A stretch of DNA of 64,000 nt from an uncultured Acidobacteriota bacterium (GTDB lineage: Bacteria > Acidobacteriota > Blastocatellia > RBC074), in contig CAVUOF010000032.1 in NCBI GenBank assembly GCA_963743045.1, positions 69,611 through 133,610 of the forward strand. Reading direction: 5' to 3'. Shown here one piece after another: positions 1 through 64,000 of this stretch. The position numbers and the translations under genes are program-made. A model generated the notes under the pieces. That model saw nothing but the letters and a program-made list of their open reading frames with translations. It made no database searches and was not told where the DNA came from. Numbering within the stretch: position 1 is the first letter of the stretch; each line of letters starts with the position of its first letter.

Positions 1-312
1 ATTGCCAACTCAGCGAGCTATGGCGGCTGGTTCTCGCTTGCCCCGAAAGCTGAGATCGACAAAGACAAGCTCGATCTCTGCCTCTTCGATGTTCGATCGC
101 GGCTCGACTCCGTCCGTTACGCGCTGATGAGCCTCAACGGAAGCCATCTGCGTAGTCCACGCGTTGTCTATCAGCAGGTTGAGATGGTCATTGCGAACTC
201 GAATGAAGAGGCTCTCGTACAACTTGACGGGGACCTTGTCGGCACGCTCCCAATGCGTTTCGAAATTATTCCGGAGGCGCTGCGGGTTATCGCTCCGCCC
301 CGATTATCCTGA
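1..312 (+). CDS. Diacylglycerol/lipid kinase family protein (YegS/BmrU-like), C-terminal part; 5' end outside window
   Basis: Frame 1 is open from base 1 to the stop at 310-312. The translation (IANSASYGGWFSLAPKAEIDKDKLDLCLFD...QLDGDLVGTLPMRFEIIPEALRVIAP) resembles the C-terminal domain of DAGK-type lipid kinases. Confidence 0.6.
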   Translation: MANSASYGGWFSLAPKAEIDKDKLDLCLFDVRSRLDSVRYALMSLNGSHLRSPRVVYQQVEMVIANSNEEALVQLDGDLVGTLPMRFEIIPEALRVIAPPRLS

Positions 313-318
313 GAGGTA

Positions 319-1668
319 ATGAAGCCGATATGGGCGAAGACAGTACCAGCAGCGATTCAGATCGTTCTCGCAACTGTGAACTTCATCTGTGCATCGATCA
401 ATCTCCGGGCTGCCAGCCAGACTATGCGGGCGATTGCGGGCATGGCCGTATTTGCCGCGATCACGGCTGCAGGGCGTGGAGTCGTTCAGGGCCAGCCTCC
501 ACTCTCGAGCGCCGCTCTTTCGCCCGAAGCCGGCGTCCTAAAGCGCGAGGGCTACGCCGCCATCTACAACATGGACTACGCGGGTGCCCACACAAAGTTT
601 GAAGAGCTTCGTAGGCTCGCTCCCCGCCACCCTGCCGGTGATCTGTATCTGGCGGTGGTCGTCTGGCTCGAACATCTCAACAAGTCGCGCCGGCTGGTGA
701 CGAGCCTCTACCGCGATGAGTCGAGTTTCTTCTCGGGTGTCGAGAAATCAAAGGAGAGCTCTGAAGGCGATGCCGTCGATCCAACGGTGGATCGGGCGTT
801 CAAACAGTACGTCTCGCAGGCCAAGATCAAGGCTCTGGCCCTGGTTAATGAGGACCGCAACAATCCGGATGCGCTCTACTACCTCGGCACAGTCTACGGC
901 GTGATTGCCGGCTATGACGCTTCGATGGCGCGAAAGTTCTTCAGCGCGATGCGCAATGGCTCACGCTCGGTCGATCTGCACCAGAAGGTGATCAAGATCA
1001 ATCCGAACTATTACGACGCCTATCTTTCGGTGGGCATGTACAACTACATCGTGGCGACGCTCCCCTTCCCGCTGAAAGCACTCGCCGCGATGAGCGGTAT
1101 TCGCGGCAACAAGGAGCGCGGGATGTCACAACTCAAAATGACCATTGAAAAGGAGTCGGATGCCGCGGACGATGCGAGGGTCATACTTCTCGCGATGTAT
1201 CGGAATGAGAAGCAGTACGGACAGGCTCTCGAGCTACTCCAGAGCCTCAGTGCGAAGTATCCAGGCAGCTATCTGCTGAAGCTCGAGACCGCTTCAACAC
1301 TCGCTGATCTGGGACGCCGTGCTGAAGCGATGAAGATCTTTGAGGGATTACTTGCCGATGGCAGCGCGCGCGATGCCGGCGACCTGGTCCACTTTCAGTA
1401 TGCCGAGGCTCTGGTCGCTGAGCAGGACTACAATCACGCGGTAGAGCACTTCCTTATCGTTCCGAAGCTCGCCGGGAAGGACTCCGACCTTGCGACAATG
1501 GCCATGCTTCGGGCCGCACAGGTTTATGACCTCGCCGGAAAACGTCGGGATGCTCTGACCTACTACCAGGCAGTGCTTTCGAGGCCAAATTCGCTCGATT
1601 CGCGAGAGAAGGCGGAGTCCGGCATCAAGCAGCCTTACCGGCCTGCGACTGGAAAGAGCGCGAATTGA
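319..1668 (+). CDS. TPR-like helical-repeat protein with N-terminal hydrophobic segment
   Basis: 449-aa ORF with an N-terminal hydrophobic stretch (AAIQIVLATVNFICASI). It has repeated Ala/Tyr/Leu-rich helical units (YNMDYAGAHTKFEELRRLAP, YGQALELLQSLSAKYPGS, YNHAVEHFLIV). Family-level call only. Confidence 0.5.
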   Translation: MKPIWAKTVPAAIQIVLATVNFICASINLRAASQTMRAIAGMAVFAAITAAGRGVVQGQPPLSSAALSPEAGVLKREGYAAIYNMDYAGAHTKFEELRRLAPRHPAGDLYLAVVVWLEHLNKSRRLVTSLYRDESSFFSGVEKSKESSEGDAVDPTVDRAFKQYVSQAKIKALALVNEDRNNPDALYYLGTVYGVIAGYDASMARKFFSAMRNGSRSVDLHQKVIKINPNYYDAYLSVGMYNYIVATLPFPLKALAAMSGIRGNKERGMSQLKMTIEKESDAADDARVILLAMYRNEKQYGQALELLQSLSAKYPGSYLLKLETASTLADLGRRAEAMKIFEGLLADGSARDAGDLVHFQYAEALVAEQDYNHAVEHFLIVPKLAGKDSDLATMAMLRAAQVYDLAGKRRDALTYYQAVLSRPNSLDSREKAESGIKQPYRPATGKSAN

Positions 1669-1671
1669 ACC

Positions 1672-1752
1672 GTGGCCCTGGCTGTCCAGATGCTGCGGCA
1701 GGTTGGCAGAAGCGAATTCTTGCCGCAGGCTGGACAGCCTGCGGCACGATAT
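1672..1752. repeat. REP-like hairpin element between convergent genes
   Basis: Perfect 11-bp stem GCCGCAGGCTG-gac-CAGCCTGCGGC at 1722-1745. The same hairpin recurs at 40438-40461, 41715-41738 and 41884-41907. Confidence 0.7.
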
Positions 1753-1757
1753 AGAGT

Positions 1758-2831
1758 CTATTTTGGAGTGTGGGCCAGGGCGTCGACCTCTTCATCGGTG
1801 CGGCGTGGTTTCCCGAACAGGTAGACTATCGCGACGCTCAGAAGATAGAGGCCGACCATCGGAGCGGCGAAGATCAGCATATTGAAGGCATCAGCTGTGG
1901 GAGTCAGAACAGCCGCGATGATCATAATGATGACGATCGCATAGCGCCAGGTCCTCAAGAGCATCCGCGGCGTGATGAGTCCGATGCGTCCGAGCAGAAA
2001 TGAGATCGTCGGAATCTGAAAAACAAGGCCAAGCCCGAGCATGATCATGATGATCAGATCGAAGTAGTCGTCGGCCGTGATCAAGGTCCGGAAGCCACCT
2101 TCAGACTGCAAGCCGAGGAGGTAATTGCAGGCGGCCGGAAAGGCGATCTTATACGCGAAAGAGGCACCCAGAATGAAAAAGACGGTTCCCATCAGAATCA
2201 GCGGCAGTACGTAGCGCTTTTCGTGCCGGTAGAGGCCCGGCGCAATGAACGCCCAGATCTCGTAGAGCAGAAAGGGAACAGCAAACGCCACCGCAGCATA
2301 GAGTGCCACCTGCATCTCGAGAGTAAACGCTCCGCCAACCTTCGTGATCACAAGCTTCTCGTCTTCCGGCCCTGGTGCAACCTCTCCCTCACCGAGAACC
2401 GCATCAAGCTCTGTGTCGGCTGCGACCATCGATCGTCCCAAATACCACGCTTCAACGGTATGTGCGGTCAACTTGCCATCCGCCGCCTTGACCACTCTCA
2501 CTGGAACAGTCGTTCCGGCCGGCACTTTGAGCCCGTCGACGAGCGTGTCCTGGTTGAACGTATATTGAATCCTATCGCCTTCTTTGAGGAGGTGCCGGTT
2601 GTCCTTGGTTCCGGCGTTGCGCTGCTCCTGAAGAGCCTGGCGGATCTGGTGCTTGACCGGTATCGCGAGGAAATTGAAGATCTTGTCAGAAAAGTAGAAG
2701 CAGACAGAAAAGGCAATGGCAATTGCAATGGCCGATTGAATCAGCCGTTTTCGAAGCTCATCCAGATGCTCGAGAAACGACATCTGGAGTCCTTCGTGCT
2801 GGTTTTCATCGGGCATGAGAGGGATGTTCAA
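1758..2831 (-). CDS. tatC: Twin-arginine translocase subunit TatC (with ~90-aa insertion in first periplasmic loop)
   Basis: MSFLEHLDELRKRLIQSAIAIAIAF... is the TatC N-terminal signature. There are multiple TM segments (YEIWAFIAPGLYRHEKRYVLPLILMGTVFFILGASFAY). It lies downstream of tatA on the same strand. Confidence 0.85.
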   Translation of the reverse strand: MNIPLMPDENQHEGLQMSFLEHLDELRKRLIQSAIAIAIAFSVCFYFSDKIFNFLAIPVKHQIRQALQEQRNAGTKDNRHLLKEGDRIQYTFNQDTLVDGLKVPAGTTVPVRVVKAADGKLTAHTVEAWYLGRSMVAADTELDAVLGEGEVAPGPEDEKLVITKVGGAFTLEMQVALYAAVAFAVPFLLYEIWAFIAPGLYRHEKRYVLPLILMGTVFFILGASFAYKIAFPAACNYLLGLQSEGGFRTLITADDYFDLIIMIMLGLGLVFQIPTISFLLGRIGLITPRMLLRTWRYAIVIIMIIAAVLTPTADAFNMLIFAAPMVGLYLLSVAIVYLFGKPRRTDEEVDALAHTPK

Positions 2832-2930
2832 GCTGAGCGACCTTCCTCAGCGGCAGGCAACGACGTTGGCCGCAGGCGGAAAGGCGCGGGCAACAAATCT
2901 CCACCGGCAAAATTCCGGCGCCACCGCAAT

Positions 2931-3275
2931 CTAGATCCAGTGTTCGCTTCGTGGTGTCTCCGCGACGGCTGCGGAGCCGGCAACCGCGGGCTCGTGAGTC
3001 ACACCAGAGGAGGCTGCGTGCTCGAGCTGCGAGCTCTCTTCAGGCAAGTGGTATTCGGAGGGAGTGGAAGTGTAGCTATTCTCGGCCGTGGTGGAAGTAC
3101 GAGTCCTCTCCAGCTCGACCTCCTGTTCCCACGAACGCTTGAAGTCTTCGGATGCCCTTTTGAATTGCGACATCGCCTGGCCGAGGGACTTGCCAAGCTC
3201 GGGCAGCTTGCGCGGCCCGAAGACGATCAAGGCCACGACAAGAATCAGGAGCATTTCAGACATTCCAAGGTTCAT
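2931..3275 (-). CDS. tatA: Twin-arginine translocase TatA/TatB/TatE family protein
   Basis: MSEMLLILVVALIVFGPRKLPELGKSLGQAMSQFKRASEDFK is the canonical TM helix plus amphipathic helix. The true start may be the internal Met at about 3260. Confidence 0.8.
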   Translation of the reverse strand: MNLGMSEMLLILVVALIVFGPRKLPELGKSLGQAMSQFKRASEDFKRSWEQEVELERTRTSTTAENSYTSTPSEYHLPEESSQLEHAASSGVTHEPAVAGSAAVAETPRSEHWI

Positions 3276-3517
3276 AACTGCCTCTCTTATCGATCACAAA
3301 GTATTTGAGTTGACTATATGTCACGGCTGTTGGTCAGTCAAGATTGCGATCTTTTGCGGCGACGACTGGAACCCCCAACAAGAGAATGAGATGCACGCTC
3401 GACTCTTGGACCTTTCTAAGCCGCCGGAGGGCCTGGACCGCGGGCGTCCCGCCCGCATCTCTTCGAAACTGCCATGACCAGTCATGCGGCGGGACGCCCG
3501 CGGTCCCATCCCCAGGC

Positions 3518-4481
3518 TCAGCCGCGGGCTTTCGGGGCATGATATCCCTGACGCGCGCGGATATTCAGCTTCGGGCGGTTCAACCGAACCTCGATCGCTC
3601 GCCAGCGGCCATCGCGTCGGTCATTGCTCGGCTCGTAGGTGAGTGTGTATTGATTGCGAAGCTCTTCAACCGTAAGAGTAAATGCGTCACGAAGCTTACT
3701 GCCACCCGGGGTTCGGAAAAACCGGCCGCCCGTCTTGACGCAGAACTCCTTGAGCACCTGAGCGCCGTTGTCCTGCGACCCCGTATGGTAGAGTGCGGAA
3801 TCGCTCAAATCTACAGCGTAGACTGCAATGCCGGATGCCGTAACTCTTCGAATCGCGTCCTCAAATGAATGGCGGCTTCGTGTGTCTGCGCCATCGGAAA
3901 CCAGGAGAATCGCACGTCGCTTCTCGGAGCGCTTGCCCAGGGCAGCCGCTGCGGTGAATACTCCATCGTAAAGCGGAGTCTCGCCCTCAGCCTTAAGGTC
4001 CCAGACCTCGTCGGCGACGTCGCGCAGTTCGGTGAAGTCCTGCAGCATTCTGATCTTGCTGCCGCCGAAACTGTATATCGCCACCGCGTCTCCTTCGCGC
4101 AGCCCGTTGGCAAAACGCGCGCACGCCGCGCGCGCGAGACTCATCTTCGGCCTCCATGCTGGCGCTCGTGTCGAGCAGGATAACAGCCGAAAACGGCGTC
4201 TCCTCGAAACTGAAGCTGACAATCTTCTGCGGTACCTGGTCCTCGAGAACACTGAATTCGCTCGCCTTGAGCCCGCTGACAAAACGGTCCCGCATGTCGG
4301 TGATCGTCACATTGACGACGACCACGTTCGTTTCGACCGAAATCTTGTCGTCCTCGCCGGCCTCCTCTTCCGGCGGCCGGCCCTGCGGTTTGTCGTTGGC
4401 TTTGCGAGGTGGATCCTGAGCCTCGGCTGCGGCCAGGACAATAAAGGAGAAGAGCAGCAGCAGTGTTAACCAGTACCGCAT
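3518..4481 (-). CDS. VWA domain-containing exported protein, interrupted by one apparent frameshift near 4150
   Basis: The N-terminal part (MRYWLTLLLLFSFIVLAAAEA...AVILLDTSASM) is in ORF 3993..4715. It continues in ORF 3518..4282 (RPKMSLARAACARFANGLREGDAVAIYSFGG...LLVSDGADTRS), carrying the MIDAS-like DxSxS motif. The frames switch around 4145-4158. Confidence 0.65.
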
Positions 4482-4518
4482 TCCAGGACTACAAGCACGG
4501 ACGACCGGCTTGTTGAAC

Positions 4519-5055
4519 TCAGTTGACGTAGCTCCGAATGATCTTGACCAGCTGAATAATCTCGCTTGCCTCAACGACGACCGTTGCTGAGACAACGTGT
4601 CGCGACGTCTTCTCCATGCTCGTGTTGAGCCTCTCGCCCGTGGACTTGAGCTGTTTGAGCGCGTCGTCAAGGCTGGCCGGCGGAGACTCGAGCGGGGCCT
4701 CGTCATTGGTTCCACCGAACTCCGAGCGTATCGTCTTTGCCGATTTCTCGATCTCCTTCAGTTTCTTATCGGCAGTGTGTGCGAGATGCGAACCCGCCGT
4801 ATCCTGTGCCAGCGTGTCGACTGTCTCTTTGAGCTGGGCGGCACGTTCGACGAGCTTCTTATGCTCATCCTCTTCGCGCTTGATCTCCATTCGCTTCATG
4901 TTCTCGCGAAAAGAGTCGCCCTGATCGTCCGCGGGTGATGTGGCCTGCCCCGGGGCTACCGGACCGCGCACTTCCTGCGACCAGGCAGTCGTATTCCCAA
5001 GGACCGGGAAGGCCAGAACCAGCAGGAATGCCACGATCAGACAGAGCGCACGCAT
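4519..5055 (-). CDS. Hypothetical exported coiled-coil protein
   Basis: Signal-like N-terminus MRALCLIVAFLLVLAFPVLG, followed by charged helical sequence (KRMEIKREEDEHKKLVERAAQLKE). The ORF-track start at 5139 is a TTG; I prefer the ATG at 5055. Confidence 0.4.
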   Translation of the reverse strand: MRALCLIVAFLLVLAFPVLGNTTAWSQEVRGPVAPGQATSPADDQGDSFRENMKRMEIKREEDEHKKLVERAAQLKETVDTLAQDTAGSHLAHTADKKLKEIEKSAKTIRSEFGGTNDEAPLESPPASLDDALKQLKSTGERLNTSMEKTSRHVVSATVVVEASEIIQLVKIIRSYVN

Positions 5056-5135
5056 GAGAGAAACCTGCTCTCTTCTACCATAAATCGAGTGAGGGTTAAA
5101 GAATGAGCGAGGGGTTCGGATGATCAGCCAGCGAG

Positions 5136-5702
5136 TCAATATTCGCAGTTCAGCAATCGACGCCGGTTGTTGCCTTTGAGACTCAGATCGAGGCCAAGAA
5201 TTTTCCCGGCCAGCCCGCGAAGCACCTCATCCTCGAGCCTCCCGTTCGAGACGCTGTCGATCCATTTCTCATCATTCATAACTCCCGATATTCGCCCCTG
5301 AATATGGGCGATCACTTGAAGCTGCGAACGCTTTCCGTCGAGTGGAAGCAGACTCAACTCAAGCGTGTAGCGTCCCTGAATCCAGTAGCGCACATCACTC
5401 GCGGGAAGCGTCGCGAGGTGTTCGAGATCATCTTTCGCGGTGACGCCCTTGGTGAAGATCACATAGCGTGTGACAAGCTTTGCATCCTCAGGCTTGCTCG
5501 CTTCATCATCGATGGGAATCTTGCATGAGGAAAAAACTTCCTTCGCTATCTTGATCACCTGGTCGCGGGGTACCGCGATCGTGTAAGGATTGGGCAGCGG
5601 CGGTTCCTGCTTGGGACGATCAATCTGAATCTGTCCCTGGGCAGCCTGACTGAGGCAGGAGACTGCAAAACCCAGCCAGACAAGCCTAAGTATTGATCTC
5701 AT
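5136..5702 (-). CDS. Hypothetical exported protein
   Basis: Signal-like MRSILRLVWLGFAVSCLSQAAQG from the internal Met. No recognisable family. Confidence 0.4.
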   Translation of the reverse strand: MRSILRLVWLGFAVSCLSQAAQGQIQIDRPKQEPPLPNPYTIAVPRDQVIKIAKEVFSSCKIPIDDEASKPEDAKLVTRYVIFTKGVTAKDDLEHLATLPASDVRYWIQGRYTLELSLLPLDGKRSQLQVIAHIQGRISGVMNDEKWIDSVSNGRLEDEVLRGLAGKILGLDLSLKGNNRRRLLNCEY

Positions 5703-6087
5703 ATGGGACACGAACGAAAGTCTCGACGAGTTTTGAAATGATGACGCAATCCACAATAGCAGCAACAGTCATGGCCTTCAAGTTTTTTGTTGGCAACGAC
5801 AATGACTGACGCAGCCGGCAGTTTCCTTGTCTTAGCGTTCCACAGTGTTCTCGAGCTGAATTCTCGAACTCATTGTTAAATGAGGGGTTTACAATTATGA
5901 GACTATGTCAGACACATCTGACAGCAAAAGGGTAAGCAATAATTTCATAGCCACCCTTCCATTTTCGCGTAAGAATTACTCAACCAGAGACGATCTCTAC
6001 GGAGTGCGGCTTAGCCGGTCATAGAGCCTAAGCCCGTTATTTACAGTAGTTATCGAATACCTTGTCTTTGGCACCGGGATTGCCATA

Positions 6088-6121
<34 letters not shown>

Positions 6122-6174
6122 CTCCACTGACGGTGTCACGTGGTTACCAGGGTGAGGAAGGTAACCACATTAAC

Positions 6175-6217
6175 AGGCGCTGCAGGCATCCCACGACTGC
6201 AGCGCCTATTATTTTGT
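6175..6217 (+). terminator. Rho-independent terminator with no upstream plus-strand CDS (end of a candidate small or leader RNA)
   Basis: AGGCGCTGCAG (6175-6185), an 11-nt loop, CTGCAGCGCCT (6197-6207), then ATTATTTTGT. It is preceded by a perfect 9-bp hairpin GTGGTTACC/GGTAACCAC at 6140-6168. Confidence 0.6.
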
Positions 6218-6285
6218 CCCGATTCCATCCAATCCAGCCTTGACACCCTTCCGCGCCAACGCTATGGTGCCGCCGACATAAGCCT

Positions 6286-7404
6286 ATGCGCACCTTGAAT
6301 TTGAAACCATCGACCGTCCGAGTGGCTCTGGGAGATCGCGGCTACGATATTTCCATCGAAAGCGGTTCGCTCGTCCGCACAGGGGAGATCGCCCGGACCG
6401 CGTTGGGCAAAGCGCGGCGCATTGCCCTCTTCTCAAATGCCAGGGTCTTTGAGCTATGTGGAAAACGCGTCGAACGAAGCCTCAAGGAGGCCGGATTTCT
6501 ACCTCTCGTCCATCTTGTGAGTGACGGCGAACGCGCCAAGTCCATCAGAACTGCTGAACGCGCGTGGACGGCCCTGCTTGCAAACCGTTTTGAACGGGGC
6601 GACGCAATCCTTGCACTCGGTGGGGGCGTCGTCGGAGACTTCGCCGGATTTGTTGCCGCAACCTTTCTCCGCGGCATTCCCTACCTCCAGGTTCCAACGA
6701 CCCTCCTCGCGCAGATCGATAGCTCGGTGGGCGGCAAGACAGGGATCAATCATCCGCTCGGGAAGAATCTGATCGGAGCATTCCACCAGCCGGCGGCGGT
6801 CATCATCGACCCCTCAGTCCTCAGGACCCTGCCTCGGCGCGAGCTTCGCGCAGGGCTGTACGAAGCCCTCAAGTACGGCATCATTCGCGATGCCGAGCTA
6901 ACCGCATTCCTCAGAGACCGAATGACTCAGATCCAGGCGCTCGATCTCGACGTGCTCACAGCGATCATCACGCGGTGCTGTGAGATCAAGGCGGAGGTCG
7001 TAGCTGCAGACGAGAGAGAGGGTGGCCTCAGAAAGATCCTCAACTTCGGACATACCGTCGGTCATGCTCTCGAGGCTGTTACTGCCTTTCGCCTGCTCAA
7101 GCACGGCGAAGCGGTCGGTTATGGGATGAAGTGCGCCACTTCGATAGCTGAAAGGATTGGATTGATCGCTGCCAGCGAGGCTCTAGAAATCGTCAAGGAC
7201 GTCAATGCCATCGGACCGTTGCCTTCGATCGAGCGGCTCGCTTCGACTGAGATCACTGCCGCAATGGCACACGACAAGAAGGTGGTCCGAGGGCGTCTCT
7301 CGCTGATACTTCCGACTCGCATCGGAGATGTGGTCGTTCGCGACGACGTCGCTATGCCGGTAGTCCGCTCGGCAGTCCGCGCTCTGATCGAGGGTAAGAT
7401 GTAA
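6286..7404 (+). CDS. aroB: 3-dehydroquinate synthase
   Basis: 372 aa with GGGVVGDFAGFVAATFLRGIPYLQVPTTLLAQIDSSVGGKTGINHPLGKNLIGAFHQP and HGEAVGYGM motifs typical of AroB. Confidence 0.9.
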   Translation: MRTLNLKPSTVRVALGDRGYDISIESGSLVRTGEIARTALGKARRIALFSNARVFELCGKRVERSLKEAGFLPLVHLVSDGERAKSIRTAERAWTALLANRFERGDAILALGGGVVGDFAGFVAATFLRGIPYLQVPTTLLAQIDSSVGGKTGINHPLGKNLIGAFHQPAAVIIDPSVLRTLPRRELRAGLYEALKYGIIRDAELTAFLRDRMTQIQALDLDVLTAIITRCCEIKAEVVAADEREGGLRKILNFGHTVGHALEAVTAFRLLKHGEAVGYGMKCATSIAERIGLIAASEALEIVKDVNAIGPLPSIERLASTEITAAMAHDKKVVRGRLSLILPTRIGDVVVRDDVAMPVVRSAVRALIEGKM

Positions 7405-7414
7405 GTCGTATGAC

Positions 7415-8020
7415 ATCGTCTCTCCATCCCGCAGGGATGCAGGAGGGTAGTCAGTGCTGGCTTCGAGGCTGTCTCAAGAATTCGAGTTGTTGTCAGGGAC
7501 TAGGCAGCTTCCATTCCCGCGCACGGGACGTGCGCGAGGATATTAGCCGGTGGTGAAACCACCGGAACGAAATCGCCAAAGGAGCGTTGCGCCCTGGAGG
7601 GCCGCCGGATCAGATTTGCGCAAGCATGTAGTTGAATCCACAATGTTTATGCCTAAATTGCATTATCTGGGCTCAGGTCCTGCGCCCCTGCCGGGGCGCA
7701 ACCGTGAGGGGGGACGCATACCCGGCGGTTTCACCGCCGGCTAATTCCTCGCGCACCTTCGGTGCGCAGGAAGAGCAGGTGCCACCATCCGCGAATTTTA
7801 GACGGCCTCCTTCGCTTGCCCTTGGCTACCGTCTCGCATCCCTGCGGGATGCCCGAAGCTGGCGCCCTGTTTGAGGAGCCTTCATTTCCAACGTCCCTCT
7901 TGTTCCGAAGCGCGACCCGTCGCCGTTCGTAGGGGCGGCTCGTGAGCCGCCCTCACTTCGGCCATCCATCAGTACAGTTCCGAGAGAGGCGTGTGGGGGC
8001 GGTCGCGAGCCGCCCCTACT
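7415..8020. repeat. Mosaic of GC-rich hairpin modules (REP/REPIN-like), including a ~250-bp inverted pair
   Basis: Hairpins CATCCC-gca-GGGATG (7425-7439), GCGCAC..GTGCGC, CCGGTGGTgaaACCACCGG, GCATCCCtgcGGGATGC (7836-7852), and GGGGCGGCtcgtGAGCCGCCC-type (7931-7951, 7995-8015). The arm at 7519-7608 is roughly the reverse complement of the arm at 7681-7770. Confidence 0.7.
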
Positions 8021-8108
8021 CAGGGATCTTGTCTTATCCGGCCGCATAGTCTACGCTGAGTCACTCCCCTCACAACCTCTATCATATTTTTCCGAAGGAG
8101 GGCTCCAT

Positions 8109-8483
8109 ATGGCCAGCTTTGATGAACTCAAGCAGAAGTACAGCGCTGTCCTCGATAAGGGACACGAGGTCGGGCTGCGTGTTGACAATCTGCAGATGGA
8201 TGGTGACAAGCTCTATGTGAAGGGGGCGGTGCCGTCTGACTACGGAAAGAACCAGCTATGGGATGCAGTCAAGGCGATTGACGCGAATGCGGCCGATATT
8301 ACAGCCGACATCGCCGTGCAACCCGGACAGGTCTACACGGTCCAGTCGGGCGACTCCCTGTCAAAAATCGCCAAGCGCTTCTACGGCGATGCCAATCAGT
8401 ATCAGAAGATATTTCAGGCCAACTCAGATCAACTGTCGGATCCTGACAAGATTCAGGTAGGCCAGCAGATCAAGCTTCCATAA
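8109..8483 (+). CDS. BON/LysM domain protein (YgaU/Kbp-like)
   Basis: C-terminal LysM YTVQSGDSLSKIAKRFYGDANQYQKIFQANSDQLSDPDKIQVGQQIKLP. Good RBS (GAAGGAGG) upstream. Confidence 0.8.
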   Translation: MASFDELKQKYSAVLDKGHEVGLRVDNLQMDGDKLYVKGAVPSDYGKNQLWDAVKAIDANAADITADIAVQPGQVYTVQSGDSLSKIAKRFYGDANQYQKIFQANSDQLSDPDKIQVGQQIKLP

Positions 8484-8493
8484 AACAAAGTTA

Positions 8494-8532
8494 GCCACAA
8501 AAAACACAAAGACCTTTTGTGTTTTTTGTGGC
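8494..8532. terminator. Bidirectional intrinsic terminator between convergent genes
   Basis: GCCACAAAAAACACAAA-gacc-TTTTGTGTTTTTTGTGGC is a near-perfect 17-bp stem with A/T runs on both sides. Confidence 0.7.
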
Positions 8533-8540
8533 TCCCCTCT

Positions 8541-9590
8541 TCAGGGCATCACGATTCCAAGCTCACGGCCAAACGTAAACTGCACCCGCTTTCTCGTTCT
8601 CATCGCCTTCGAAGCCGTCTGCGATAAGGCAGTCACCAGCATCGGCATGGCGATCGTCGCGTCGCAGCGCACTGTCACCGCCCTCGCCGACCGGGCAAGC
8701 CGGCCAAAACTCTGAGCCTGATCGAAGTCCGACCCTGAATATCCGCCAAAATAGGGCCCTTCAGTGACTATCTGTACGGCATATTTGTGGCCGCGAACCT
8801 GTCCGTGAAGCAGACCGGCACTGGCTTCGCTCTGCTGGATGAAAGTCTTCGGCGTTCCCCCGCCAAAGAAGACAACCCCGGTGGAGCGGGCCTTTGCCAC
8901 TATCTGCGCGAGATCGACCACGTCCTGGATAACGTCGAACTGGAACTGATTTTTCTTCTCGATCCGGCTCAAACCTATGGATACGCCAAACGCACTGTCG
9001 GCAATCGCCGGACAGAACACTGGAACCCGTGACTTGTAAGCCGACGTCAGAATCCCGTCCTCGGTCGCAATCTCGCTGAGCTCTCTTCCCAGAAGGTGAA
9101 GAAACTCTCTCGTCGAGTAAGGATGGCTGCTGTCAAGCTGTCCGGCAAAGCCGCCGATCCATTCGTTAGCCTCGCGAAACTCTTCTTCAGATGCCAGCGT
9201 ATCGTAAATCCGATCGACCATCTGCTCCTGCAGTTGAGCATCGTCCATCTTCGGATCACCCTGGTAGTGAAAGCGTCCGAGAGTTTCGTGAAGATCGTGA
9301 AAGATGTTGGCGCCAGTGGCCACGAGGACATCGACGCAGCGATTCTTCAACAGATAGGCAATCAGCCTTCGCATGCCCGCGGGAACGAGGGCTCCGCTGA
9401 TTCCCATCATGACAATGGCGTTCTCGTGAAGCATCTGGAGCCAGATCTGGTGGGCCAGTGCAAGGTTGCGTCCCTGGAACGAAATGCCCTCCATTTTCTC
9501 GAGCAGACCGGGAACACTGCGGTCCCGGTCGATCTGGAGCGGCTGGGTGGGCTTGGTAAAGTATTTTGCGCCTTTCAGTCTTCTGATCAT
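8541..9590 (-). CDS. Deoxyhypusine synthase family protein (homospermidine-synthase-like)
   Basis: 349 aa. GISGALVPAGMRRLIAYLLKNRCVDVLVATGANIFHDLHE and FFGGGTPKTFIQQ are typical of the DHS fold. Confidence 0.8.
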   Translation of the reverse strand: MIRRLKGAKYFTKPTQPLQIDRDRSVPGLLEKMEGISFQGRNLALAHQIWLQMLHENAIVMMGISGALVPAGMRRLIAYLLKNRCVDVLVATGANIFHDLHETLGRFHYQGDPKMDDAQLQEQMVDRIYDTLASEEEFREANEWIGGFAGQLDSSHPYSTREFLHLLGRELSEIATEDGILTSAYKSRVPVFCPAIADSAFGVSIGLSRIEKKNQFQFDVIQDVVDLAQIVAKARSTGVVFFGGGTPKTFIQQSEASAGLLHGQVRGHKYAVQIVTEGPYFGGYSGSDFDQAQSFGRLARSARAVTVRCDATIAMPMLVTALSQTASKAMRTRKRVQFTFGRELGIVMP

Positions 9591-9639
9591 GTTGTGGGTT
9601 ACTGAGATGGCCCGCGCGGCCTATCCTCTCCTTTGTTCA

Positions 9640-11544
<1,905 letters not shown>

Positions 11545-11781
11545 CGTTTGAGTTAGCTGACCTCCTCGCTGGTTACCGGCTCCCCGAACTCTTCAGGATC
11601 AAATAATTGACGGGCTCTCGTTCAAACACACAGCAGCCACGGGAATCAGGACTCTGCGCACTGTTTTTGCTGATCGCAGCTACGGTAGGGCGTTTTGAAG
11701 CCGGAATGTAACAGATTGGCTCGGTAGCTGTCAAAAACTATTTTTCCCCGTGTAAGCGCCCCAGACATCACAACATAACAC

Positions 11782-11812
11782 AAAAAGGGGCAGCCCTGCT
11801 GACCCCTTTTTG
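11782..11812 (-). terminator. Hairpin terminator after FG-GAP gene copy A
   Basis: AAAAAGGGGCAG-ccctg-CTG(A)CCCCTTTTT lies 26 bp downstream of the stop at 11838. A and T runs flank both sides. Confidence 0.5.
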
Positions 11813-11837
11813 ATTGGCAGTTGGCGGCGCCCACGAG

Positions 11838-13074
11838 CTACTGGAGCGAACGCCCGTTTAGGAGGCGCGGATGAAATGCGCGGCTCAGAAAGACCGAGAC
11901 CACACCCGGATCGTTCGGTCCCGAGACCTGTGAAACATTGGTCACGGCCAGGTCTGGAACGCCATCGCGATCGAAGTCCCCCGCACCTATCGTGTAGGCG
12001 CCACCCCGGGTCATGAGATTAATCCCATCCTTGAATGTTCCATTGCCCTTGCCGAGGAGGATCGTGATTCCCTTTGCCGTGCTCTGACCAATCGAGTCGG
12101 TGCTCAGGTTGGAGACTGCGATGTCGAGAATGCCGTCAAGATCGAAGTCCGCCACTGCCAACCACAAGGGGTCTCTGCCCACGGCAGGTTGTGCTGTACG
12201 AGCAAAGGCGCCGGCGCCATTTCCAAGGAATACACTGACGGTCGCGTTGACCGAGTCCGCGCTGATCAGATCAAGATTGCCGTCGTGATTGATGTCTACC
12301 GAGAGCAGGAAATGGGGCCCGGCACCGGTTGTCAGTATGGTCCCCTCTCGAAAGGTTCCGTCGCCATTTCCAAACCGGACGGCAATTGCACTGTCGTCAA
12401 GCACGGCAATCGCGAGGTCGGCTTTGCCGTCGCCGTTGAAGTCTCCGATTGCCACTGCATGGGGACGGTGGCCCGCGTCGAAGCGCGTTCCGTTGGCAGC
12501 CGAAGCGTCGAAGAACGTGCCGTCGCCGCGGCCGATGAAGATCGAGACCAAATTGCGCTCGTCTTCGGCAACAGCGAGGTCCAAGCTTACCGTCATTGTT
12601 CAGATCACCAATGGCGACGTGATGCGGTTGGAGCGAATTGACATCGTGGCCGGCGAAGAATGTGCCGTCGCCGCGCCCGAGGAGAATGGAACAGGTTCCA
12701 ACACCATAGTTGGTGACCACGAGATCGAGGTTTCCGTCGCCGTTGAGATCGCCTGCAGCAATTGAGCTCGGGTAATCGTCTGCCTGCTGCTTGCCAATCG
12801 GATAAGTGCGGGCCCTCGAGAAGATGCCGTTGCCGCCACCAAGCCGAACCACGAGCGACGGAACATATGTACTGCCGCTCGGCTGGTAAAAGTTGGTCTG
12901 CACAAGATCAGGTATCTTGTCGTGATCGAGATCGACGACAAGCAATCCATAGGGTGTATAGACCCGGTCATTGAGCTGGGTGCGCAAATAGTCGACGCCT
13001 TGTTCTGAATGTATCGCGGGATTCAGCGCGACCGCCAGACCCACGAGGGTGAGGAGTATGTACAGCTTTCGCAC
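11838..13074 (-). CDS. FG-GAP/VCBS repeat exported protein, copy A (one frameshift near 12590)
   Basis: Signal MRKLYILLTLVGLAVALNPA. Repeated DxNxDGxxD motifs (GDLNGDGNLDLVV, GDFNGDGKADLAI, DINHDGNLDLIS, DFDLDGILDIAV, DFDRDGVPDLAV). Split between ORFs 12397..13074 and 11838..12596. Confidence 0.7.
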
Positions 13075-13218
13075 GATTCATCGCTCCAGGAAGTCGCTGT
13101 TTAAATCAGCAGACCGGAAGTGGGGGATCGCCGCGAGAGGCGACCACCGGTTGATGGCCTTGCGCAGACGGGGCCAGAACATGCGGCGGCAAGAGGACCT
13201 GTTCCGGGACGAAGGCCG
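11838..13218. repeat. Segmental duplication, copy A (pairs with 30188-31569)
   Basis: Base-by-base reading shows well over 90% identity across the whole FG-GAP gene and ~145 bp upstream. Similarity stops after ...GACGAAGGCCGCCG. Confidence 0.8.
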
Positions 13219-13398
13219 CCGCGATTCTGCCACTCTTCATCCGCCTGCGCCAGCAAATTTGCACTAACGCCCGCTAAGGATTGAGAAGCTGCGCCAGCAC
13301 AATAGGATACCTCATTGATCAAGGGTCTGATCGAATCTCATAGATCCGTTTTCGTTGCGCCGGAGTATTACTCGTGTGAATAAGCAAAGGAGACGACA

Positions 13399-13676
13399 AT
13401 GAGCACGGACATCACCGGGTATCTGGCTTCCTCGGGAAGAATTGAAACAAGCGATCTCGACTGGGAACTCGCGCGCGAGGCCGGACTGACGGACGACGAA
13501 CACTTCGCTCTTACTATTTGCGGATATTGAAAGCCAGACAATCCGGTACCTGCGCACACTGCTTCAAATGAAGATCCGCGCTCGAACCCGATATTTCCGC
13601 ATTCCTGACTACCTGGAGCTACGAAGAATTCTTTCATGGGCAGGCGGTCGGATCGTGCTCGCCAAGTGAACACTGA
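13399..13676 (+). pseudogene. N-terminal fragment of a ferritin-like diiron (ExxH) protein, frameshifted and truncated
   Basis: RBS AAGGAG, then MSTDITGYLASSGRIETSDLDWELAREAGLTDDEHFALT. Shifting frames gives YFADIESQTIRYLRTLLQMK, then ALEPDISAFLTTWSYEEFFHGQA. The sequence stops at the flanking repeat. Family call is tentative. Confidence 0.35.
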
Positions 13677-13694
13677 AGATTGTCGCGCACGGCG

Positions 13695-14015
13695 TCGCGA
13701 AGCGACAACAGAAGGTAGCCAGGGGCGAGCGAAGCGAAGCCCCTGGATAACAAGTAGACAGGACCCCCGCGTCCTGAAGGGACGCGAGACGTGACGCACC
13801 TTGCCACCCTGAAACCCGCACATTCGGGTATCACATGCCTTCCACACACAGGAGCATTCATGTGCACGTTGTCTTCAGCACCAAGAACCGAACCCCTACC
13901 CTATGGAATTCAGTACCGTTCTGGCGCCCCTCCGGGGCGCGGTCTTATTGTTAAACGATCCAGGGGCTGCGCTTCGCTTGCCCCTGGCTACCTTCTTGCA
14001 TCCCTTCGGGATGCA
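13695..14015. repeat. Inverted pair of REP-like hairpin arms flanking a transposase remnant
   Basis: Left arm ...GAAGGTAGCCAGGGGCGAGCGAAGCGAAGCCCCTGG...CGCGTCCTGAAGGGACGCG. Right arm GCGCCCCTCCGGGGCGC...CCAGGGGCTGCGCTTCGCTTGCCCCTGGCTACC..GCATCCCTTCGGGATGC. The arms are reverse complements in module order. Confidence 0.7.
13835..13900 (+). mobile_element. Remnant (first ~17 codons) of an IS200/RAYT-like Y1 (HUH) transposase
   Basis: The ATG at 13835 reads MPSTHRSIHVHVVFSTKNRTP..., the N-terminus I recall for 'HVHxVFSTKxR' IS200-like/REP-associated transposases. The reading frame then runs into the right repeat arm. Confidence 0.45.
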
Positions 14016-14081
14016 TCGCTCGTTGGAAGGTCAGCCTCGCAATTATGAAAACGACACACAACGAATGGGGCTAATTTCCGC

Positions 14082-14918
14082 TGGTAGCGGAATCTGCAGG
14101 TGACCGTTGCACAAATCTCTCTCGGGCCGGCAAAATGAGTTCCATTGAAGGTCTCACTATGGTCCTTCCTCGAGCGGCTGACCTCAGAATGTGAGTCGCA
14201 TTCCGAACTGAATCTGTCTCGGGTCCGCGGCTCCTGTAGGTGTCCCGAAGGCCCGCAGAGGTATCGCCCCCGTTCCGAAGGTCGCATTCGGAAGCTGCAG
14301 GTTCGAGCGATTGAGCAGATTGCGGTCGTTTCCGGTGACGATATTGAAAAGGCAACGCAGAGCCGTAGCTGAAGATGTAGCTCAACTGAAAGCCTGAGAC
14401 GGCTCGCCGCCAGAACGGCTCGCCCGCAACCGCGGTTGGACTCGAGAGCGAACCGCTGATCACAAGCCGGTGCTGCTGATCATTATCTGCCAACCCGCGG
14501 TCGTCGCGCAGATTGAAGTTATTCTGTGGAGTCGAGAAGAACTCGCTGATGTTGGCGAATCGGGGATCCGGCCGCCCAGGTGGGCGATTCCCTTCTGAGG
14601 AGCCTCTGCCGCTGAACCGTTGTAACATTGACATTGCGTGAGAGGATGACGTGAAGACTCCTGACGTAGACGTAGCCAACGGAGAGCGACGTCGACGAGG
14701 CAATCGCGCTCGAGCTGTAGGCTCGCCCGAATCGCGTAGGAGTTTTCGATATTCGGATCAATCGTCGTAATGCTCGCCAGCAACCCTGACGGAAAGGCCG
14801 ACGCCACACTCGGAAATACGGGTGCCCCCGGCTGTCCGAACGGCATCACCGCAACCCGGTACTTCGTGCCGTCGCGTTGCAGAGCATTTGATGTAGCACG
14901 CAGGGGAATGCGATCGTA
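14082..14918 (-). pseudogene. Decayed remnants of two TonB-dependent receptor genes (paralogs of 31772..33998 and 34029..36816)
   Basis: 14082-14168 aligns to the last ~28 codons of the 31772 gene. 14184-14918 aligns to the C-terminal ~340 codons of the 34029 gene (FGQPGAPVFPSV..., SLSVGYVYVRSLHVILSRNVNV, DNDQQHRLVISGSLSSPTAVAGEPFWRRAVSGFQLSYIFSYGS, ...ADPRQIQFGMRLTF*). The second block carries two internal deletions and several frameshifts. Confidence 0.7.
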
Positions 14919-14919
14919 A

Positions 14920-15163
14920 ACCTCTCCAACTCAAGTCGGCATCGTCACCCTGCTGCCGAGTTACTTACGCCGTCACCGGCGATGGCGGGCACTGCTGCTC
15001 TTCATTGCTGGGGCGTTAATGGTGCTCAGCGCGCGCCTCTATTCCTTCACTGCTAGTAAAAAAGAATCACCATTGGAACCGCCTTGTTTTAATCGGGGCA
15101 CTGCTGATTGCAGGCGCGCACCTGATCAATCGACGCCTGTGGCATGCTTGTTCGCATTGTTAA
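14920..15163 (+). pseudogene. C-terminal fragment of a MerC-domain-like small membrane protein (frameshifted)
   Basis: Reads ...VGIVTLLPSYLRRHRRWRALLLFIAGALMVLSARLY, then in another frame LIGALLIAGAHLINRRLWHACSHC*. It begins exactly at the homology break at 14918. Family call is from memory and weak. Confidence 0.3.
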
Positions 15164-15178
15164 TGATAAGTCTACGAA

Positions 15179-17137
15179 TCAATGTGTTGGCGAATGTGGG
15201 AGTAGCCGGGCCGAATTGAGAATAAAGGCCAGCTCAGAAGTTACATGGATGAAGGCTGCCAGCAAGGGGTTGAGCAGCCCGAAAGCCGCCAGTCCCACCC
15301 CGATGCCATCCACGATCAACGTCCCGGCAAAATTGGTCATGATAATGCGGTGACACCGCCGCGCGATTCTCAGGGTCTCGACGAATTTTAAAAGGTCATT
15401 ACCGAGCAGCATAATGTTCGCGCTCTCACGAGCCACGTCGGTTCCAGAGCCCATCGCCACACCGACGTCGGCCTGCATGAGGGCCGGCGCATCATTGATC
15501 CCGTCACCGATCATTGCAACCTTCCTCCCTGCCTCACTGAGGGCCTGGATTCGCTCGAGCTTCTGCTCCGGAAGGAGATTCGCAGCCACCTCATCGATGC
15601 CAAGCTCCTGACCAACTGCCGCGGCGATTACTTCGACATCACCGGTTAAGAGAATCGTTCGGATTCCTGCCTGGCGAAGCGCAGAGACGGCTTCTTTTGC
15701 TTCAGGCCGAAGCACATCGGCGATCCGGAACCTCCAAGCAGCCGGCCGCCGCGGGCCACGAGAATCTCTGAGGATTGATCAGCCCCTTCAGAGTTCGGGT
15801 CTCGCGGATTCACGATAATCTGTCGCTCGTGGACGAGGCTTCGATTACCAACGACGATCTCCTCTCCCCCGACCGAGCAGATGATGCCTTTGCCTGGCAA
15901 GTAATCGAAGCGCTCCGGCTCCACCACCGGGAGCGCAGCCGCGGCGGCTTTCCTTAAGATCGCAGAGGCGACGGGGTGTTCCGACGGTCTTTCGGCGATT
16001 GCTGCCGCTTCTAATAAGTGCACTCTCGGTGACGCCGTCCACAGGACAGACTGCGATGACCTCAGGCGTTCCCAGTGTCAGCGTGCCGGTCTTGTCAAGC
16101 ACGACCGTATCAATCGTGCCGAGGACCTCGAGGTAGAGCCCTCCCTTGATGATCGCGCCCTCCCGCGCCGCGCGGCCGATAGCACCAAGAATTGCCAGGG
16201 GCGTGCCAGCCGCGATTCCGCAGGCGCCTGCGACAATCACGACCGAAATCGTAGATCGCACGTCGTGAGTGACGAGCAAGGTCAGCGCAGCGCATCCGAT
16301 GGCGAAGTAGACGAGATAGCCCGCGAGCCGGTCTGCGGTCTTCTGAATCGGCGCTCGCGATTTCTCCGCGCGTTCAACTGCCTCGATAATCTTGCCGAAC
16401 GCGGTCTCGCGCCCCAGCCCCTCTGCGCGCACCTCGATGCACGCCGGATTGATTGATGGTGCCGGCGTACACCCGCGCCCCGTCAACTTCTCAACCGGAA
16501 GCGACTCGCCCGTGATCGTCGCCTGGTCAACGAAGGAATGGCCGCGCACGACTTCGCCGTCCACAGGGACGCGTGCGCCGGGCTTGACGATCACTACGTC
16601 ACCCACCTGCATCTCTTCGAGACGCACGGCGTGCGCCTCACCAGCGCGGCGCACGAGCGCCTCTCGTGGCAGCAGATCGAGTAACTCCTTCATCGCGCGC
16701 CTGCCTCGTCCGCCGACCAACCCTTCCAAAACCTCCGCGATGAGGACAAAGAAAATGATGACGAGCGCCGTAAACACTTCGGCGATCGCCAATGCGGCAC
16801 AGATGGCGATGGTCATCGAGAGCTCCATGGTCATCCTGCGCGCGAGGAGTGATGAGAAGGCTTCTTTGAAGATTGGATAGCCGCCAATCAGCGCCGCAAT
16901 GACCCCTATCAGGCTGAGATGCGAGAACGGCTGCAGCCAGAGTGCGATGATTGCGAGACCAACGAACCCGATGCGGACCAGGTCCGATAATTCCACATGA
17001 TGCTCTTCCTGGGCGCCTTCCGCCTCGTCGTGACGCTCAGCCGTGTAGGCAACTTTGGGATTGCCGGTAGAATCCGATGTCGCGTCCACCAGAGTATTCG
17101 TCTTCGTTGCTCGAGCGTGTGCCTGATTCATTAGCAA
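15179..17137 (-). CDS. Heavy-metal (P1B-type) P-type ATPase without an N-terminal HMA domain; two apparent frameshifts (~16020, ~15715)
   Basis: ORFs 15845..17137, 15646..16023 and 15179..15715 join into one ATPase with ITGESLPVEK, DKTGTLT, MIGDGINDAPAL and VAMGSGTDVA. The TM segment has VAGACGIAAGTP where CopA/ZntA have CPC. The N-terminus is His/Glu-rich (ERHDEAEGAQEEHHVE). Confidence 0.8.
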
Positions 17138-17155
17138 ACTCCGAAGCTCTGACGA

Positions 17156-17458
17156 TCATTTCATGTAGGTCTTGATCACCGCGATCAGCTCGTCGGCCGC
17201 CCGCGCGTGATCCTCTTTCGTGGCGCGACTGGCCCTGGACGCGGCCGGCTGTTTCGGATCGATGACGTGGTAGCGAATCTGCCCTTCAACGACCTCCGCC
17301 ATGAGCCCATTGATAGCCCCGCGGCAGGCCGCAATTGTCTGAAGAATCACAGTGCAGTCCTGCTCTTGTTCGAGCGCCCGCTCAACCGCCTCGACCTGGC
17401 CGCGAATGCGGCGGACACGGCTGATCAATTTCTGTTTATTCTTGATCGTATGCGCCAT
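17156..17458 (-). CDS. CsoR/RcnR/FrmR-family metal-sensing transcriptional repressor
   Basis: 100 aa. MAHTIKNKQKLISRVRRIRGQVEAVERALEQEQDCTVILQTIAACRGAINGLMAEV closely parallels E. coli RcnR (MSHTIRDKQKL...). Candidate ligand positions are H3, C35 and H64. Confidence 0.8.
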   Translation of the reverse strand: MAHTIKNKQKLISRVRRIRGQVEAVERALEQEQDCTVILQTIAACRGAINGLMAEVVEGQIRYHVIDPKQPAASRASRATKEDHARAADELIAVIKTYMK

Positions 17459-17542
17459 ACTCTGCTTCTTCTTGTCTGATGAAATAGTCTACCCAAGTAT
17501 AGTATATCACTCAATATCAGGCGTCAATCAGGAGGGTCCTTG

Positions 17543-18392
17543 CTATGGCGACTTCTCCTTTTGCGCCTCTTTGCCACCCAGCTCGAATGTAAATTTAACT
17601 GCTGCGCCAATGCGCTCCGTCGATGAAGTAAGGCCAATCGGAATGCCAATTAGAAGTTCGGCTCTCCTTCGCGATGCGCAAGACGTAGGACGGAGTGAGA
17701 CTAACCCGGGTTTCGCTCCCGCCATTCCAGCGATCGCTGCTCACTGAGATTTCGCCGATCACCCAGCCGTGCCCGGCGTGAATAGATATGCCATTGTTTG
17801 AAAAAATAGAGTTGCGCGACGCCTCCAGCACCGTCTCCAGTCGCCGATGCCCGGCGATGAACTCGATACCTGTAGTCGAGAACAGCTGGTACTCGCCCTG
17901 GCGCAGCTCGCGCGAAAGGAGCACTGAGGGCGATACGCTGTATGTTCCCTCGCCAAGTTTCCGACCCGGATCGCCAGTCGGGACGCTGGCGTCGATGGCT
18001 ACAGCAAGATGTGTGAATGGGGAGCCGACTGCGGGCCATGTGTAACGTGCGCCTATCTCAATATCGCCCATGCCTGTCATCATTGAGCCGGTCAGGTTGG
18101 AGCTGTTTACGAGATTCACAAAGGTTGAGACTTGGAGCTGATCTGATATTCCCCATTCCAACTTCTGTGTCAGGAGGGAACTGTGCAGGACGCCGTGGCT
18201 GAAATACCATCCACCGGTTGTGAGCATCATTTCATGTCGGTCCTGTGGGACGATCGAATCGGCGAATACCAGTTCCAAAGGCAGGCGCTGTTCGAGCGAC
18301 TCCGATTGACCAAAAACATGCTGCTCAGCCAGACTACAAAGGAGCAGACATAGTAAGCAGCAAAAGAAAGAATGTGACGAGATGGTCCCCAT
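17543..18392 (-). CDS. Outer-membrane beta-barrel 'transporter' family protein (MetA-pathway-like), one frameshift near 17680
   Basis: Signal-like N-terminus with alternating beta-strand pattern. The C-terminus is restored in ORF 17543..17725 (...GIPIGLTSSTERIGAAVKFTFEL). Family call is tentative. Confidence 0.45.
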
Positions 18393-18473
18393 TCAGTGAC
18401 CTCCGGACGAACGAGTGAAGCACTACAGCCTTCGGATGAAGGCTATTAGCCGATGATTTCGTTTTCCGAGGGC

Positions 18474-18839
18474 TTAAATGCGCAGGACCGAATTACGCTC
18501 GAAGGGAGCTAGGGACGGGTGGTAAGGCTTTGGGCGGCTGTCGCGTCCGTCGTTGATGAATTCCAGTGAAAAAATCGGTGCGTTCAGATTCACCGCGCCG
18601 ACTATGATCGGCGAGACAAAGGATCGCTCAGGAAGTGCGCTCGTTACCCCTGTTGCAATTGGGCAGGTCACGTCAATAGAGCCTATGGTGCAGTCTACGG
18701 CCAAATTGTGTGAGCCGGTCTTCGAGGCCTCTTCGAGATGATTGGAACAAATTGCTACGCAGCCGAGCCGCAGGCAGAGCAGACAAGCGGACAGCAATAT
18801 GGCGAGAGGCACTCTGACAGTATGTAGTTCTGGCAACAT
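18474..18839 (-). CDS. Small exported Cys-containing hypothetical protein, first gene of the metal-efflux block
   Basis: 121 aa with hydrophobic N-terminus VPLAILLSACLLCLRLGCVAICSNH and a further ..VTCPIATG.. motif. No family recognised; coding status uncertain. Confidence 0.35.
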   Translation of the reverse strand: MLPELHTVRVPLAILLSACLLCLRLGCVAICSNHLEEASKTGSHNLAVDCTIGSIDVTCPIATGVTSALPERSFVSPIIVGAVNLNAPIFSLEFINDGRDSRPKPYHPSLAPFERNSVLRI

Positions 18840-18899
18840 AAGTTCGCATCAGTATATGATCCCTGCTTTCACGTTGCCAGATCTTTGGAGAATCAGACG

Positions 18900-19183
18900 C
18901 AGCCGTATCTCTTGCCACGTTAGCTATTTTCGCTCAGCCGCTGGTAAGCCCAAGTCAACCACTCAAGCGCTATAACCGGCAATTGGTTAGATACTAGTAG
19001 TCACCTATTGCCGATGCCCTTAGACTGCCCACGCTAATCGACACCTTAATATCGGGTTAGATCGAATCGAGAGCCGATAGGTATGAGCACCGCACTGCGT
19101 GTCCTGATTGCTGACGACGAAAGGCCCGCGCGGTCGTTTCTGGCGGCGCTGCTCCGTCGCTTCGAGGATGTTGTGCTGATTGG
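18900..19183. repeat. Duplicated segment, copy A (pairs with 29690-29974): promoter region plus first ~33 codons of the LytTR regulator
   Basis: Alignable by eye at roughly 85-90% identity, including GCTATTTTCG..CAGCCGCTG.TAAGC.CAAGTCAACCACTCAAGCGCTATAAC and ATACTAGTAGTCACCTATTGCC. Confidence 0.75.
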
Positions 19184-19865
19184 TGAGGCCGAAGATGGCG
19201 CGGAAGCGATCGAGCTAATCGAACGTGACCGTCCTGACCTGGCCCTCCTCGACTTGCAGATGCCGGAGATTGATGGACTGGGTGTCGTGCGATTGCTGAA
19301 GAAGAGCCGGATGCCGCTGATTGCTTTCGTTACGGCATATGACGAATACGCTGTGCGCGCCTTCGAATTGAATGCGGTCGATTACCTGCTCAAGCCGATA
19401 GACAAGAGCCGCTTGCGCGAAACGGTCAATCGCGCTCAGGAGCGGCTGGAACGCTCCGACCTGCGAATCGAGAGCGCGGTTCGGGTGAACGCGGCCGCTG
19501 AAAGTTACGACGCGGCAAGACGAGCAGCACCGCTTGAGCGCATTCCGGTGCGCCAGAGCGACGAGATTGTGATCATACCAGTCAGGGAGATTGCCTCCGT
19601 TGTTGCCGAAAGAGAAGTCCTGCGAATCACCACAGCACAGAATCAAACCTACACGATTACCTATCGGCTGAAAGACCTTGAAGCGCGCCTGGATCCGTCG
19701 CAGTTCGTACGGATCAGTCGCGGGGCACTGGCCAATTTGGAGATGCTGCGGCGAGTCAGTCCGCTTCCGGGCGGTACTTATGTTGCAACGCTGAGTAACG
19801 GTCAATATCTCAACATCAGCCGATTGCAAGGGCGCATCCTGCGAGAGCGTTTTCTGAAGCTATAG
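19083..19865 (+). CDS. LytTR-family response regulator (receiver + LytTR DNA-binding domain)
   Basis: RVLIADDERPARSFL...DLALLDLQMPEIDGLGVV is the receiver. IPVRQSDEIVIIPVREIASVVAEREVLRITT...FVRISRGALANLEML is the LytTR domain. No histidine kinase is adjacent. Confidence 0.85.
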   Translation: MSTALRVLIADDERPARSFLAALLRRFEDVVLIGEAEDGAEAIELIERDRPDLALLDLQMPEIDGLGVVRLLKKSRMPLIAFVTAYDEYAVRAFELNAVDYLLKPIDKSRLRETVNRAQERLERSDLRIESAVRVNAAAESYDAARRAAPLERIPVRQSDEIVIIPVREIASVVAEREVLRITTAQNQTYTITYRLKDLEARLDPSQFVRISRGALANLEMLRRVSPLPGGTYVATLSNGQYLNISRLQGRILRERFLKL

Positions 19866-19944
19866 CATGCGACCTCAGGGAACGAACGAAAGAATGACCT
19901 ATATGCTACAGCGCGGTCTTGAGGCCGCGTGGGAGGAGGAATCA

Positions 19945-22464
19945 ATGACAACCAAAATGCGTTTCGTTGTGGCGGTAGCTTGTCTGCTCGGAGCGCTATC
20001 ACTTACCTGTCTGGGACAGTCGCTCTCCGCCGGTACTGTGACAGGCACAGTCACAGACCCGACTGGCGCGGTCGTGACGACTGCGACAGTGATCATTCAG
20101 AACGCGGTTACTGGCTTCCGACGGTCGACGACCACCGATAACACCGGTTCATTCCGTTTCGGCGATGTACCGCCGAATAACTATCAACTGAGTGTCTCGG
20201 CGAACGGGTTCAACACGGTCACCCAGAATCTTACGGTGCGCACATCGGTGCCGATCACGGTCAATGTCTCGCTTGCGATCGGGGGTGTCACCAACACTGT
20301 GGAGATCGCGAGTTCCGAGAGTTTAGTCGAGAGCGTTCCAATGGCGCATACCGATGTAGACCAATCACTGATTGCCCGCCTGCCTGTCCGGTCTCCGGGA
20401 TCCGGGTTGAGCGATGTGGTGGCCTTTGCCGCGCCTGGCGTTGCGGCCGACTCCAATGGGCTCTTTCATCCGCTTGGTGATCATGCGCAGACATCGATCT
20501 CATCGACAATCAGCCGATCACAGATCAGATCGAGCAAGGCCTTCTCCACGCAGCTGCCTGTCAATGCGATCCAGTCGCTTGAGGTGACTACCGGCGCCGT
20601 GCCTGGCTGAGTACGGCGACAAGACCAGTCTGATCATCAATGCGATCACGCATTCGGGCATCGGGCAGAAGCATCCGACCGGCAGCCTGCTGACCAAGTA
20701 CGGCACGTTCGGAACTCGCATACCGAGGGCACATTCGGCTTCGGGGATGCGAAAGTAGGCAACTTCATAGCCTTCAACTTTGAGGACCGCGGCCGGTTTC
20801 TTGACGCGCCGGAGATATCAGTGTTTCACGATCGCGGCACCTCGTCGAGCATCTTCGACCGCCTCGACTACAGCGTCGGCTCGAACGATACCTTCCATCT
20901 CAACGTGCTGCTGGCGCGCAACCGTTTTGAGATACCGAACACCTACGAGCAGGAGGCCCTCGGACAGGACCAGGGCCAGCAGGTGCGATCGGTCAACATC
21001 GCGCCCGGCTACGTTCACATCTTCAGTCCAACGACAATACTGACGGTCAATCCTTACTTTCGCATGGACCAGGTCTGGTACTACCCGAGCGCGAATCCAT
21101 TCTCGGATCAGACCAGACGGTCAGCCAGCAGCGACGGCTACAGAACTCGGCATCCGCGCCGACATCGCCTACACGAACGGGAGTTCACAACGCCAAGGCG
21201 GGAGTGCAGTTCTCGCACACATTCCTGACTGAGGCGTTTCAGTTTGGGATCACCGATCCGAATTTCAACGATCCTACGAGCCCCAACTTCATTCCCGGCC
21301 TGCTGCCATTCGACCTGACGCGTGGCGGGAGCCTGTTTCACGTTCAACGGCCACACCGATATCAAGCAGGTGGCGGTCTATGCGCAGGATTCGATCACCA
21401 GGGGCAACTTCACAGCCAATCTGGGACTGCGCTTCGATAACTACGCGGGCACTCAGCAAGGGACCATTTGTGGCAGCCGCGCCTCGGGGCTCGTACCTCA
21501 TTTAAAACGAACCGGGACTGTGTTGCGCGGCTCCTATAGCCGAACGTTCGAGACGCCATATAACGAAAACCTGATTCTATCGAAGCGGCCGGGGCGCAGG
21601 GCTGGGCGACGGCATACTTGGCGGTGCGAGCATTGAGAGTCTCAAGCCGGGCCAGCGACATCAATTCAATGCCGGCTTTCAGCAATGGGTTGGCAGGCAC
21701 GTTATGATCGACGCTGACTACTTCTGGAAGCGGACGCGCAACGCATACGACTTCAACGTCCTGCTCAATACGCCGATTGCTTTTCCGATCTCGTGGAACA
21801 AGTCGAAACTCGACGGGTTGGCACTGCGGGTCAATCTTATCCGACTATAAAGGGTTCACCGCATTCTTCTCGGCAGGGCACACGCGGGCGCGGTACTTCC
21901 CGCCGGAGAATGGCGGCCTCTTCTTTAACTCCGATATACCGGCAGGCGTCTTCCGCATCGACCACGACCAGGCGTTCCAGCAGACGAGCCAGGTTCAGTA
22001 CCAGTTTCACCAGTTCGGCAAGCTCCAGCCGTATGCGGCATTCAGCTGGCGCTACGACAGCGGAGTGGTTGCCGGGCCAGTTCCCGACTACGCGACCGCC
22101 CTCGGCTTCTCGCCTGATCTGCAGGCGCAGATTGGTCTCTTCTGCGGGAACGTCTTCGCGACACCCACGCAAGGTTTACGATTCGTGCACGATCCAAATC
22201 GTGGGGCGACTCGCGATTAAGATTCCGGCCGACGGAACAGCGAACGACGATCACAATCCTCCGAGGATCGCGCCGCGGCATCTATTTGATTTCAGCATGG
22301 GCACGGACAATCTGCTTCGGACAGATCACACGCGCGTGACCTTGCGGTTTACGGCAATAAACCTCACGAACAAGGAGGCGCTGTACAATTTCCTCTCGAC
22401 GTTCAGCGGGACGCACTTTGTTACCCCACGTACGTTCGCTGGACAGATAGGGATTGTTTTCTGA
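19945..22464 (+). CDS. TonB-dependent receptor with carboxypeptidase-regulatory-like N-domain; at least 6 frameshifts (possible pseudogene)
   Basis: MTTKMRFVVAVACLLGALSLTCLGQSLSAGTVTGTVTDPTGAVV...FRFGDVPPNNYQLSVSANGF. Receptor-like pieces continue through ORFs 20821.., 21204.., 21322.., 21777.. and 21793..22464. It ends ...THFVTPRTFAGQIGIVF*. Confidence 0.7.
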
Positions 22465-22481
22465 CGAGCCGGGCGGCCATC

Positions 22482-23048
22482 TTAGTGGGCGGGCCTGGCG
22501 AGAACCTGACTCAGTATTAACTGTTTGAGCGCGTCAAGGGCATCATCGGAAAACCTGAATTCGGCGGTTCCCCATTTGCCTGAGAGACGTGTGGTGTCCA
22601 GCAGCTTTTGCAGGTCTTCCGAGCCGATGTAAGCTCGGACTGATTCTGCGATCTGGTGGTTCATCTCGAAAAACTCGCTGCGGTACTCTTTGGCGCGAAT
22701 CTCAAACTGAACTGAGCTTGTCAACAAGGAGATGACATCCGCATTTCTGAATAGAGGCTCAGTCGGTCGGGTTACGACATTTCGACACGATGAGAACTCG
22801 AGCCAGAATTTCGTATTCTCGATGGGCTGCCTTCCCGGAAAGGATAGGTTGGCTCGGATGAACAGCCTTCCCGTGGCGTTCAGTGAATGTACAAGATCGC
22901 ATTCTACAGTCGTCGTGTTGTTGAGCAGGTCGTACCTGGTCTGGATTCGACAAATGCCTGGGTGCTGATCGCCCCTCAAACTGACGGGCAAGCCGACCAG
23001 TAGAATTAGGGCCGCACCCAAGGATCGTCTCATAAGCCTCTTGTTCAT
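22482..23048 (-). CDS. Hypothetical exported protein
   Basis: 188-aa ORF with signal-like MNKRLMRRSLGAALILLVGLPVSL. No family recognised. Confidence 0.4.
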   Translation of the reverse strand: MNKRLMRRSLGAALILLVGLPVSLRGDQHPGICRIQTRYDLLNNTTTVECDLVHSLNATGRLFIRANLSFPGRQPIENTKFWLEFSSCRNVVTRPTEPLFRNADVISLLTSSVQFEIRAKEYRSEFFEMNHQIAESVRAYIGSEDLQKLLDTTRLSGKWGTAEFRFSDDALDALKQLILSQVLARPAH

Positions 23049-23390
23049 TCGCTAGCCTGACTATCGAGGAATGTAAGAATGCTCAAGAGGAGAGTAGGGC
23101 ACATGCGAAAACCTGTCGATCGGTTTTCAACGGATGGATGATGCAGGCACATCAGCAGACAGAATTGTCGCGTAGGCGACCAGATGAAGATGGCAGGTCG
23201 GCAAGGCTAACATGGGAGAGCAAGGGTAGGCGCTGGCTCGCGAGCCACCGTACGGATACCCACGGACGTGAATGGACAATTCGGCTGACGGCAATATGAA
23301 TAACGGCCTTGTGTTGGGAGATCGTCTAACGGAAGCTATTTGATTTGCCTGGCTCGTATAGTAGCCGCTCGGTCTTTCAGTCTCTTCGCT

Positions 23391-23585
23391 TCATCGGCTA
23401 CTTTCTTCGATGACGATAGCGCGGCGAATGAAGGGCTCGGCTTCTGAGAGCCGGTTTGTCGCCTTGAGCAACTGGGCCAGGTTGTTAAGAATCTCTCGCT
23501 ACACTGGGATGGTCCTGGCCTGAGCTCCGTTCGTCGATAGCCAGAGCGCGGCGCATCAGGGGCTCAGCTTCGGACGGCCGTTTCG
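23391..23585 (-). pseudogene. C-terminal fragment of a TPR_10/TPR_12-type repeat protein (frameshifted, 5'-truncated)
   Basis: The minus strand reads ...AEPLMRRALAIDERSSGQDHPSVARD / ILNNLAQLLKATNRLSEAEPFIRRAIVIEESSR*, the classic 42-aa TPR_12 unit. Only about 1.5 repeats remain. Confidence 0.45.
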
Positions 23586-23589
23586 TGCC

Positions 23590-24166
23590 GTGAGGCAGCT
23601 CGTGGAGGATTTCGCACGGTACCTCTACCTGCCGCGGCTGGCCGGTCCCGAGGTGCTGGTACAGGCCATCCGTGACGGCTTGGCGCTGCTCACGTGGCAG
23701 TCAGACACGTTCGCGTACGCGGAAAGCTACGACGAGGCCACAGAGCGGTATTTAGGATTGCGCACTGGTCAGCTTCTATCGCTTTCGCCTGACAGCTTGG
23801 GGATGTTGGTCAAGGAGGTGGCGCGGAGGCAGAAGGATGGCGAGACTCCGCCCCCTTCACCCGATCCCGCTCCCGGGCCCGGTCCGGGGCCCGGACCGGG
23901 GCCCGACCCGTCCCCCCATCCGGAGCGAAAACTGCGTCGCTTCCACGGCACGGTGAGCCTCGATCCCGCTCGCGTTGGCCGTGACGCGAGTCGCATTGCC
24001 GACGAGGTGATTGCGCATCTGGCCGGTCGGGCGGGCGCGGAGGTCACGGTCACCCTCGAAATCGAAGCCAGACTTCCCGGCGGGGCCTCCGATCATGACC
24101 GTCCGTACCGTGACGGAGAACAGCCGGACATTGAAGTTCACGAGCCACGGATTCGAAACTGATTAG
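23590..24166 (+). pseudogene. C-terminal ~190 aa of a DUF499-type ATPase (defence-island R-M-like system component), 5'-truncated with one late frameshift
   Basis: LVEDFARYLYLPRLAGPEVLVQAIRDG...FHGTVSLDPARVGRDASRIADEVIAHLAGRAGAEVTVTLEIEARLPGG. After a shift it reads TVRTVTENSRTLKFTSHGFETD*. This matches the C-terminus I recall for DUF499 proteins. No N-terminal ATPase part and no partner genes are present. Confidence 0.5.
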
Positions 24167-24318
24167 TCTTTTGCTTGCTCTTAGTGGGCGCTAGCAACCG
24201 CTAAGCTATTCAAGCCGAACAAGAGGTCCTTGAGACCAACGTCGGAGATTGGTCGTCTCTTTTACCTCAGAGTGAGCTCAGCAACATTTCGATTTGGCAC
24301 GGTCAGACCGTGAGTATC

Positions 24319-27300
24319 TCAAAACACGAGTTTCAGTCCGAACTGCAGCTGTCTCGATGATCCTCTCGTTGTGGTGATCAAGCCCGCACTGCCAACCGGA
24401 CCCGTGCTGGAGAAGACGGTTCGCTGGCTTGGAATTGAAAAGTTCGGGTGGTTCAGGAAGTTGAAAACCTCGGTACGAAACTGCAGAGTAACGCCCTCCC
24501 GCAACCGAAACGACTTGTCTACTGCAAGGTCGAGCGCGATCAGCCCGGGACCGATCAAGGTGTTTCGTCCAAGGTTGCCATAGAAGCCGGGAGCAGGAAG
24601 AGCAAATGCAGCCGGGCTATAGTACCTGCTCGGGTCGCCCAGGATAGGGTTGATGCTCTGCCCGGGCACCAGGTCGGGTCGCTAGGTGATGTTCCAGCCT
24701 GGAAACGGGCTCGCGCCTGGTCGAAGCCGACTACCACTGAGAAGGGGTTGCCTGAAGCCAGGCTTGAAATAGCGTTGAGCTGCCAGCCTGCCGACAGCCA
24801 CTCAGGTCCCAGAAGTTTGGGCACTTGCGCGGTGACGTAACTCACAAAGTAGTGGCGCAGGTCATAATTCGAAAGCCCCCGCTCTTGATTCCGATTGTCG
24901 GGGTCCTGCGGGAGATCGTTGTCGCCACCCTGCGTGGTGACGATCGATGCATCGTCAATAGCCCTCGCGTACGTGTAGCTCGTGTGGAGCATGAGGTACC
25001 GGCCCGAACGGAACTCAAATGTCGTTTGGAGACCATTATAAGAAGAGATTCCGTCCGTGACCTTGTTGCGAATGCCGCTGAAGTTGGGGTTGCGAACGGT
25101 TGAATTGATCGGGAAGAACTTTCGGCCATCAGGAAGGATCGTCGGAATTGCCTGGTTCTGGTCGATCAGTCGAACCTCATGAACCCCATGCTGTCCTACA
25201 TAGGCTACGGTCAGAATCCCCCCTCTCAGGATCTCTCGCTGGATGCTCAAGTTGTAATGCAACGAGTATGGGTTGCCTGGTGTGTATGCCAGTGTGTCCA
25301 GGCGGCCGAGAACGAAGTTGGGGTTCGTCGCGACTGAAGCGGCGTTGGGGAAGCTGGGATTGCGGACGCTGCCCAGAGTATAGAAAGGCGGTTCGCGATT
25401 GGCTGCGTTTGCGTAAAAGTCAGTCCACAGTGGGTCAAAGAAGATGCCAAAGGCGCTTCGCACGCTGGTCTTTCCGTCACCGAACGGGTCCCAGGAGATT
25501 CCCACCCGGGGTGCGAAGTTGAGGTTCGAAGGATTCTTATACAACTGGCCTACCGTCGGCTTTGTATCGTGCAGAGTGTCACGCAGGTTCGCCTCCAGCC
25601 CGTCTCTCTCAGACGGCAGGCTCGTCCGCTCGTAGCGCAGCCCGAGATTGATTGTCAGGCGCCGCGAAAAATGGAAGTCGTCCTGAATGTACGCAGCGGT
25701 CATCGACTGGCTCCAGTGGCGCACCAGCTCAGATCCGGGTAGCGTCAGCTCCATAGCGAACGGAGTCGCTCTGAGGAAGCTCGCCAGCGAATTGAACTGA
25801 TAAAAGCCGTATGGAGACTGCGGGCGGCTGGTCGGCAAGTATATGTTGCGCTGGTCAAATCCGACTTTGAGCGAGTGACGCCCCACAATCCACGAGAGAT
25901 CGTCTCCCAACTGGAAGAGGTTGAGCTCGGAAAAGTTCGGTCCGAAACGACTCGGGCCCATCGAGAACAGTCCCGTGATACTGATCTGGCCGAAGGGCCG
26001 ACCGGGAAAGAATGACAGTGAGGGGTCGATTGGTCGCAGCTCATCAAAGGACTGGCTGCTGGTCGAACGATTGTAGTTAAGACGGACGTTGTTGAGCAGG
26101 CGCTCGTTAAACGTGTGAGTCATCTGGAGCGTCATGTATTGATTTCGAGATTTGGTGCTCGTCTTGATCAGCTGGAGATTGTCGGGCACCTGGACACCCG
26201 CGCTGTCATAAGTGTAGCGACCGAAGATCGAAGTCTTGTCTGAAAAGCGATGATCGACTCGTCCGGCAAAGAAGTCCTCATTGTCAGCATTGGAGCCGGA
26301 TGACAAATACTGCCCCGTGCCGTCATTAAAGTCGCGCCCATTGGGGAGAGGAACCAGAGCAAGATAGGGAGGAATCGATGGGTCAACCGAGATATGAGGG
26401 AGCCCGGGGATGTCTCCGTTTCTTGCTGCCGCGTTGGGTACAACCGCCTGATTCGTAATACCGAGGCGCTGCCTCAGACCCTCATAGCTGGCCAGGAAAA
26501 AGGTCTGGTCATGATGGATGGGGCCATCGATCAGACCCCGAACTGGTTGCGCGAAAAGTGCGGAATCTTTTGGGCTGCCGGATCGAAGAAGTTCTTGGCG
26601 TCGACTGCGCTGTTGCGGAGAAACTCGAACGCCGAGCCGTGCCACTGGTTCGTACCAGACCGGGTGACGGCGCTGATCACACCTCCGGCACTGCGCCCGT
26701 ATTCGGCGCTGTAGCCGTTGGTCAAAACGCGGAACTCCTGCAGTGTGTCGACACCCAGCAGGACTCCCGAAACGCTTCCCGGAGTATTGTTGTTCGCGTC
26801 GTTGATGTCAGCCTGGTCCAGCACAAAACTGATCTGATTGGGACGCCTTCCGCCCACCGATAGCTGCCCGCCACTGCCTGCAGAGTCAGAGGTCCTGCGC
26901 GAAGGCACGACACCCGGCTTCAAGACAGCCAGCTGTACAATATCGCGTCCGTTGAGCGGCAGTTCGCGGATGGAGTCCTTGTCCATGACGCTGGAGAGGG
27001 CAGCGCTGTCAGTTTCGACCCGGCTGACACCGCTCGTGACAACGGTCTCCGATGTTACCGTTCCGACTCTCATGGTGAACTCAAGTCTCGCCCGCTGGCC
27101 GACGGTCAGTTCGACGTTCTCCCTCGTCTCCGTTTGAAAGCCGTCATGAGAGACTGTCACATTGTAGACACCCGTAGGAAGCTGAGTGAATACATAGAAA
27201 CCGACGCTGTTGGTGTGCGTCTCGCGTGAAGCGCCAGTCAGCGGTTGCCGGACCGTAATTTGCGCGTTAACGATGATTGCTCCTGTTCCGTCGCTCACGG

Positions 27301-27394
27301 TCCCTGAGAGCTCTGCTGTGTTCTGTTGAGCCTTCACCATGACGCTCATACAGAATATCGCCGCAAGGCAGAGTGGTCGCTTGGTTCTTCTCAC
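24319..27394 (-). CDS. TonB-dependent receptor (carboxypeptidase-regulatory-like + plug + barrel); two apparent frameshifts (~26600, ~24650)
   Basis: N-terminal part in ORF 26531..27394 (signal, TGAIIVNAQITVRQ..GFYVFTQLPTGVYNVTVSHDGF, plug LPLNGRDIVQLA). Barrel in 24555..26645. C-terminus in 24319..24669, ending RQLQFGLKLVF*. Confidence 0.8.
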
Positions 27395-27530
27395 CGCTTA
27401 TCTCCCTTCGAAAAGGCAGATACATCGCCAATGCTGTTTGCAGGCTGCACCGCACCCGGGCCGGAGGATGGGGCACGACGTCCCCGCGCCAGGACAGCCT
27501 TAGGCCCATCATCCGTTCCCTCGGTCCACG

Positions 27531-28769
27531 CTACAAAGAGATGGTCAGGACGCTCAAATAGGAGTGCGGGATAGGTTGCACTTCCCATCGCATGCCCAGC
27601 CGCTGCAAGGCGGAAAGGGTGCCCGCCTGGTCGATCTGACGAAAGTAGATGTCGAATCTGCTCCAACCTGGTTGAGCCGAGTCCTGGCGAGCCTGAAACA
27701 CCAGACCCACCGTGCCATCAAGGGTCATAAGTCGGGGGTGGTTGGCATCCAGAAGGCTGGTGTCCGCTTCAATCTTTGGCGAGAAGTGGGCGCCGTTGTC
27801 ACTTGACGATGCGACATAGATACGGGACCGGTCACCCGATACCGTGCGCCAGGACGCAAAGATACGACCCTTCAGTGTCGCGAGCGACGGACCTGAGTGC
27901 GGGCATCCGTCTATCTGCCAGTTGTCCTCGGCAACACGTGACGGGGCGCCGAAGGTCGTAGCGCCGTCGGTCGAAGTAGCCACGAATATGTCACGAATGT
28001 CGTTGCCGAGAATCCCGCGCCAGGCGATATGCACCGTCCTGCCGTCGCTGAAGGCTATCTCCGGTCGACAACACGGGCAGACATTCAGCGCCACGCGGAT
28101 GCTCTTCTCAAATGACTGACCGCGATCGGTCGATCTGGCGAGATAGAGTGCGGAGGATACCTGCTTCCCCTGGCCCCGGTCACGCCCGTCCAGCCAGGCT
28201 ACGTAGACGGCCCCATCCGGGCCCACCGCCATCGTGTAAAAGGACTGCGACGCCGTGCTGGCTGGATCAACTGGAATCGGCTTGCTGAATGATTTTCCCC
28301 AGTCCATCGAGCGTGCGAGGCGGAGTGCCGAGCGCTCAGGTCCCGATTCCGCCGTCCAGAGCACATAAAATTCGTGCATGCTGCGCACGGCCATGAGTGG
28401 CATGTTTTCAGGGTGCGATGCCACCGATCCACCTTCGTTGATGCGGACTCCCTGGTCGAAGCTGTCGCCGCCATCGGAAGAGGTCTGCAGCCACAAATCC
28501 TCATCCCTGACGCGCAGGAGGAAGAGGTCTCCGGAAGCGCGGACCCCGAGTTGGGGGTAACCTCCCTTGCCGGTGACGCGCCCCTGGGACTCAAAGGTGA
28601 ATTGAGCTCCGCCGCTGTTCGCTCCGCCAACAAGAGCGCCAACAAAAGCGGATGATCCCGGAGTACAAGCCAGGACGATCGTGACCAGCAGAATCAAGGC
28701 AGATAGGACCGCTGAGTCGGAAGTCAGTTTTCTTGAGAGCAACAGTGATGATGCTGAGCATTTCTTCAT
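27531..28769 (-). CDS. BNR/sialidase-like beta-propeller protein, probable lipoprotein, with conserved CxCC...CP cysteines
   Basis: 412 aa. N-terminus ...LILLVTIVLAC|TPG is lipobox-like. Repeated SxDxGxxF/W motifs (SSDGGDSF, SMDWGKSF, STDRGQSF, STDGATTF, SSDNGAHF). Cys cluster NVCPCCRPE and IDGCPHSG. Confidence 0.6.
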   Translation of the reverse strand: MKKCSASSLLLSRKLTSDSAVLSALILLVTIVLACTPGSSAFVGALVGGANSGGAQFTFESQGRVTGKGGYPQLGVRASGDLFLLRVRDEDLWLQTSSDGGDSFDQGVRINEGGSVASHPENMPLMAVRSMHEFYVLWTAESGPERSALRLARSMDWGKSFSKPIPVDPASTASQSFYTMAVGPDGAVYVAWLDGRDRGQGKQVSSALYLARSTDRGQSFEKSIRVALNVCPCCRPEIAFSDGRTVHIAWRGILGNDIRDIFVATSTDGATTFGAPSRVAEDNWQIDGCPHSGPSLATLKGRIFASWRTVSGDRSRIYVASSSDNGAHFSPKIEADTSLLDANHPRLMTLDGTVGLVFQARQDSAQPGWSRFDIYFRQIDQAGTLSALQRLGMRWEVQPIPHSYLSVLTISL

Positions 28770-29016
28770 GACTTTGTGACCTTGTGTTCTTAACCAGTTG
28801 CTCGCGAGACATTCGAAACGTTGATCGCGGGCGTCGGCCGGTCATGCGACCTGTCCGCGGCGCTACGTTAGCTACATTGCCCCATAGACTTCGCTATCAG
28901 ACCTGTGACGTCCGGAGTCCCGAGATGTGGCTGCAAGGATTGGCCCCGCCACAAACTCCTCGCGCGCACGTGCACCGCGTCTACGGCACGCCTACGAACC
29001 GAGGTATAGAGTGATG

Positions 29017-29463
29017 TCAACTTTTTTGATCAAGTCGATTCAGGCGCGGAGGCCCGCGTGGAGAAGAGGACTCCTGGATCGGAGTCTTGTGCAGGAGGAT
29101 AGGCTGTGATTGTGTCTCGTCCCTGTTGGATAAGTCGCGTTCGTCAAATGGTGAGCGATACCCATTGCGAGCCAGCGTCTGCACGGACGCGCCCGACAAC
29201 GCTCGCTCACCTGGGCATGGCCTGGAGATTTCCGGCGTGCCGACCTGAGTATTCCTGTCCTCAAGTTGTCCCTGGACGAATGCGTGGTGTGGCAGGCAGC
29301 AACAATGGCCCGCGGTGATGCAGCATGATACCGAGCAAACATCCGAGTCGTAGACGGCGAGGGAGAGAGGAGTTGCGAGCCAGCCTGACAGGAAGAGAGC
29401 GGCCGCACAAACGGCACGCCACGATGCTTTGTTCGGGAGGCTGGGTAGCACAGGTGACCACAT
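29017..29463 (-). CDS. Exported Cys/His-cluster protein, paralog 2 (C-x3-CC-x4-HCCC-x-P-HH)
   Basis: From the ATG at 29463: MWSPVLPSLPNKASWRAVCAAALFLSGWLATPLSLA|VYDSDVCSVSCCITAGHCCCLPHHAFVQG...SRPCPG...SSPRGPP.... It is a paralog of 36946..37347 with identical motif spacing. Confidence 0.55.
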   Translation of the reverse strand: MWSPVLPSLPNKASWRAVCAAALFLSGWLATPLSLAVYDSDVCSVSCCITAGHCCCLPHHAFVQGQLEDRNTQVGTPEISRPCPGERALSGASVQTLARNGYRSPFDERDLSNRDETQSQPILLHKTPIQESSSPRGPPRLNRLDQKS

Positions 29464-29689
29464 TATCGACCTGCCGCTAGTGATATGTAAAGTTGTTTTA
29501 CGCCGAAAGTAGCGAGCGCATTCCGAGCCGGCGGGTCGTGGTGATTCCATGATTGAGTTGAGAGATGAGCAGGAGTCAAGAGTGAATTAGGTAGACCTGA
29601 AAAGCACGAAGCTGTTGTAGGAACAACACTCTGAGGTCTTGTCGAGATTCTTGCTGCCTGGCGCGAGCGGCCGAAGGACGGGTCCAGAT

Positions 29690-29974
29690 CGCCGCTGTGT
29701 CTCTTGCGATGTTGGCTATTTTCGTCAGCCGCTGATAAGCGCAAGTCAACCACTCAAGCGCTATAACAAGCAATTGGTTAAATACTAGTAGTCACCTATT
29801 GCCGCAGCACTTAGATTGCCCACGCTAATCGGCACCTTAATATCGGGGTAGATCGAATCGAGAGCCGAGAGGTATGGGCACCGCACTGCTTGTCTTGATT
29901 GCTGACTATGAACGGCCCGCGCGGTCGTTTCTGGCAGCGATGCTGCGCAGCTTCGAAGATGTTGAGCTGATTGC
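29690..29974. repeat. Duplicated segment, copy B (pairs with 18900-19183)
   Basis: Same conserved blocks as copy A. Similarity ends inside the regulator's receiver domain. Confidence 0.75.
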
Positions 29975-30005
29975 AAGCTTGACGCGGCAAGTGGGTTCAA
30001 TATGA
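29874..30005 (+). pseudogene. Truncated LytTR response-regulator remnant (43 codons)
   Basis: MGTALLVLIADYERPARSFLAAMLRSFEDVELIASLTRQVGSI* against the intact MSTALRVLIADDERPARSFLAALLRRFEDVVLIGEA.... The acidic-pocket DD is changed to DY, and the ORF stops after the homology break. Confidence 0.7.
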
Positions 30006-30138
30006 CAAGACGGGCGCGTATTTTTAGTGGGCCGGCCGCGGTGACGGATGACAGAAAGGCAGGTAGCGCACTTCGAGATCATCCCCTCGAGGGGCTACTC
30101 GCGTGGAAACGCGGTATAAGTTTCTATGCAGCTTCGAT

Positions 30139-31426
30139 CTAAGCCTGAAAACCCTTACAGAGACGACAGGATGGAGTAGCACCACGCGCTACTGGAGCGA
30201 GCGCCCGTTGAGCAGGCGTCGGATGAAATGAGCGGCTCAGAAAGACCGAGACCACACCCGGATCATTCGGTCCCGATACCTGTGAAACATTGGTCACGGC
30301 CAGGTCTGGAACGCCATCACGATCGAAGTCCCCCGCACCTATCGTGTAGGCGCCACCCCGCGTCATGAGATTGATCCCATCCTTGAATGTTCCGTCGCCC
30401 TTGCCGAGGAGGACCGTGATTCCCTTTGCCGTGCTCTGACCAATCGAGTCGGTGCTCAGGTTGGCGACTGCGATGTCGAGATTGCCATCAAGATCGAAGT
30501 CCGCCACTGCCAGCCACAAGGGGTCTCTGCCTACGGCAGGTTGTGCGGTACGAGCAAAAGCGCCGGCGCCATTTCCAAGGAATACGCTGACGGTCGCGTT
30601 GACCGAGTCCGCGCTGATCAGATCAAGATTGCCGTCGTGATTGATGTCTACGGAGAGCAGGTAATGGGGCCCGGCACCACTTGTCAGGGTAGTTCCCTCT
30701 CGAAACGTCCCGTCGCCATTTCCTAACTTGATGGCAATTGCACTGTCGTCGAGTACGGCAATCGCGAGGTCTGCTTTGCCGTCGCCATTGAAGTCTCCGA
30801 TTGCCAGCCGCATGGGGACGGTGGCCCGCGTCGAAGCGCGTTCCGTTAGCAGCCGAAGCGTCGAAGAACGTGCCATCGCCGCGGCCGATGAAGATCGAGA
30901 CTAAATTGCGCTCGTCTTCTGCGACCGCCAGGTCCATCTTACCGTCGTTATTCAGATCACCAACGGCGACGTGATGCGGCTGGAGTGAATTGAAATCGTG
31001 TCCGGCGAAGAATGTGCCATCGCCGCGCCCGAGGAGAATGGAGCAGGTTCCAACACCATAGTTGGTGACTACGAGATCGAGGTTTCCGTCACCGTTGAAA
31101 TCGCCTGCAGCAATAGAACTTGGGTAGTCGTCTGCCTGCTGCTTGCCAATGGGGTAAGTGCGGGCCCTCGAGAAGACGCCGTTGCCGCCACCAAGCCGGA
31201 CTACGAGCGAGGGAACGTATGTACTGCCGCTCGGCTGGTAAAAGTTGGTCTGCACGAGATCAGGTATCTTGTCGTGATCGAGATCGACGACAAGCAATCC
31301 GTAGGGCGTATAGACCCGGTCATTGAGCTGAGTACGCAGATAGTCGATGCCTTGTTCTGAATGTATCGCGGGATTCAGCGCGACCGCCAGACCCACGAGG
31401 GTGAGGAGTATGTAAAGCTTTCTCAC
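30139..31426 (-). CDS. FG-GAP/VCBS repeat exported protein, copy B (frameshifts near 30850 and 30215)
   Basis: Nearly identical to copy A (the first 26 residues are identical). Split between ORFs 30623..31426 and 30139..30876. A 1-nt difference near the 3' end extends the reading frame past the stop used in copy A. Confidence 0.7.
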
Positions 31427-31569
31427 GGTTTATCGCTCCAGGCAGTCACTGTTCAAGTCAGCGGACCGGTAGGGAGGTTCCCGCGAGAGGCGACCACCGG
31501 TTGTTGGCCTTGCGCAGACGGTGCCAGAACATGCGGCGGCAAGAGGACCTGTTCGGGACGAAGGCCGCC
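30188..31569. repeat. Segmental duplication, copy B (pairs with 11838-13218)
   Basis: See copy A. Confidence 0.8.
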
Positions 31570-31771
31570 GTCACTATTCTCTTTCCCGCTGAGCATGGGA
31601 CCGCCTCGTGCAGGAAGTCGGCTCAAAGATTGGTTCGCTGCCGGGCCCCGAATGGTATCCGAGTAATGCGCAAGTATTTTGAGAAGGGCAAAAGCCCTTC
31701 GTCTGTGATGCAGGTGGATCGCCGCCTCGATATTCATTCCTGGCCCGGCTGTCGGATCGTGGCCACTTGCG

Positions 31772-33998
31772 CTAGTAGTGGAACCGGTAGGTGACAGCTG
31801 CATAAATCTGTCTCGGGTCGGCATAGTGAGTGCCATTGAAGGTCTCACTGTTGTCCAACAGGAACCGCCGGTTGGCTACATTCAGCATGTGAACGGCAAT
31901 TGAGAGTTTTTCGCCCATAGCCTTTCCCAACGCCAGGTCGAAGGTCGTGTGCCCCGGAAGATGTTGGGGCGCATTGTCTCCATCGACGAAGCCCGACCCA
32001 TAGTAGACGTTGGTAGCTGCAAATGCGCTCCAGGGGAGACGGATATCCCCTCCCACGTTGAGCGTGTTGCGCTGATCATGGTCGAGGAGGAAGTAGTCGC
32101 TCGGCGGAGAGAAGTCGGTCAAGCCACCAGTCACGGCTCCCTGTCCTTCCAGTTTCAACCAGGCATAGGCCGCGTGCACTTGAGCTCGCTGAAACAGCCT
32201 TGGCGAATTGACAGTCACCTCCCACCCTCTGGCCCTGCCTCGCTCAATGGTCACCGGAAAGAAGATGTTCGAGTCGCCGAGCGCATTGTGATCGAAGAGA
32301 TTCTTCGTGCCGGTATGAAAGTAGTCTCCGTCGAGCGTCCAGCCACGAACGGGGAGTGTCAATCCGACCTGATACTCTTCGTTGCGTTCGCCGTGCAGCG
32401 GCAGAAAGGCGAAGCCCTCGTCGAGCGCGAAATCGATCACCGGGCCTTGAACGGTAGACAACGGCGGAGCCTGATAATAACGGCCATAGAATCCTCTCAG
32501 CACCAGACCTGCGCGAGGCAGACGAACCGCGACGCCCGCGCGAGGACTTCCAATGGTCTCGCTCACTCCTCCGTCGAAATGGGTCAATCGCGCGCCCAGA
32601 GTGAGAGTCAGCCAGCCGGTCGGCTTCATCTGATCCTCGAGAAAGAAGGCCTCCAGGTTCCCTGACGGCTTCTCCCTTTGGAGCAGGCTTCCTCCAGTCC
32701 CGTCGTTCGCCTGGAGACCGAAAGAGGCGGTGTCGCTCTGATAGAACGCGTAAACGCCAGCTTTTGCGCTGTGACGATTTGCTCAGCCAGCTGAGCGTCA
32801 CCTGGCCTCCGGCATAGTTCGAAAGGCGTTTCTCCTGCGGGATTATCGGGTTGTCATCGGGACCGCCAAGGAATGACGCATTGTTGAAATGCAGGAATGG
32901 AGAGACAGTCAGCAGCAGGCGCGGTGTGAGAGTTCGGACCCAGGAGAGGTTGATATACCCGTCACTCTCAATCTCGACGTCTCTGATACCGGCCGCTTGT
33001 GTCTCTGGATCGTTGGGCACCTGGTAGAAGTCGCGACGTGCTGAGGCCACCAGACGCAGTTGATCGACGGGAGTCGCGTTGAATGCCAACGAAACGAATG
33101 CCCCGATGCCGTTTCCCAAATCATGGATGACATCCGGTCCCGGGGTCGCCAATCCATAGTCGCTCCGGTTGCCGTTGAGGCTCACAAAATAGGCGAACCG
33201 CTGAGTGTGACTGGCAAAACTGACCTGGTCATTGGTCTGGTTGAAGCTGCCGTAGCTCAGCCTCAGCTCACCTTCCTGATTGCGCTCAAATCCCGACCTC
33301 GGCACGACGTTGAAGACGGCATAAGTGCGGTCGCCGTAGGCTGCCGAATAACTTCCCCGCTGCACTTCGAGGTAATCAATATCTTTCGGATCCACTTGTG
33401 GCGCCACATTGCTGGCGATATTGGTGTTCGGCACCGGAACACCGTCGATCAGCCAGCTGACCTGGTGCCCGCCGCGAACATGCAGGAGATCGTGTGTGAC
33501 ATAGGCTCCCGGAACGTAGTTGGTAATCATCGCCAGGCTGTTGCTGCGATCCGCGCCGGGCGTCCGCGCAATCCTCTCTCGTCCGATAAGAGTCGTAGGC
33601 GTTGGTGAATCCGAACCAATGAGCTCGGGCGCCTCCACGACATCGACTCCTTGCGTAACCGGAGCAATATGCATTGCAAATTCAAGGATTGGGGCATTGT
33701 CCGTGAGAACCGTCACCGGCTGCTCAATCCTGGCGAACCCGCCCGCCTCAACCGTCAGAACATACTCGCCGACGGGAACCGAACGAAAAATGAACTCGCC
33801 GTGATCATCCGTCACAACGGAAAGAACCAGTTGCGAGGTGCGCGATTGGAGGGTCACTTGAGCACCCTTTATTGCCTGCTGCTGAGGATCACGCACCAGA
33901 CCACGCACGTCGCCGAGTACAGCGGCATTCAGGTTTGAAATCATCGCGAGCAGAATGACGGCTGGCAGGATGACAAATAGCAACACCTTTCGACGCAT
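31772..33998 (-). CDS. TonB-dependent receptor (carboxypeptidase-regulatory-like N-domain); at least one frameshift (~32650-32760)
   Basis: Signal MRRKVLLFVILPAVILLAMISNLNA. GLVRDPQQQAIKGAQVTLQS..GEFIFRSVPVGEYVLTVEAGGF, then plug RTPGADRSNSLAMITNYVPG..VRGGHQVSWLIDGVP. The C-terminal ORF 31772..32629 ends YAAVTYRFHY*. Confidence 0.75.
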
Positions 33999-34028
33999 GA
34001 TACCTCCCTTCGTCGAAGCGGCTTGACC

Positions 34029-36816
34029 TCAGAATGTGAGTCGCAATCCGAATTGAATCTGCCTGGGATCTGCCGCCCCTGTGGGCGTCCCGAACGCCGG
34101 CGGCGGAATTGTCCCTGTTCCAAAGGTTGCGTTCGGGAGCTGCAGGTTGGCGCGATTGAGCAGGTTGAAGCCCTCGGCCAGCACATCGAGGCCGAATCTC
34201 TCGGTGAACCTGAAATGGCGGCTGAGTCTCATATCGAAAGAAGCAAAATCAAACCCGACGCCTGTGTTTCGGCCAACTCCGACAGGCCGGTCATTGACCG
34301 CCGTATCATTGTTACGATCGTTGCCAGTTACGATGTTGAAGGGCAAGGACGAGCCATAACTGAAGATGTAGCTCAACTGGAATCCTGACACGGCTCGCCG
34401 CCAGAATGGCTCACCGGCAGCCGCCGTTGGGCTCGACAGCGAACCGCTGATTACAAGTCGATGCCGCTGATCGTTATCCGACAGGCCCCGGTCATCGCGT
34501 AGATTGGAGTTATCCTGCGGGCCGGAAAAGAAGGCGCTTCCCGTATTATCGATCGCCTTCGAGAACGTATAGGAGAGTCTTAAGCCGGCCCAGCTCTTGA
34601 ACCTGCGATTGAGTGAGACAGTCAACCCGTTGTAGTAGGCGTCGCCTGAGCCTTCGTAGCGGCTGATGTTGGCGAAGAGAGGATCGGGACGGCCAAGATT
34701 GGCGATGCCTTTCTGCGTTGCCTCCGCCGCCGAGACGGTTGGAACATTGACGTTGCGCGAAAGAATGACGTGCAGACTCCGCACGTAGACGTACCCGACC
34801 GAGAGCGACGTCGACGAGGCAATCTCGCGCTCCACCTGGAGGCTCGCCCGCAGCGCGTTGGAATTCTCTATGTCAGGATCGATGCGCGTAATGCTGGCCA
34901 GCAACCCGGTCGGAAACGCCGGCAAAACGCTCGGGAAGATGGGTGTACCGGGCTGTCCGAACGGGATCACCGCGACCAGGTATTTCGTGCCGTCACGCTG
35001 CAGAGCATTCGATGTGGCGCGCAGGGGAATGCGATCGTAATAGGTACCATAGCTCGCACGAATGACCGTCTTGTGGTCGCCCGGCGACCAGGCGATGCCG
35101 AGACGGGGAGATATATTGTTGGTGTCTGTTTTGATCGGATCCGGCAGAAACTGCAGGTCGTAACGCAGCCCCAGATTGATCGTGAAATTCTTCAGCCGCC
35201 ATTCGTCCTGAACAAAGAACCCGACGTTTGGATTCGACTGAAACTGGCCTGGTGCTCCGAACGCCTGCTGGAAAGTTACGTACTGGCCGCGAATGAAATT
35301 GGCAAGGTTGGAGAATGTATAGACGCCCTGGAGCGCCCCGGGAAACTCGATGTCGACGCGGTTGAGCAGAAAATCGAGCCCGAATTTCAACGAGTGGGCC
35401 CCTCGACGAAGTGTCATGCTATCGACCGCCTGAATCGAGTCGATATTGCGCTCAGTGGGAGACGACGTCGCTGTGCCCATATTGGCCACACCCGATATCG
35501 AGATGGCCGGGCCGATGAGATCGTTCGGCGGAGCTCCCAGACGGCTGCGCGTGTACTGGAACCGAGCCTCGTTCATCAGTCGCGGAGAGAGAGTGGCGAC
35601 CTCGCTCAGGACTATCGATTGATCGCGACTGTCGAGTGCCGTTCCTCGGCTCACAGCATTGATTCCGCCAACGTTGCGCGCATTGAGGCTCGAAATGTCG
35701 TAGTAGCTGTAACGAGCCGAAAGCAGGTTTGCCGGGTTTATCCGATGGTCCACTCGAACAAAGACGTTGGATGTGTTGTAACCGGCCGGCGCGAGTCCGG
35801 TCTCAACTCTCGATGCGGAGTATTTGACCTGGTTGAGAATGTCATTGATGGCCAGCACGCTGGCCGGCGTTATCGTCAGGACAACTGCGTTATGAAGCCG
35901 CGTCTGCTCGAAGTTGGCAAAGATGAACGTCCGATCCCTGACTATCGGGCCTCCCCCCGTGGCTCCGTATTGCGCTTGCGTCAACGGGTCCTTCGTCCTG
36001 GCCAGAGGATTTCGCGCGTCAAAACGCTGGTTGCGCAGGAAGCCGTACAACCGGCCATGCCAGTCATTGGTTCCTGACTGCGTGACTGACATTGATGATT
36101 CCCGCAGATGCTCGCCCGTACTCGGCGATACCACCGGAAGTGATGACCTGAAACTCACGAATCACGTCCTGGCTGAAGAAGGTCGCCGGAAGATCGGCAG
36201 CATCGTCGTTGGAGGAGAGCCCATCCAGCAGAAATCCGTTGTTGATATTCCTCTGGCCGGTAACCGAGATCGCCGTGCCTGGGACTGCGGAAGTCTCGGC
36301 AAAGCGCTGGTTACTTACAGGATTTGCTCTCGTCACTCCCGGCGTCAGCGCCGCAAGGTCGAGATAATTGCGCCCGTTCAGCGGAAGCGAATCGACCTCC
36401 TTCGGGAGTATGGTCTCGGATACCTGGGTACGCGCGGTCTCTATGATCGGCGCATCCGAATGAACCTCGATTTGTTCACTGACGACGACACCCAGCTTAA
36501 TAGGAACGTCGAGCGTCTGGCCGACAGTGAGAGACAATGCGAGAACAAAGGTGGCAAATCCATCTCGTTCAGCTTTGAGTTGATAGCGTCCGACAGGCAG
36601 ATATGTAAAGCGATATCTGCCCTGGGCATCACTCGTCGTTTGCCATGTTTCGTTCTGATCAACCCTCGTCACGGTGACCGTAGCGCGGGCCACCATGGCG
36701 CCCTGCATGTCTTCGATAGTGCCGCTGAGCGTAGCCGAGGTAACGCTCTGTTGTGCTCTGGCCGTCGCAGCAGTCAAAAGGAGAAGGACTGCGAGCATGG
36801 CCAACCTGCGTCTCAT
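34029..36816 (-). CDS. TonB-dependent receptor (carboxypeptidase-regulatory-like N-domain); one frameshift (~36070-36150)
   Basis: N-terminal ORF 36064..36816 (MRRRLAMLAVLLLLTAATARAQ, GTIEDMQGAMVARATVTVT..GRYRFTYLPVGRYQLKAERDGF, LPLNGRNYLDLAAL). A 709-aa barrel ORF follows, ending ADPRQIQFGLRLTF*. Confidence 0.8.
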
Positions 36817-36945
36817 ACTCCTCCGAACTTCCTCTTTGCGTCCCCTGGGACCGCAGAGAAGTGGAGATCAGCTGAATGAGCGCTGCATGAACTGTCGCTG
36901 CACGAGCGGATTCAACTCGAGCAACCTGACAGTGTCAGCGCAAGA

Positions 36946-37347
36946 TTAGCTTTGACGGAGAGTATGGGCCGGAGGTGCTCGCGGCGATGCGATTTCGAAG
37001 CGGTCTGCCTCGTGAACTCGCCTTACCTGAGCGTGCGGGATCGCAGGCGGAGCCATCGCTTCGAATTGGTGCGAATGGTCGCCAGCGGCAGTACCAGTGA
37101 AGTTTGAGGACGAAACACCTGCAGTCGAGCAACTGCCGGGGCATGGGCGATTGAGCTCCGGATTGCGAATCTCGTCTCTGCCCGATGGGATTTCGCCCTT
37201 GACGTAAGCATGATGTGGAGAGCAACAGCAATGGCCGACGGCCACGCAGCACTCCATGGTACAGACATCAGCCTCGTAGGTTGCGAAGGCGAGAGGCGCA
37301 GACAGCCAGCCAAGCAGCAGTGCAAGTAGTGCGCTTGCAGCGCGCAA
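36946..37347 (-). CDS. Exported Cys/His-cluster protein, paralog 1 (C-x3-CC-x4-HCCC-x-P-HH), first gene of the receptor operon
   Basis: A TTG start at 37347 gives (M)RAASALLALLLGWLSAPLAFA|TYEADVCTMECCVAVGHCCCSPHHAYVKG...NRPCPG...ASPRAPP.... It lies 129 bp upstream of the receptor gene on the same strand. Confidence 0.55.
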   Translation of the reverse strand: MRAASALLALLLGWLSAPLAFATYEADVCTMECCVAVGHCCCSPHHAYVKGEIPSGRDEIRNPELNRPCPGSCSTAGVSSSNFTGTAAGDHSHQFEAMAPPAIPHAQVRRVHEADRFEIASPRAPPAHTLRQS

Positions 37348-37681
37348 ATTGAGCTTTGCTCTGGCGAAGCATTATCATGAACTTAAGTAGAGGAACTGGA
37401 CTTTGCTAGTTGCACCTTACTCCGGCGGATTGGGTCAGTCAAGCGCAATCTATTGCACCTTGTTTCCCGCCGCCGCCAAGAGAACAGCCGCTGCCGCGGC
37501 TCCAGCAATGCCACAATCCATTGACAAGTCAGCTCGCATCGGAGCATTCCGGAAGTACAACTGAACTCACGGCAGAAGATACTCAGCGTCGCCTGTCCCA
37601 TCGCCATTTAGGTTTCTCTCGCGAACGATACGCGACGTAAAGGAATGATTGACGAACACGCCCCGGAGCTGACGCCCAACG

Positions 37682-37975
37682 ATGGATGAGGATAAGGGCG
37701 AGTCTCCAACCACACCTTCGGTCCGACAGACCGTTGGCCATTACCGGATTCTGTCCACGCTCGGAAAAGGTGGGATGGGTGAGGTCTATCTCGGCGAGGA
37801 CAAGCGGCTCGGCCGCAAGGTCGCTATCAAACTGCTGCCCGCGAGATTCACGACTGACACCGGGCGCTTGAGACGCTTCGCCCAGGAATCGCGGGCCGCC
37901 TCAGCACTCAATCATCCGAACATCATACGATTCACGAGATCGGCGAGGCTGCAACGGAGCATGGGCAACCCCAAC
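37682..37975 (+). pseudogene. N-terminal fragment of a Ser/Thr protein kinase (frameshifted, 3'-truncated)
   Basis: [36 protein letters not shown]...ALNHPNII shows the Gly-loop and VAIK lysine. After a 1-nt shift it reads [12 protein letters not shown], then similarity is lost. Confidence 0.6.
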
Positions 37976-38425
37976 AGTTGCGCCGAAGTTAACCCGGGCT
38001 TTGCCGACGCGTGTGGTGTACCACGTGGCGACCGGCGACACTCCGACTTCCAGTTCGAGCGCCGTCGTCGCTCAATCGCGCGCCTTGAAGCGGTAATTCT
38101 CATCCGTTTGACCGTGTGAATGGAGATCAATGAAGCCCGGGCGCGACAACTACAGCCCGCGGGCATCAATGACTGTCTGCCCGCGGAGAGGCGAAGCGGA
38201 AATGGCCTCTATTCGCCCGCCACGGATGCCGACATTGCGGATGGCATCGAGGCTGGATCCCGGATCATCGTGCGGCCAATTGGCGAGAACGATATGGAAC
38301 ACTGGACCGGTCTGCGCAACCGTGATCCTGAGCGTCAAAGCCGTGGCTGAGCATAGAAGCAGCATCGCTCCGATCAGAAGAGCCTTTCTATTGAGCTTGA
38401 TGAGCTCTGAAGAGACACGGGTCAT
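37950..38425 (-). pseudogene. N-terminal fragment of an amidohydrolase (D-aminoacylase-like), frameshifted, 3'-truncated
   Basis: MTRVSSELIKLNRKALLIGAMLLLCS...IRNVGIRGGRIEAISASPLRGQTVIDARGL, then with frame shifts [43 protein letters not shown]. It runs into the kinase fragment head-on. Confidence 0.5.
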
Positions 38426-38510
38426 ACTTCCTCATTTGAGCGGAACAAGGTGGGATCGTGCAGGCGGTGCAGGCGCAGATGCCCGTTCTCGAGGGGAAGA
38501 AGCGGGTCGA

Positions 38511-40065
38511 TCATCTACGCTTCGCGGGTTTGCCGATGGCAATCTGAAAGATCGCGCTCTTGCCTGAAGCGTGCGGCGAGAAGAATTGGACCACGTAATC
38601 ATCGTAAAAAGTCAGGCCAGTGGCGCCGAAACCCTGACTGTAGGCCGCAAGATATATCTTCCCGCCGATGATCCCCATTCCAACTGAACCGCGCGATAGC
38701 CCCGATTGCCAAATTGATGCAAGATGGCGTTCAAATCGGCCAGAAAGAATATGGTCGCGCTGGCATCGGCGGGCAGGTCTTGTTCAAGGCCCAGGTAACC
38801 CGCCTCGGCACGAAAGTCTCCTTCCTTGAGCAGCTCCAGCGCCAATAGGTCGCTGTGCAGCACATACGCGCCAGGCCGCAAATCTTCAACCGCGTGAACG
38901 ATGAGATAGAGATGGTTGAGATGCATCCGACCGGCGCGAGGAAATCGGTCGGAATGGCTTGCATTGAGTGATAGAGCAAGTTTGAGAGTTGAGCGAAAGA
39001 AATCGGCTCGCGTGCAAACCGCCGCGTCGAGCCGCGCTTGAGGATCACCCGCCCGAGCGGCGCGCCCAAGCTTCGGCGCCGGTCAATGGTTTGAGAGCGA
39101 TCAACTCTGCGGTCGGCTCTGCAGATTGTTGAACCGGAGCGCCGTCGCGCCAGGCTCGCACTTCTTCCAAATCAAGGAGCGATGAGGCAGCGTGCATCAA
39201 GCGCATCGCCGGGTAATCAATCTCCTTAGGGGAGTAAGATGTACTTGCAAGTTTAGGGGTGCGATCCGCGCTGGCGCGGCCGGAGGCGGCGCGGCGCCCA
39301 GCCAAGCGGCACGATCGAAAACCCGACTTCGCGCTCGCTGTCGAGATCTAACAACCTATTCACTTCATGATCTACAAATCCCATGACAACGCGCGCCGGC
39401 ACGTTGAGCGCCGCGGCCACCGCCAGCAAATTGCCAAGGAGCGTGCCGTTGTCCCAACCGAAATGACGATAGGTGCGTGCCTGATATTTCCATGCATTGC
39501 GCCAGTAGATCGCCGAACAGACGATCGTCACGGGCGCGCTTGAAACAGACGGCTCTAACGCGGTCGCCTGAGCGAGCGCGCTGCGGTAATCGCCCTGACG
39601 CAATCGCCGGAGGGCGAAATCACCGGGATTGAAGTGGTAGATGCCTGCTTCGAGATCGGGCAGATCGCCGCAGACCAGATACAGCTCGGTCTCGTAGAGG
39701 GCTCCCGTGCACGATGCCGCGCGGAAAAGGATCTCGCCAACCGGATACGTCTTTCGCCTGGTGATTCCAGCGGAATAAAACAGAATTCGCGCAAGGTCCT
39801 TCAGATCGGGTATTACTTCTTGTTGCGGAGCGACAACCGTGGTGGAGATCGCATCGAGAGCGGCGATATCCGATAAGGGCTCCGATAAAGGCTGCAACGA
39901 GGGCATGACGCTGGGGAGCGGGATCGGATCGAGGGTGGAATAGACCTTGAACGGCATCGGCCGGTTCGGCCAATCGAGGAAGTGAGCGTTTTCGTGCACG
40001 CTTCGATACGAATGCTTTGTGCCATCGTGATATGCCCAAGCAGCCTCGAGGTCCCGATTAACCAT
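38511..40065 (-). CDS. Two-domain SagB/ThcOx-type nitroreductase-family protein; at least 3 frameshifts
   Basis: N-terminal half intact (39253..40065: AWAYHDGTKHSY...FRAASCTGALYETELYLV..WRNAWKYQARTYRHFGWDNG). The second half is spread over ORFs 39045.., 38731.. and 38612... A further frame ends GIIGGKIYLAAYSQGFGATGLTFYDDYVVQFFSP...GKPAKRR*. Confidence 0.65.
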
Positions 40066-40293
40066 GGCTATCCTCCCAAAAACCTGAGGCTAACTCTGAA
40101 GCCGTCTCCGATTCCAATCGGAGTGGTTACCCAAAGAGGTCATGTCCAGGTTTCATCTATCAATCTTCCACAATGGGTGCCAGATCATAAGCTCAAGTGC
40201 TGCCCAAGGGAGCAATTGGGAGGGCGGCGACTTGTCTCCGCTTTTGCGTTAGTTAGTGGAGCACTTCATTTACAGCCCATTTCTCCTTCATGC

Positions 40294-40476
40294 GCAGCGT
40301 CGATAAGTCGCCGAGACACCTCTGGGCTTATGTTCGAGTGCTCAGATGCACCGGAATCGGTGCCGCAGACTGTCCAGTCTGCGGCGGCCTTCGCTACTGC
40401 ACCATCCAAAGGATATCGGGGCCTAATCTCGAGTGCTGCCGCAGGCTGGACAGCCTGCGGCACGATTGCGGTCTGC
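40294..40476 (+). repeat. ~180-bp two-hairpin REP-like unit (single copy)
   Basis: GCAGCGTCGATAAGTCG...TTATGTTCGAGTGCTCAG...GCCGCAGACTGtccCAGTCTGCGGC...GCCGCAGGCTGgacCAGCCTGCGGCACGATTGCGGTCTGC. Same unit and same orientation as at 41571-41945. Confidence 0.75.
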
Positions 40477-41107
40477 GGCAGCCCCTACAGGCGCCCCTGC
40501 AAAACAGACCCGGTTTTTTTGCCAGCAGTTAGGCTCCATCGCAAGCTCCATTTCAGAAACCGCAGAAATAGGAGTCCCTGACCAACGCCGAAGCACAAGC
40601 TGATCAGGACGTGGGAAACGCCGGTGTGTAAGCCGGACAATCAACCCGGCCAAATAGCCTCGCAACTCCTCAATCGAAACATCGCCCGGCAGATCGACGT
40701 CGTCACCCAGTTCGATCTGGCTGAGTACCCATCCCAATTGCGCAGGCGTCAGCCCCTTGTCCTTGGTCACCGCTGCGCTGAGCGCACTCTCTAACTGGTA
40801 GCCAGCCAACTCCAATGCACGTACGTCTACGAGGTCACGTATTTCCGAGCGCGATAAGAGCGCGCAGAGTTTGTTAGCCATAATCTCCTGCGGCGGGTCG
40901 ACACGAATGCCATTGATTAGCCGCTTGTCCGGCGCCACTTGCATGACGTATTCACGGGCCAGGTCGATGGTCACCGTCATGTGCTCCTCCATGTCCCAGA
41001 TGAAAGCCGACCAGCGCAGCACCACCAGTGAGAAAGAAGCGGTCGTCGCGCCGAAAGAAAGCGCGCAGGAAATCCTGTTGCAAGGCGCTTAGTTGGTGGT
41101 TAGCCAA
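40423..41107 (-). pseudogene. Degraded AbiEii/AbiGii-type nucleotidyltransferase toxin remnant
   Basis: N-terminal frame: LSALQQDFLRAFFRRDDRFFLTGGAALVGFHLGH.... C-terminal frame: MTVTIDLAREYVMQVAPDKRLINGIRVDPPQEIMANKLCALLSRSEIRDLVDVRAL...KDKGLTPAQLGWVL. The central ~50-70 aa expected for the family appear to be missing, and the ORF tail runs into the repeat. Confidence 0.5.
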
Positions 41108-41409
41108 GCAACCCTTCCTTCCGCCAGTGACCAAACAAGAATTCCCAGAAGCCCCGCCGCCGCCCAAGCTGTGGTGCCAGAGCCGGCCAGCGGCGCCATG
41201 CTTCGGCCGGGGAAATGAAGAGCCAGACATCGGTGTCGCGCGCCTCACGCAGCAGCTTTGCCAAGAGCCGGTTCTGCTCCGGCGATTGAAGCGGTCTCCA
41301 ACCGGAGGCGGAATTGGCGCACCGTCATCGGCTCGTCCCACAGAAAGTAGGGTATTTCGTCGGGGCCGCTGAGATTCGTGGAGAGCCGTGCTCCGGGATT
41401 AGCGTGCAT
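41100..41409 (-). CDS. Small partner ORF of the nucleotidyltransferase (antitoxin-like), one frameshift near 41285
   Basis: MHANPGARLSTNLSGPDEIPYFLWDEPMTVRQFRLRLETAS, then after a shift EQNRLLAKLLREARDTDVWLFISPAEAWRRWPALAPQLGRRRGFWEFLFGHWRKEGLLG*. Its stop overlaps the putative TTG start of the downstream gene. Confidence 0.4.
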
Positions 41410-41570
41410 GATGTCTCCGCCCCTCAAATGTTTGTTGCTCCGCGTCGTGATCTGTGAGATTTCGGGATGATTATAGCAAGTACCGGCTCCCAGCTGGCCT
41501 TGGAACGTGTTGACTCGGCAATTTCGCTCGCTACCCCAGCGTCTTGCGAGACCATTTCTGCTTCATGACA

Positions 41571-41945
41571 GCAGCGTCGATAGGCTCGATGAGACAACCT
41601 CCTGCCTTATGTTCGAATGCTCAGACGCACCGGAATCGTGCCGCAGACTGTCCAGTCTGCGGCGGCCTTCGCTACTGCACCATCAAAGGATATCGGGCGT
41701 GGTCACGAAGTGCTGCCGCAGGCTGGACAGCCTGCGGCGCAGCAGCGTCGATAAGTCGAGAGACAATCTCCCGCCCTATGTTCGAGTGCTCAGTCGCACT
41801 GGAATCGTGCCGCAGACTGTCCAGTCTGCGGCGCCCTTCGCTACTGCACCCTCCAGGATTATCGGGCCTGGTCTCTGAGTGCTGCCGCAGGCTGGACAGC
41901 CTGCGGCACGATTGCGGTCTGCAGTAACCTTCGCTACTGCCCTCA
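41571..41945 (+). repeat. Two tandem copies of the ~170-200-bp two-hairpin REP-like unit
   Basis: Units at 41571-41738 and 41739-41945. Each contains GCCGCAGACTGtccCAGTCTGCGGC and GCCGCAGGCTGgacCAGCCTGCGGC. Confidence 0.75.
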
Positions 41946-42124
41946 GTTGGACAAAGCCGGATTCTCTTCAGATCCGGCCCGAGAGGTAATGAGTCTGCAA
42001 CAACGTCAGTACGTTCGCGAGCGTCTGGGTCAGGGGTTCGATTCAAAATTGACGAAGCAATGGTGGTGAGAGCAGCACGCGGGACGCGTGCGGTCCCAGG
42101 CTGCCCCAATTTCAGCGAGGAAGG

Positions 42125-43330
42125 CTAGTAGATAATCGTGAAGCCGTTGGTGTCGTCGCTGACCACCGCCGCGAGACCAAATACCGGAACTCCAGGAGCT
42201 GAACCGCGCTCACCTACGGGCTTGCCGAGCTCATCAAAGACCTGCCAGGCGAGCGAGCCTCCTTTACGGAATGCAGTTCCTTCGGTCCACACGAGGATTG
42301 TCTGGCCATGACTGTCTAAAGCCAGCACCGGATGTTTGCGCTCGCCGTTGCCACCGGCGGGTGCGATAGGGCCCGTCAAAAACTTGCCCTTCGCGTCGAG
42401 CTCTGCATAGTAGACCTGGCCCTTTGTCTCCCAGGCTGCGAGCAGGCCCTTAGTTCCCTGCGCCATAGAAGTTGTGCTCATCGGGCACGTGTCGAGGTCC
42501 CATCTATCCAGCCGCTGACCGCTGAACTTCTGACCATGATCGGTTGAGCTGAGGAGAAACATGTCCCGGTGAGTATTCTCTGTAGCAGCACGATAGATGA
42601 AACGCACCTCGCCATCCTTCTCGACGAAGCCACGCATCCCGCAGCAACCGCATGCTCCGGTATCGTCATCCAGTGCCGGTACCTCGCGCTCAAACGTCTT
42701 GCCCTCATCATTCGAGCGAGCCAGCCAGACGCGCCGATGCAGCTCGCCCTCGGATGAGCCACTTCCATGCCACGCAACGAAGACGCGACCCTGGCTGTCC
42801 GCCGCTACGGTGCCGCCGCCGTCGAGCCCTGCCGCAAACTGCATGACGTTGCGTTCGGCTTCGAAGGCAGTGCGGCCGTCATTGAGCCGCGCGTAGAGCA
42901 TCGGTGCTGCATCCTTCGGTCCCTTCGGAGTGGCCGTGTTTGACCCCATCCATGCAACATGCACCCGGCCCGAAGGGCTTATGGCAATTTGAGGACCACG
43001 GATTGTGCCTGATGCGATCGCGCTCCCAGCCTGGCTGTTGACGCGCAGCGCAGGTGAAAACTCACGCTCTCCCGGCGCGAGTCGCACATAGGAGATGTTG
43101 CTCGCCGCAGGCTCACCGCTCAAATAGATGACATGCACCAACCCGTGCGAGTCCTTGATCGCCTGCGGCTGAATTCCGCCATTTGGTACCCGGAGGAGGT
43201 TGACCCTCGGAGCAGGCACCTTCCCGGCCGTCTGTGAGTCTCGGGTCGCGTGTACCGACCAAAGCGAGACCGCTACCACCGTCATCAGCAGAACTGCAAT
43301 CGTCAATCGCCTTAACATAATCAATCTCAC
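42125..43330 (-). CDS. BNR/sialidase-like beta-propeller protein with CxCC...CP cysteines (paralog of 27531..28769)
   Basis: 401 aa with an N-terminal TM/signal. Contains RSNDEGKTFE, SSTDHGQKF, GACGCCGMRG and LDTCPMST. The cysteines sit at the same relative positions as in the 27.5-kb paralog. Confidence 0.6.
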   Translation of the reverse strand: MRLIMLRRLTIAVLLMTVVAVSLWSVHATRDSQTAGKVPAPRVNLLRVPNGGIQPQAIKDSHGLVHVIYLSGEPAASNISYVRLAPGEREFSPALRVNSQAGSAIASGTIRGPQIAISPSGRVHVAWMGSNTATPKGPKDAAPMLYARLNDGRTAFEAERNVMQFAAGLDGGGTVAADSQGRVFVAWHGSGSSEGELHRRVWLARSNDEGKTFEREVPALDDDTGACGCCGMRGFVEKDGEVRFIYRAATENTHRDMFLLSSTDHGQKFSGQRLDRWDLDTCPMSTTSMAQGTKGLLAAWETKGQVYYAELDAKGKFLTGPIAPAGGNGERKHPVLALDSHGQTILVWTEGTAFRKGGSLAWQVFDELGKPVGERGSAPGVPVFGLAAVVSDDTNGFTIIY

Positions 43331-44911
43331 TGCATATCACCCGGCCGGAATCGCAGAAAGATGCGAAACGATACCGGGCTCTGACCGTAGACCGGGTCCA
43401 GCTCCCTGGGCTTGTGATAGAGAGTCATATCGCTGCCTATCCCAAAACGTATCGCACGCGTCGAGACTACATCACGAACGCCGCCGAAGGTGAACTCGCC
43501 GACTCGAAATGCCCGGTTGAGAATCGCCGGACACGGATCGTTGCTCCCCGGAGGCGGGGGCGGAAGATGGTGCTTCTCGACCGGAAGACCCTTCACGAAG
43601 AAAGGTATCGGAGGCGGGGGAGGCGGTTTGGAGCCGGGTGGTACGAGCTGGCATCCCGCCACACCGGGCCGGCCCCATATGTTCTCGGCGAGGAGCGCCG
43701 TCTTATCCACCAGCTCGAGCCTCGTATAGAGATGGTTCTTTTCAATGAAGTTGAGCGTCGATTCAAAGAGATACGAGTTGGTATTGCCGAAGCTGTCGTG
43801 ATCTCTGCCCCAGACGAGCGTGCTCGCCCAGCTTCCACGCCGGAAAGGGCCGGTTGTAAGCAATCGACGCGGTCTTGCGCTCAAAGTTCAAATTGTAGAG
43901 CGTCTCGGGATGCACGAGGTGACCGAATGAAAATTGGATCGCCCAATTCGGCGTGGGTGTAAACCAGGCTCGAAAGCTGTATGAGTCGAGTTTGCCAAGA
44001 TCGATGCCGAGCCGATCCTCGTCCGGCTCTGCTCCATGAAACAGTGAGCCTTCGAATTTGAAGAGTCCTGCCGTGACTCCGGCCGTGACCACGCCGTGCG
44101 TAATGTGAGTAGCATCCTGCCAGTGATGGCTGATCGGAGCCGCCGGATTCTCGCTCGCCGAAGCGCGATGCATGAATGCCGTCGGACCGAGAGCAGGCTC
44201 GCCCACGGGACCACCGTAGAACTGCACTGAGACACGCTCTGAGAGCGGGATGGTGTACATGGCAGCCAGTTCCATGAACACGTCGTGAGGATGCTGAGCA
44301 TCGATGATTCCCTGCTTGCGGTAAGTCTCACCCGTCTGAAAGAGCAGCGGGAAGCCGCCGTGCGGCGCTGTCAGAGGCTCAGCCGAAAGCATCGCGCGGA
44401 GCATAAGCTGGCCCGGCCCCACCTTGTGCTCGGCCATCCCCATGAACCAGTTCTCCGACTCGGCCTTCCCCACGCCGCGCGGTCCGCCCTGATTCGAATA
44501 TCCGACCTTGAGATCCATATGGAGCATGATGCTCCAGCCACCGGGCATGAAATGCCACATCGGCACGTTGGTCGAAGCGGGCTGAAGGGACGTACCGGAC
44601 CCGATTGCCTGCATTGCGCGAAACGGGCCGCCCGTTACCGTAGCCAGCATCATCATCTGATGGCCGCCCATCGTCATGTGACCTGAATGATCGGCACTGC
44701 CATCGGAGTGATCCATCCCTTCGTGATCGACTGGCTCACTCTTGTCGGCCTTGTCCTTGTCATCCTTGTCTGAGCCGTCACCCTTCTGCTCTTTCGTCGG
44801 CTTCTGCTGACCAGGATCGCCAGCCTGAGACTCCTGGGCAAGCACGGGTAATGCCGCAAAGAGCAGCAACGCGAGGATCGGAGCTATGAGGATTTTGATA
44901 GTCGCTTTCAC
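43327..44911 (-). CDS. Outer-membrane beta-barrel protein with His/Met-rich N-terminal region; one frameshift near 43870
   Basis: Signal MKATIKILIAPILALLLFAALPVLAQ. Metal-ligand-rich HEGMDHSDGSADHSGHMTMGGHQMMM. Conserved-looking GFPLLFQTGETYRKQGIIDAQHPHDVFMELA. It continues in ORF 43327..43884, ending FRIFLRFRPGDMQ*. Confidence 0.6.
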
Positions 44912-46620
44912 CTACAGATTGCCTCGCCTCGCTTCATCGAGAATGTAGTCACAGGCTCGAGCTGTGAGCGCCATCATCGTCAGCGTCGGATTCTGGCAGC
45001 CAATCGAAGTGAAGCAGGCACCATCGGTAACGAAGAGGTTCTTCACATCCCATGCCTGATTCCGTTTGTTGAGCACCGAGGTCTTCGCGTCAGTCCCCAT
45101 TCGCGCCGTGCCGACCTCGTGAATACAGAAACCCGGCGGGGCCAGCGTGTTGTTGACAAAGTAGGTCCTGAAGCCGGCCGCGTCCACCATCTCCCTGATG
45201 GTCTCGAGCATATCTTTGGCCATGGCGGCCTCATTGGGCCCATGCTTACATTCGACGTGCAGCACGGGAATCCCCATGCATCGACCTTCGACATATCGAG
45301 ACTCACGCGATTGTCGAAGCTCGGAAGCATCTCACCCCAGGCGCCCAACCAGAAGCCGACTTCTTTTCGGGCATCCCTGACGAACCTCTTGTATTGCGGT
45401 CCGAAGCCGGGTATCGAGTTCGCATGCGAGTAGTCAAGCCCCTGCGCGCTGTTGCCCTGCATGCCGTAGCCGCGAATAAAATCCTTGTGCTTATCCCAGA
45501 CGTTCCGGAACTTGGGAACGTAGATGCCGTTGGCTCTGCCATCCGAAAAGTCGTATTCACTCCCTTGAAGCACGGGCACGACTACCCGGAGGCGCTCACC
45601 GAGTAGATATGATCCATCAGGTAGTGGCCGAGCGTGCCTGAACTATTCCCGAGACCTGCGGGATGTATTCGCGACTTCGAATTGAGCAGAACCCGAGTCG
45701 ACTCGAGAGTCGAGGCACAAAGGACGATCACCTTGCCCGACTCCTCGTAATCGCGCTTCGTCAGCTGATCGATTACTCGTACGCCCTTTGCCTTGCCAGT
45801 ATTCGGGTCGACGACAATTTCACGGACGATTGAGTTGGGCCGAAGAGTCATCCGGCCGGTCCGTGCGGCGGCGGGCAACGTCGAGCCGGGACTGCTGTAA
45901 TACGAGGAGGTCGAGCAGCCTCGATCACAGTGGCCGCAGTAATGGCATGCGGCTCGCCCCTGGTGCGGCTTCGTCAGTATCGCGGCGCGGCCAATGACTA
46001 CTTTGCGTTTCTCGAACTTCGATTCGACCGCGCGCTTGAGAATCCGCTCGCCGCAGGTCATGGCCATCGGTGGAAGGAACCTGCTGTCGGGAAGCTGCGG
46101 CAGATTCTCGTATGACCCGGAAATCCCGACAAAGTCCTCGACCTTGTCGTAGTACGGCTCCAGATCGCGGTAGCCGATCGGCCAGTCATCTCCGACGCCG
46201 TCGCGGCTTGCCGCCTTGAATTCATAGTCCGACAGCCTGTAGGACTGGCGCCCCCAGACAACCGAACGCCCGCCCACCTGCCGCGATCGAATCCACCAGA
46301 AGGGCTTCTCTTCAGGTGTTGTGTAGGGATTGTCTATGTCGTCTACGAAGAGATGATGGCCGTACTCATTGGCGGCATAGCAGCGGCTTTGAATCGGCTG
46401 CCGCTCCTTGAAGATCGTCGAGGGCTCAACCAGGCCCCGGTATTTCACTTCGTATGGCCAGGTGTGCTCGCCGAAAGTCCTTCTCCGGGTCGAGTTGGCG
46501 GCCCGCCTCGAGCACCAGCACCCTCATGCCGCCTTCGGTGAGCACTTTGGCCGCCCAGCCGCCGGTTGCGCCGGAGCCGACGACTATTGCGTCGTAATTC
46601 GAGGTTTGCGCTCTACCCAT
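44912..46620 (-). CDS. GMC-family FAD oxidoreductase; at least 3 frameshifts
   Basis: N-terminus [32 protein letters not shown] (46426..46620). Middle parts in 45582..46448 and 45043..45579. C-terminus HEVGTARMG...[29 protein letters not shown] (44912..45277). Confidence 0.75.
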
Positions 46621-47299
46621 ACTCTTAGCCGGCAGGATGAGGGCTTCTTCGGGCGATTCAGAAGTTGAAGTATCCCGGTCCCACTTTCAGTACCATGCAA
46701 CCACGCCCGTGGGAAACTGTGCGCCAGGACAACAGCCAGTATAGTATGCGAAAGCGACACCGTGAAGAGATTAGGATGGCGCTGGAAGAGGCGGCACCAG
46801 ACGAACCCAATGATCCCGGTCAGGAGTGCCAGAGGCGGATTCGGCAAGTGCAAGAAGGCAAAGACCCCAGCCGATGCGAGTGCAGCGGTACGCGGGTTGC
46901 GGAAAGACCTGAGACATTCGCTGGAGAACAAAGTCCTGAAGAGCATATTGCTGGACGAGAGCCCAGAAGAAGATCCATGGAAAGCGCCTCGTCTCCCAAT
47001 CCTCTATCGGACGCAGCGTGCCGAGAAGCCAGCCTGTTCCCGCTAAGACAATGAAGACGATGACGGTCGCGGTGCCTACCTCAAAGACTGACTCGAGGAG
47101 ATTGTCGGCGCGAAAGCCCAGGCCGCGAGCCCCGTCTGCGTGGGTGAAGTTTGAGGCTGCTACGAAGAGGATGCCTCCACCAATGACCGTCCAGAGCGCT
47201 CCCGGAAAGCTGCCCTGCCAGATCCGACATGTAGCTCTCGAGTAGGAACGCGAAGCCGGCAACTTCGAGAAGCGCGATGGTTTTGCGGTCAAGTGCCAT
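46584..47299 (-). CDS. CPBP-family (CAAX/Abi) intramembrane glutamic protease; 2-3 frameshifts, 3' end uncertain
   Basis: Pieces [40 protein letters not shown] and [51 protein letters not shown] sit in three frames. The EExxxR-like and FxxxH motifs are typical of the CPBP family. Confidence 0.55.
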
Positions 47300-47353
47300 G
47301 AGCCCATGATACACGCCCAACCGAGCTAAGGGTAAAGACTCTCCAAGGCAATT

Positions 47354-47470
47354 GTAGGGGCAGGGCTTGTCCCTGCCCGCCCGGCGCCGTCTGGCGCCGG
47401 TAATCAGGCGCAGACGCGGAACTTACCCGCGCCGGACGGCGCGGGACGGGCAGGGACAAGCCGCTGCCCC
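47354..47470. repeat. REPIN-like inverted doublet (GGGCAGGG family)
   Basis: GGGGCAGGGcttgTCCCTGCCC + CCGGCGCCgtctGGCGCCGG, a 26-nt centre, then CCGCGCCggacGGCGCGG + GGGCAGGGACAAGCCGCTGCCCC. Confidence 0.75.
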
Positions 47471-47507
47471 CAATTTGCTCCTTAGCTGATAAGCAGGTTG
47501 CAGAGGA

Positions 47508-48311
47508 TTAGACGAGGACGAGGTCGATGCCGTAGCCGGTGACGGCTGCGCGAAACTTCTCCGGCAATTGAGTGTCACTCAAAACCATATCGATATCCTG
47601 CAGCGAAGCGATCCGGGAGAGACTCGTTTTGCCAAACTTACTCGAGTCGGCAACGAGAATCTTCTGGCGCGCTATTCGGAGCATCGCCTGATTGACTCGC
47701 GACTCTTCGAGATTGGGCGTGCTCAGGCCAAAAGTGAGATCGCAGCCATCCGCCGCGATGAACAATTTATCTGCACTCAGATGGCCAAGCATCTCTTCCG
47801 CAAAGTGGCCGACCACGGAAAACGAATTCTCCCTTAGCACTCCACCCAGGAGGATGACCCTCACACCGCGAACACCGACAAGCTCCTTCGCGATATTCAG
47901 ACCGTTGGTGATTACCTGAACGTTGTGCCTGCCCTTCATTCGACTCGCGATCTCCTGCGTCGTGCTGCCGGAATCGAGGATGATCGTCTCCCCGTCCTTG
48001 ATCATCGCCGCGGCAGCTGCCCCGATCCGCTTCTTCTCTTCGACGTGAGTCTTAACACGCTGCCTGAGAGAGGGCTCGACGCTGATCACATCCGCGGGAA
48101 CCGCGCCGCCGTGGCCCTTGTGCACGAGCCCCCGCTGGTGGAGCTGCTTGAGATCGTTGCGAATGGTGACTTCAGATGTCTGGAAGCGATTGCTGAGCTC
48201 TCTGACTCGGACCTGTCCGTGCTCCCGCAGCAGCGTCAGGATCGCCGCGCGACGCTCTTCAACCAGCATCGACACTCCTATCGCATGGGAGCCACTTGTG
48301 CTTAGTTTCAT
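47508..48311 (-). CDS. DeoR/GlpR-family transcriptional regulator
   Basis: MLVEERRAAILTLLREHGQVRVRELSNRFQTSEVTIRNDLKQL is the HTH region, followed by a DeoR C-terminal sugar-phosphate sensor domain. The real start is probably the Met at about 48269. Confidence 0.8.
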   Translation of the reverse strand: MKLSTSGSHAIGVSMLVEERRAAILTLLREHGQVRVRELSNRFQTSEVTIRNDLKQLHQRGLVHKGHGGAVPADVISVEPSLRQRVKTHVEEKKRIGAAAAAMIKDGETIILDSGSTTQEIASRMKGRHNVQVITNGLNIAKELVGVRGVRVILLGGVLRENSFSVVGHFAEEMLGHLSADKLFIAADGCDLTFGLSTPNLEESRVNQAMLRIARQKILVADSSKFGKTSLSRIASLQDIDMVLSDTQLPEKFRAAVTGYGIDLVLV

Positions 48312-48467
48312 GGAGATACCTCAACGGCTCGTGAGGTTTCGTTTCCAATCGAATGCTTACGTTCGGTTTCGCTACTCGTCGAAGTATAGCTTTAGCGAAA
48401 GATTCTTTGCAAACAGAAAAGTGCTACGTCAGAAGGACGTCGCGACGAGAGCCACCGGGTGCTTTGC

Positions 48468-48497
48468 TTGACCCGGAGGTCAGCACGAGTCTATAAG
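48468..48497 (+). promoter_or_regulatory. Candidate sigma-70-type promoter for pgi
   Basis: TTGACC (48468-48473), an 18-nt spacer, TATAAG (48492-48497), about 37 bp upstream of the pgi ATG. Confidence 0.35.
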
Positions 48498-48533
48498 GTT
48501 TGAAGGCTTTCGACCAGACGCTGAGGATCCAAA

Positions 48534-50102
48534 ATGAGCAATCCGTGGCAGCAATTCGAAAATAGCGTGTGCCTGATACCTTCCGTCGATCTCATGCTCG
48601 ACATCTCGCACATGGCTTTTGAGTCGGATTTCTTCGAACGGATGAAGCCGAAGATCGAGAGCGCGTTCAAGGCCATGGCCGAGCTTGAGCGCGGGGCCAT
48701 CGCCAATCCTGACGAAAAACGAATGGTCGGCCACTACTGGCTGCGCGCGCCTCAGCTCGCACCAACCGCTGAGATCAGCAGAGAGATCGAAGAGACAGTC
48801 TCCCGGATCAAGTCGTTTGCCGCCGATGTCCATGCAGGAAGGGTGCGGCCGCCCAACGCCGATCGATTCACGCAGCTCATCTCGATAGGGATTGGCGGGT
48901 CGGCGCTGGGTCCGATGTTCGTTCATGACGCACTCGGGAATGCGGCGCTGGATTCGATGTCGGTCTCGTTCATCGACAACACCGATCCCGACGGAATCGA
49001 GCGCGTACTCAGGAACATCGGGCCGCGACTAAATCAGACACTCTGCGTAGTGATCAGCAAGAGCGGGAGCACACCGGAGCCTCGCAATGGCCTCATTTGT
49101 GCCTCTGCCGCTCTGAGAGATGCGGGCCTCGACTTTGCCAGGCAGGCCGTGGCGGTGACTGGCGAAGGATCACAGCTCGACCAGCAGGCTGCCGCCGAGG
49201 GATGGCTGGCGAGGTTTCCGATGTGGGACTGGGTAGGTGGCCGGACCAGCGAGTTCAGCGCCGTTGGCCTCGTACCGGCGGCTCTCCAGGGCCTCGACGT
49301 GGATAGTCTGCTGGCAGGCGCCGCGGCATGCGACGAGGCGACGAGAATACCGGAGGTCGAGCGCAATCCGAGCGCTTTGCTGGCACTCATGTGGTATCAC
49401 GCGACGGACGGCCGCGGCCTCAAGGATATGGTGGTTCTGCCGTACAAGGACCGCCTGCTGCTCTTCAGCCGCTACCTGCAGCAGCTCGTCATGGAATCCC
49501 TGGGGAAGAGGCTCAATCTGAAGGGTGAACGGGTCGATCAGGGGATCGCTGTCTACGGCAACAAGGGATCGACCGATCAGCATGCTTACGTGCAGCAGCT
49601 TCGGGATGGAGTCAACAACTTCTTCGTGACCTTCATTCGTGTTCTTGAATCGGGAGGAACGGGGCTCCAGGTCGAACCGGGAGTGACGCCCGGTGACTAC
49701 CTGCATGGCTTCCTGCTGGGAACGCGAGCAGCGCTCTTCGAGAACGGTCGTCAATCAATCACCATCACCATCCCTCGGGTCGATGCGCGGAGTCTTGGCG
49801 CGCTGATCGCGCTCTTTGAGCGAGCGGTCGGATTCTACGCATCCCTCATCGGCATCAACGCCTACCATCAGCCGGGCGTCGAGGCGGGAAAGAAGGCTGC
49901 GGCGGCAGTTCTGGCACTGCAGAGCCGAGTCGTTTCGGCGCTCAGCTCAGAAGGACGTACAGCTCAGCAGATCGCCTCAGCAATCTCAGGAGAGACGTCT
50001 CCCGCGACTGTCTTCTATCTGCTCGAGCATCTCGCATCGAATGGCCGGGCGAGAGTAGTCTCTCCGGGACTGCCTGGGGCAAAAACCTTTGCATCGGTAT
50101 AG
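48534..50102 (+). CDS. pgi: Glucose-6-phosphate isomerase
   Basis: 522 aa, intact. Contains [26 protein letters not shown] and [15 protein letters not shown]. Confidence 0.9.
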
Positions 50103-50114
50103 CCGAATTCGCTG

Positions 50115-51644
50115 ATGAGGTTTCCAAGGTCAAGCGGAGTCCTCCTTCACCCGACCTCGCTACCGGGGCGTTTCGGCATGGGCGATCTTGGTAAGGAGGC
50201 CTATCGTTTCGCCGACTTTCTCGCGGCATCGAAGCAGCGCATCTGGCAAGTGCTGCCGCTCACACCAACCGGCTACGGCAATTCTCCGTATCAATCTCCT
50301 TCCGCTTTTGCCGGCAATCCGTTGCTGATCAGCCTCGACAGCCTGCTTGACGAAGGTCTCCTGGAACGAGGGGATCTGCCGGAGCTTCCCGATTCGAATC
50401 CCGGCGAGGCTGCCTTTGAAGAGGCGGCAGCATACAAGCTGCCGCTTTTGCGGCGCGCTTATGAGCGGTTTCACTCTCGAGGCCAGGCATCCGACTTCCT
50501 GGAGTGGACATCCCGGGAGAAGGGATGGCTCGATGACTACTCGCTCTATTTCGCTCTTAAGCAGGCGCATGGCGATCGCGTCTGGACTGAATGGGAGTCC
50601 GGCGTAGCGGCGCGCGATCCTGTGGCAATGACGAAATGGCGGGCCAGGCTCGCGGATGAGATCGAGGGCATCGCAAATTCGAGCAATTCATCTTCTTTCG
50701 CCAGTGGAATCGGCTGAAGACCTACTGCCGGGATCGCGGCATCTGCATGTTCGGCGATCTTCCAATCTATGTAGCGCACGATAGCGCCGATGTCTGGTCA
50801 CATCCTGACCTGTTTTGCCTGGATGCCGAGGGGCAGCCGACATCTGTCGCCGGCGTGCCCCCGGACTATTTCAGCGCTACGGGGCAGTTGTGGGGAAACC
50901 CGATATACAACTGGTCGAAGATGTCAGCGGACGGCTTCAAATGGTGGATTGAGCGAATTCATCAAACGCTCGGCGTGGTGGACATCATTCGGCTCGACCA
51001 CTTCCGAGGGATCGAGGCCTATTGGGAGGTGCCTGCCGGTGAGACCACGGCAGTCAAGGGGAAGTGGGTTAAGGGGCCGGGTGCTTCGCTCCTGGCGGCG
51101 GCGGAGCGGGTGCTCGGAGAGTTGCCGATAGTCGCAGAGAATCTCGGAGTGATTACACCTGAAGTAGAAGCGATTCGAGGGCAGTTCAGCTTTCCGGGTA
51201 TGGCCGTGCTCCAATTCGCTTTCGGTAACGACGCTCAGGCTTCGAGCTTTCGACCTCACAATTACGATCGGAATCTGGTGGCTTATACCGGGACTCACGA
51301 CAACGACACGACAGTCGGATGGTGGCGGAGCTCGGGAAGCCAGGCTAGTACGAGGACGGAGGAGGATATTCGCAAGGAACGTGAGACTGCTCGGTGAGTA
51401 TCTCAACCTGGATGGACGGGAGGAACAGATCAGCTGGGCGTTCATTCGCGCAGTGATGGCGTCGGTGGCCGATACGGTTGTCATTCCGCTGCAGGATATT
51501 CTTCTCTCTCGATAACGCGAGCACGAATGAACCTGCCGGGCTCCGCCGGAGGCAGCAATTGGCGATGGCGGTTTCGGGCGGGAGATGATAACTCCGGAGA
51601 TCACGCATAAGCTGGCTGAGCTCACCACGCTGTACGGCCGCTAG
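50115..51644 (+). CDS. malQ: 4-alpha-glucanotransferase (amylomaltase); at least 2 frameshifts (~50700, ~51400-51500)
   Basis: RSSGVLLHPTSLPGRFGMGDLG..., WQVLPLTPTGYGNSPYQSPSAFAGNPLLISL, GDLPIYVAHDSADVW, IRLDHFRGI and YTGTHDNDT. The tail ends ...LAELTTLYGR* at 51644. Confidence 0.85.
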
Positions 51645-51651
51645 CAAGAGT

Positions 51652-51782
51652 TACCCGCGCCCTTCGGCACGGGCGGGCAGGGACAAGCCCTGCCCCTACA
51701 TATGTCTCGACAATGTGGCACTTCGCGATGACCTTGTAGGGGCAGGGCTTGTCCCTGCCCGCCCGCGCCGTCCGGCGACGGT
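51652..51782. repeat. REPIN-like inverted doublet (GGGCAGGG family)
   Basis: GGGCAGGGACAAGCCCTGCCCCTACA, a 38-nt centre, then TGTAGGGGCAGGGCTTGTCCCTGCCC. Flanked by CCCGCGCC../..GCGCCGTCCGGCG hairpin halves. Confidence 0.75.
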
Positions 51783-51866
51783 GAATGTCTTTCCAAGTTG
51801 GTCGCCTTCAACTAATATTCGCAGGCTGTTCTACCATTCCTGAAGAGAGACGGGAGACCCGCTCAG

Positions 51867-53588
51867 ATGCCGAACATCCAGCTGAGTTTTATCGATTACC
51901 TGATCCTCGCAGTCTACTTCGCCTTCGTTCTTGGAATCGGCTGGGCGCTCAAGCGCTACATGAAGAGCAGCAGCGACTTCTTTCTCTCCGGCCGCTCGAT
52001 CCCGGCCTGGATCACCGGCCTGGCCTTCATCTCGGCCAATCTCGGCGCGCAGGAAGTCATCGGCATGGGCGCCTCCGGCGCGAAGTACGGAATCATGACC
52101 AGCCACTTCTACTGGGTCGGCGCGATTCCGGCGATGGTCTTCGTCGGCATCTTCATGATGCCGTTTTACTACGGCTCGCAAGTCCGCTCGGTGCCCGAGT
52201 ATCTCAAAGCTCCGGTTCGACGAAAAGACCCGCGGCTTCAACGCGATCTCCTTCGCCGTGATGACCGTCTTCTCCTCCGGCATCTCGCTGTATGCGATGG
52301 GACTGCTGCTCGACGACGCTGCTCGGATTGGGACTTTCACTTCAGCATCTTAGTGTCGGCCGTGATCGTGCTGGTTTATATCTTCCTCGGCGGCCTCACC
52401 TCGGCGATCTACAACGAAGTGCTGCAGTTCTTTCTGATCGTGTTCGGCTTTGCTGCCGCTGGTGTTCCTCGGCCTGCGGGACGCCGGCGGCTGGGCGGCC
52501 TGCACAAGCGCCTCACGACTGTCGCTACCTCGAATGGTTTCGCCGCCGGTGCCTGGTCTCATTCCTGGGACATCTTAGGCTCAGCTTCGGCAAACCCGAT
52601 GGGCGTCGAATGGTTCGGTATGGTGATGGGCCTGGGCTTTGTCCTCTCCTTCGGCTACTGGTGCACCGACTTTCTGTCGTGCAGCGGGCCATGGCAGCCG
52701 ACTCGATGTCGGCCGCGCGCCGGACGCCGCTCATCGCCGCCATCCCCAAGATGTTCTTCCCGTTCCTCGTCATCCTGCCGGGCATGATCGCGATCGCCTT
52801 GACGTACAACAGTCGGCCAAAGCGGATTTCGCAATCTGCCCAAGAAGCCCGACGGCAGCGTTCAACTACGATCTTGCCATTCCGACTCATGCTCGGCCAT
52901 TACTTCCCCAGCGGAATGCTCGGCATCGGCCTCACCGCGCTGATGGCCACCTTCATGTCGGGCATGGCCGGCAACGTCACGGCGTTCAACACCGTTTGGA
53001 CCTACGACATTTATCAGGCCTACATCAAACCGACGTGCCAGCGACCAGCACTACTTTGGATGGGCCGGATGGCGACGGTCTTCGGCATCGCGCTCTCGGT
53101 GGCGGCGGCGTACGTGGCGCACGCAGTTCAACAACATCATGGACATGCTGCAGCTGGTATTCGCGTTCGTCAACGCGCCGCTGTTCGCGACATTCCTGCT
53201 CGGAATGTTCTGGAAGCGAACGACCGGCCACGGAGCTTTCTTCGGCTTGCTTTCGGGCACGATTGCTGCGGCCATCCACCACGGCTTGTCGCTTCCTGCT
53301 GGTGCGCGGTACGGCATCAAAGGAGGTTGGATCGCACCTCACTATCCTACCCGAGCGAAATGGCTCAGAACTTCTGGACGGCAATCTGCGCATGGACCAC
53401 TTGCTTCATCGTCACGATCGTGGTCAGCCTCATGACCAAGCCACGTGACGAGAAAGAGCTCGTCGGACTGGTCTACTCGCTCACGGAGAAGCCGCACGAT
53501 GACGCAACGAACGTGGTATCAACGGCCGGTCACGCTGGGCGTGGTCGTGCTCGTGATGGCCGTGGCGCTGAACATCATCTTCTGGTAA
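51867..53588 (+). CDS. Sodium:solute symporter (SSS/SGLT-like, probably sugar/galactose); roughly 9-10 frameshifts
   Basis: MPNIQLSFIDYLILAVYFAFVLGIGWALKRYMKSSSDFFLSGRSIPAWITGLAFISANLGAQEVIGM.... Family-typical pieces (FHFSILVSAVIVLVYIFLGGLTSAIYNEVLQFF, AARRTPLIAAIPKMFFPFLVILPGMIA, GMLGIGLTALMATFMSGMAGNVTAFNTVWTYDIY, MLQLVFAFVNAPLFATFLLGMFWKR) alternate among all three frames. Confidence 0.8.
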
Positions 53589-53599
53589 GGGGAGGCTGC

Positions 53600-53923
53600 A
53601 TGGGGCTGGACATACGACTGCCGATTGGACTCCTGTTTTCGATCTTCGGAATTCTGCTGCTCGCTTATGGACTCGTTAGGCCGGCTGAGACTCAGAAGTC
53701 ACTCGGCCTCAACGTCAATCTCGAGTGGGGCGCGGCGATGCTCGTCTTCGGCGCTGTCATGCTTTTCTTGGGTGGCGAGGTCACACTGCGGCTCGACGAC
53801 GCCCACCGGACGAGCTCCACGAAAAATGATCGAGCCCTCCGCAATTCAGGAAGAGTTCAGCGAACTCTTTGGAAGCCCATCACGAGTCTTCCGGGCGCCC
53901 GGCAGGGTCAATCTGATTGGTGA
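53600..53923 (+). CDS. Small two-TM membrane protein downstream of the symporter (3' end uncertain)
   Basis: RBS AAGGGGAGG, then [59 protein letters not shown].... The open frame overlaps the galK start, so the true stop may have been lost to an indel. Confidence 0.35.
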
Positions 53924-54985
53924 ACACACCGACTACAACGACAGGTTTTGTCATGCCGGCGGCAATTGAGTTTGCGACGTTGATTGCCGCGGCGCCGCGG
54001 CTCGACCGACGCCTCGTGGTTCGATCCGAAGCCTTCGCGGATCAGATCGATGTCGACCTCGATCATCTCCCCACTCTGCCCAGGAAACACTGGAGCGATT
54101 ACGTTCTCGGCGTAGCACACCTGCTGGAACTTAGCGGGCTCAAACTCACTGGAGCCAATCTGCTCGTCCGGAGCGACCTGCCGATCGGAGGCGGTCTCAG
54201 CTCGTCAGCGGCGATCGAGATTGCCACGGCCCTGGCGCTGCTCGGGGTGTCGGAATAGCAGCTGGACCGGCTCACAATTGCCAGAATCGGGCAGCGCGCC
54301 GAAGCTGAGGCAGCCGGCGCTCGCGTCGGAGATCATGGATCAGTTTGTTTCCTGCTTCGGTGTCCGTGGCCACGCACTGGCGCTCGATTGCCGCTCCCTG
54401 GAGTTCGAGGCCGTGCCGATTCCTGCCGACGTCGCGCTTGTCATTTGCAACACCATCGTCAGGCATGCGCTGAGCGGTGGCGAATATAACCAACGAAGGG
54501 CCGACTGCGAAGAGGGAGTGCAGGCAATGCAGGCTGTTCTTCCCGGGATCACGGCGCTGCGCGACGTGACTATGCGAGATTTGGAAGAGCATCGCGAGCT
54601 CGTCTCGGAGAGAGTCTACCGCCGCTGCCGGCATGTGATCAGCGAGAACGCGCGCGTGGGTAAGGCGGCCGAGGCACTGCATCGTGGCGATCTATCTGCC
54701 TTCGGCCAGTTGATGGCCAAATCACATCACAGCCTTCGCGACGACTATGAGGTGTCGTGCCCGGAGTTGGATGTCATGGTCGAAGCTGCGCAGCAGATCG
54801 ATGGCTGCCTGGGCTCACGCATGACCGGCGGAGGCTTTGGTGGGTGCACCGTCAATATTGTCTCGGCAGACGCCGTGAGTTCGTTTCGAGATCAAATGAG
54901 CCGGGAATACAGCCAGGCGACTGGGAGGATTCCTGAGATATATGTCTCGGCGGCGGCTGAGCACGCGGGTGAGTTGCGCATATGA
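53826..54985 (+). CDS. galK: Galactokinase; two frameshifts (~53940, ~54260-54330)
   Basis: [39 protein letters not shown], then [12 protein letters not shown]...[16 protein letters not shown], then ...[17 protein letters not shown]. These are the GHMP kinase motifs. Confidence 0.85.
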
Positions 54986-56004
54986 CCGAATTGAACCTCA
55001 GGCCACACAGGAGATTCAATCCGCTCACGCGCGAGTGGGTTCTTGTATCACCACATCGCACAGATCGGCCGTGGCTGGGCCAGGTGGAGAAGACTATCGC
55101 CGCGCATCTGCCGAGCTATGATCCCCAATGTTACCTCTGCCCTGGCAATGCCCGCGCCGGAGGTGCCCGGAACCCTGAGTACGAGTCGACTTTTGTGTTC
55201 GACAACGATTTTGCAGCGCTGCTTCCAGATACCTCGCAGGCGCAGTCGAGTGAGAAAGAATTGTTGATCGCAAAGAGCGAGCAGGGAGTCTGCCGGGTCG
55301 TCTGCTTCTCTCCCGACCATAGTCTGACGATCTCGCTCATGCCTCTGCCCGAGATCAAGCGCGTGGTGGATGTTTGGGCGCAGCAGACAAACGATCTCGG
55401 ATCGCTTTCATCGATCAACTACGTTCAAGTCTTCGAGAATCGTGGCGAGTTGATGGGCGCCAGCAATCCGCATCCACACTGCCAAATATGGGCGAGCTCG
55501 AGCATTCCGAACGAAGTGTCGAAGGAGCACGCCTCACTACAGGACTACCATGCGAGGCATGATGCCGATCTACTGGGGGACTACCTGGCGCTGGAGTTGG
55601 AAAAAGGCGAGCGAATAGTTTGCGAAAATCACTGGTTTGTGACGCTCGTACCCTTCTGGGCGGTCTGGCCTTTTGAAACGATTGTCATCAGCCGCCGCCG
55701 AGTGGCATCGCTTGAAGAGCTCGACGAGAGTGAACGGGAGGGCCTGGCGGACATTCTCAAGCGAACCACAACACGGTATGACAAGTTATTTGAGGTGTCA
55801 TTCCCTTATACGATGGGCTTTCACCAGCGGCCGAGCGACGGAGGAGCCCACGAATCGTGGAGGCTTCATGGCCACTACTATCCGCCGCTGCTGCGCTCGG
55901 CCACGATACGCAAGTTTATGGTTGGGTACGAGATGCTGGCGACGCCTCAGCGTGACATAACCCCGGAGGTCGCGGCGGCACGTCTCCGCGAGACGGCTAC
56001 TTAA
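54982..56004 (+). CDS. galT: Galactose-1-phosphate uridylyltransferase
   Basis: 340 aa, intact. Contains [28 protein letters not shown] and the [11 protein letters not shown] His-Pro-His motif. Its start overlaps the galK stop. Confidence 0.9.
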
Positions 56005-56016
56005 AGATAGTCTGTT

Positions 56017-56222
56017 TCGCATCCAGAAGGGATGCAGGAAGGTGGCCAGAGGCAGCGCATCGCTGTCTCAAGGGAGGGCGGCGAACGGCTCGGTATGGAG
56101 TGCGGCGACCTGTCGCCGCTTTGCGTTACCTAGTACAGCGCTGAGATTCACAGGCGCATTTTTTTCATCACTGCACTACGTAAATCAAAAGCGGCGACAA
56201 GTCGCCGCACTCCATACTGAGC
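56017..56222. repeat. REP/REPIN-like element (GCGGCGAC hairpin family plus GCATCC..GGATGC hairpin)
   Basis: GCATCCagaaGGGATGC. GGTATGGAGTGCGGCGACctGTCGCCGC is inverted against GCGGCGACaaGTCGCCGCACTCCATAC around a ~70-nt centre. A related half-site lies at 40214-40250. Confidence 0.7.
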
Positions 56223-56338
56223 ATGTCGGGCTCAATGCGATTCACGGACGTGCCGTGGTATGTTATACCGTCTGATCGGGAGTAGTTGCAATCGATCATC
56301 GTTGCGCGCGTTAACAACAAAAAGAAGCGAGTGAGGAA

Positions 56339-57088
56339 ATGACGAAAGTTGTGCTGCTGCGACATGGCCAGAGTACATGGAATCTTGAAAACCGATTTAC
56401 AGGCTGGACCGATGTCGACTTGACCGATCAGGGACGCGAAGAGGCAAAACAATCCGGCCTGCTGCTCAAAACGGGTGGCTTCGGGTTCGATATTGCATTC
56501 ACCTCGGTACTCCGGCGGGCGATCCGAACGCTCTGGATCGCGCTCGACGAACTCGACGAGATGTGGATTCCGGTGGAGCACTCGTGGCGCCTGAATGAAC
56601 GCCATTACGGTGCACTCCAGGGACTGAACAAGGCCGAAACGGCCGCCAAATATGGCGACGAACAGGTACACATCTGGCGACGCAGTTACGACGTCAGGCC
56701 GCCTGCGCTTGAAAAGAGCGATTCGAGATTCCCCGGCAAAGATCCGCGCTATGCGGGTCTGAGCGAAGGCGAGCTACCGGCAACGGAATGCCTGCAGGAT
56801 ACGGTGGAACGTTTTCTACCCTATTGGCATGAGACGATCGCACCGTCAATTCTATCGGGACGAAGAGTAATCATTGCAGCGCACGGCAATTCACTGAGGG
56901 CGCTGGTCAAGTACCTTGATGATGTCTCGGACGAGGAGATCGTCAGCTTAAACATTCCGACGGGGGTTCCGCTCGTCTATGAGCTCGATGAAAAACTGAA
57001 GCCTCTGAAGCACTACTATCTTGGTGATCAGGATGCGATAGCCAGAGCGATGCAGGAAGTAGCAAATCAGGGCAAAGCCAGGAAGTAG
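56339..57088 (+). CDS. gpmA: 2,3-bisphosphoglycerate-dependent phosphoglycerate mutase
   Basis: [38 protein letters not shown] and [10 protein letters not shown]. Confidence 0.9.
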
Positions 57089-57559
57089 ATGGCAATCGAA
57101 CCTCCGAACCTGTCAATCAGTACCGATGATCCGGCTTCTCCCGAATGCCGTGAGCTGATCAACCAACTCGACAGCTATCTTTCTTCGCTGTATCCGGCCG
57201 AGAGCAACCATCTGCTGTCCGTCGATGATCTCTCCCAGCCTAGTGTCACTTTCCTGACGGCGCGCGTCGGAACCGAGGTTGTCGGGTGCGCTGCATTGGT
57301 CAATTGCGAGAATTATGCCGAGCTCAAGCGCCTGTACGTTCTCCCTGACTATCGAGGCTTGAAGATCGGCCGCCACCTCCTCAACGAGCTCGAGACCCGA
57401 GTGAAGGCATCAGGCCTCAAGGTGGCGCGGCTCGAAACGGGAGTCTCTCAACCAGAAGTCCTGTCGCTTTGTGAGACGGCTGGTTACCGGCAGTGCGGAC
57501 CATTTGGAAGTTATTGCGACGACCCGCTGAGCATATTCATGGAAAAGAGCCTGAACTAG
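57089..57559 (+). CDS. GNAT-family N-acetyltransferase
   Basis: 156 aa. The acetyl-CoA motif region is LKRLYVLPDYRGLKIGRHLLNELE. Confidence 0.75.
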   Translation: MAIEPPNLSISTDDPASPECRELINQLDSYLSSLYPAESNHLLSVDDLSQPSVTFLTARVGTEVVGCAALVNCENYAELKRLYVLPDYRGLKIGRHLLNELETRVKASGLKVARLETGVSQPEVLSLCETAGYRQCGPFGSYCDDPLSIFMEKSLN

Positions 57560-57590
57560 CCGGCCCCGTCAGCGTAAGGAGTTTCGAAAC

Positions 57591-59639
57591 ATGCGAAGAA
57601 GAGTTGAGTACCTGCCTGCTATCCTCTGTTTGGTTTCCCTGTTGTCTCTAAGCGCGACGGCACAAACACGGCGCGCCACCGATGCCTCCGTCGATCAGAC
57701 TCTGAATCTCCTCTCGTCAACACAAACATTCAGAGAGGTTGCGGTCTCTCCCGACGGATCGCGAGTAGCCTGGGTCGAAGCCGTTCAGGAAGCCAACAAG
57801 GCTTCGATGCATTCAGTGATCTACGTCGCCGACCTCAAGTCCGGCGGAACGAAGCCACGCAGAATCACCGCGGCAAAGGGACGTGAAGCGATTACGGAGA
57901 ACAGTCTGACATGGTCGCCTGACTCGAAGTTCCTCGCTTTCCTTTCAGACCACGGCAAAGCGGATCAGATGGAGCTCTACATCGCTCCTGCTGACGGCGG
58001 AAGCGCGAAGAGGTTAACGGACCTGACGGGATTTCTCGCCGATCCGCGATGGTCGCCCGATGGAAAGACAATCGCAATTCTTTTTACGGAGAATGCGCCC
58101 CGCGCGGCGGGCCCGCTTCAGCCGGCGACGATCGAGACGGGAATGATAGAGGATCATATCTTTGAGCAACGGCTGACGCTCGTCGATGTCACTTCCGGGC
58201 GCTCGCGACAGATCTCTCCTTCTGATCTCTACGTTTACGAATACGACTGGGCGCCTGACAGTCAGAGCTTTGCGGCAATTGCGGCTCACGGCTCGGGCGA
58301 TAACAACTGGTACATCGCCGAGGTCTATACGATCCCCGTAGCAGGTGGAGGGGCAAGGTCCATTCTCAAGCCGAACATGCAGATTGCTGTGCCTCGGTGG
58401 TCACCCGATGGCAGGACCATCGCGTTTATTGGCGGCCTGATGAGCGACGAGCAGGTTATTGGGGGAGACATCTTCACTATTCCTGCAGCAGGCGGTGAGC
58501 CTCGCAACGTCACTCCTCGAATGACCCTTTCGGCGAGCTGGTTGGCATGGTCACCTGGGTCACCTGCGGGTGACGAAATCCTCTTCACCGCTCATACACA
58601 GGGCGCCAGCGGCATTGCCTCGGTAAAGGCTCAAGGCGGCGAGGTCTCGGTTCGCTGGACCGGCGCGGAGGCAGTAGCCGCCGAATCGATCATCGCCGGG
58701 CCGTCGATCTCGTGCTCCAAAGACAAGCTGATGTGTGCCGCGATTCGGCAGTCTTTTCAGGATCCGCCCGAAGTCTGGGCAGGCCCGGTGGGCCAATGGA
58801 GAGCGATCACGCATGCCAATGCCAATCTGAAACCGGTGTGGGGTGAAGCGAGGAGCATGCACTGGGAAAACGATGGCTTGAGAGTGCAGGGCTGGCTGGT
58901 CTTCCCGCGAAATTATGATCCTGCGCGCCGCTATCCAATGATAGTCTCGGTCCATGGAGGTCCATCGAGCTCACGGCAATCCACCTGGCCGCAAACCTTC
59001 TTCGATATGACCGTGCTCTCGAAGGAAGGCTATTTTGTGTTCTTTCCGAATCCGCGAGGAAGCTACGGCCAGGGCGAGGAATTCACGCGAGGAAACGTCA
59101 AGGACTTCGGCTATGGAGACCTTCGTGATATCAATGCCGGAGTGGAACAGATAGTCAAAACCATGCCGATCGACAATGACCGCATCGGCATTACCGGCTG
59201 GAGCTATGGCGGCTACATGACGATGTGGACGGTGACCCAGACCAACAGGTATCGAGCCGCAGTCGCCGGCGCCGGCATTGCGAACTGGCAGAGCTACTAC
59301 GGTCAGAATGGCATTGACCAGTGGATGATTCCGTTCTTTGGGGCTTCGGTTTACGATGATCCTTCAGTCTATGCGAAGAGCGCGCCGATAACCTTCATCA
59401 AGAATGTCAAGACACCAACGCTAATCCTGGTTGGAGATCGGGACATCGAGTGCCCAACGCCTCAGTCATATGAGTTCTGGCATGCATTGAAGACGCTGGG
59501 AGTGAAGAATCAGTTTGTGGTCTACGAGAATGAAGGGCACAGGATCGCTAAGTGGGATCACAGAGTTGACATCATGAAGCGGACCGTTGCCTGGTTCGAC
59601 GAGCTGCTTTCTGGCAGCCAGGCATCGACGGAGCGCTGA
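57591..59639 (+). CDS. S9-family serine peptidase (prolyl oligopeptidase/acylaminoacyl-peptidase-like) with N-terminal beta-propeller
   Basis: 682 aa, intact, with a signal peptide. Repeated SPDG motifs (VSPDGSRVAW, WSPDSKFLAF, WSPDGKTIAI, WSPDGRTIAF). Nucleophile elbow GWSYGGYMT, and the GDRD / EGH catalytic region. Confidence 0.85.
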   Translation: MRRRVEYLPAILCLVSLLSLSATAQTRRATDASVDQTLNLLSSTQTFREVAVSPDGSRVAWVEAVQEANKASMHSVIYVADLKSGGTKPRRITAAKGREAITENSLTWSPDSKFLAFLSDHGKADQMELYIAPADGGSAKRLTDLTGFLADPRWSPDGKTIAILFTENAPRAAGPLQPATIETGMIEDHIFEQRLTLVDVTSGRSRQISPSDLYVYEYDWAPDSQSFAAIAAHGSGDNNWYIAEVYTIPVAGGGARSILKPNMQIAVPRWSPDGRTIAFIGGLMSDEQVIGGDIFTIPAAGGEPRNVTPRMTLSASWLAWSPGSPAGDEILFTAHTQGASGIASVKAQGGEVSVRWTGAEAVAAESIIAGPSISCSKDKLMCAAIRQSFQDPPEVWAGPVGQWRAITHANANLKPVWGEARSMHWENDGLRVQGWLVFPRNYDPARRYPMIVSVHGGPSSSRQSTWPQTFFDMTVLSKEGYFVFFPNPRGSYGQGEEFTRGNVKDFGYGDLRDINAGVEQIVKTMPIDNDRIGITGWSYGGYMTMWTVTQTNRYRAAVAGAGIANWQSYYGQNGIDQWMIPFFGASVYDDPSVYAKSAPITFIKNVKTPTLILVGDRDIECPTPQSYEFWHALKTLGVKNQFVVYENEGHRIAKWDHRVDIMKRTVAWFDELLSGSQASTER

Positions 59640-59702
59640 GACTGGGTTCTCAATTTCCATCTCGCAGATCTGAATCATGCTGCGAGTGTGTGAGGTCGAA
59701 TC

Positions 59703-60446
59703 ATGTACATAAGAAGAGTTCTGAGTCTCTTGTTCTTGACTGTTGTGGTCATGGCCCAGTCACCAGATCCACCGCTGGGTGAAGCTCGGCTCAGTATTCA
59801 CACGCTCCTTCGCGAAGACATCTTTGCCGGACTTCTATCAAATGACATGACGCGATTTGAAAGGGGCGAAAGGAATATCCAGCTGTTGCTGCAGCAGCGG
59901 CCTGCGGCGCGGTCCAACGTGCTCGCCTGGCAAGCTCTGTCAAACCTTTACCGGGCTGTGCTCGCCTATGAAAATAATCGCTCAAGCGAGTTTCAGGAAA
60001 AGTACCAGGCGGCAGTCAATCTCTTTGCTCAGGCTCAGAAGCTCGGGCCTGAGGACGGAGGCGTCGCTGCGCTTGTGGGCGGAAGCTACGTAACTTTAAC
60101 TGATCGACTGCCAAAGGAGAATCGTGCGGCGGGCTGGTCGCAGGCATACGACGCCTACCACGTGCTTTGGAAGCAACAGGAAGCAATGCTCGACAAACTG
60201 CCTGTGCACATACGAGGGGAGCTGCTCGCCGGTCTGGCTCAGTCTGCGCAACGGACTGGTCGAGCTGAAGAAGCAGCGAAGCATGTTGATCGAATTCTTG
60301 AAGTGATGCGTGATACGCCTTATGAAGGTGTCGCCAGGCAATGGAAGAAGAACCCGAACGCCGCCGGGAGCAGCAGTATTGCATGTATGACATGCCATGA
60401 GCCTGGCCGGCTCGCCGCGAGACTGGTTGTTCTCAACGCGAAATAG
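59703..60446 (+). CDS. Exported helical-repeat protein with a C-terminal CxxCH motif
   Basis: Signal MYIRRVLSLLFLTVVVMAQS. Helical, TPR-like composition. C-terminal ...SSSIACMTCHEPGRL. Confidence 0.45.
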   Translation: MYIRRVLSLLFLTVVVMAQSPDPPLGEARLSIHTLLREDIFAGLLSNDMTRFERGERNIQLLLQQRPAARSNVLAWQALSNLYRAVLAYENNRSSEFQEKYQAAVNLFAQAQKLGPEDGGVAALVGGSYVTLTDRLPKENRAAGWSQAYDAYHVLWKQQEAMLDKLPVHIRGELLAGLAQSAQRTGRAEEAAKHVDRILEVMRDTPYEGVARQWKKNPNAAGSSSIACMTCHEPGRLAARLVVLNAK

Positions 60447-60473
60447 CGGGCGGGCAAGAACCGGCTGTCTCCG

Positions 60474-60697
60474 CGCATCCCGCAGGGATGCGAAGGTAGC
60501 CAGGGGCAAGCGAAGCGCAGCCCCTGGAAAGCTCGACGAAAAGAGGCGACGCGCCCTGAAGGGGCGCGAGACCGCAGTCTATCAAGTTGCTAGGTCTCGC
60601 GTCCCTCCAGGACGAGTCTCTCTTTGGCGGCTGATTCCAGGGGCTGCGCTTCGGCTTTGCTTGCCCCTGGCTACCATCTCGCATCCCTCACGGGATG
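60474..60697. repeat. Complete REPIN-like inverted doublet with short palindromic centre
   Basis: GCATCCCgcaGGGATGC + CCAGGGGCAAGCGAAGCGCAGCCCCTGG + GCGCCCTgaaGGGGCGC, centre GAGACC..GGTCTC, then the same modules in reverse-complement order, ending GCATCCCtcacGGGATG. Confidence 0.8.
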
Positions 60698-60709
60698 TTG
60701 AGGGTACAA

Positions 60710-62935
60710 CTAGAAGAGTCTTCCGAGAGAGAAGTAGAACTTGCCGCGACCACCTTCTCCCCATGCACCCCCCACAAACAGCGGCCCGAATCGAGTCTCC
60801 ATCAGCAAGCCGCTCGTGCCACTCACATTCAGCGACGCATCTCTCCAGCGATTGAAAGTGCTACCCATGTCGAACCAACCACCGGCGAAGATGCTGCCGC
60901 CCAGAAATGGCGGAAGGCGATAGAGCCGCCGCATATAGCCGACCTCTCCAAAGAGGTAGTCATCGCCGCGCAGCTCATCGCGTCCGAAGCCGCCGAGCTT
61001 GAAGAGACCGCCAAGCGTGAATTGCTGCAGCGGCCCCGCATGGTCGCCAAATGTCGTTCCGCCACCACCCCTGACCATGGCGACATTCTTGTCAGCGAAG
61101 ATATATGAATAGCTGGCTACGGTTTCTCCCTGTGGATACGCGTCGTTCGAGTCCGGACTCTTGAAGAAGTAGTTGAAGTTGCTTCGAATGACCAGCCCTC
61201 GAGTCGGAAACTGAGGACTATTCTGTCCGAAGTAGTTGTAGCGGATCGAGTAGGCGCTCAGCGTACCGCTTGGCTCGCCGAAGATTGGGTCTCCCACTTG
61301 CAGCTTCGCTGATTGGTGACCCACGTTGAAACCCGTCCTGAGTTCGCTCCTGGAATTGATGATGTAGCCGAGATCGACGCCGATCAAGGCCGTGTTCTGC
61401 CGGTATTCAGCCTGCTTCTTCCCGTCGAAGAACAGGCTTCTTTTGGTTTGCCCAATCGAGCCTTGACCGGAAACAAAGAATTTCGTTTCACCCAGTGGTC
61501 GAAAGTACTCGGTCCCCAGGTACAAGCTCGATCCAAGACTGAAGTCCGTTCGCCACTCCGCACCGTGACGTCCAATATCATAAAAGGTCAGGCGCCCTCG
61601 CAGATTGACGTTCGTGTCGTCAGTGTTGGAGTTGTCAATCTGTATCCCCAGATCAAGGAATGGCGGCCCATAGGTCTTCTCGTAACCGTGAATGATAAGA
61701 CCCGGCTTGCCATTCTCAGTGGTCCAGCCGTAGTCGAGGCTCTCAAACCGCCCAGTTCCCCGAATCCGCGTCAGCTTCTTTTCAAGCGCCGCTGTATCGA
61801 TCGGTTGGCCAACAAATGGCTGAAGCTCTTCGCTGACTGACTTCTCGATGGCGGGCGGCATTCCTTCGATTTTTACGAACGTGGGAGCAGGCACGTCAGT
61901 GCGGATGCGAGAGCGCCGGTCTGCAAGGTAGGCCTGCCATTCCGGCTCACTGACCGAAAAGTTCTGCAGCAGAAGCGCCTTCTGCTCGGCACCCTTGTAG
62001 CCGAGATCAGCAATCGCGGCCCCAGACTTGAAGTCGAGGACGTTGTATTTCTCGAGGTCCGGCGAAATCAGGAGATCCGCCAGTCGCAGATTCCGTCGGA
62101 TGCTCTCCATGGACGAGACACTACTCGTCTGGCTGAGAACCGCAAAAAGATTGTTGACCGACTCTTTGTCGCCAAGCGGAGTACCGATGTCGACGCCGAT
62201 GACGATGTTTGAGCCCATATCTTTGACGACATCCGTCGGTACGTTGTTGAGCGCCGCCCCATCGGCCAACAGCCTGCCATTGACTTCTACAGGCGAGAAG
62301 ACGCCGGGAATGGACATCGTTGCGCGAAGCGCCCTTGAGAGTGAGCCATCCTTGAAGACGACGGGCTCAGCGGCTACAAGGTCGGTTGCCACGCACCGGA
62401 AAGGGATCGGAAAATTGTCGAAGCTGCCGACATTGTCATAAGGCAGCGTCAAACGATCAAAGAGCAGCCCGACGTCGTGACCCGGATTGATGCCCGTCGG
62501 GAGCTGGATCCCATGTCGCAATCCAAGCGAGAATGGACCTGGGATGTAGAGACGGTCTTCCTTTCGGCGATAACTCAGATCCTTGAAGGCAGTGTAACCT
62601 CGCAAGAGAACATCCCAATCGAGCGTTGTCACCAGCTGGCGGATCTCGGCCGGACTCCTGCCCGTCGCATACATCGCACCAATCAAGCCTCCCATACTCG
62701 TCCCGGCGACGTAGTCGACAGGAATCCGATGCTCCTCGAACCATTGGAGCACTCCGATATGGGCGAACCCGCGCGCTCCACCTCCGCTTAAGGCGACCCC
62801 GATCCGGGGGCGCACCTTTGTAGTCCCCTGACTCAAGGACCTCGTCGGCGCAGCCACGAAGGCCAATACCATACAGATAACGACGGCCAGGCCTCTCAGT
62901 GCACCAATGGGAGACCGTCGACAGAACTTGATCAT
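60710..62935 (-). CDS. Patatin-like phospholipase fused to an Omp85/surface-antigen beta-barrel (PlpD-like)
   Basis: 741 aa, intact. Contains GVALSGGGARGFAHIGVLQWF, GTSMGG (GxSxG) and DGA. The C-terminal barrel ends GKFYFSLGRLF*. Confidence 0.8.
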   Translation of the reverse strand: MIKFCRRSPIGALRGLAVVICMVLAFVAAPTRSLSQGTTKVRPRIGVALSGGGARGFAHIGVLQWFEEHRIPVDYVAGTSMGGLIGAMYATGRSPAEIRQLVTTLDWDVLLRGYTAFKDLSYRRKEDRLYIPGPFSLGLRHGIQLPTGINPGHDVGLLFDRLTLPYDNVGSFDNFPIPFRCVATDLVAAEPVVFKDGSLSRALRATMSIPGVFSPVEVNGRLLADGAALNNVPTDVVKDMGSNIVIGVDIGTPLGDKESVNNLFAVLSQTSSVSSMESIRRNLRLADLLISPDLEKYNVLDFKSGAAIADLGYKGAEQKALLLQNFSVSEPEWQAYLADRRSRIRTDVPAPTFVKIEGMPPAIEKSVSEELQPFVGQPIDTAALEKKLTRIRGTGRFESLDYGWTTENGKPGLIIHGYEKTYGPPFLDLGIQIDNSNTDDTNVNLRGRLTFYDIGRHGAEWRTDFSLGSSLYLGTEYFRPLGETKFFVSGQGSIGQTKRSLFFDGKKQAEYRQNTALIGVDLGYIINSRSELRTGFNVGHQSAKLQVGDPIFGEPSGTLSAYSIRYNYFGQNSPQFPTRGLVIRSNFNYFFKSPDSNDAYPQGETVASYSYIFADKNVAMVRGGGGTTFGDHAGPLQQFTLGGLFKLGGFGRDELRGDDYLFGEVGYMRRLYRLPPFLGGSIFAGGWFDMGSTFNRWRDASLNVSGTSGLLMETRFGPLFVGGAWGEGGRGKFYFSLGRLF

Positions 62936-63011
62936 TTACCCATCTCCTCTCTCGATTGAGATTCAACCCGTCTGCGCCCGCCAGGTTGCTGGCGGGCGCA
63001 GACGGCTTGTC

Positions 63012-63722
63012 TTAGCTGGATTCAGCCCCGTCTTCTGCCGAGAGAAGCCGGTATACGACTCCCGCGAGAGCGGCACCAATAATGGGTGCAACCCAGAAGA
63101 GCCATAGCTGCGAAAGCGCCCAGCCGCCAGCGAAGATCGCCGGGCCGGTGCTCCGGGCAGGATTAACGGAGGTATTGGTCACCGGAATACTGATCAGGTG
63201 AATGAGTGTCAGGCCGAGACCGATGGCGATCGGCGCAAAGCCTTTTGGTGCGCGCCGGTCGGTCGACCCGAGGATGATTATCAAAAACATGAAGGTGAAG
63301 ACGATCTCAGCTACGAAGCAGGCAAGCAGCGAATATTTTCCGGGTGAGTGATCCGCATAGCCATTGCTCGCAAAGCCTCCGGCCAGAGAAAAGCCATCCT
63401 TGCCACTCGCAATCAGATAGAGAACGAATGCACCGCCAACCGCTCCGAGTACCTGGGCTATGATGTAAGGCAGAACGTCCGAAGGCGGACATCGCTTCCC
63501 CACGCACAGTCCGACGGTTACGGCCGGATTGAAATGACCGCCCGAAACGTGGCCAACTGCGTAGGCCATGGTCAGGACGGTCAAGCCAAACGCGAACGCA
63601 ACTCCCACGAAACCGATACCTAAATCGGGAAATGCTGCTGCCAGGACCGCACTACCACAGCCACCCAGCACCAACCAGAATGTTCCGAGAAATTCTGCAC
63701 CCGCTCGATTGACCAGTGACAT
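63012..63722 (-). CDS. aqpZ: Aquaporin Z
   Basis: [26 protein letters not shown]..., with two NPA boxes ([13 protein letters not shown]). The start is taken at the internal Met. Confidence 0.9.
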
Positions 63723-64000
63723 GAAATCCTCCTGTGATTGTGGATACCAACGACTATTGGGTGTTGCCTGTTTTGCCTGACCGATGTGCATCGGAGGCCA
63801 GTTTTAAAAGCATGTCGTTTTGTCTTTACAATTGGCGGCGGATTGCTCAAATAACGTTCGCCCAAAGTTGCTGCCAGCTAAGTCGCCTGGTGAGAGCTCC
63901 AAAGATGCTCGTGTTCAGACGCTTGACGCCTGCAAGGCTGCGAAAGGCGGGAAGGGACGCCTCTCGAGCGATACTGCCTGCGGTAGTAGTACAGCCGCAC

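Follow-up and report, generated by a model that had tools for sequence, protein, structure and literature searches.

Metal-sensing arrest-peptide uORFs, namely CruR and CutF, were described only between 2022 and 2025, and almost only in Proteobacteria. CruR of Bordetella pertussis (Bp2923, DUF2946/PF11162; Roy et al. 2022, PMC9426467) is a small uORF that heads the operon of a TonB-dependent transporter. DUF2946 proteins start with a signal peptide or an N-in/C-out TM segment, have RAPP a few residues ahead of the stop, and are typically encoded at the head of operons with a TonB-dependent transporter, from which a long intergenic region separates them. They carry a CXXC motif 45 ± 2 residues upstream of the C-terminal RAPP, and the addition of 5 residues to this spacer broke copper regulation (PMC9426467). 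In CruR, the motif is needed for expression of the downstream receptor, the output is Rho termination, with the rut site mapped to a C>G bubble, and the signal peptide is dispensable (PMC9426467). CutF of Rhodobacter capsulatus (DUF2946-like; PMC9973294, bioRxiv 10.1101/2025.02.05.636593) stalls on PPP and controls a multicopper oxidase, and stall-dependent unmasking of a ribosome-binding site (RBS) has precedents in both CutF and SecM (PMC9973294; bioRxiv 10.1101/2025.02.05.636593).

RAPP and RGPP are experimentally established, robust arrest motifs that are refractory to EF-P (PMC12992588; PMC9426467). They are counter-selected in proteomes, where they rank among the most avoided tetrapeptides, whereas small secreted uORFs that precede TonB-dependent receptors show an enrichment of them at the C-terminus (PMC12992588). 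When RAPP peptides stall, ...R-A-P is known to sit on the P-site tRNA with Pro-tRNA in the A site. The survey covering ApdA, ApdP and the RAPP-uORF class (Fujiwara et al. 2025, PMC12992588) explicitly names a "TonB-related" class, whose members have signal peptides and are spread over Gram-negative phyla.

The window analyzed here is a 64,000-nucleotide stretch of DNA from an uncultured Acidobacteriota bacterium. Two of its ORFs, A and B, have the following features:

36946..37347, minus strand: ORF A, a probable Cys-rich RAPP leader peptide (uORF) of 133 aa, assigned by translation, paralogy to ORF B and family membership
37348..37378, minus strand: likely authentic start region of ORF A, shifted to another frame by the assembly, with an ATG at 37378
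37282..37347, minus strand: predicted Sec-type signal peptide of ORF A, aa 1-22 (…APLAFA, followed by TYE), from the hydrophobic 12-mer, the family consensus and the AF2 helix
37210..37263, minus strand: Cys6 cluster of ORF A, C29-x3-CC-x4-HCCC-SPHH, aa 29-46, from the family alignment
37129..37143, minus strand: CPGSC (CxxxC) motif of ORF A, 49 residues ahead of RAPP, from the family alignment
36970..36981, minus strand: R-A-P-P codons of ORF A, the predicted ribosome arrest site, with the stop 7 codons later
29017..29463, minus strand: ORF B, a probable paralogous leader peptide of 148 aa, from translation and BLASTP to ORF A
29284..29337, minus strand: Cys6 cluster of ORF B, C43-H60
29047..29058, minus strand: R-G-P-P codons of ORF B, with the stop 9 codons later

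The original prediction had described two ORFs of one architecture with these coordinates and translations, and they proved to be paralogs (BLASTP, 36% identity over 132 aa, E 7e-31). Their likeness exceeds chance: a profile search collected 204 representative proteins with E<=1e-3, of which 159 also passed E<=1e-10. ORF A starts with TTG in the present assembly. The ATG at 37378 opens a translation in a different frame, MIMLRQSKAQ, which agrees with the N-terminus of the homolog P0001 (MKILRQSKRVQLRAE), a protein with 73% identity to ORF A. At its 5' end, ORF A appears to carry a frame disruption in the assembly, and one surplus T in CAATTTGCG (37353-37345) would explain the shift. The long form of ORF B, a longer ORF from 29550, is identical to the database protein P0011.

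The family comprises ~200 clusters at 50% identity, in which every member is named "hypothetical protein", and nearly all members come from Blastocatellia/Acidobacteriota MAGs. One hit from Deltaproteobacteria (L020) was rejected as a false positive, being a hydrophobic match within a 350-aa membrane protein. The original prediction could assign the Cys cluster to no named family, and indeed neither ORF A nor ORF B had a match in the Pfam and NCBIfam scans; the family profile, run against PDB sequences, returned a chance match alone (E 0.74). The original prediction had also likened the layout to DUF2946, with the HCCC core foreign to that family. Consistent with the latter, neither ORF matched PF11162 at E<=0.01, and ORF A had no match at E<=10. 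PF11162 was the only Pfam family matched by more than one member, in all cases below threshold (5/85 members, best E 0.0023), and the suggested check against PF11162 and the rest of Pfam returned no match that explained the motif.

Eight cysteines are near-invariant across the family. C29, C33, C34, C40, C41 and C42 (ORF A numbering) were kept in at least 93% of 135 members, and C69, P70 and C73 were near-invariant as well, the second Cys of CPxxC being present in 129/135. In the motifs C-x-M-x-CC-x3-G-x-CCC, C-P-x-x-C and P-R-[A/G/S]-P-P, the Gly and the two flanking Pro were conserved at 87-89% and the remaining residues at 93% or more (n=135). The six Cys and three His in 18 residues, as originally described, are real in both ORFs, but the His are poorly kept in the 135 members (H39 in 55%, H45 in 13% and H46 in 40%). 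Likewise, the RPCPG block pointed out earlier occurs in both ORFs but is really a CxxxC motif, which reads CPGSC in ORF A; ORF B reads CPGER, without the second Cys. A hydrophobic 12-mer (Kyte-Doolittle score >=1.8, preceded by K/R) was found 11-16 aa ahead of the first Cys in 126/128 members, and the consensus ahead of the Cys cluster and the mature part is [AS]-L-A. AF2 modeling of ORF A with an 85-sequence alignment (mean pLDDT 67.6, pTM 0.33) gave a signal helix at residues 2-22 as the sole confident part, with the mature part as coil. The 12-mer and this helix agree with the Sec-type signal proposed at the outset, and structure prediction gave no confident fold beyond it.

The C-terminal SPR[A/G]PP of the original prediction is present in both ORFs, and its R-[A/G]-P-P part is near-invariant in the family. 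R-[AGS]-P-P was located 0-16 residues from the C-terminus in 133/156 retrieved proteins; those without it were mostly truncated fragments, and two were full-length proteins with RPP or RPPP. In the 133 RxPP-bearing members, the Arg and both Pro were identical throughout, with A, G or S at position 2, and the RGPP variant occurred in 20/135 members. Synonymous variation was observed at all four motif codons across 23 loci. Of 127 members, 91 have a spacer of 49 aa between CPxxC and RAPP and another 23 one of 48 aa (114/127 at 48-49), while the spacer columns were mostly less than 35% conserved. This spacer is kept in length and not in sequence, which fits a fixed-length spacer rather than a folded domain.

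The genes downstream of both ORFs were assigned as follows:

34029..36816, minus strand: TonB-dependent receptor 1, CarboxypepD_reg + OMP_b-brl_4, frame-disrupted near 36087 (Pfam; tblastn)
31772..33998, minus strand: TonB-dependent receptor 2, CarboxypepD_reg + Plug + barrel (Pfam; tblastn)
27418..28769, minus strand: BNR/sialidase-like beta-propeller, probable lipoprotein (…IVLAC) (Pfam BNR_2; tblastn; sequence)
24322..27394, minus strand: TonB-dependent receptor 3, disrupted at about 26537 and about 24654-24759 (Pfam; tblastn)

Both ORFs had been claimed to head operons that continue into a receptor. This is directly true for ORF A, but the first gene after ORF B encodes the beta-propeller, and the receptor follows. 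The intergenic gap is 129 nt after ORF A and 247 nt after ORF B, compared to 100-300 nt in relatives. Homologs with conserved Cys spacing upstream of TonB-dependent receptors, which the original prediction had suggested as a check, were found: in 18 related loci, ~20/23 distinct uORFs lie directly ahead of a receptor or of a beta-propeller plus receptor, and tandem uORF-receptor modules occur. The conserved neighbors in the window and the 18 loci were receptors, the BNR beta-propeller and FG-GAP proteins only. NCBIfam scans of the receptors gave weak, generic TonB matches and no signature tying them to a metal. The beta-propeller had no sequence relative in the PDB, and its homologs are named only "sialidase family protein"; its conserved presence beside the receptors suggests that the substrate may not be a metal.

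Frameshifts interrupt each of the three receptor genes as well as the beta-propeller gene in this assembly, but other MAGs have them as intact single ORFs. Receptor 1 showed 70% identity to its intact L004 ortholog across the frame switch (tblastn); receptor 2, which begins 30 nt after receptor 1, is disrupted near 32776-32844, and the beta-propeller gene near 27600. These disruptions look like assembly error, because overlapping split-looking ORF pairs recur elsewhere in the window.

RNA folding predicted a long-range helix between the putative arrest site of ORF A and the start of receptor gene 1:

36956..36978, minus strand: predicted 5' arm, anti-SD ...CACCUCCGGCCCAUACUCUCCG (MFE and centroid fold)
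36814..36825, minus strand: predicted 3' arm, Shine-Dalgarno (SD) and AUG of receptor gene 1, CGGAGGAGUAUG

The duplex energy for ORF A was -17.4 kcal/mol, the best of 17 downstream-gene RBS regions (its own and those of 16 other loci), and the predicted pairing probability between its stall window and the SD/AUG was 0.53 with extended context. Such pairing was predicted at P>=0.4 in 12/17 loci including ORF A and was absent in 5/17; the mean probability was 0.38 for the stall-site window as opposed to 0.007 for other upstream windows. In L010, for example, CAUCUUUUCUC pairs with GAGAAAAGAUG. Own-locus duplexes were stronger than cross-locus ones (-14.4 vs -12.8 kcal/mol, permutation p=0.006), a p value that is optimistic because the compared loci are phylogenetically related. 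Part of the SD complementarity follows from Pro codons (CCUCC) lying opposite GGAGG-type SDs. Pairing between the stall site and the RBS was not supported for ORF B (P about 0). Lacking both this pairing and the second Cys of CPxxC, ORF B must work differently (e.g., through Rho) or be degenerate.

Compared to CruR, ORF A and ORF B are likewise small uORFs at the head of an operon with a TonB-dependent transporter, with an N-terminal export signal, a long intergenic region, a C>G bubble at the 3' end and a mature part predicted to be unstructured, and the Cys motif of their family also lies at a fixed distance from the C-terminal motif (48-49 residues here vs 45 ± 2 there; PMC9426467). However, this motif is CxxxC instead of CXXC, and a near-invariant C-x-M-x-CC-x3-G-x-CCC cluster is added right after the signal peptide. 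The family belongs to Acidobacteriota, not Proteobacteria, and has no significant PF11162 match. Its receptor belongs to the CarboxypepD_reg/OMP_b-brl_4 type and is partnered by a sialidase-like beta-propeller in place of PepSY_TM, and an SD-sequestering helix is predicted where CruR uses Rho. CutF resembles the family in its cleavable Sec signal, its periplasmically exposed CxxxC and its C-terminal proline stall motif, and an interplay of metal binding and disulfide formation has been proposed for it; its mRNA helix, which shields the next SD and is opened by the stalled ribosome, has a predicted counterpart at 12/17 loci, ORF A among them (PMC9973294, bioRxiv 10.1101/2025.02.05.636593). However, its PPP stall is EF-P sensitive, it has no Cys6 cluster, and its target serves copper-induced detoxification rather than outer-membrane import. 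In addition, the CutF stem-loop is local to the intergenic region, as opposed to the anti-SD predicted here inside the uORF, at and after the stall codons and 100-300 nt upstream of the SD.

As in the RAPP-uORF class, whose small products (<300 aa) are secreted or membrane-bound and whose genes precede another gene in the same direction, the members of the ORF A/B family are small secreted proteins with R-A/G-P-P near the C-terminus and lie upstream of, and co-directional with, their target (PMC12992588). ApdA and ApdP differ in that they report on Sec/YidC activity and lack a Cys sensor, and we found no mention of the Cys8 family, the fixed spacing or the RNA pairing in the consulted passages of that survey (PMC12992588). 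SecM-secA also has an exported nascent chain and a C-terminal arrest motif (RAGP), and its stalled ribosome disrupts an SD-sequestering helix of the kind predicted for ORF A. However, SecM senses translocation activity rather than a ligand, has no cysteines and shows no sequence relationship to the family.

We consider it roughly 70% probable that ORF A and ORF B are regulatory uORFs, that is, RAPP-type arrest peptides with an exported Cys-rich sensor, and not structural proteins. They are best read as uORFs of the CruR/CutF kind in which the exported Cys cluster would sense a thiophilic metal or the thiol redox state. The analysis shows family conservation, fixed spacing, synteny and a predicted RNA pairing with locus-specific complementarity; that the ribosome stalls, what ligand is sensed and in which direction regulation runs, we infer. 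The signal peptide would bring the nascent chain co-translationally to SecYEG, and the ribosome would stall at R-[A/G]-P-P with about 125 residues made. During the stall, the Cys6 cluster, which lies some 80 residues away from the motif, would already be periplasmic, and CPxxC, 48-49 residues from the motif, would be just emerging from the ribosome/translocon. Metal binding or disulfide formation by the eight cysteines would determine the pulling force on the chain, which would set the duration of the stall. For ORF A and the majority of its relatives, a ribosome halted at the motif would cover the mRNA segment that otherwise pairs with the SD/AUG of the receptor gene; the receptor would therefore be translated, and release is proposed to re-sequester the RBS. 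The stalled ribosome could also mask a C-rich Rho loading site, as in CruR.

Less probably, the same arrest-peptide sensor would have a transcriptional output instead, as shown for CruR, with the stalled ribosome masking a rut site, release leading to Rho-dependent termination and the SD pairing being incidental. The C/G ratio reaches 2.0-2.6 exactly around the RAPP/RGPP codons of both ORFs, reminiscent of the mapped cruR site, and this C-rich, G-poor stretch is a possible Rho loading site, but its C-richness is partly due to Ser/Pro codons. The long intergenic regions fit Rho action, and another output is needed for ORF B and the 5/17 loci without SD pairing, as opposed to the 12/17 loci with specific, strong predicted pairing; both outputs could operate together. 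No intrinsic terminator was found between uORF and receptor in the window. A long hairpin conserved in one subgroup was rejected as a terminator, since its T-run sits inside the stem.

The original prediction had left open a periplasmic metal-handling protein next to a CruR/DUF2946-like leader, and the RxPP motif, the synonymous codons, the fixed spacer and the synteny favor the leader. Cu(I), Zn and Cd are bound by thiolate-rich clusters in many proteins, and the export signal, the eight near-invariant Cys and the shared operons with outer-membrane transporters would suit a stable metallochaperone or metallothionein-like buffer that aids the receptor in metal uptake or detoxification, with the C-terminal RAPP incidental or merely tuning expression. 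We judge such a protein unlikely: an avoided tetrapeptide is kept in all full-length members but two, a 49-aa spacer is constant in length and not in sequence, AF2 predicts no fold, no PDB or Pfam relative was found, and in vivo the DUF2946 prototypes CruR and CutF cannot be detected and are quickly degraded (PMC9426467; PMC9973294). Far more improbable still is a precursor of a RiPP-like, Cys-derived metallophore (bufferin- or methanobactin-like) that is re-imported by the adjacent receptor. A signal peptide and a Cys-rich core beside a TonB-dependent receptor do resemble metallophore loci. However, Pfam and BLAST searches identified no modifying enzyme (MNIO/DUF692, radical SAM, cyclodehydratase or similar) among the neighbors in the window and the 18 loci, and such precursors have no use for a conserved C-terminal RAPP or a fixed spacer. 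A bufferin or other MNIO-modified RiPP precursor was rejected because neither an MNIO (DUF692) enzyme nor a partner protein is adjacent in the window or the 18 loci.

Within the arrest-peptide reading, the Cys8 module may be not a copper sensor of the CruR kind but a new nascent-chain sensor at the mouth of the Sec translocon. It may respond to the periplasmic thiol-disulfide state or to the cooperative assembly of a polynuclear cluster of thiophilic metals (Cu(I), Zn, Cd or another), and the 48-49-residue spacer would set how long after export of the Cys6 cluster CPxxC emerges. Several paralogs per genome, each gating its own receptor/beta-propeller module, could form a bank of differently tuned translational switches, which could serve the uptake of substrates that are not metals. 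Taken jointly, these proposals are speculative, and we regard the combination as rather doubtful.

The ORF A/B family is most likely an unannotated, Acidobacteria-specific variant of the recently described copper-sensing mechanism, set apart from the known DUF2946 leaders because the PF11162 model fails and the sensor module differs. It carries the arrest-peptide principle into Acidobacteriota, which are abundant in soil and genetically hard to study, with a cysteine sensor that differs from, and is much richer than, that of CruR and CutF. The sharp 48-49-residue distance from sensor to stall site bears on where along the ribosome-translocon path a ligand is sensed, and the predicted long-range anti-SD/SD helix, with its 5' arm beneath the stalled ribosome, is testable. 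Furthermore, the several paralogs per genome, each with its own receptor, provide a natural series for specificity determinants. A function is thereby proposed for about 200 "hypothetical protein" clusters, and the receptor/beta-propeller modules behind them are flagged as conditionally expressed uptake systems.

Translation confirmed that the two open reading frames of the original prediction are real, with sequences exactly as given there:

36946-37347, minus strand: ORF A, 133 aa, TTG start
29017-29463, minus strand: ORF B, 148 aa

They are paralogs (36% identity over 132 residues, E of 7e-31 in BLASTP), and the proposed shared architecture was found in both: a hydrophobic, export-type N-terminus with an A-x-A-like site at its end, an 18-residue C-x3-CC-x4-HCCC-x-P-HH cluster, an RPCPG block, and S-P-R-[A/G]-P-P near the C-terminus, with the stop 7 residues further on in ORF A and 9 in ORF B. 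A terminator-like hairpin (AGCCGCGGCAGCGGCT then GTTCTCTT; 37486-37501, minus strand) lies ~140 nt upstream of ORF A, consistent with ORF A heading its own transcription unit. A sigma-70-like promoter match (TTTACA-18-GATAAT; 29462-29491, minus strand) overlaps the ORF B ATG at 29463; if it is real, the start would be an in-frame GTG four codons downstream, and the N-terminus would still be typical of the family.

The two proteins belong to a real, unannotated and conserved family. Neither matched Pfam or NCBIfam, so that the suggested Pfam check gave no named family. A word-indexed search returned 8 homologs, and an exhaustive profile search against representatives of 50% clusters returned 204 proteins at E<=1e-3 and 159 at E<=1e-10. 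All matches of a second profile search were "hypothetical protein" without a Pfam domain, and those with an organism name were from Blastocatellia. Scanning one genome per species gave 18 matches, comprising 17 real loci, often several per genome, and one false positive (L020). Fourteen loci came from Blastocatellia/Acidobacteriota MAGs and three (L009, L017, L019) from MAGs labelled "uncultured Heliomicrobium sp.", a Firmicute; in the latter, the family gene adjoins CarboxypepD_reg-type TonB-dependent receptors. Such receptors are typical of Acidobacteriota, and the label is probably wrong. Across 135 aligned full-length members, C-x-M-x-C-C-x3-G-x-C-C-C, C-P-x-x-C and P-R-[A/G/S]-P-P were conserved, the Gly and two flanking Pro at 87-89% and the Cys, Met and Arg-Pro-Pro at no less than 93%, with A (111), G (20) or S (4) at the second position of R-x-P-P. 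The three His emphasized originally were not conserved (55%, 13% and 40%). ORF B is atypical in missing the second Cys of CPxxC.

By analogy with characterized systems, the C-terminal motif of the family is a predicted ribosome-arrest motif. R-[AGS]-P-P lay 16 residues or fewer from the C-terminus in 133 of 156 retrieved proteins; most of the others were fragments, and two full-length variants carried RPP and RPPP. All four codons varied synonymously across 23 distinct loci (CGA/CGC/CGG/CGT; GCN; CCN twice), indicating selection on the peptide. According to PMC12992588, RAPP and RGPP are experimentally established arrest motifs refractory to EF-P, are among the most depleted tetrapeptides of bacterial proteomes, and are over-represented towards the C-termini of small secreted upstream-encoded proteins, including a "TonB-related" class. 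In Bordetella CruR, the downstream TonB-dependent transporter is no longer expressed once RA or PP is mutated (PMC9426467). The spacer from CPxxC to RAPP measured 49 residues in 91 of 127 members and 48 in 23, the six-cysteine cluster (Cys6, C-x3-CC-x4-HCCC) was in most members 79-80 residues away from RAPP, and spacer columns were mostly <35% conserved. A fixed length with free sequence is what nascent-chain geometry requires. A fixed sensor-to-RAPP length is likewise the defining property of DUF2946, where CXXC-to-RAPP is 45 ± 2 and 5 extra residues break copper regulation (PMC9426467). With 85 sequences, AlphaFold2 was confident of the signal helix only and modelled the mature part as coil (mean pLDDT 67.6); for CruR, too, poor structure and failure to detect the protein in vivo have been reported (PMC9426467).

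Receptor 1, a TonB-dependent receptor with a signal peptide and a strong SD (GGAGGAG), begins 129 nt downstream of ORF A; receptor 2 starts 30 nt past receptor 1, with FG-GAP proteins next. A gap of 247 nt separates ORF B from a BNR/sialidase-like β-propeller with a lipobox, behind which lies receptor 3. The predicted operon into a receptor thus holds directly for ORF A, whereas in ORF B the β-propeller comes first. Across 18 related loci, a receptor, or a β-propeller plus receptor, lies directly 3' of ~20 of 23 distinct family genes, so the proposed synteny is kept. Tandem modules occur (e.g., uORF-receptor-uORF-receptor), and the gaps after the uORF are 100-300 nt; cruR and cutF homologs have likewise been described as having long gaps (PMC9426467, PMC9973294). 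The conserved neighbors in the window and related loci included no modifying enzymes and no recognisable genes of metal homeostasis, and no metal-homeostasis genes were seen among the ORFs flanking the cluster in the window. Neighboring features are:

19867-20610, plus strand: further CarboxypepD_reg-domain ORF
27418-28769, minus strand: BNR/sialidase-family β-propeller, lipobox (…IVLAC)
30139-31426, minus strand: FG-GAP repeat protein(s), two overlapping ORFs between receptor 2 and ORF B
37682-38119, plus strand: truncated Ser/Thr protein-kinase N-terminal fragment
39253-40065, minus strand: nitroreductase-family protein
40423-41025, minus strand: AbiEii-like toxin fragment
42125-43330, minus strand: second BNR_2-like ORF

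The β-propeller, which had no sequence relative in the PDB, is conserved in the modules as a third component, on either side of the receptor. It may be exposed at the surface as a partner in substrate binding, and its presence hints that the receptor substrate need not be a metal.

Several reading frames of the cluster are disrupted. MIMLRQSKAQ, read from an ATG at 37378 in a frame other than the one used by ORF A, is the N-terminus of the database homolog P0001 (MKILRQSKRVQLRAE..., 73% identical), and removing one surplus T in CAATTTGCG would fuse the two frames. The 5' end of ORF A hence appears frame-shifted. The three receptor genes and the β-propeller gene are each broken into overlapping ORFs, with at least 6 frame switches within the 13-kb cluster (24322-37378). 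In tblastn with intact orthologs as queries, 70-80% identity ran on across every switch; the intact orthologs in other MAGs are single ORFs of 950-1090 aa. Judged by ORF overlap alone, split-looking pairs also occur at 3518-5139, 9640-11299, 11838-13074, 43327-44911 and 51867-53923. The sequence comparison suggests uncorrected assembly indels of long-read type, not pseudogenes or locus-specific decay. The receptor gene at L005, on a 2.9-Mb MAG contig, is likewise split.

How a stall would be read out was addressed by RNA folding. In the predicted fold of 36800-37000 (minus strand), the RAPP and tail codons pair with the receptor 1 SD/AUG, the arms being GCACCUCCGGCCCAUACUCUCCG (36978-36956) and CGGAGGAGUAUG with flanks (36825-36814). 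Relatives showed the same predicted long-range pairing with different sequences, such as CAUCUUUUCUC with GAGAAAAGAUG in L010 and AUUCUCCUCU with AGAGGAGAAU in L004. Duplex energy was -14.4 kcal/mol within loci versus -12.8 kcal/mol across loci (permutation p=0.006, the loci being mutually related), and the complementarity is partly built in, Pro codons being intrinsically anti-SD-like. In 12 of 17 non-redundant loci, partition-function folding (120 nt upstream and 60 nt downstream) gave P>=0.4 for pairing between the SD/AUG and the window at the stall site. The mean probability was 0.38 versus 0.007 for all other upstream windows; the pairing was absent in 5 of the 17 loci and in ORF B (P about 0). 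Since an arrested ribosome, with Pro occupying both the P and the A site, would cover most of the 5' arm, stalling would expose the receptor RBS, the logic of SecM-secA and CutF-cutO. Output through Rho instead is a viable alternative, above all for ORF B, because a C>G bubble (C/G of 2.0-2.6) is centred on the stall site in both ORFs, and the cruR rut site was mapped to such a bubble (PMC9426467). One subgroup (L001:1440-1520, L003, L004:2100-2190, L005, L007:6390-6480, L008 and L012; alignment A3, columns 80-141) carries a conserved ~25-bp intergenic hairpin after the uORF (TGACTGATGTCGAGGCGCGCC...GGCGCTTTTCGGCGTTGGTCG); it offered almost no covariation, was rejected as an intrinsic terminator, and is not present at the two copies in the window.

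We consider ORF A and ORF B to be RAPP-type arrest-peptide uORFs with an exported cysteine-rich sensor, with a probability of about 0.7; the conserved RAPP, fixed spacing and receptor synteny support the sensor/leader hypothesis. In the proposed mechanism, the exported eight-cysteine module (Cys6 plus the two Cys of CPxxC) would respond to thiol-disulfide state or to a thiophilic metal before the chain is released from the ribosome. From tunnel and translocon dimensions, Cys6 would already be periplasmic at the stall and CPxxC, ~52 residues from the peptidyl-transferase centre, just emerging. Cysteine cross-linking or folding, or its prevention, could then exert a pulling force that sets stall lifetime and thereby receptor expression, via RBS unmasking and/or Rho protection. 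Copper has opposite effects in the known systems, the stall being released in CruR and held in CutF (bioRxiv 10.1101/2025.02.05.636593). Sensing of metals other than copper is plausible, since DUF2946 genes are also found at the head of an operon for Cd/Zn efflux in Caulobacter.

The closest systems are CruR and CutF (DUF2946) and the RAPP-uORF class of Fujiwara et al. 2025 (PMC12992588), with which the architecture agrees on every testable point. However, neither ORF matched the DUF2946 model (PF11162), the family has CxxxC at 48-49 residues from RAPP as opposed to CXXC at 45, and Cys6 has no counterpart in the known systems, in line with the original remark that the HCCC core is not known from DUF2946. 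DUF2946 was the sole Pfam family with repeated sub-threshold matches (5 of 85 members, best E of 0.0023). On these grounds, we regard the family as a clade of DUF2946 that has diverged very far or else as the product of convergence. The mechanism class itself is already published; what is of interest is an unannotated Acidobacterial family with an eight-cysteine sensor, a sharply fixed spacing and a predicted long-range anti-SD helix.
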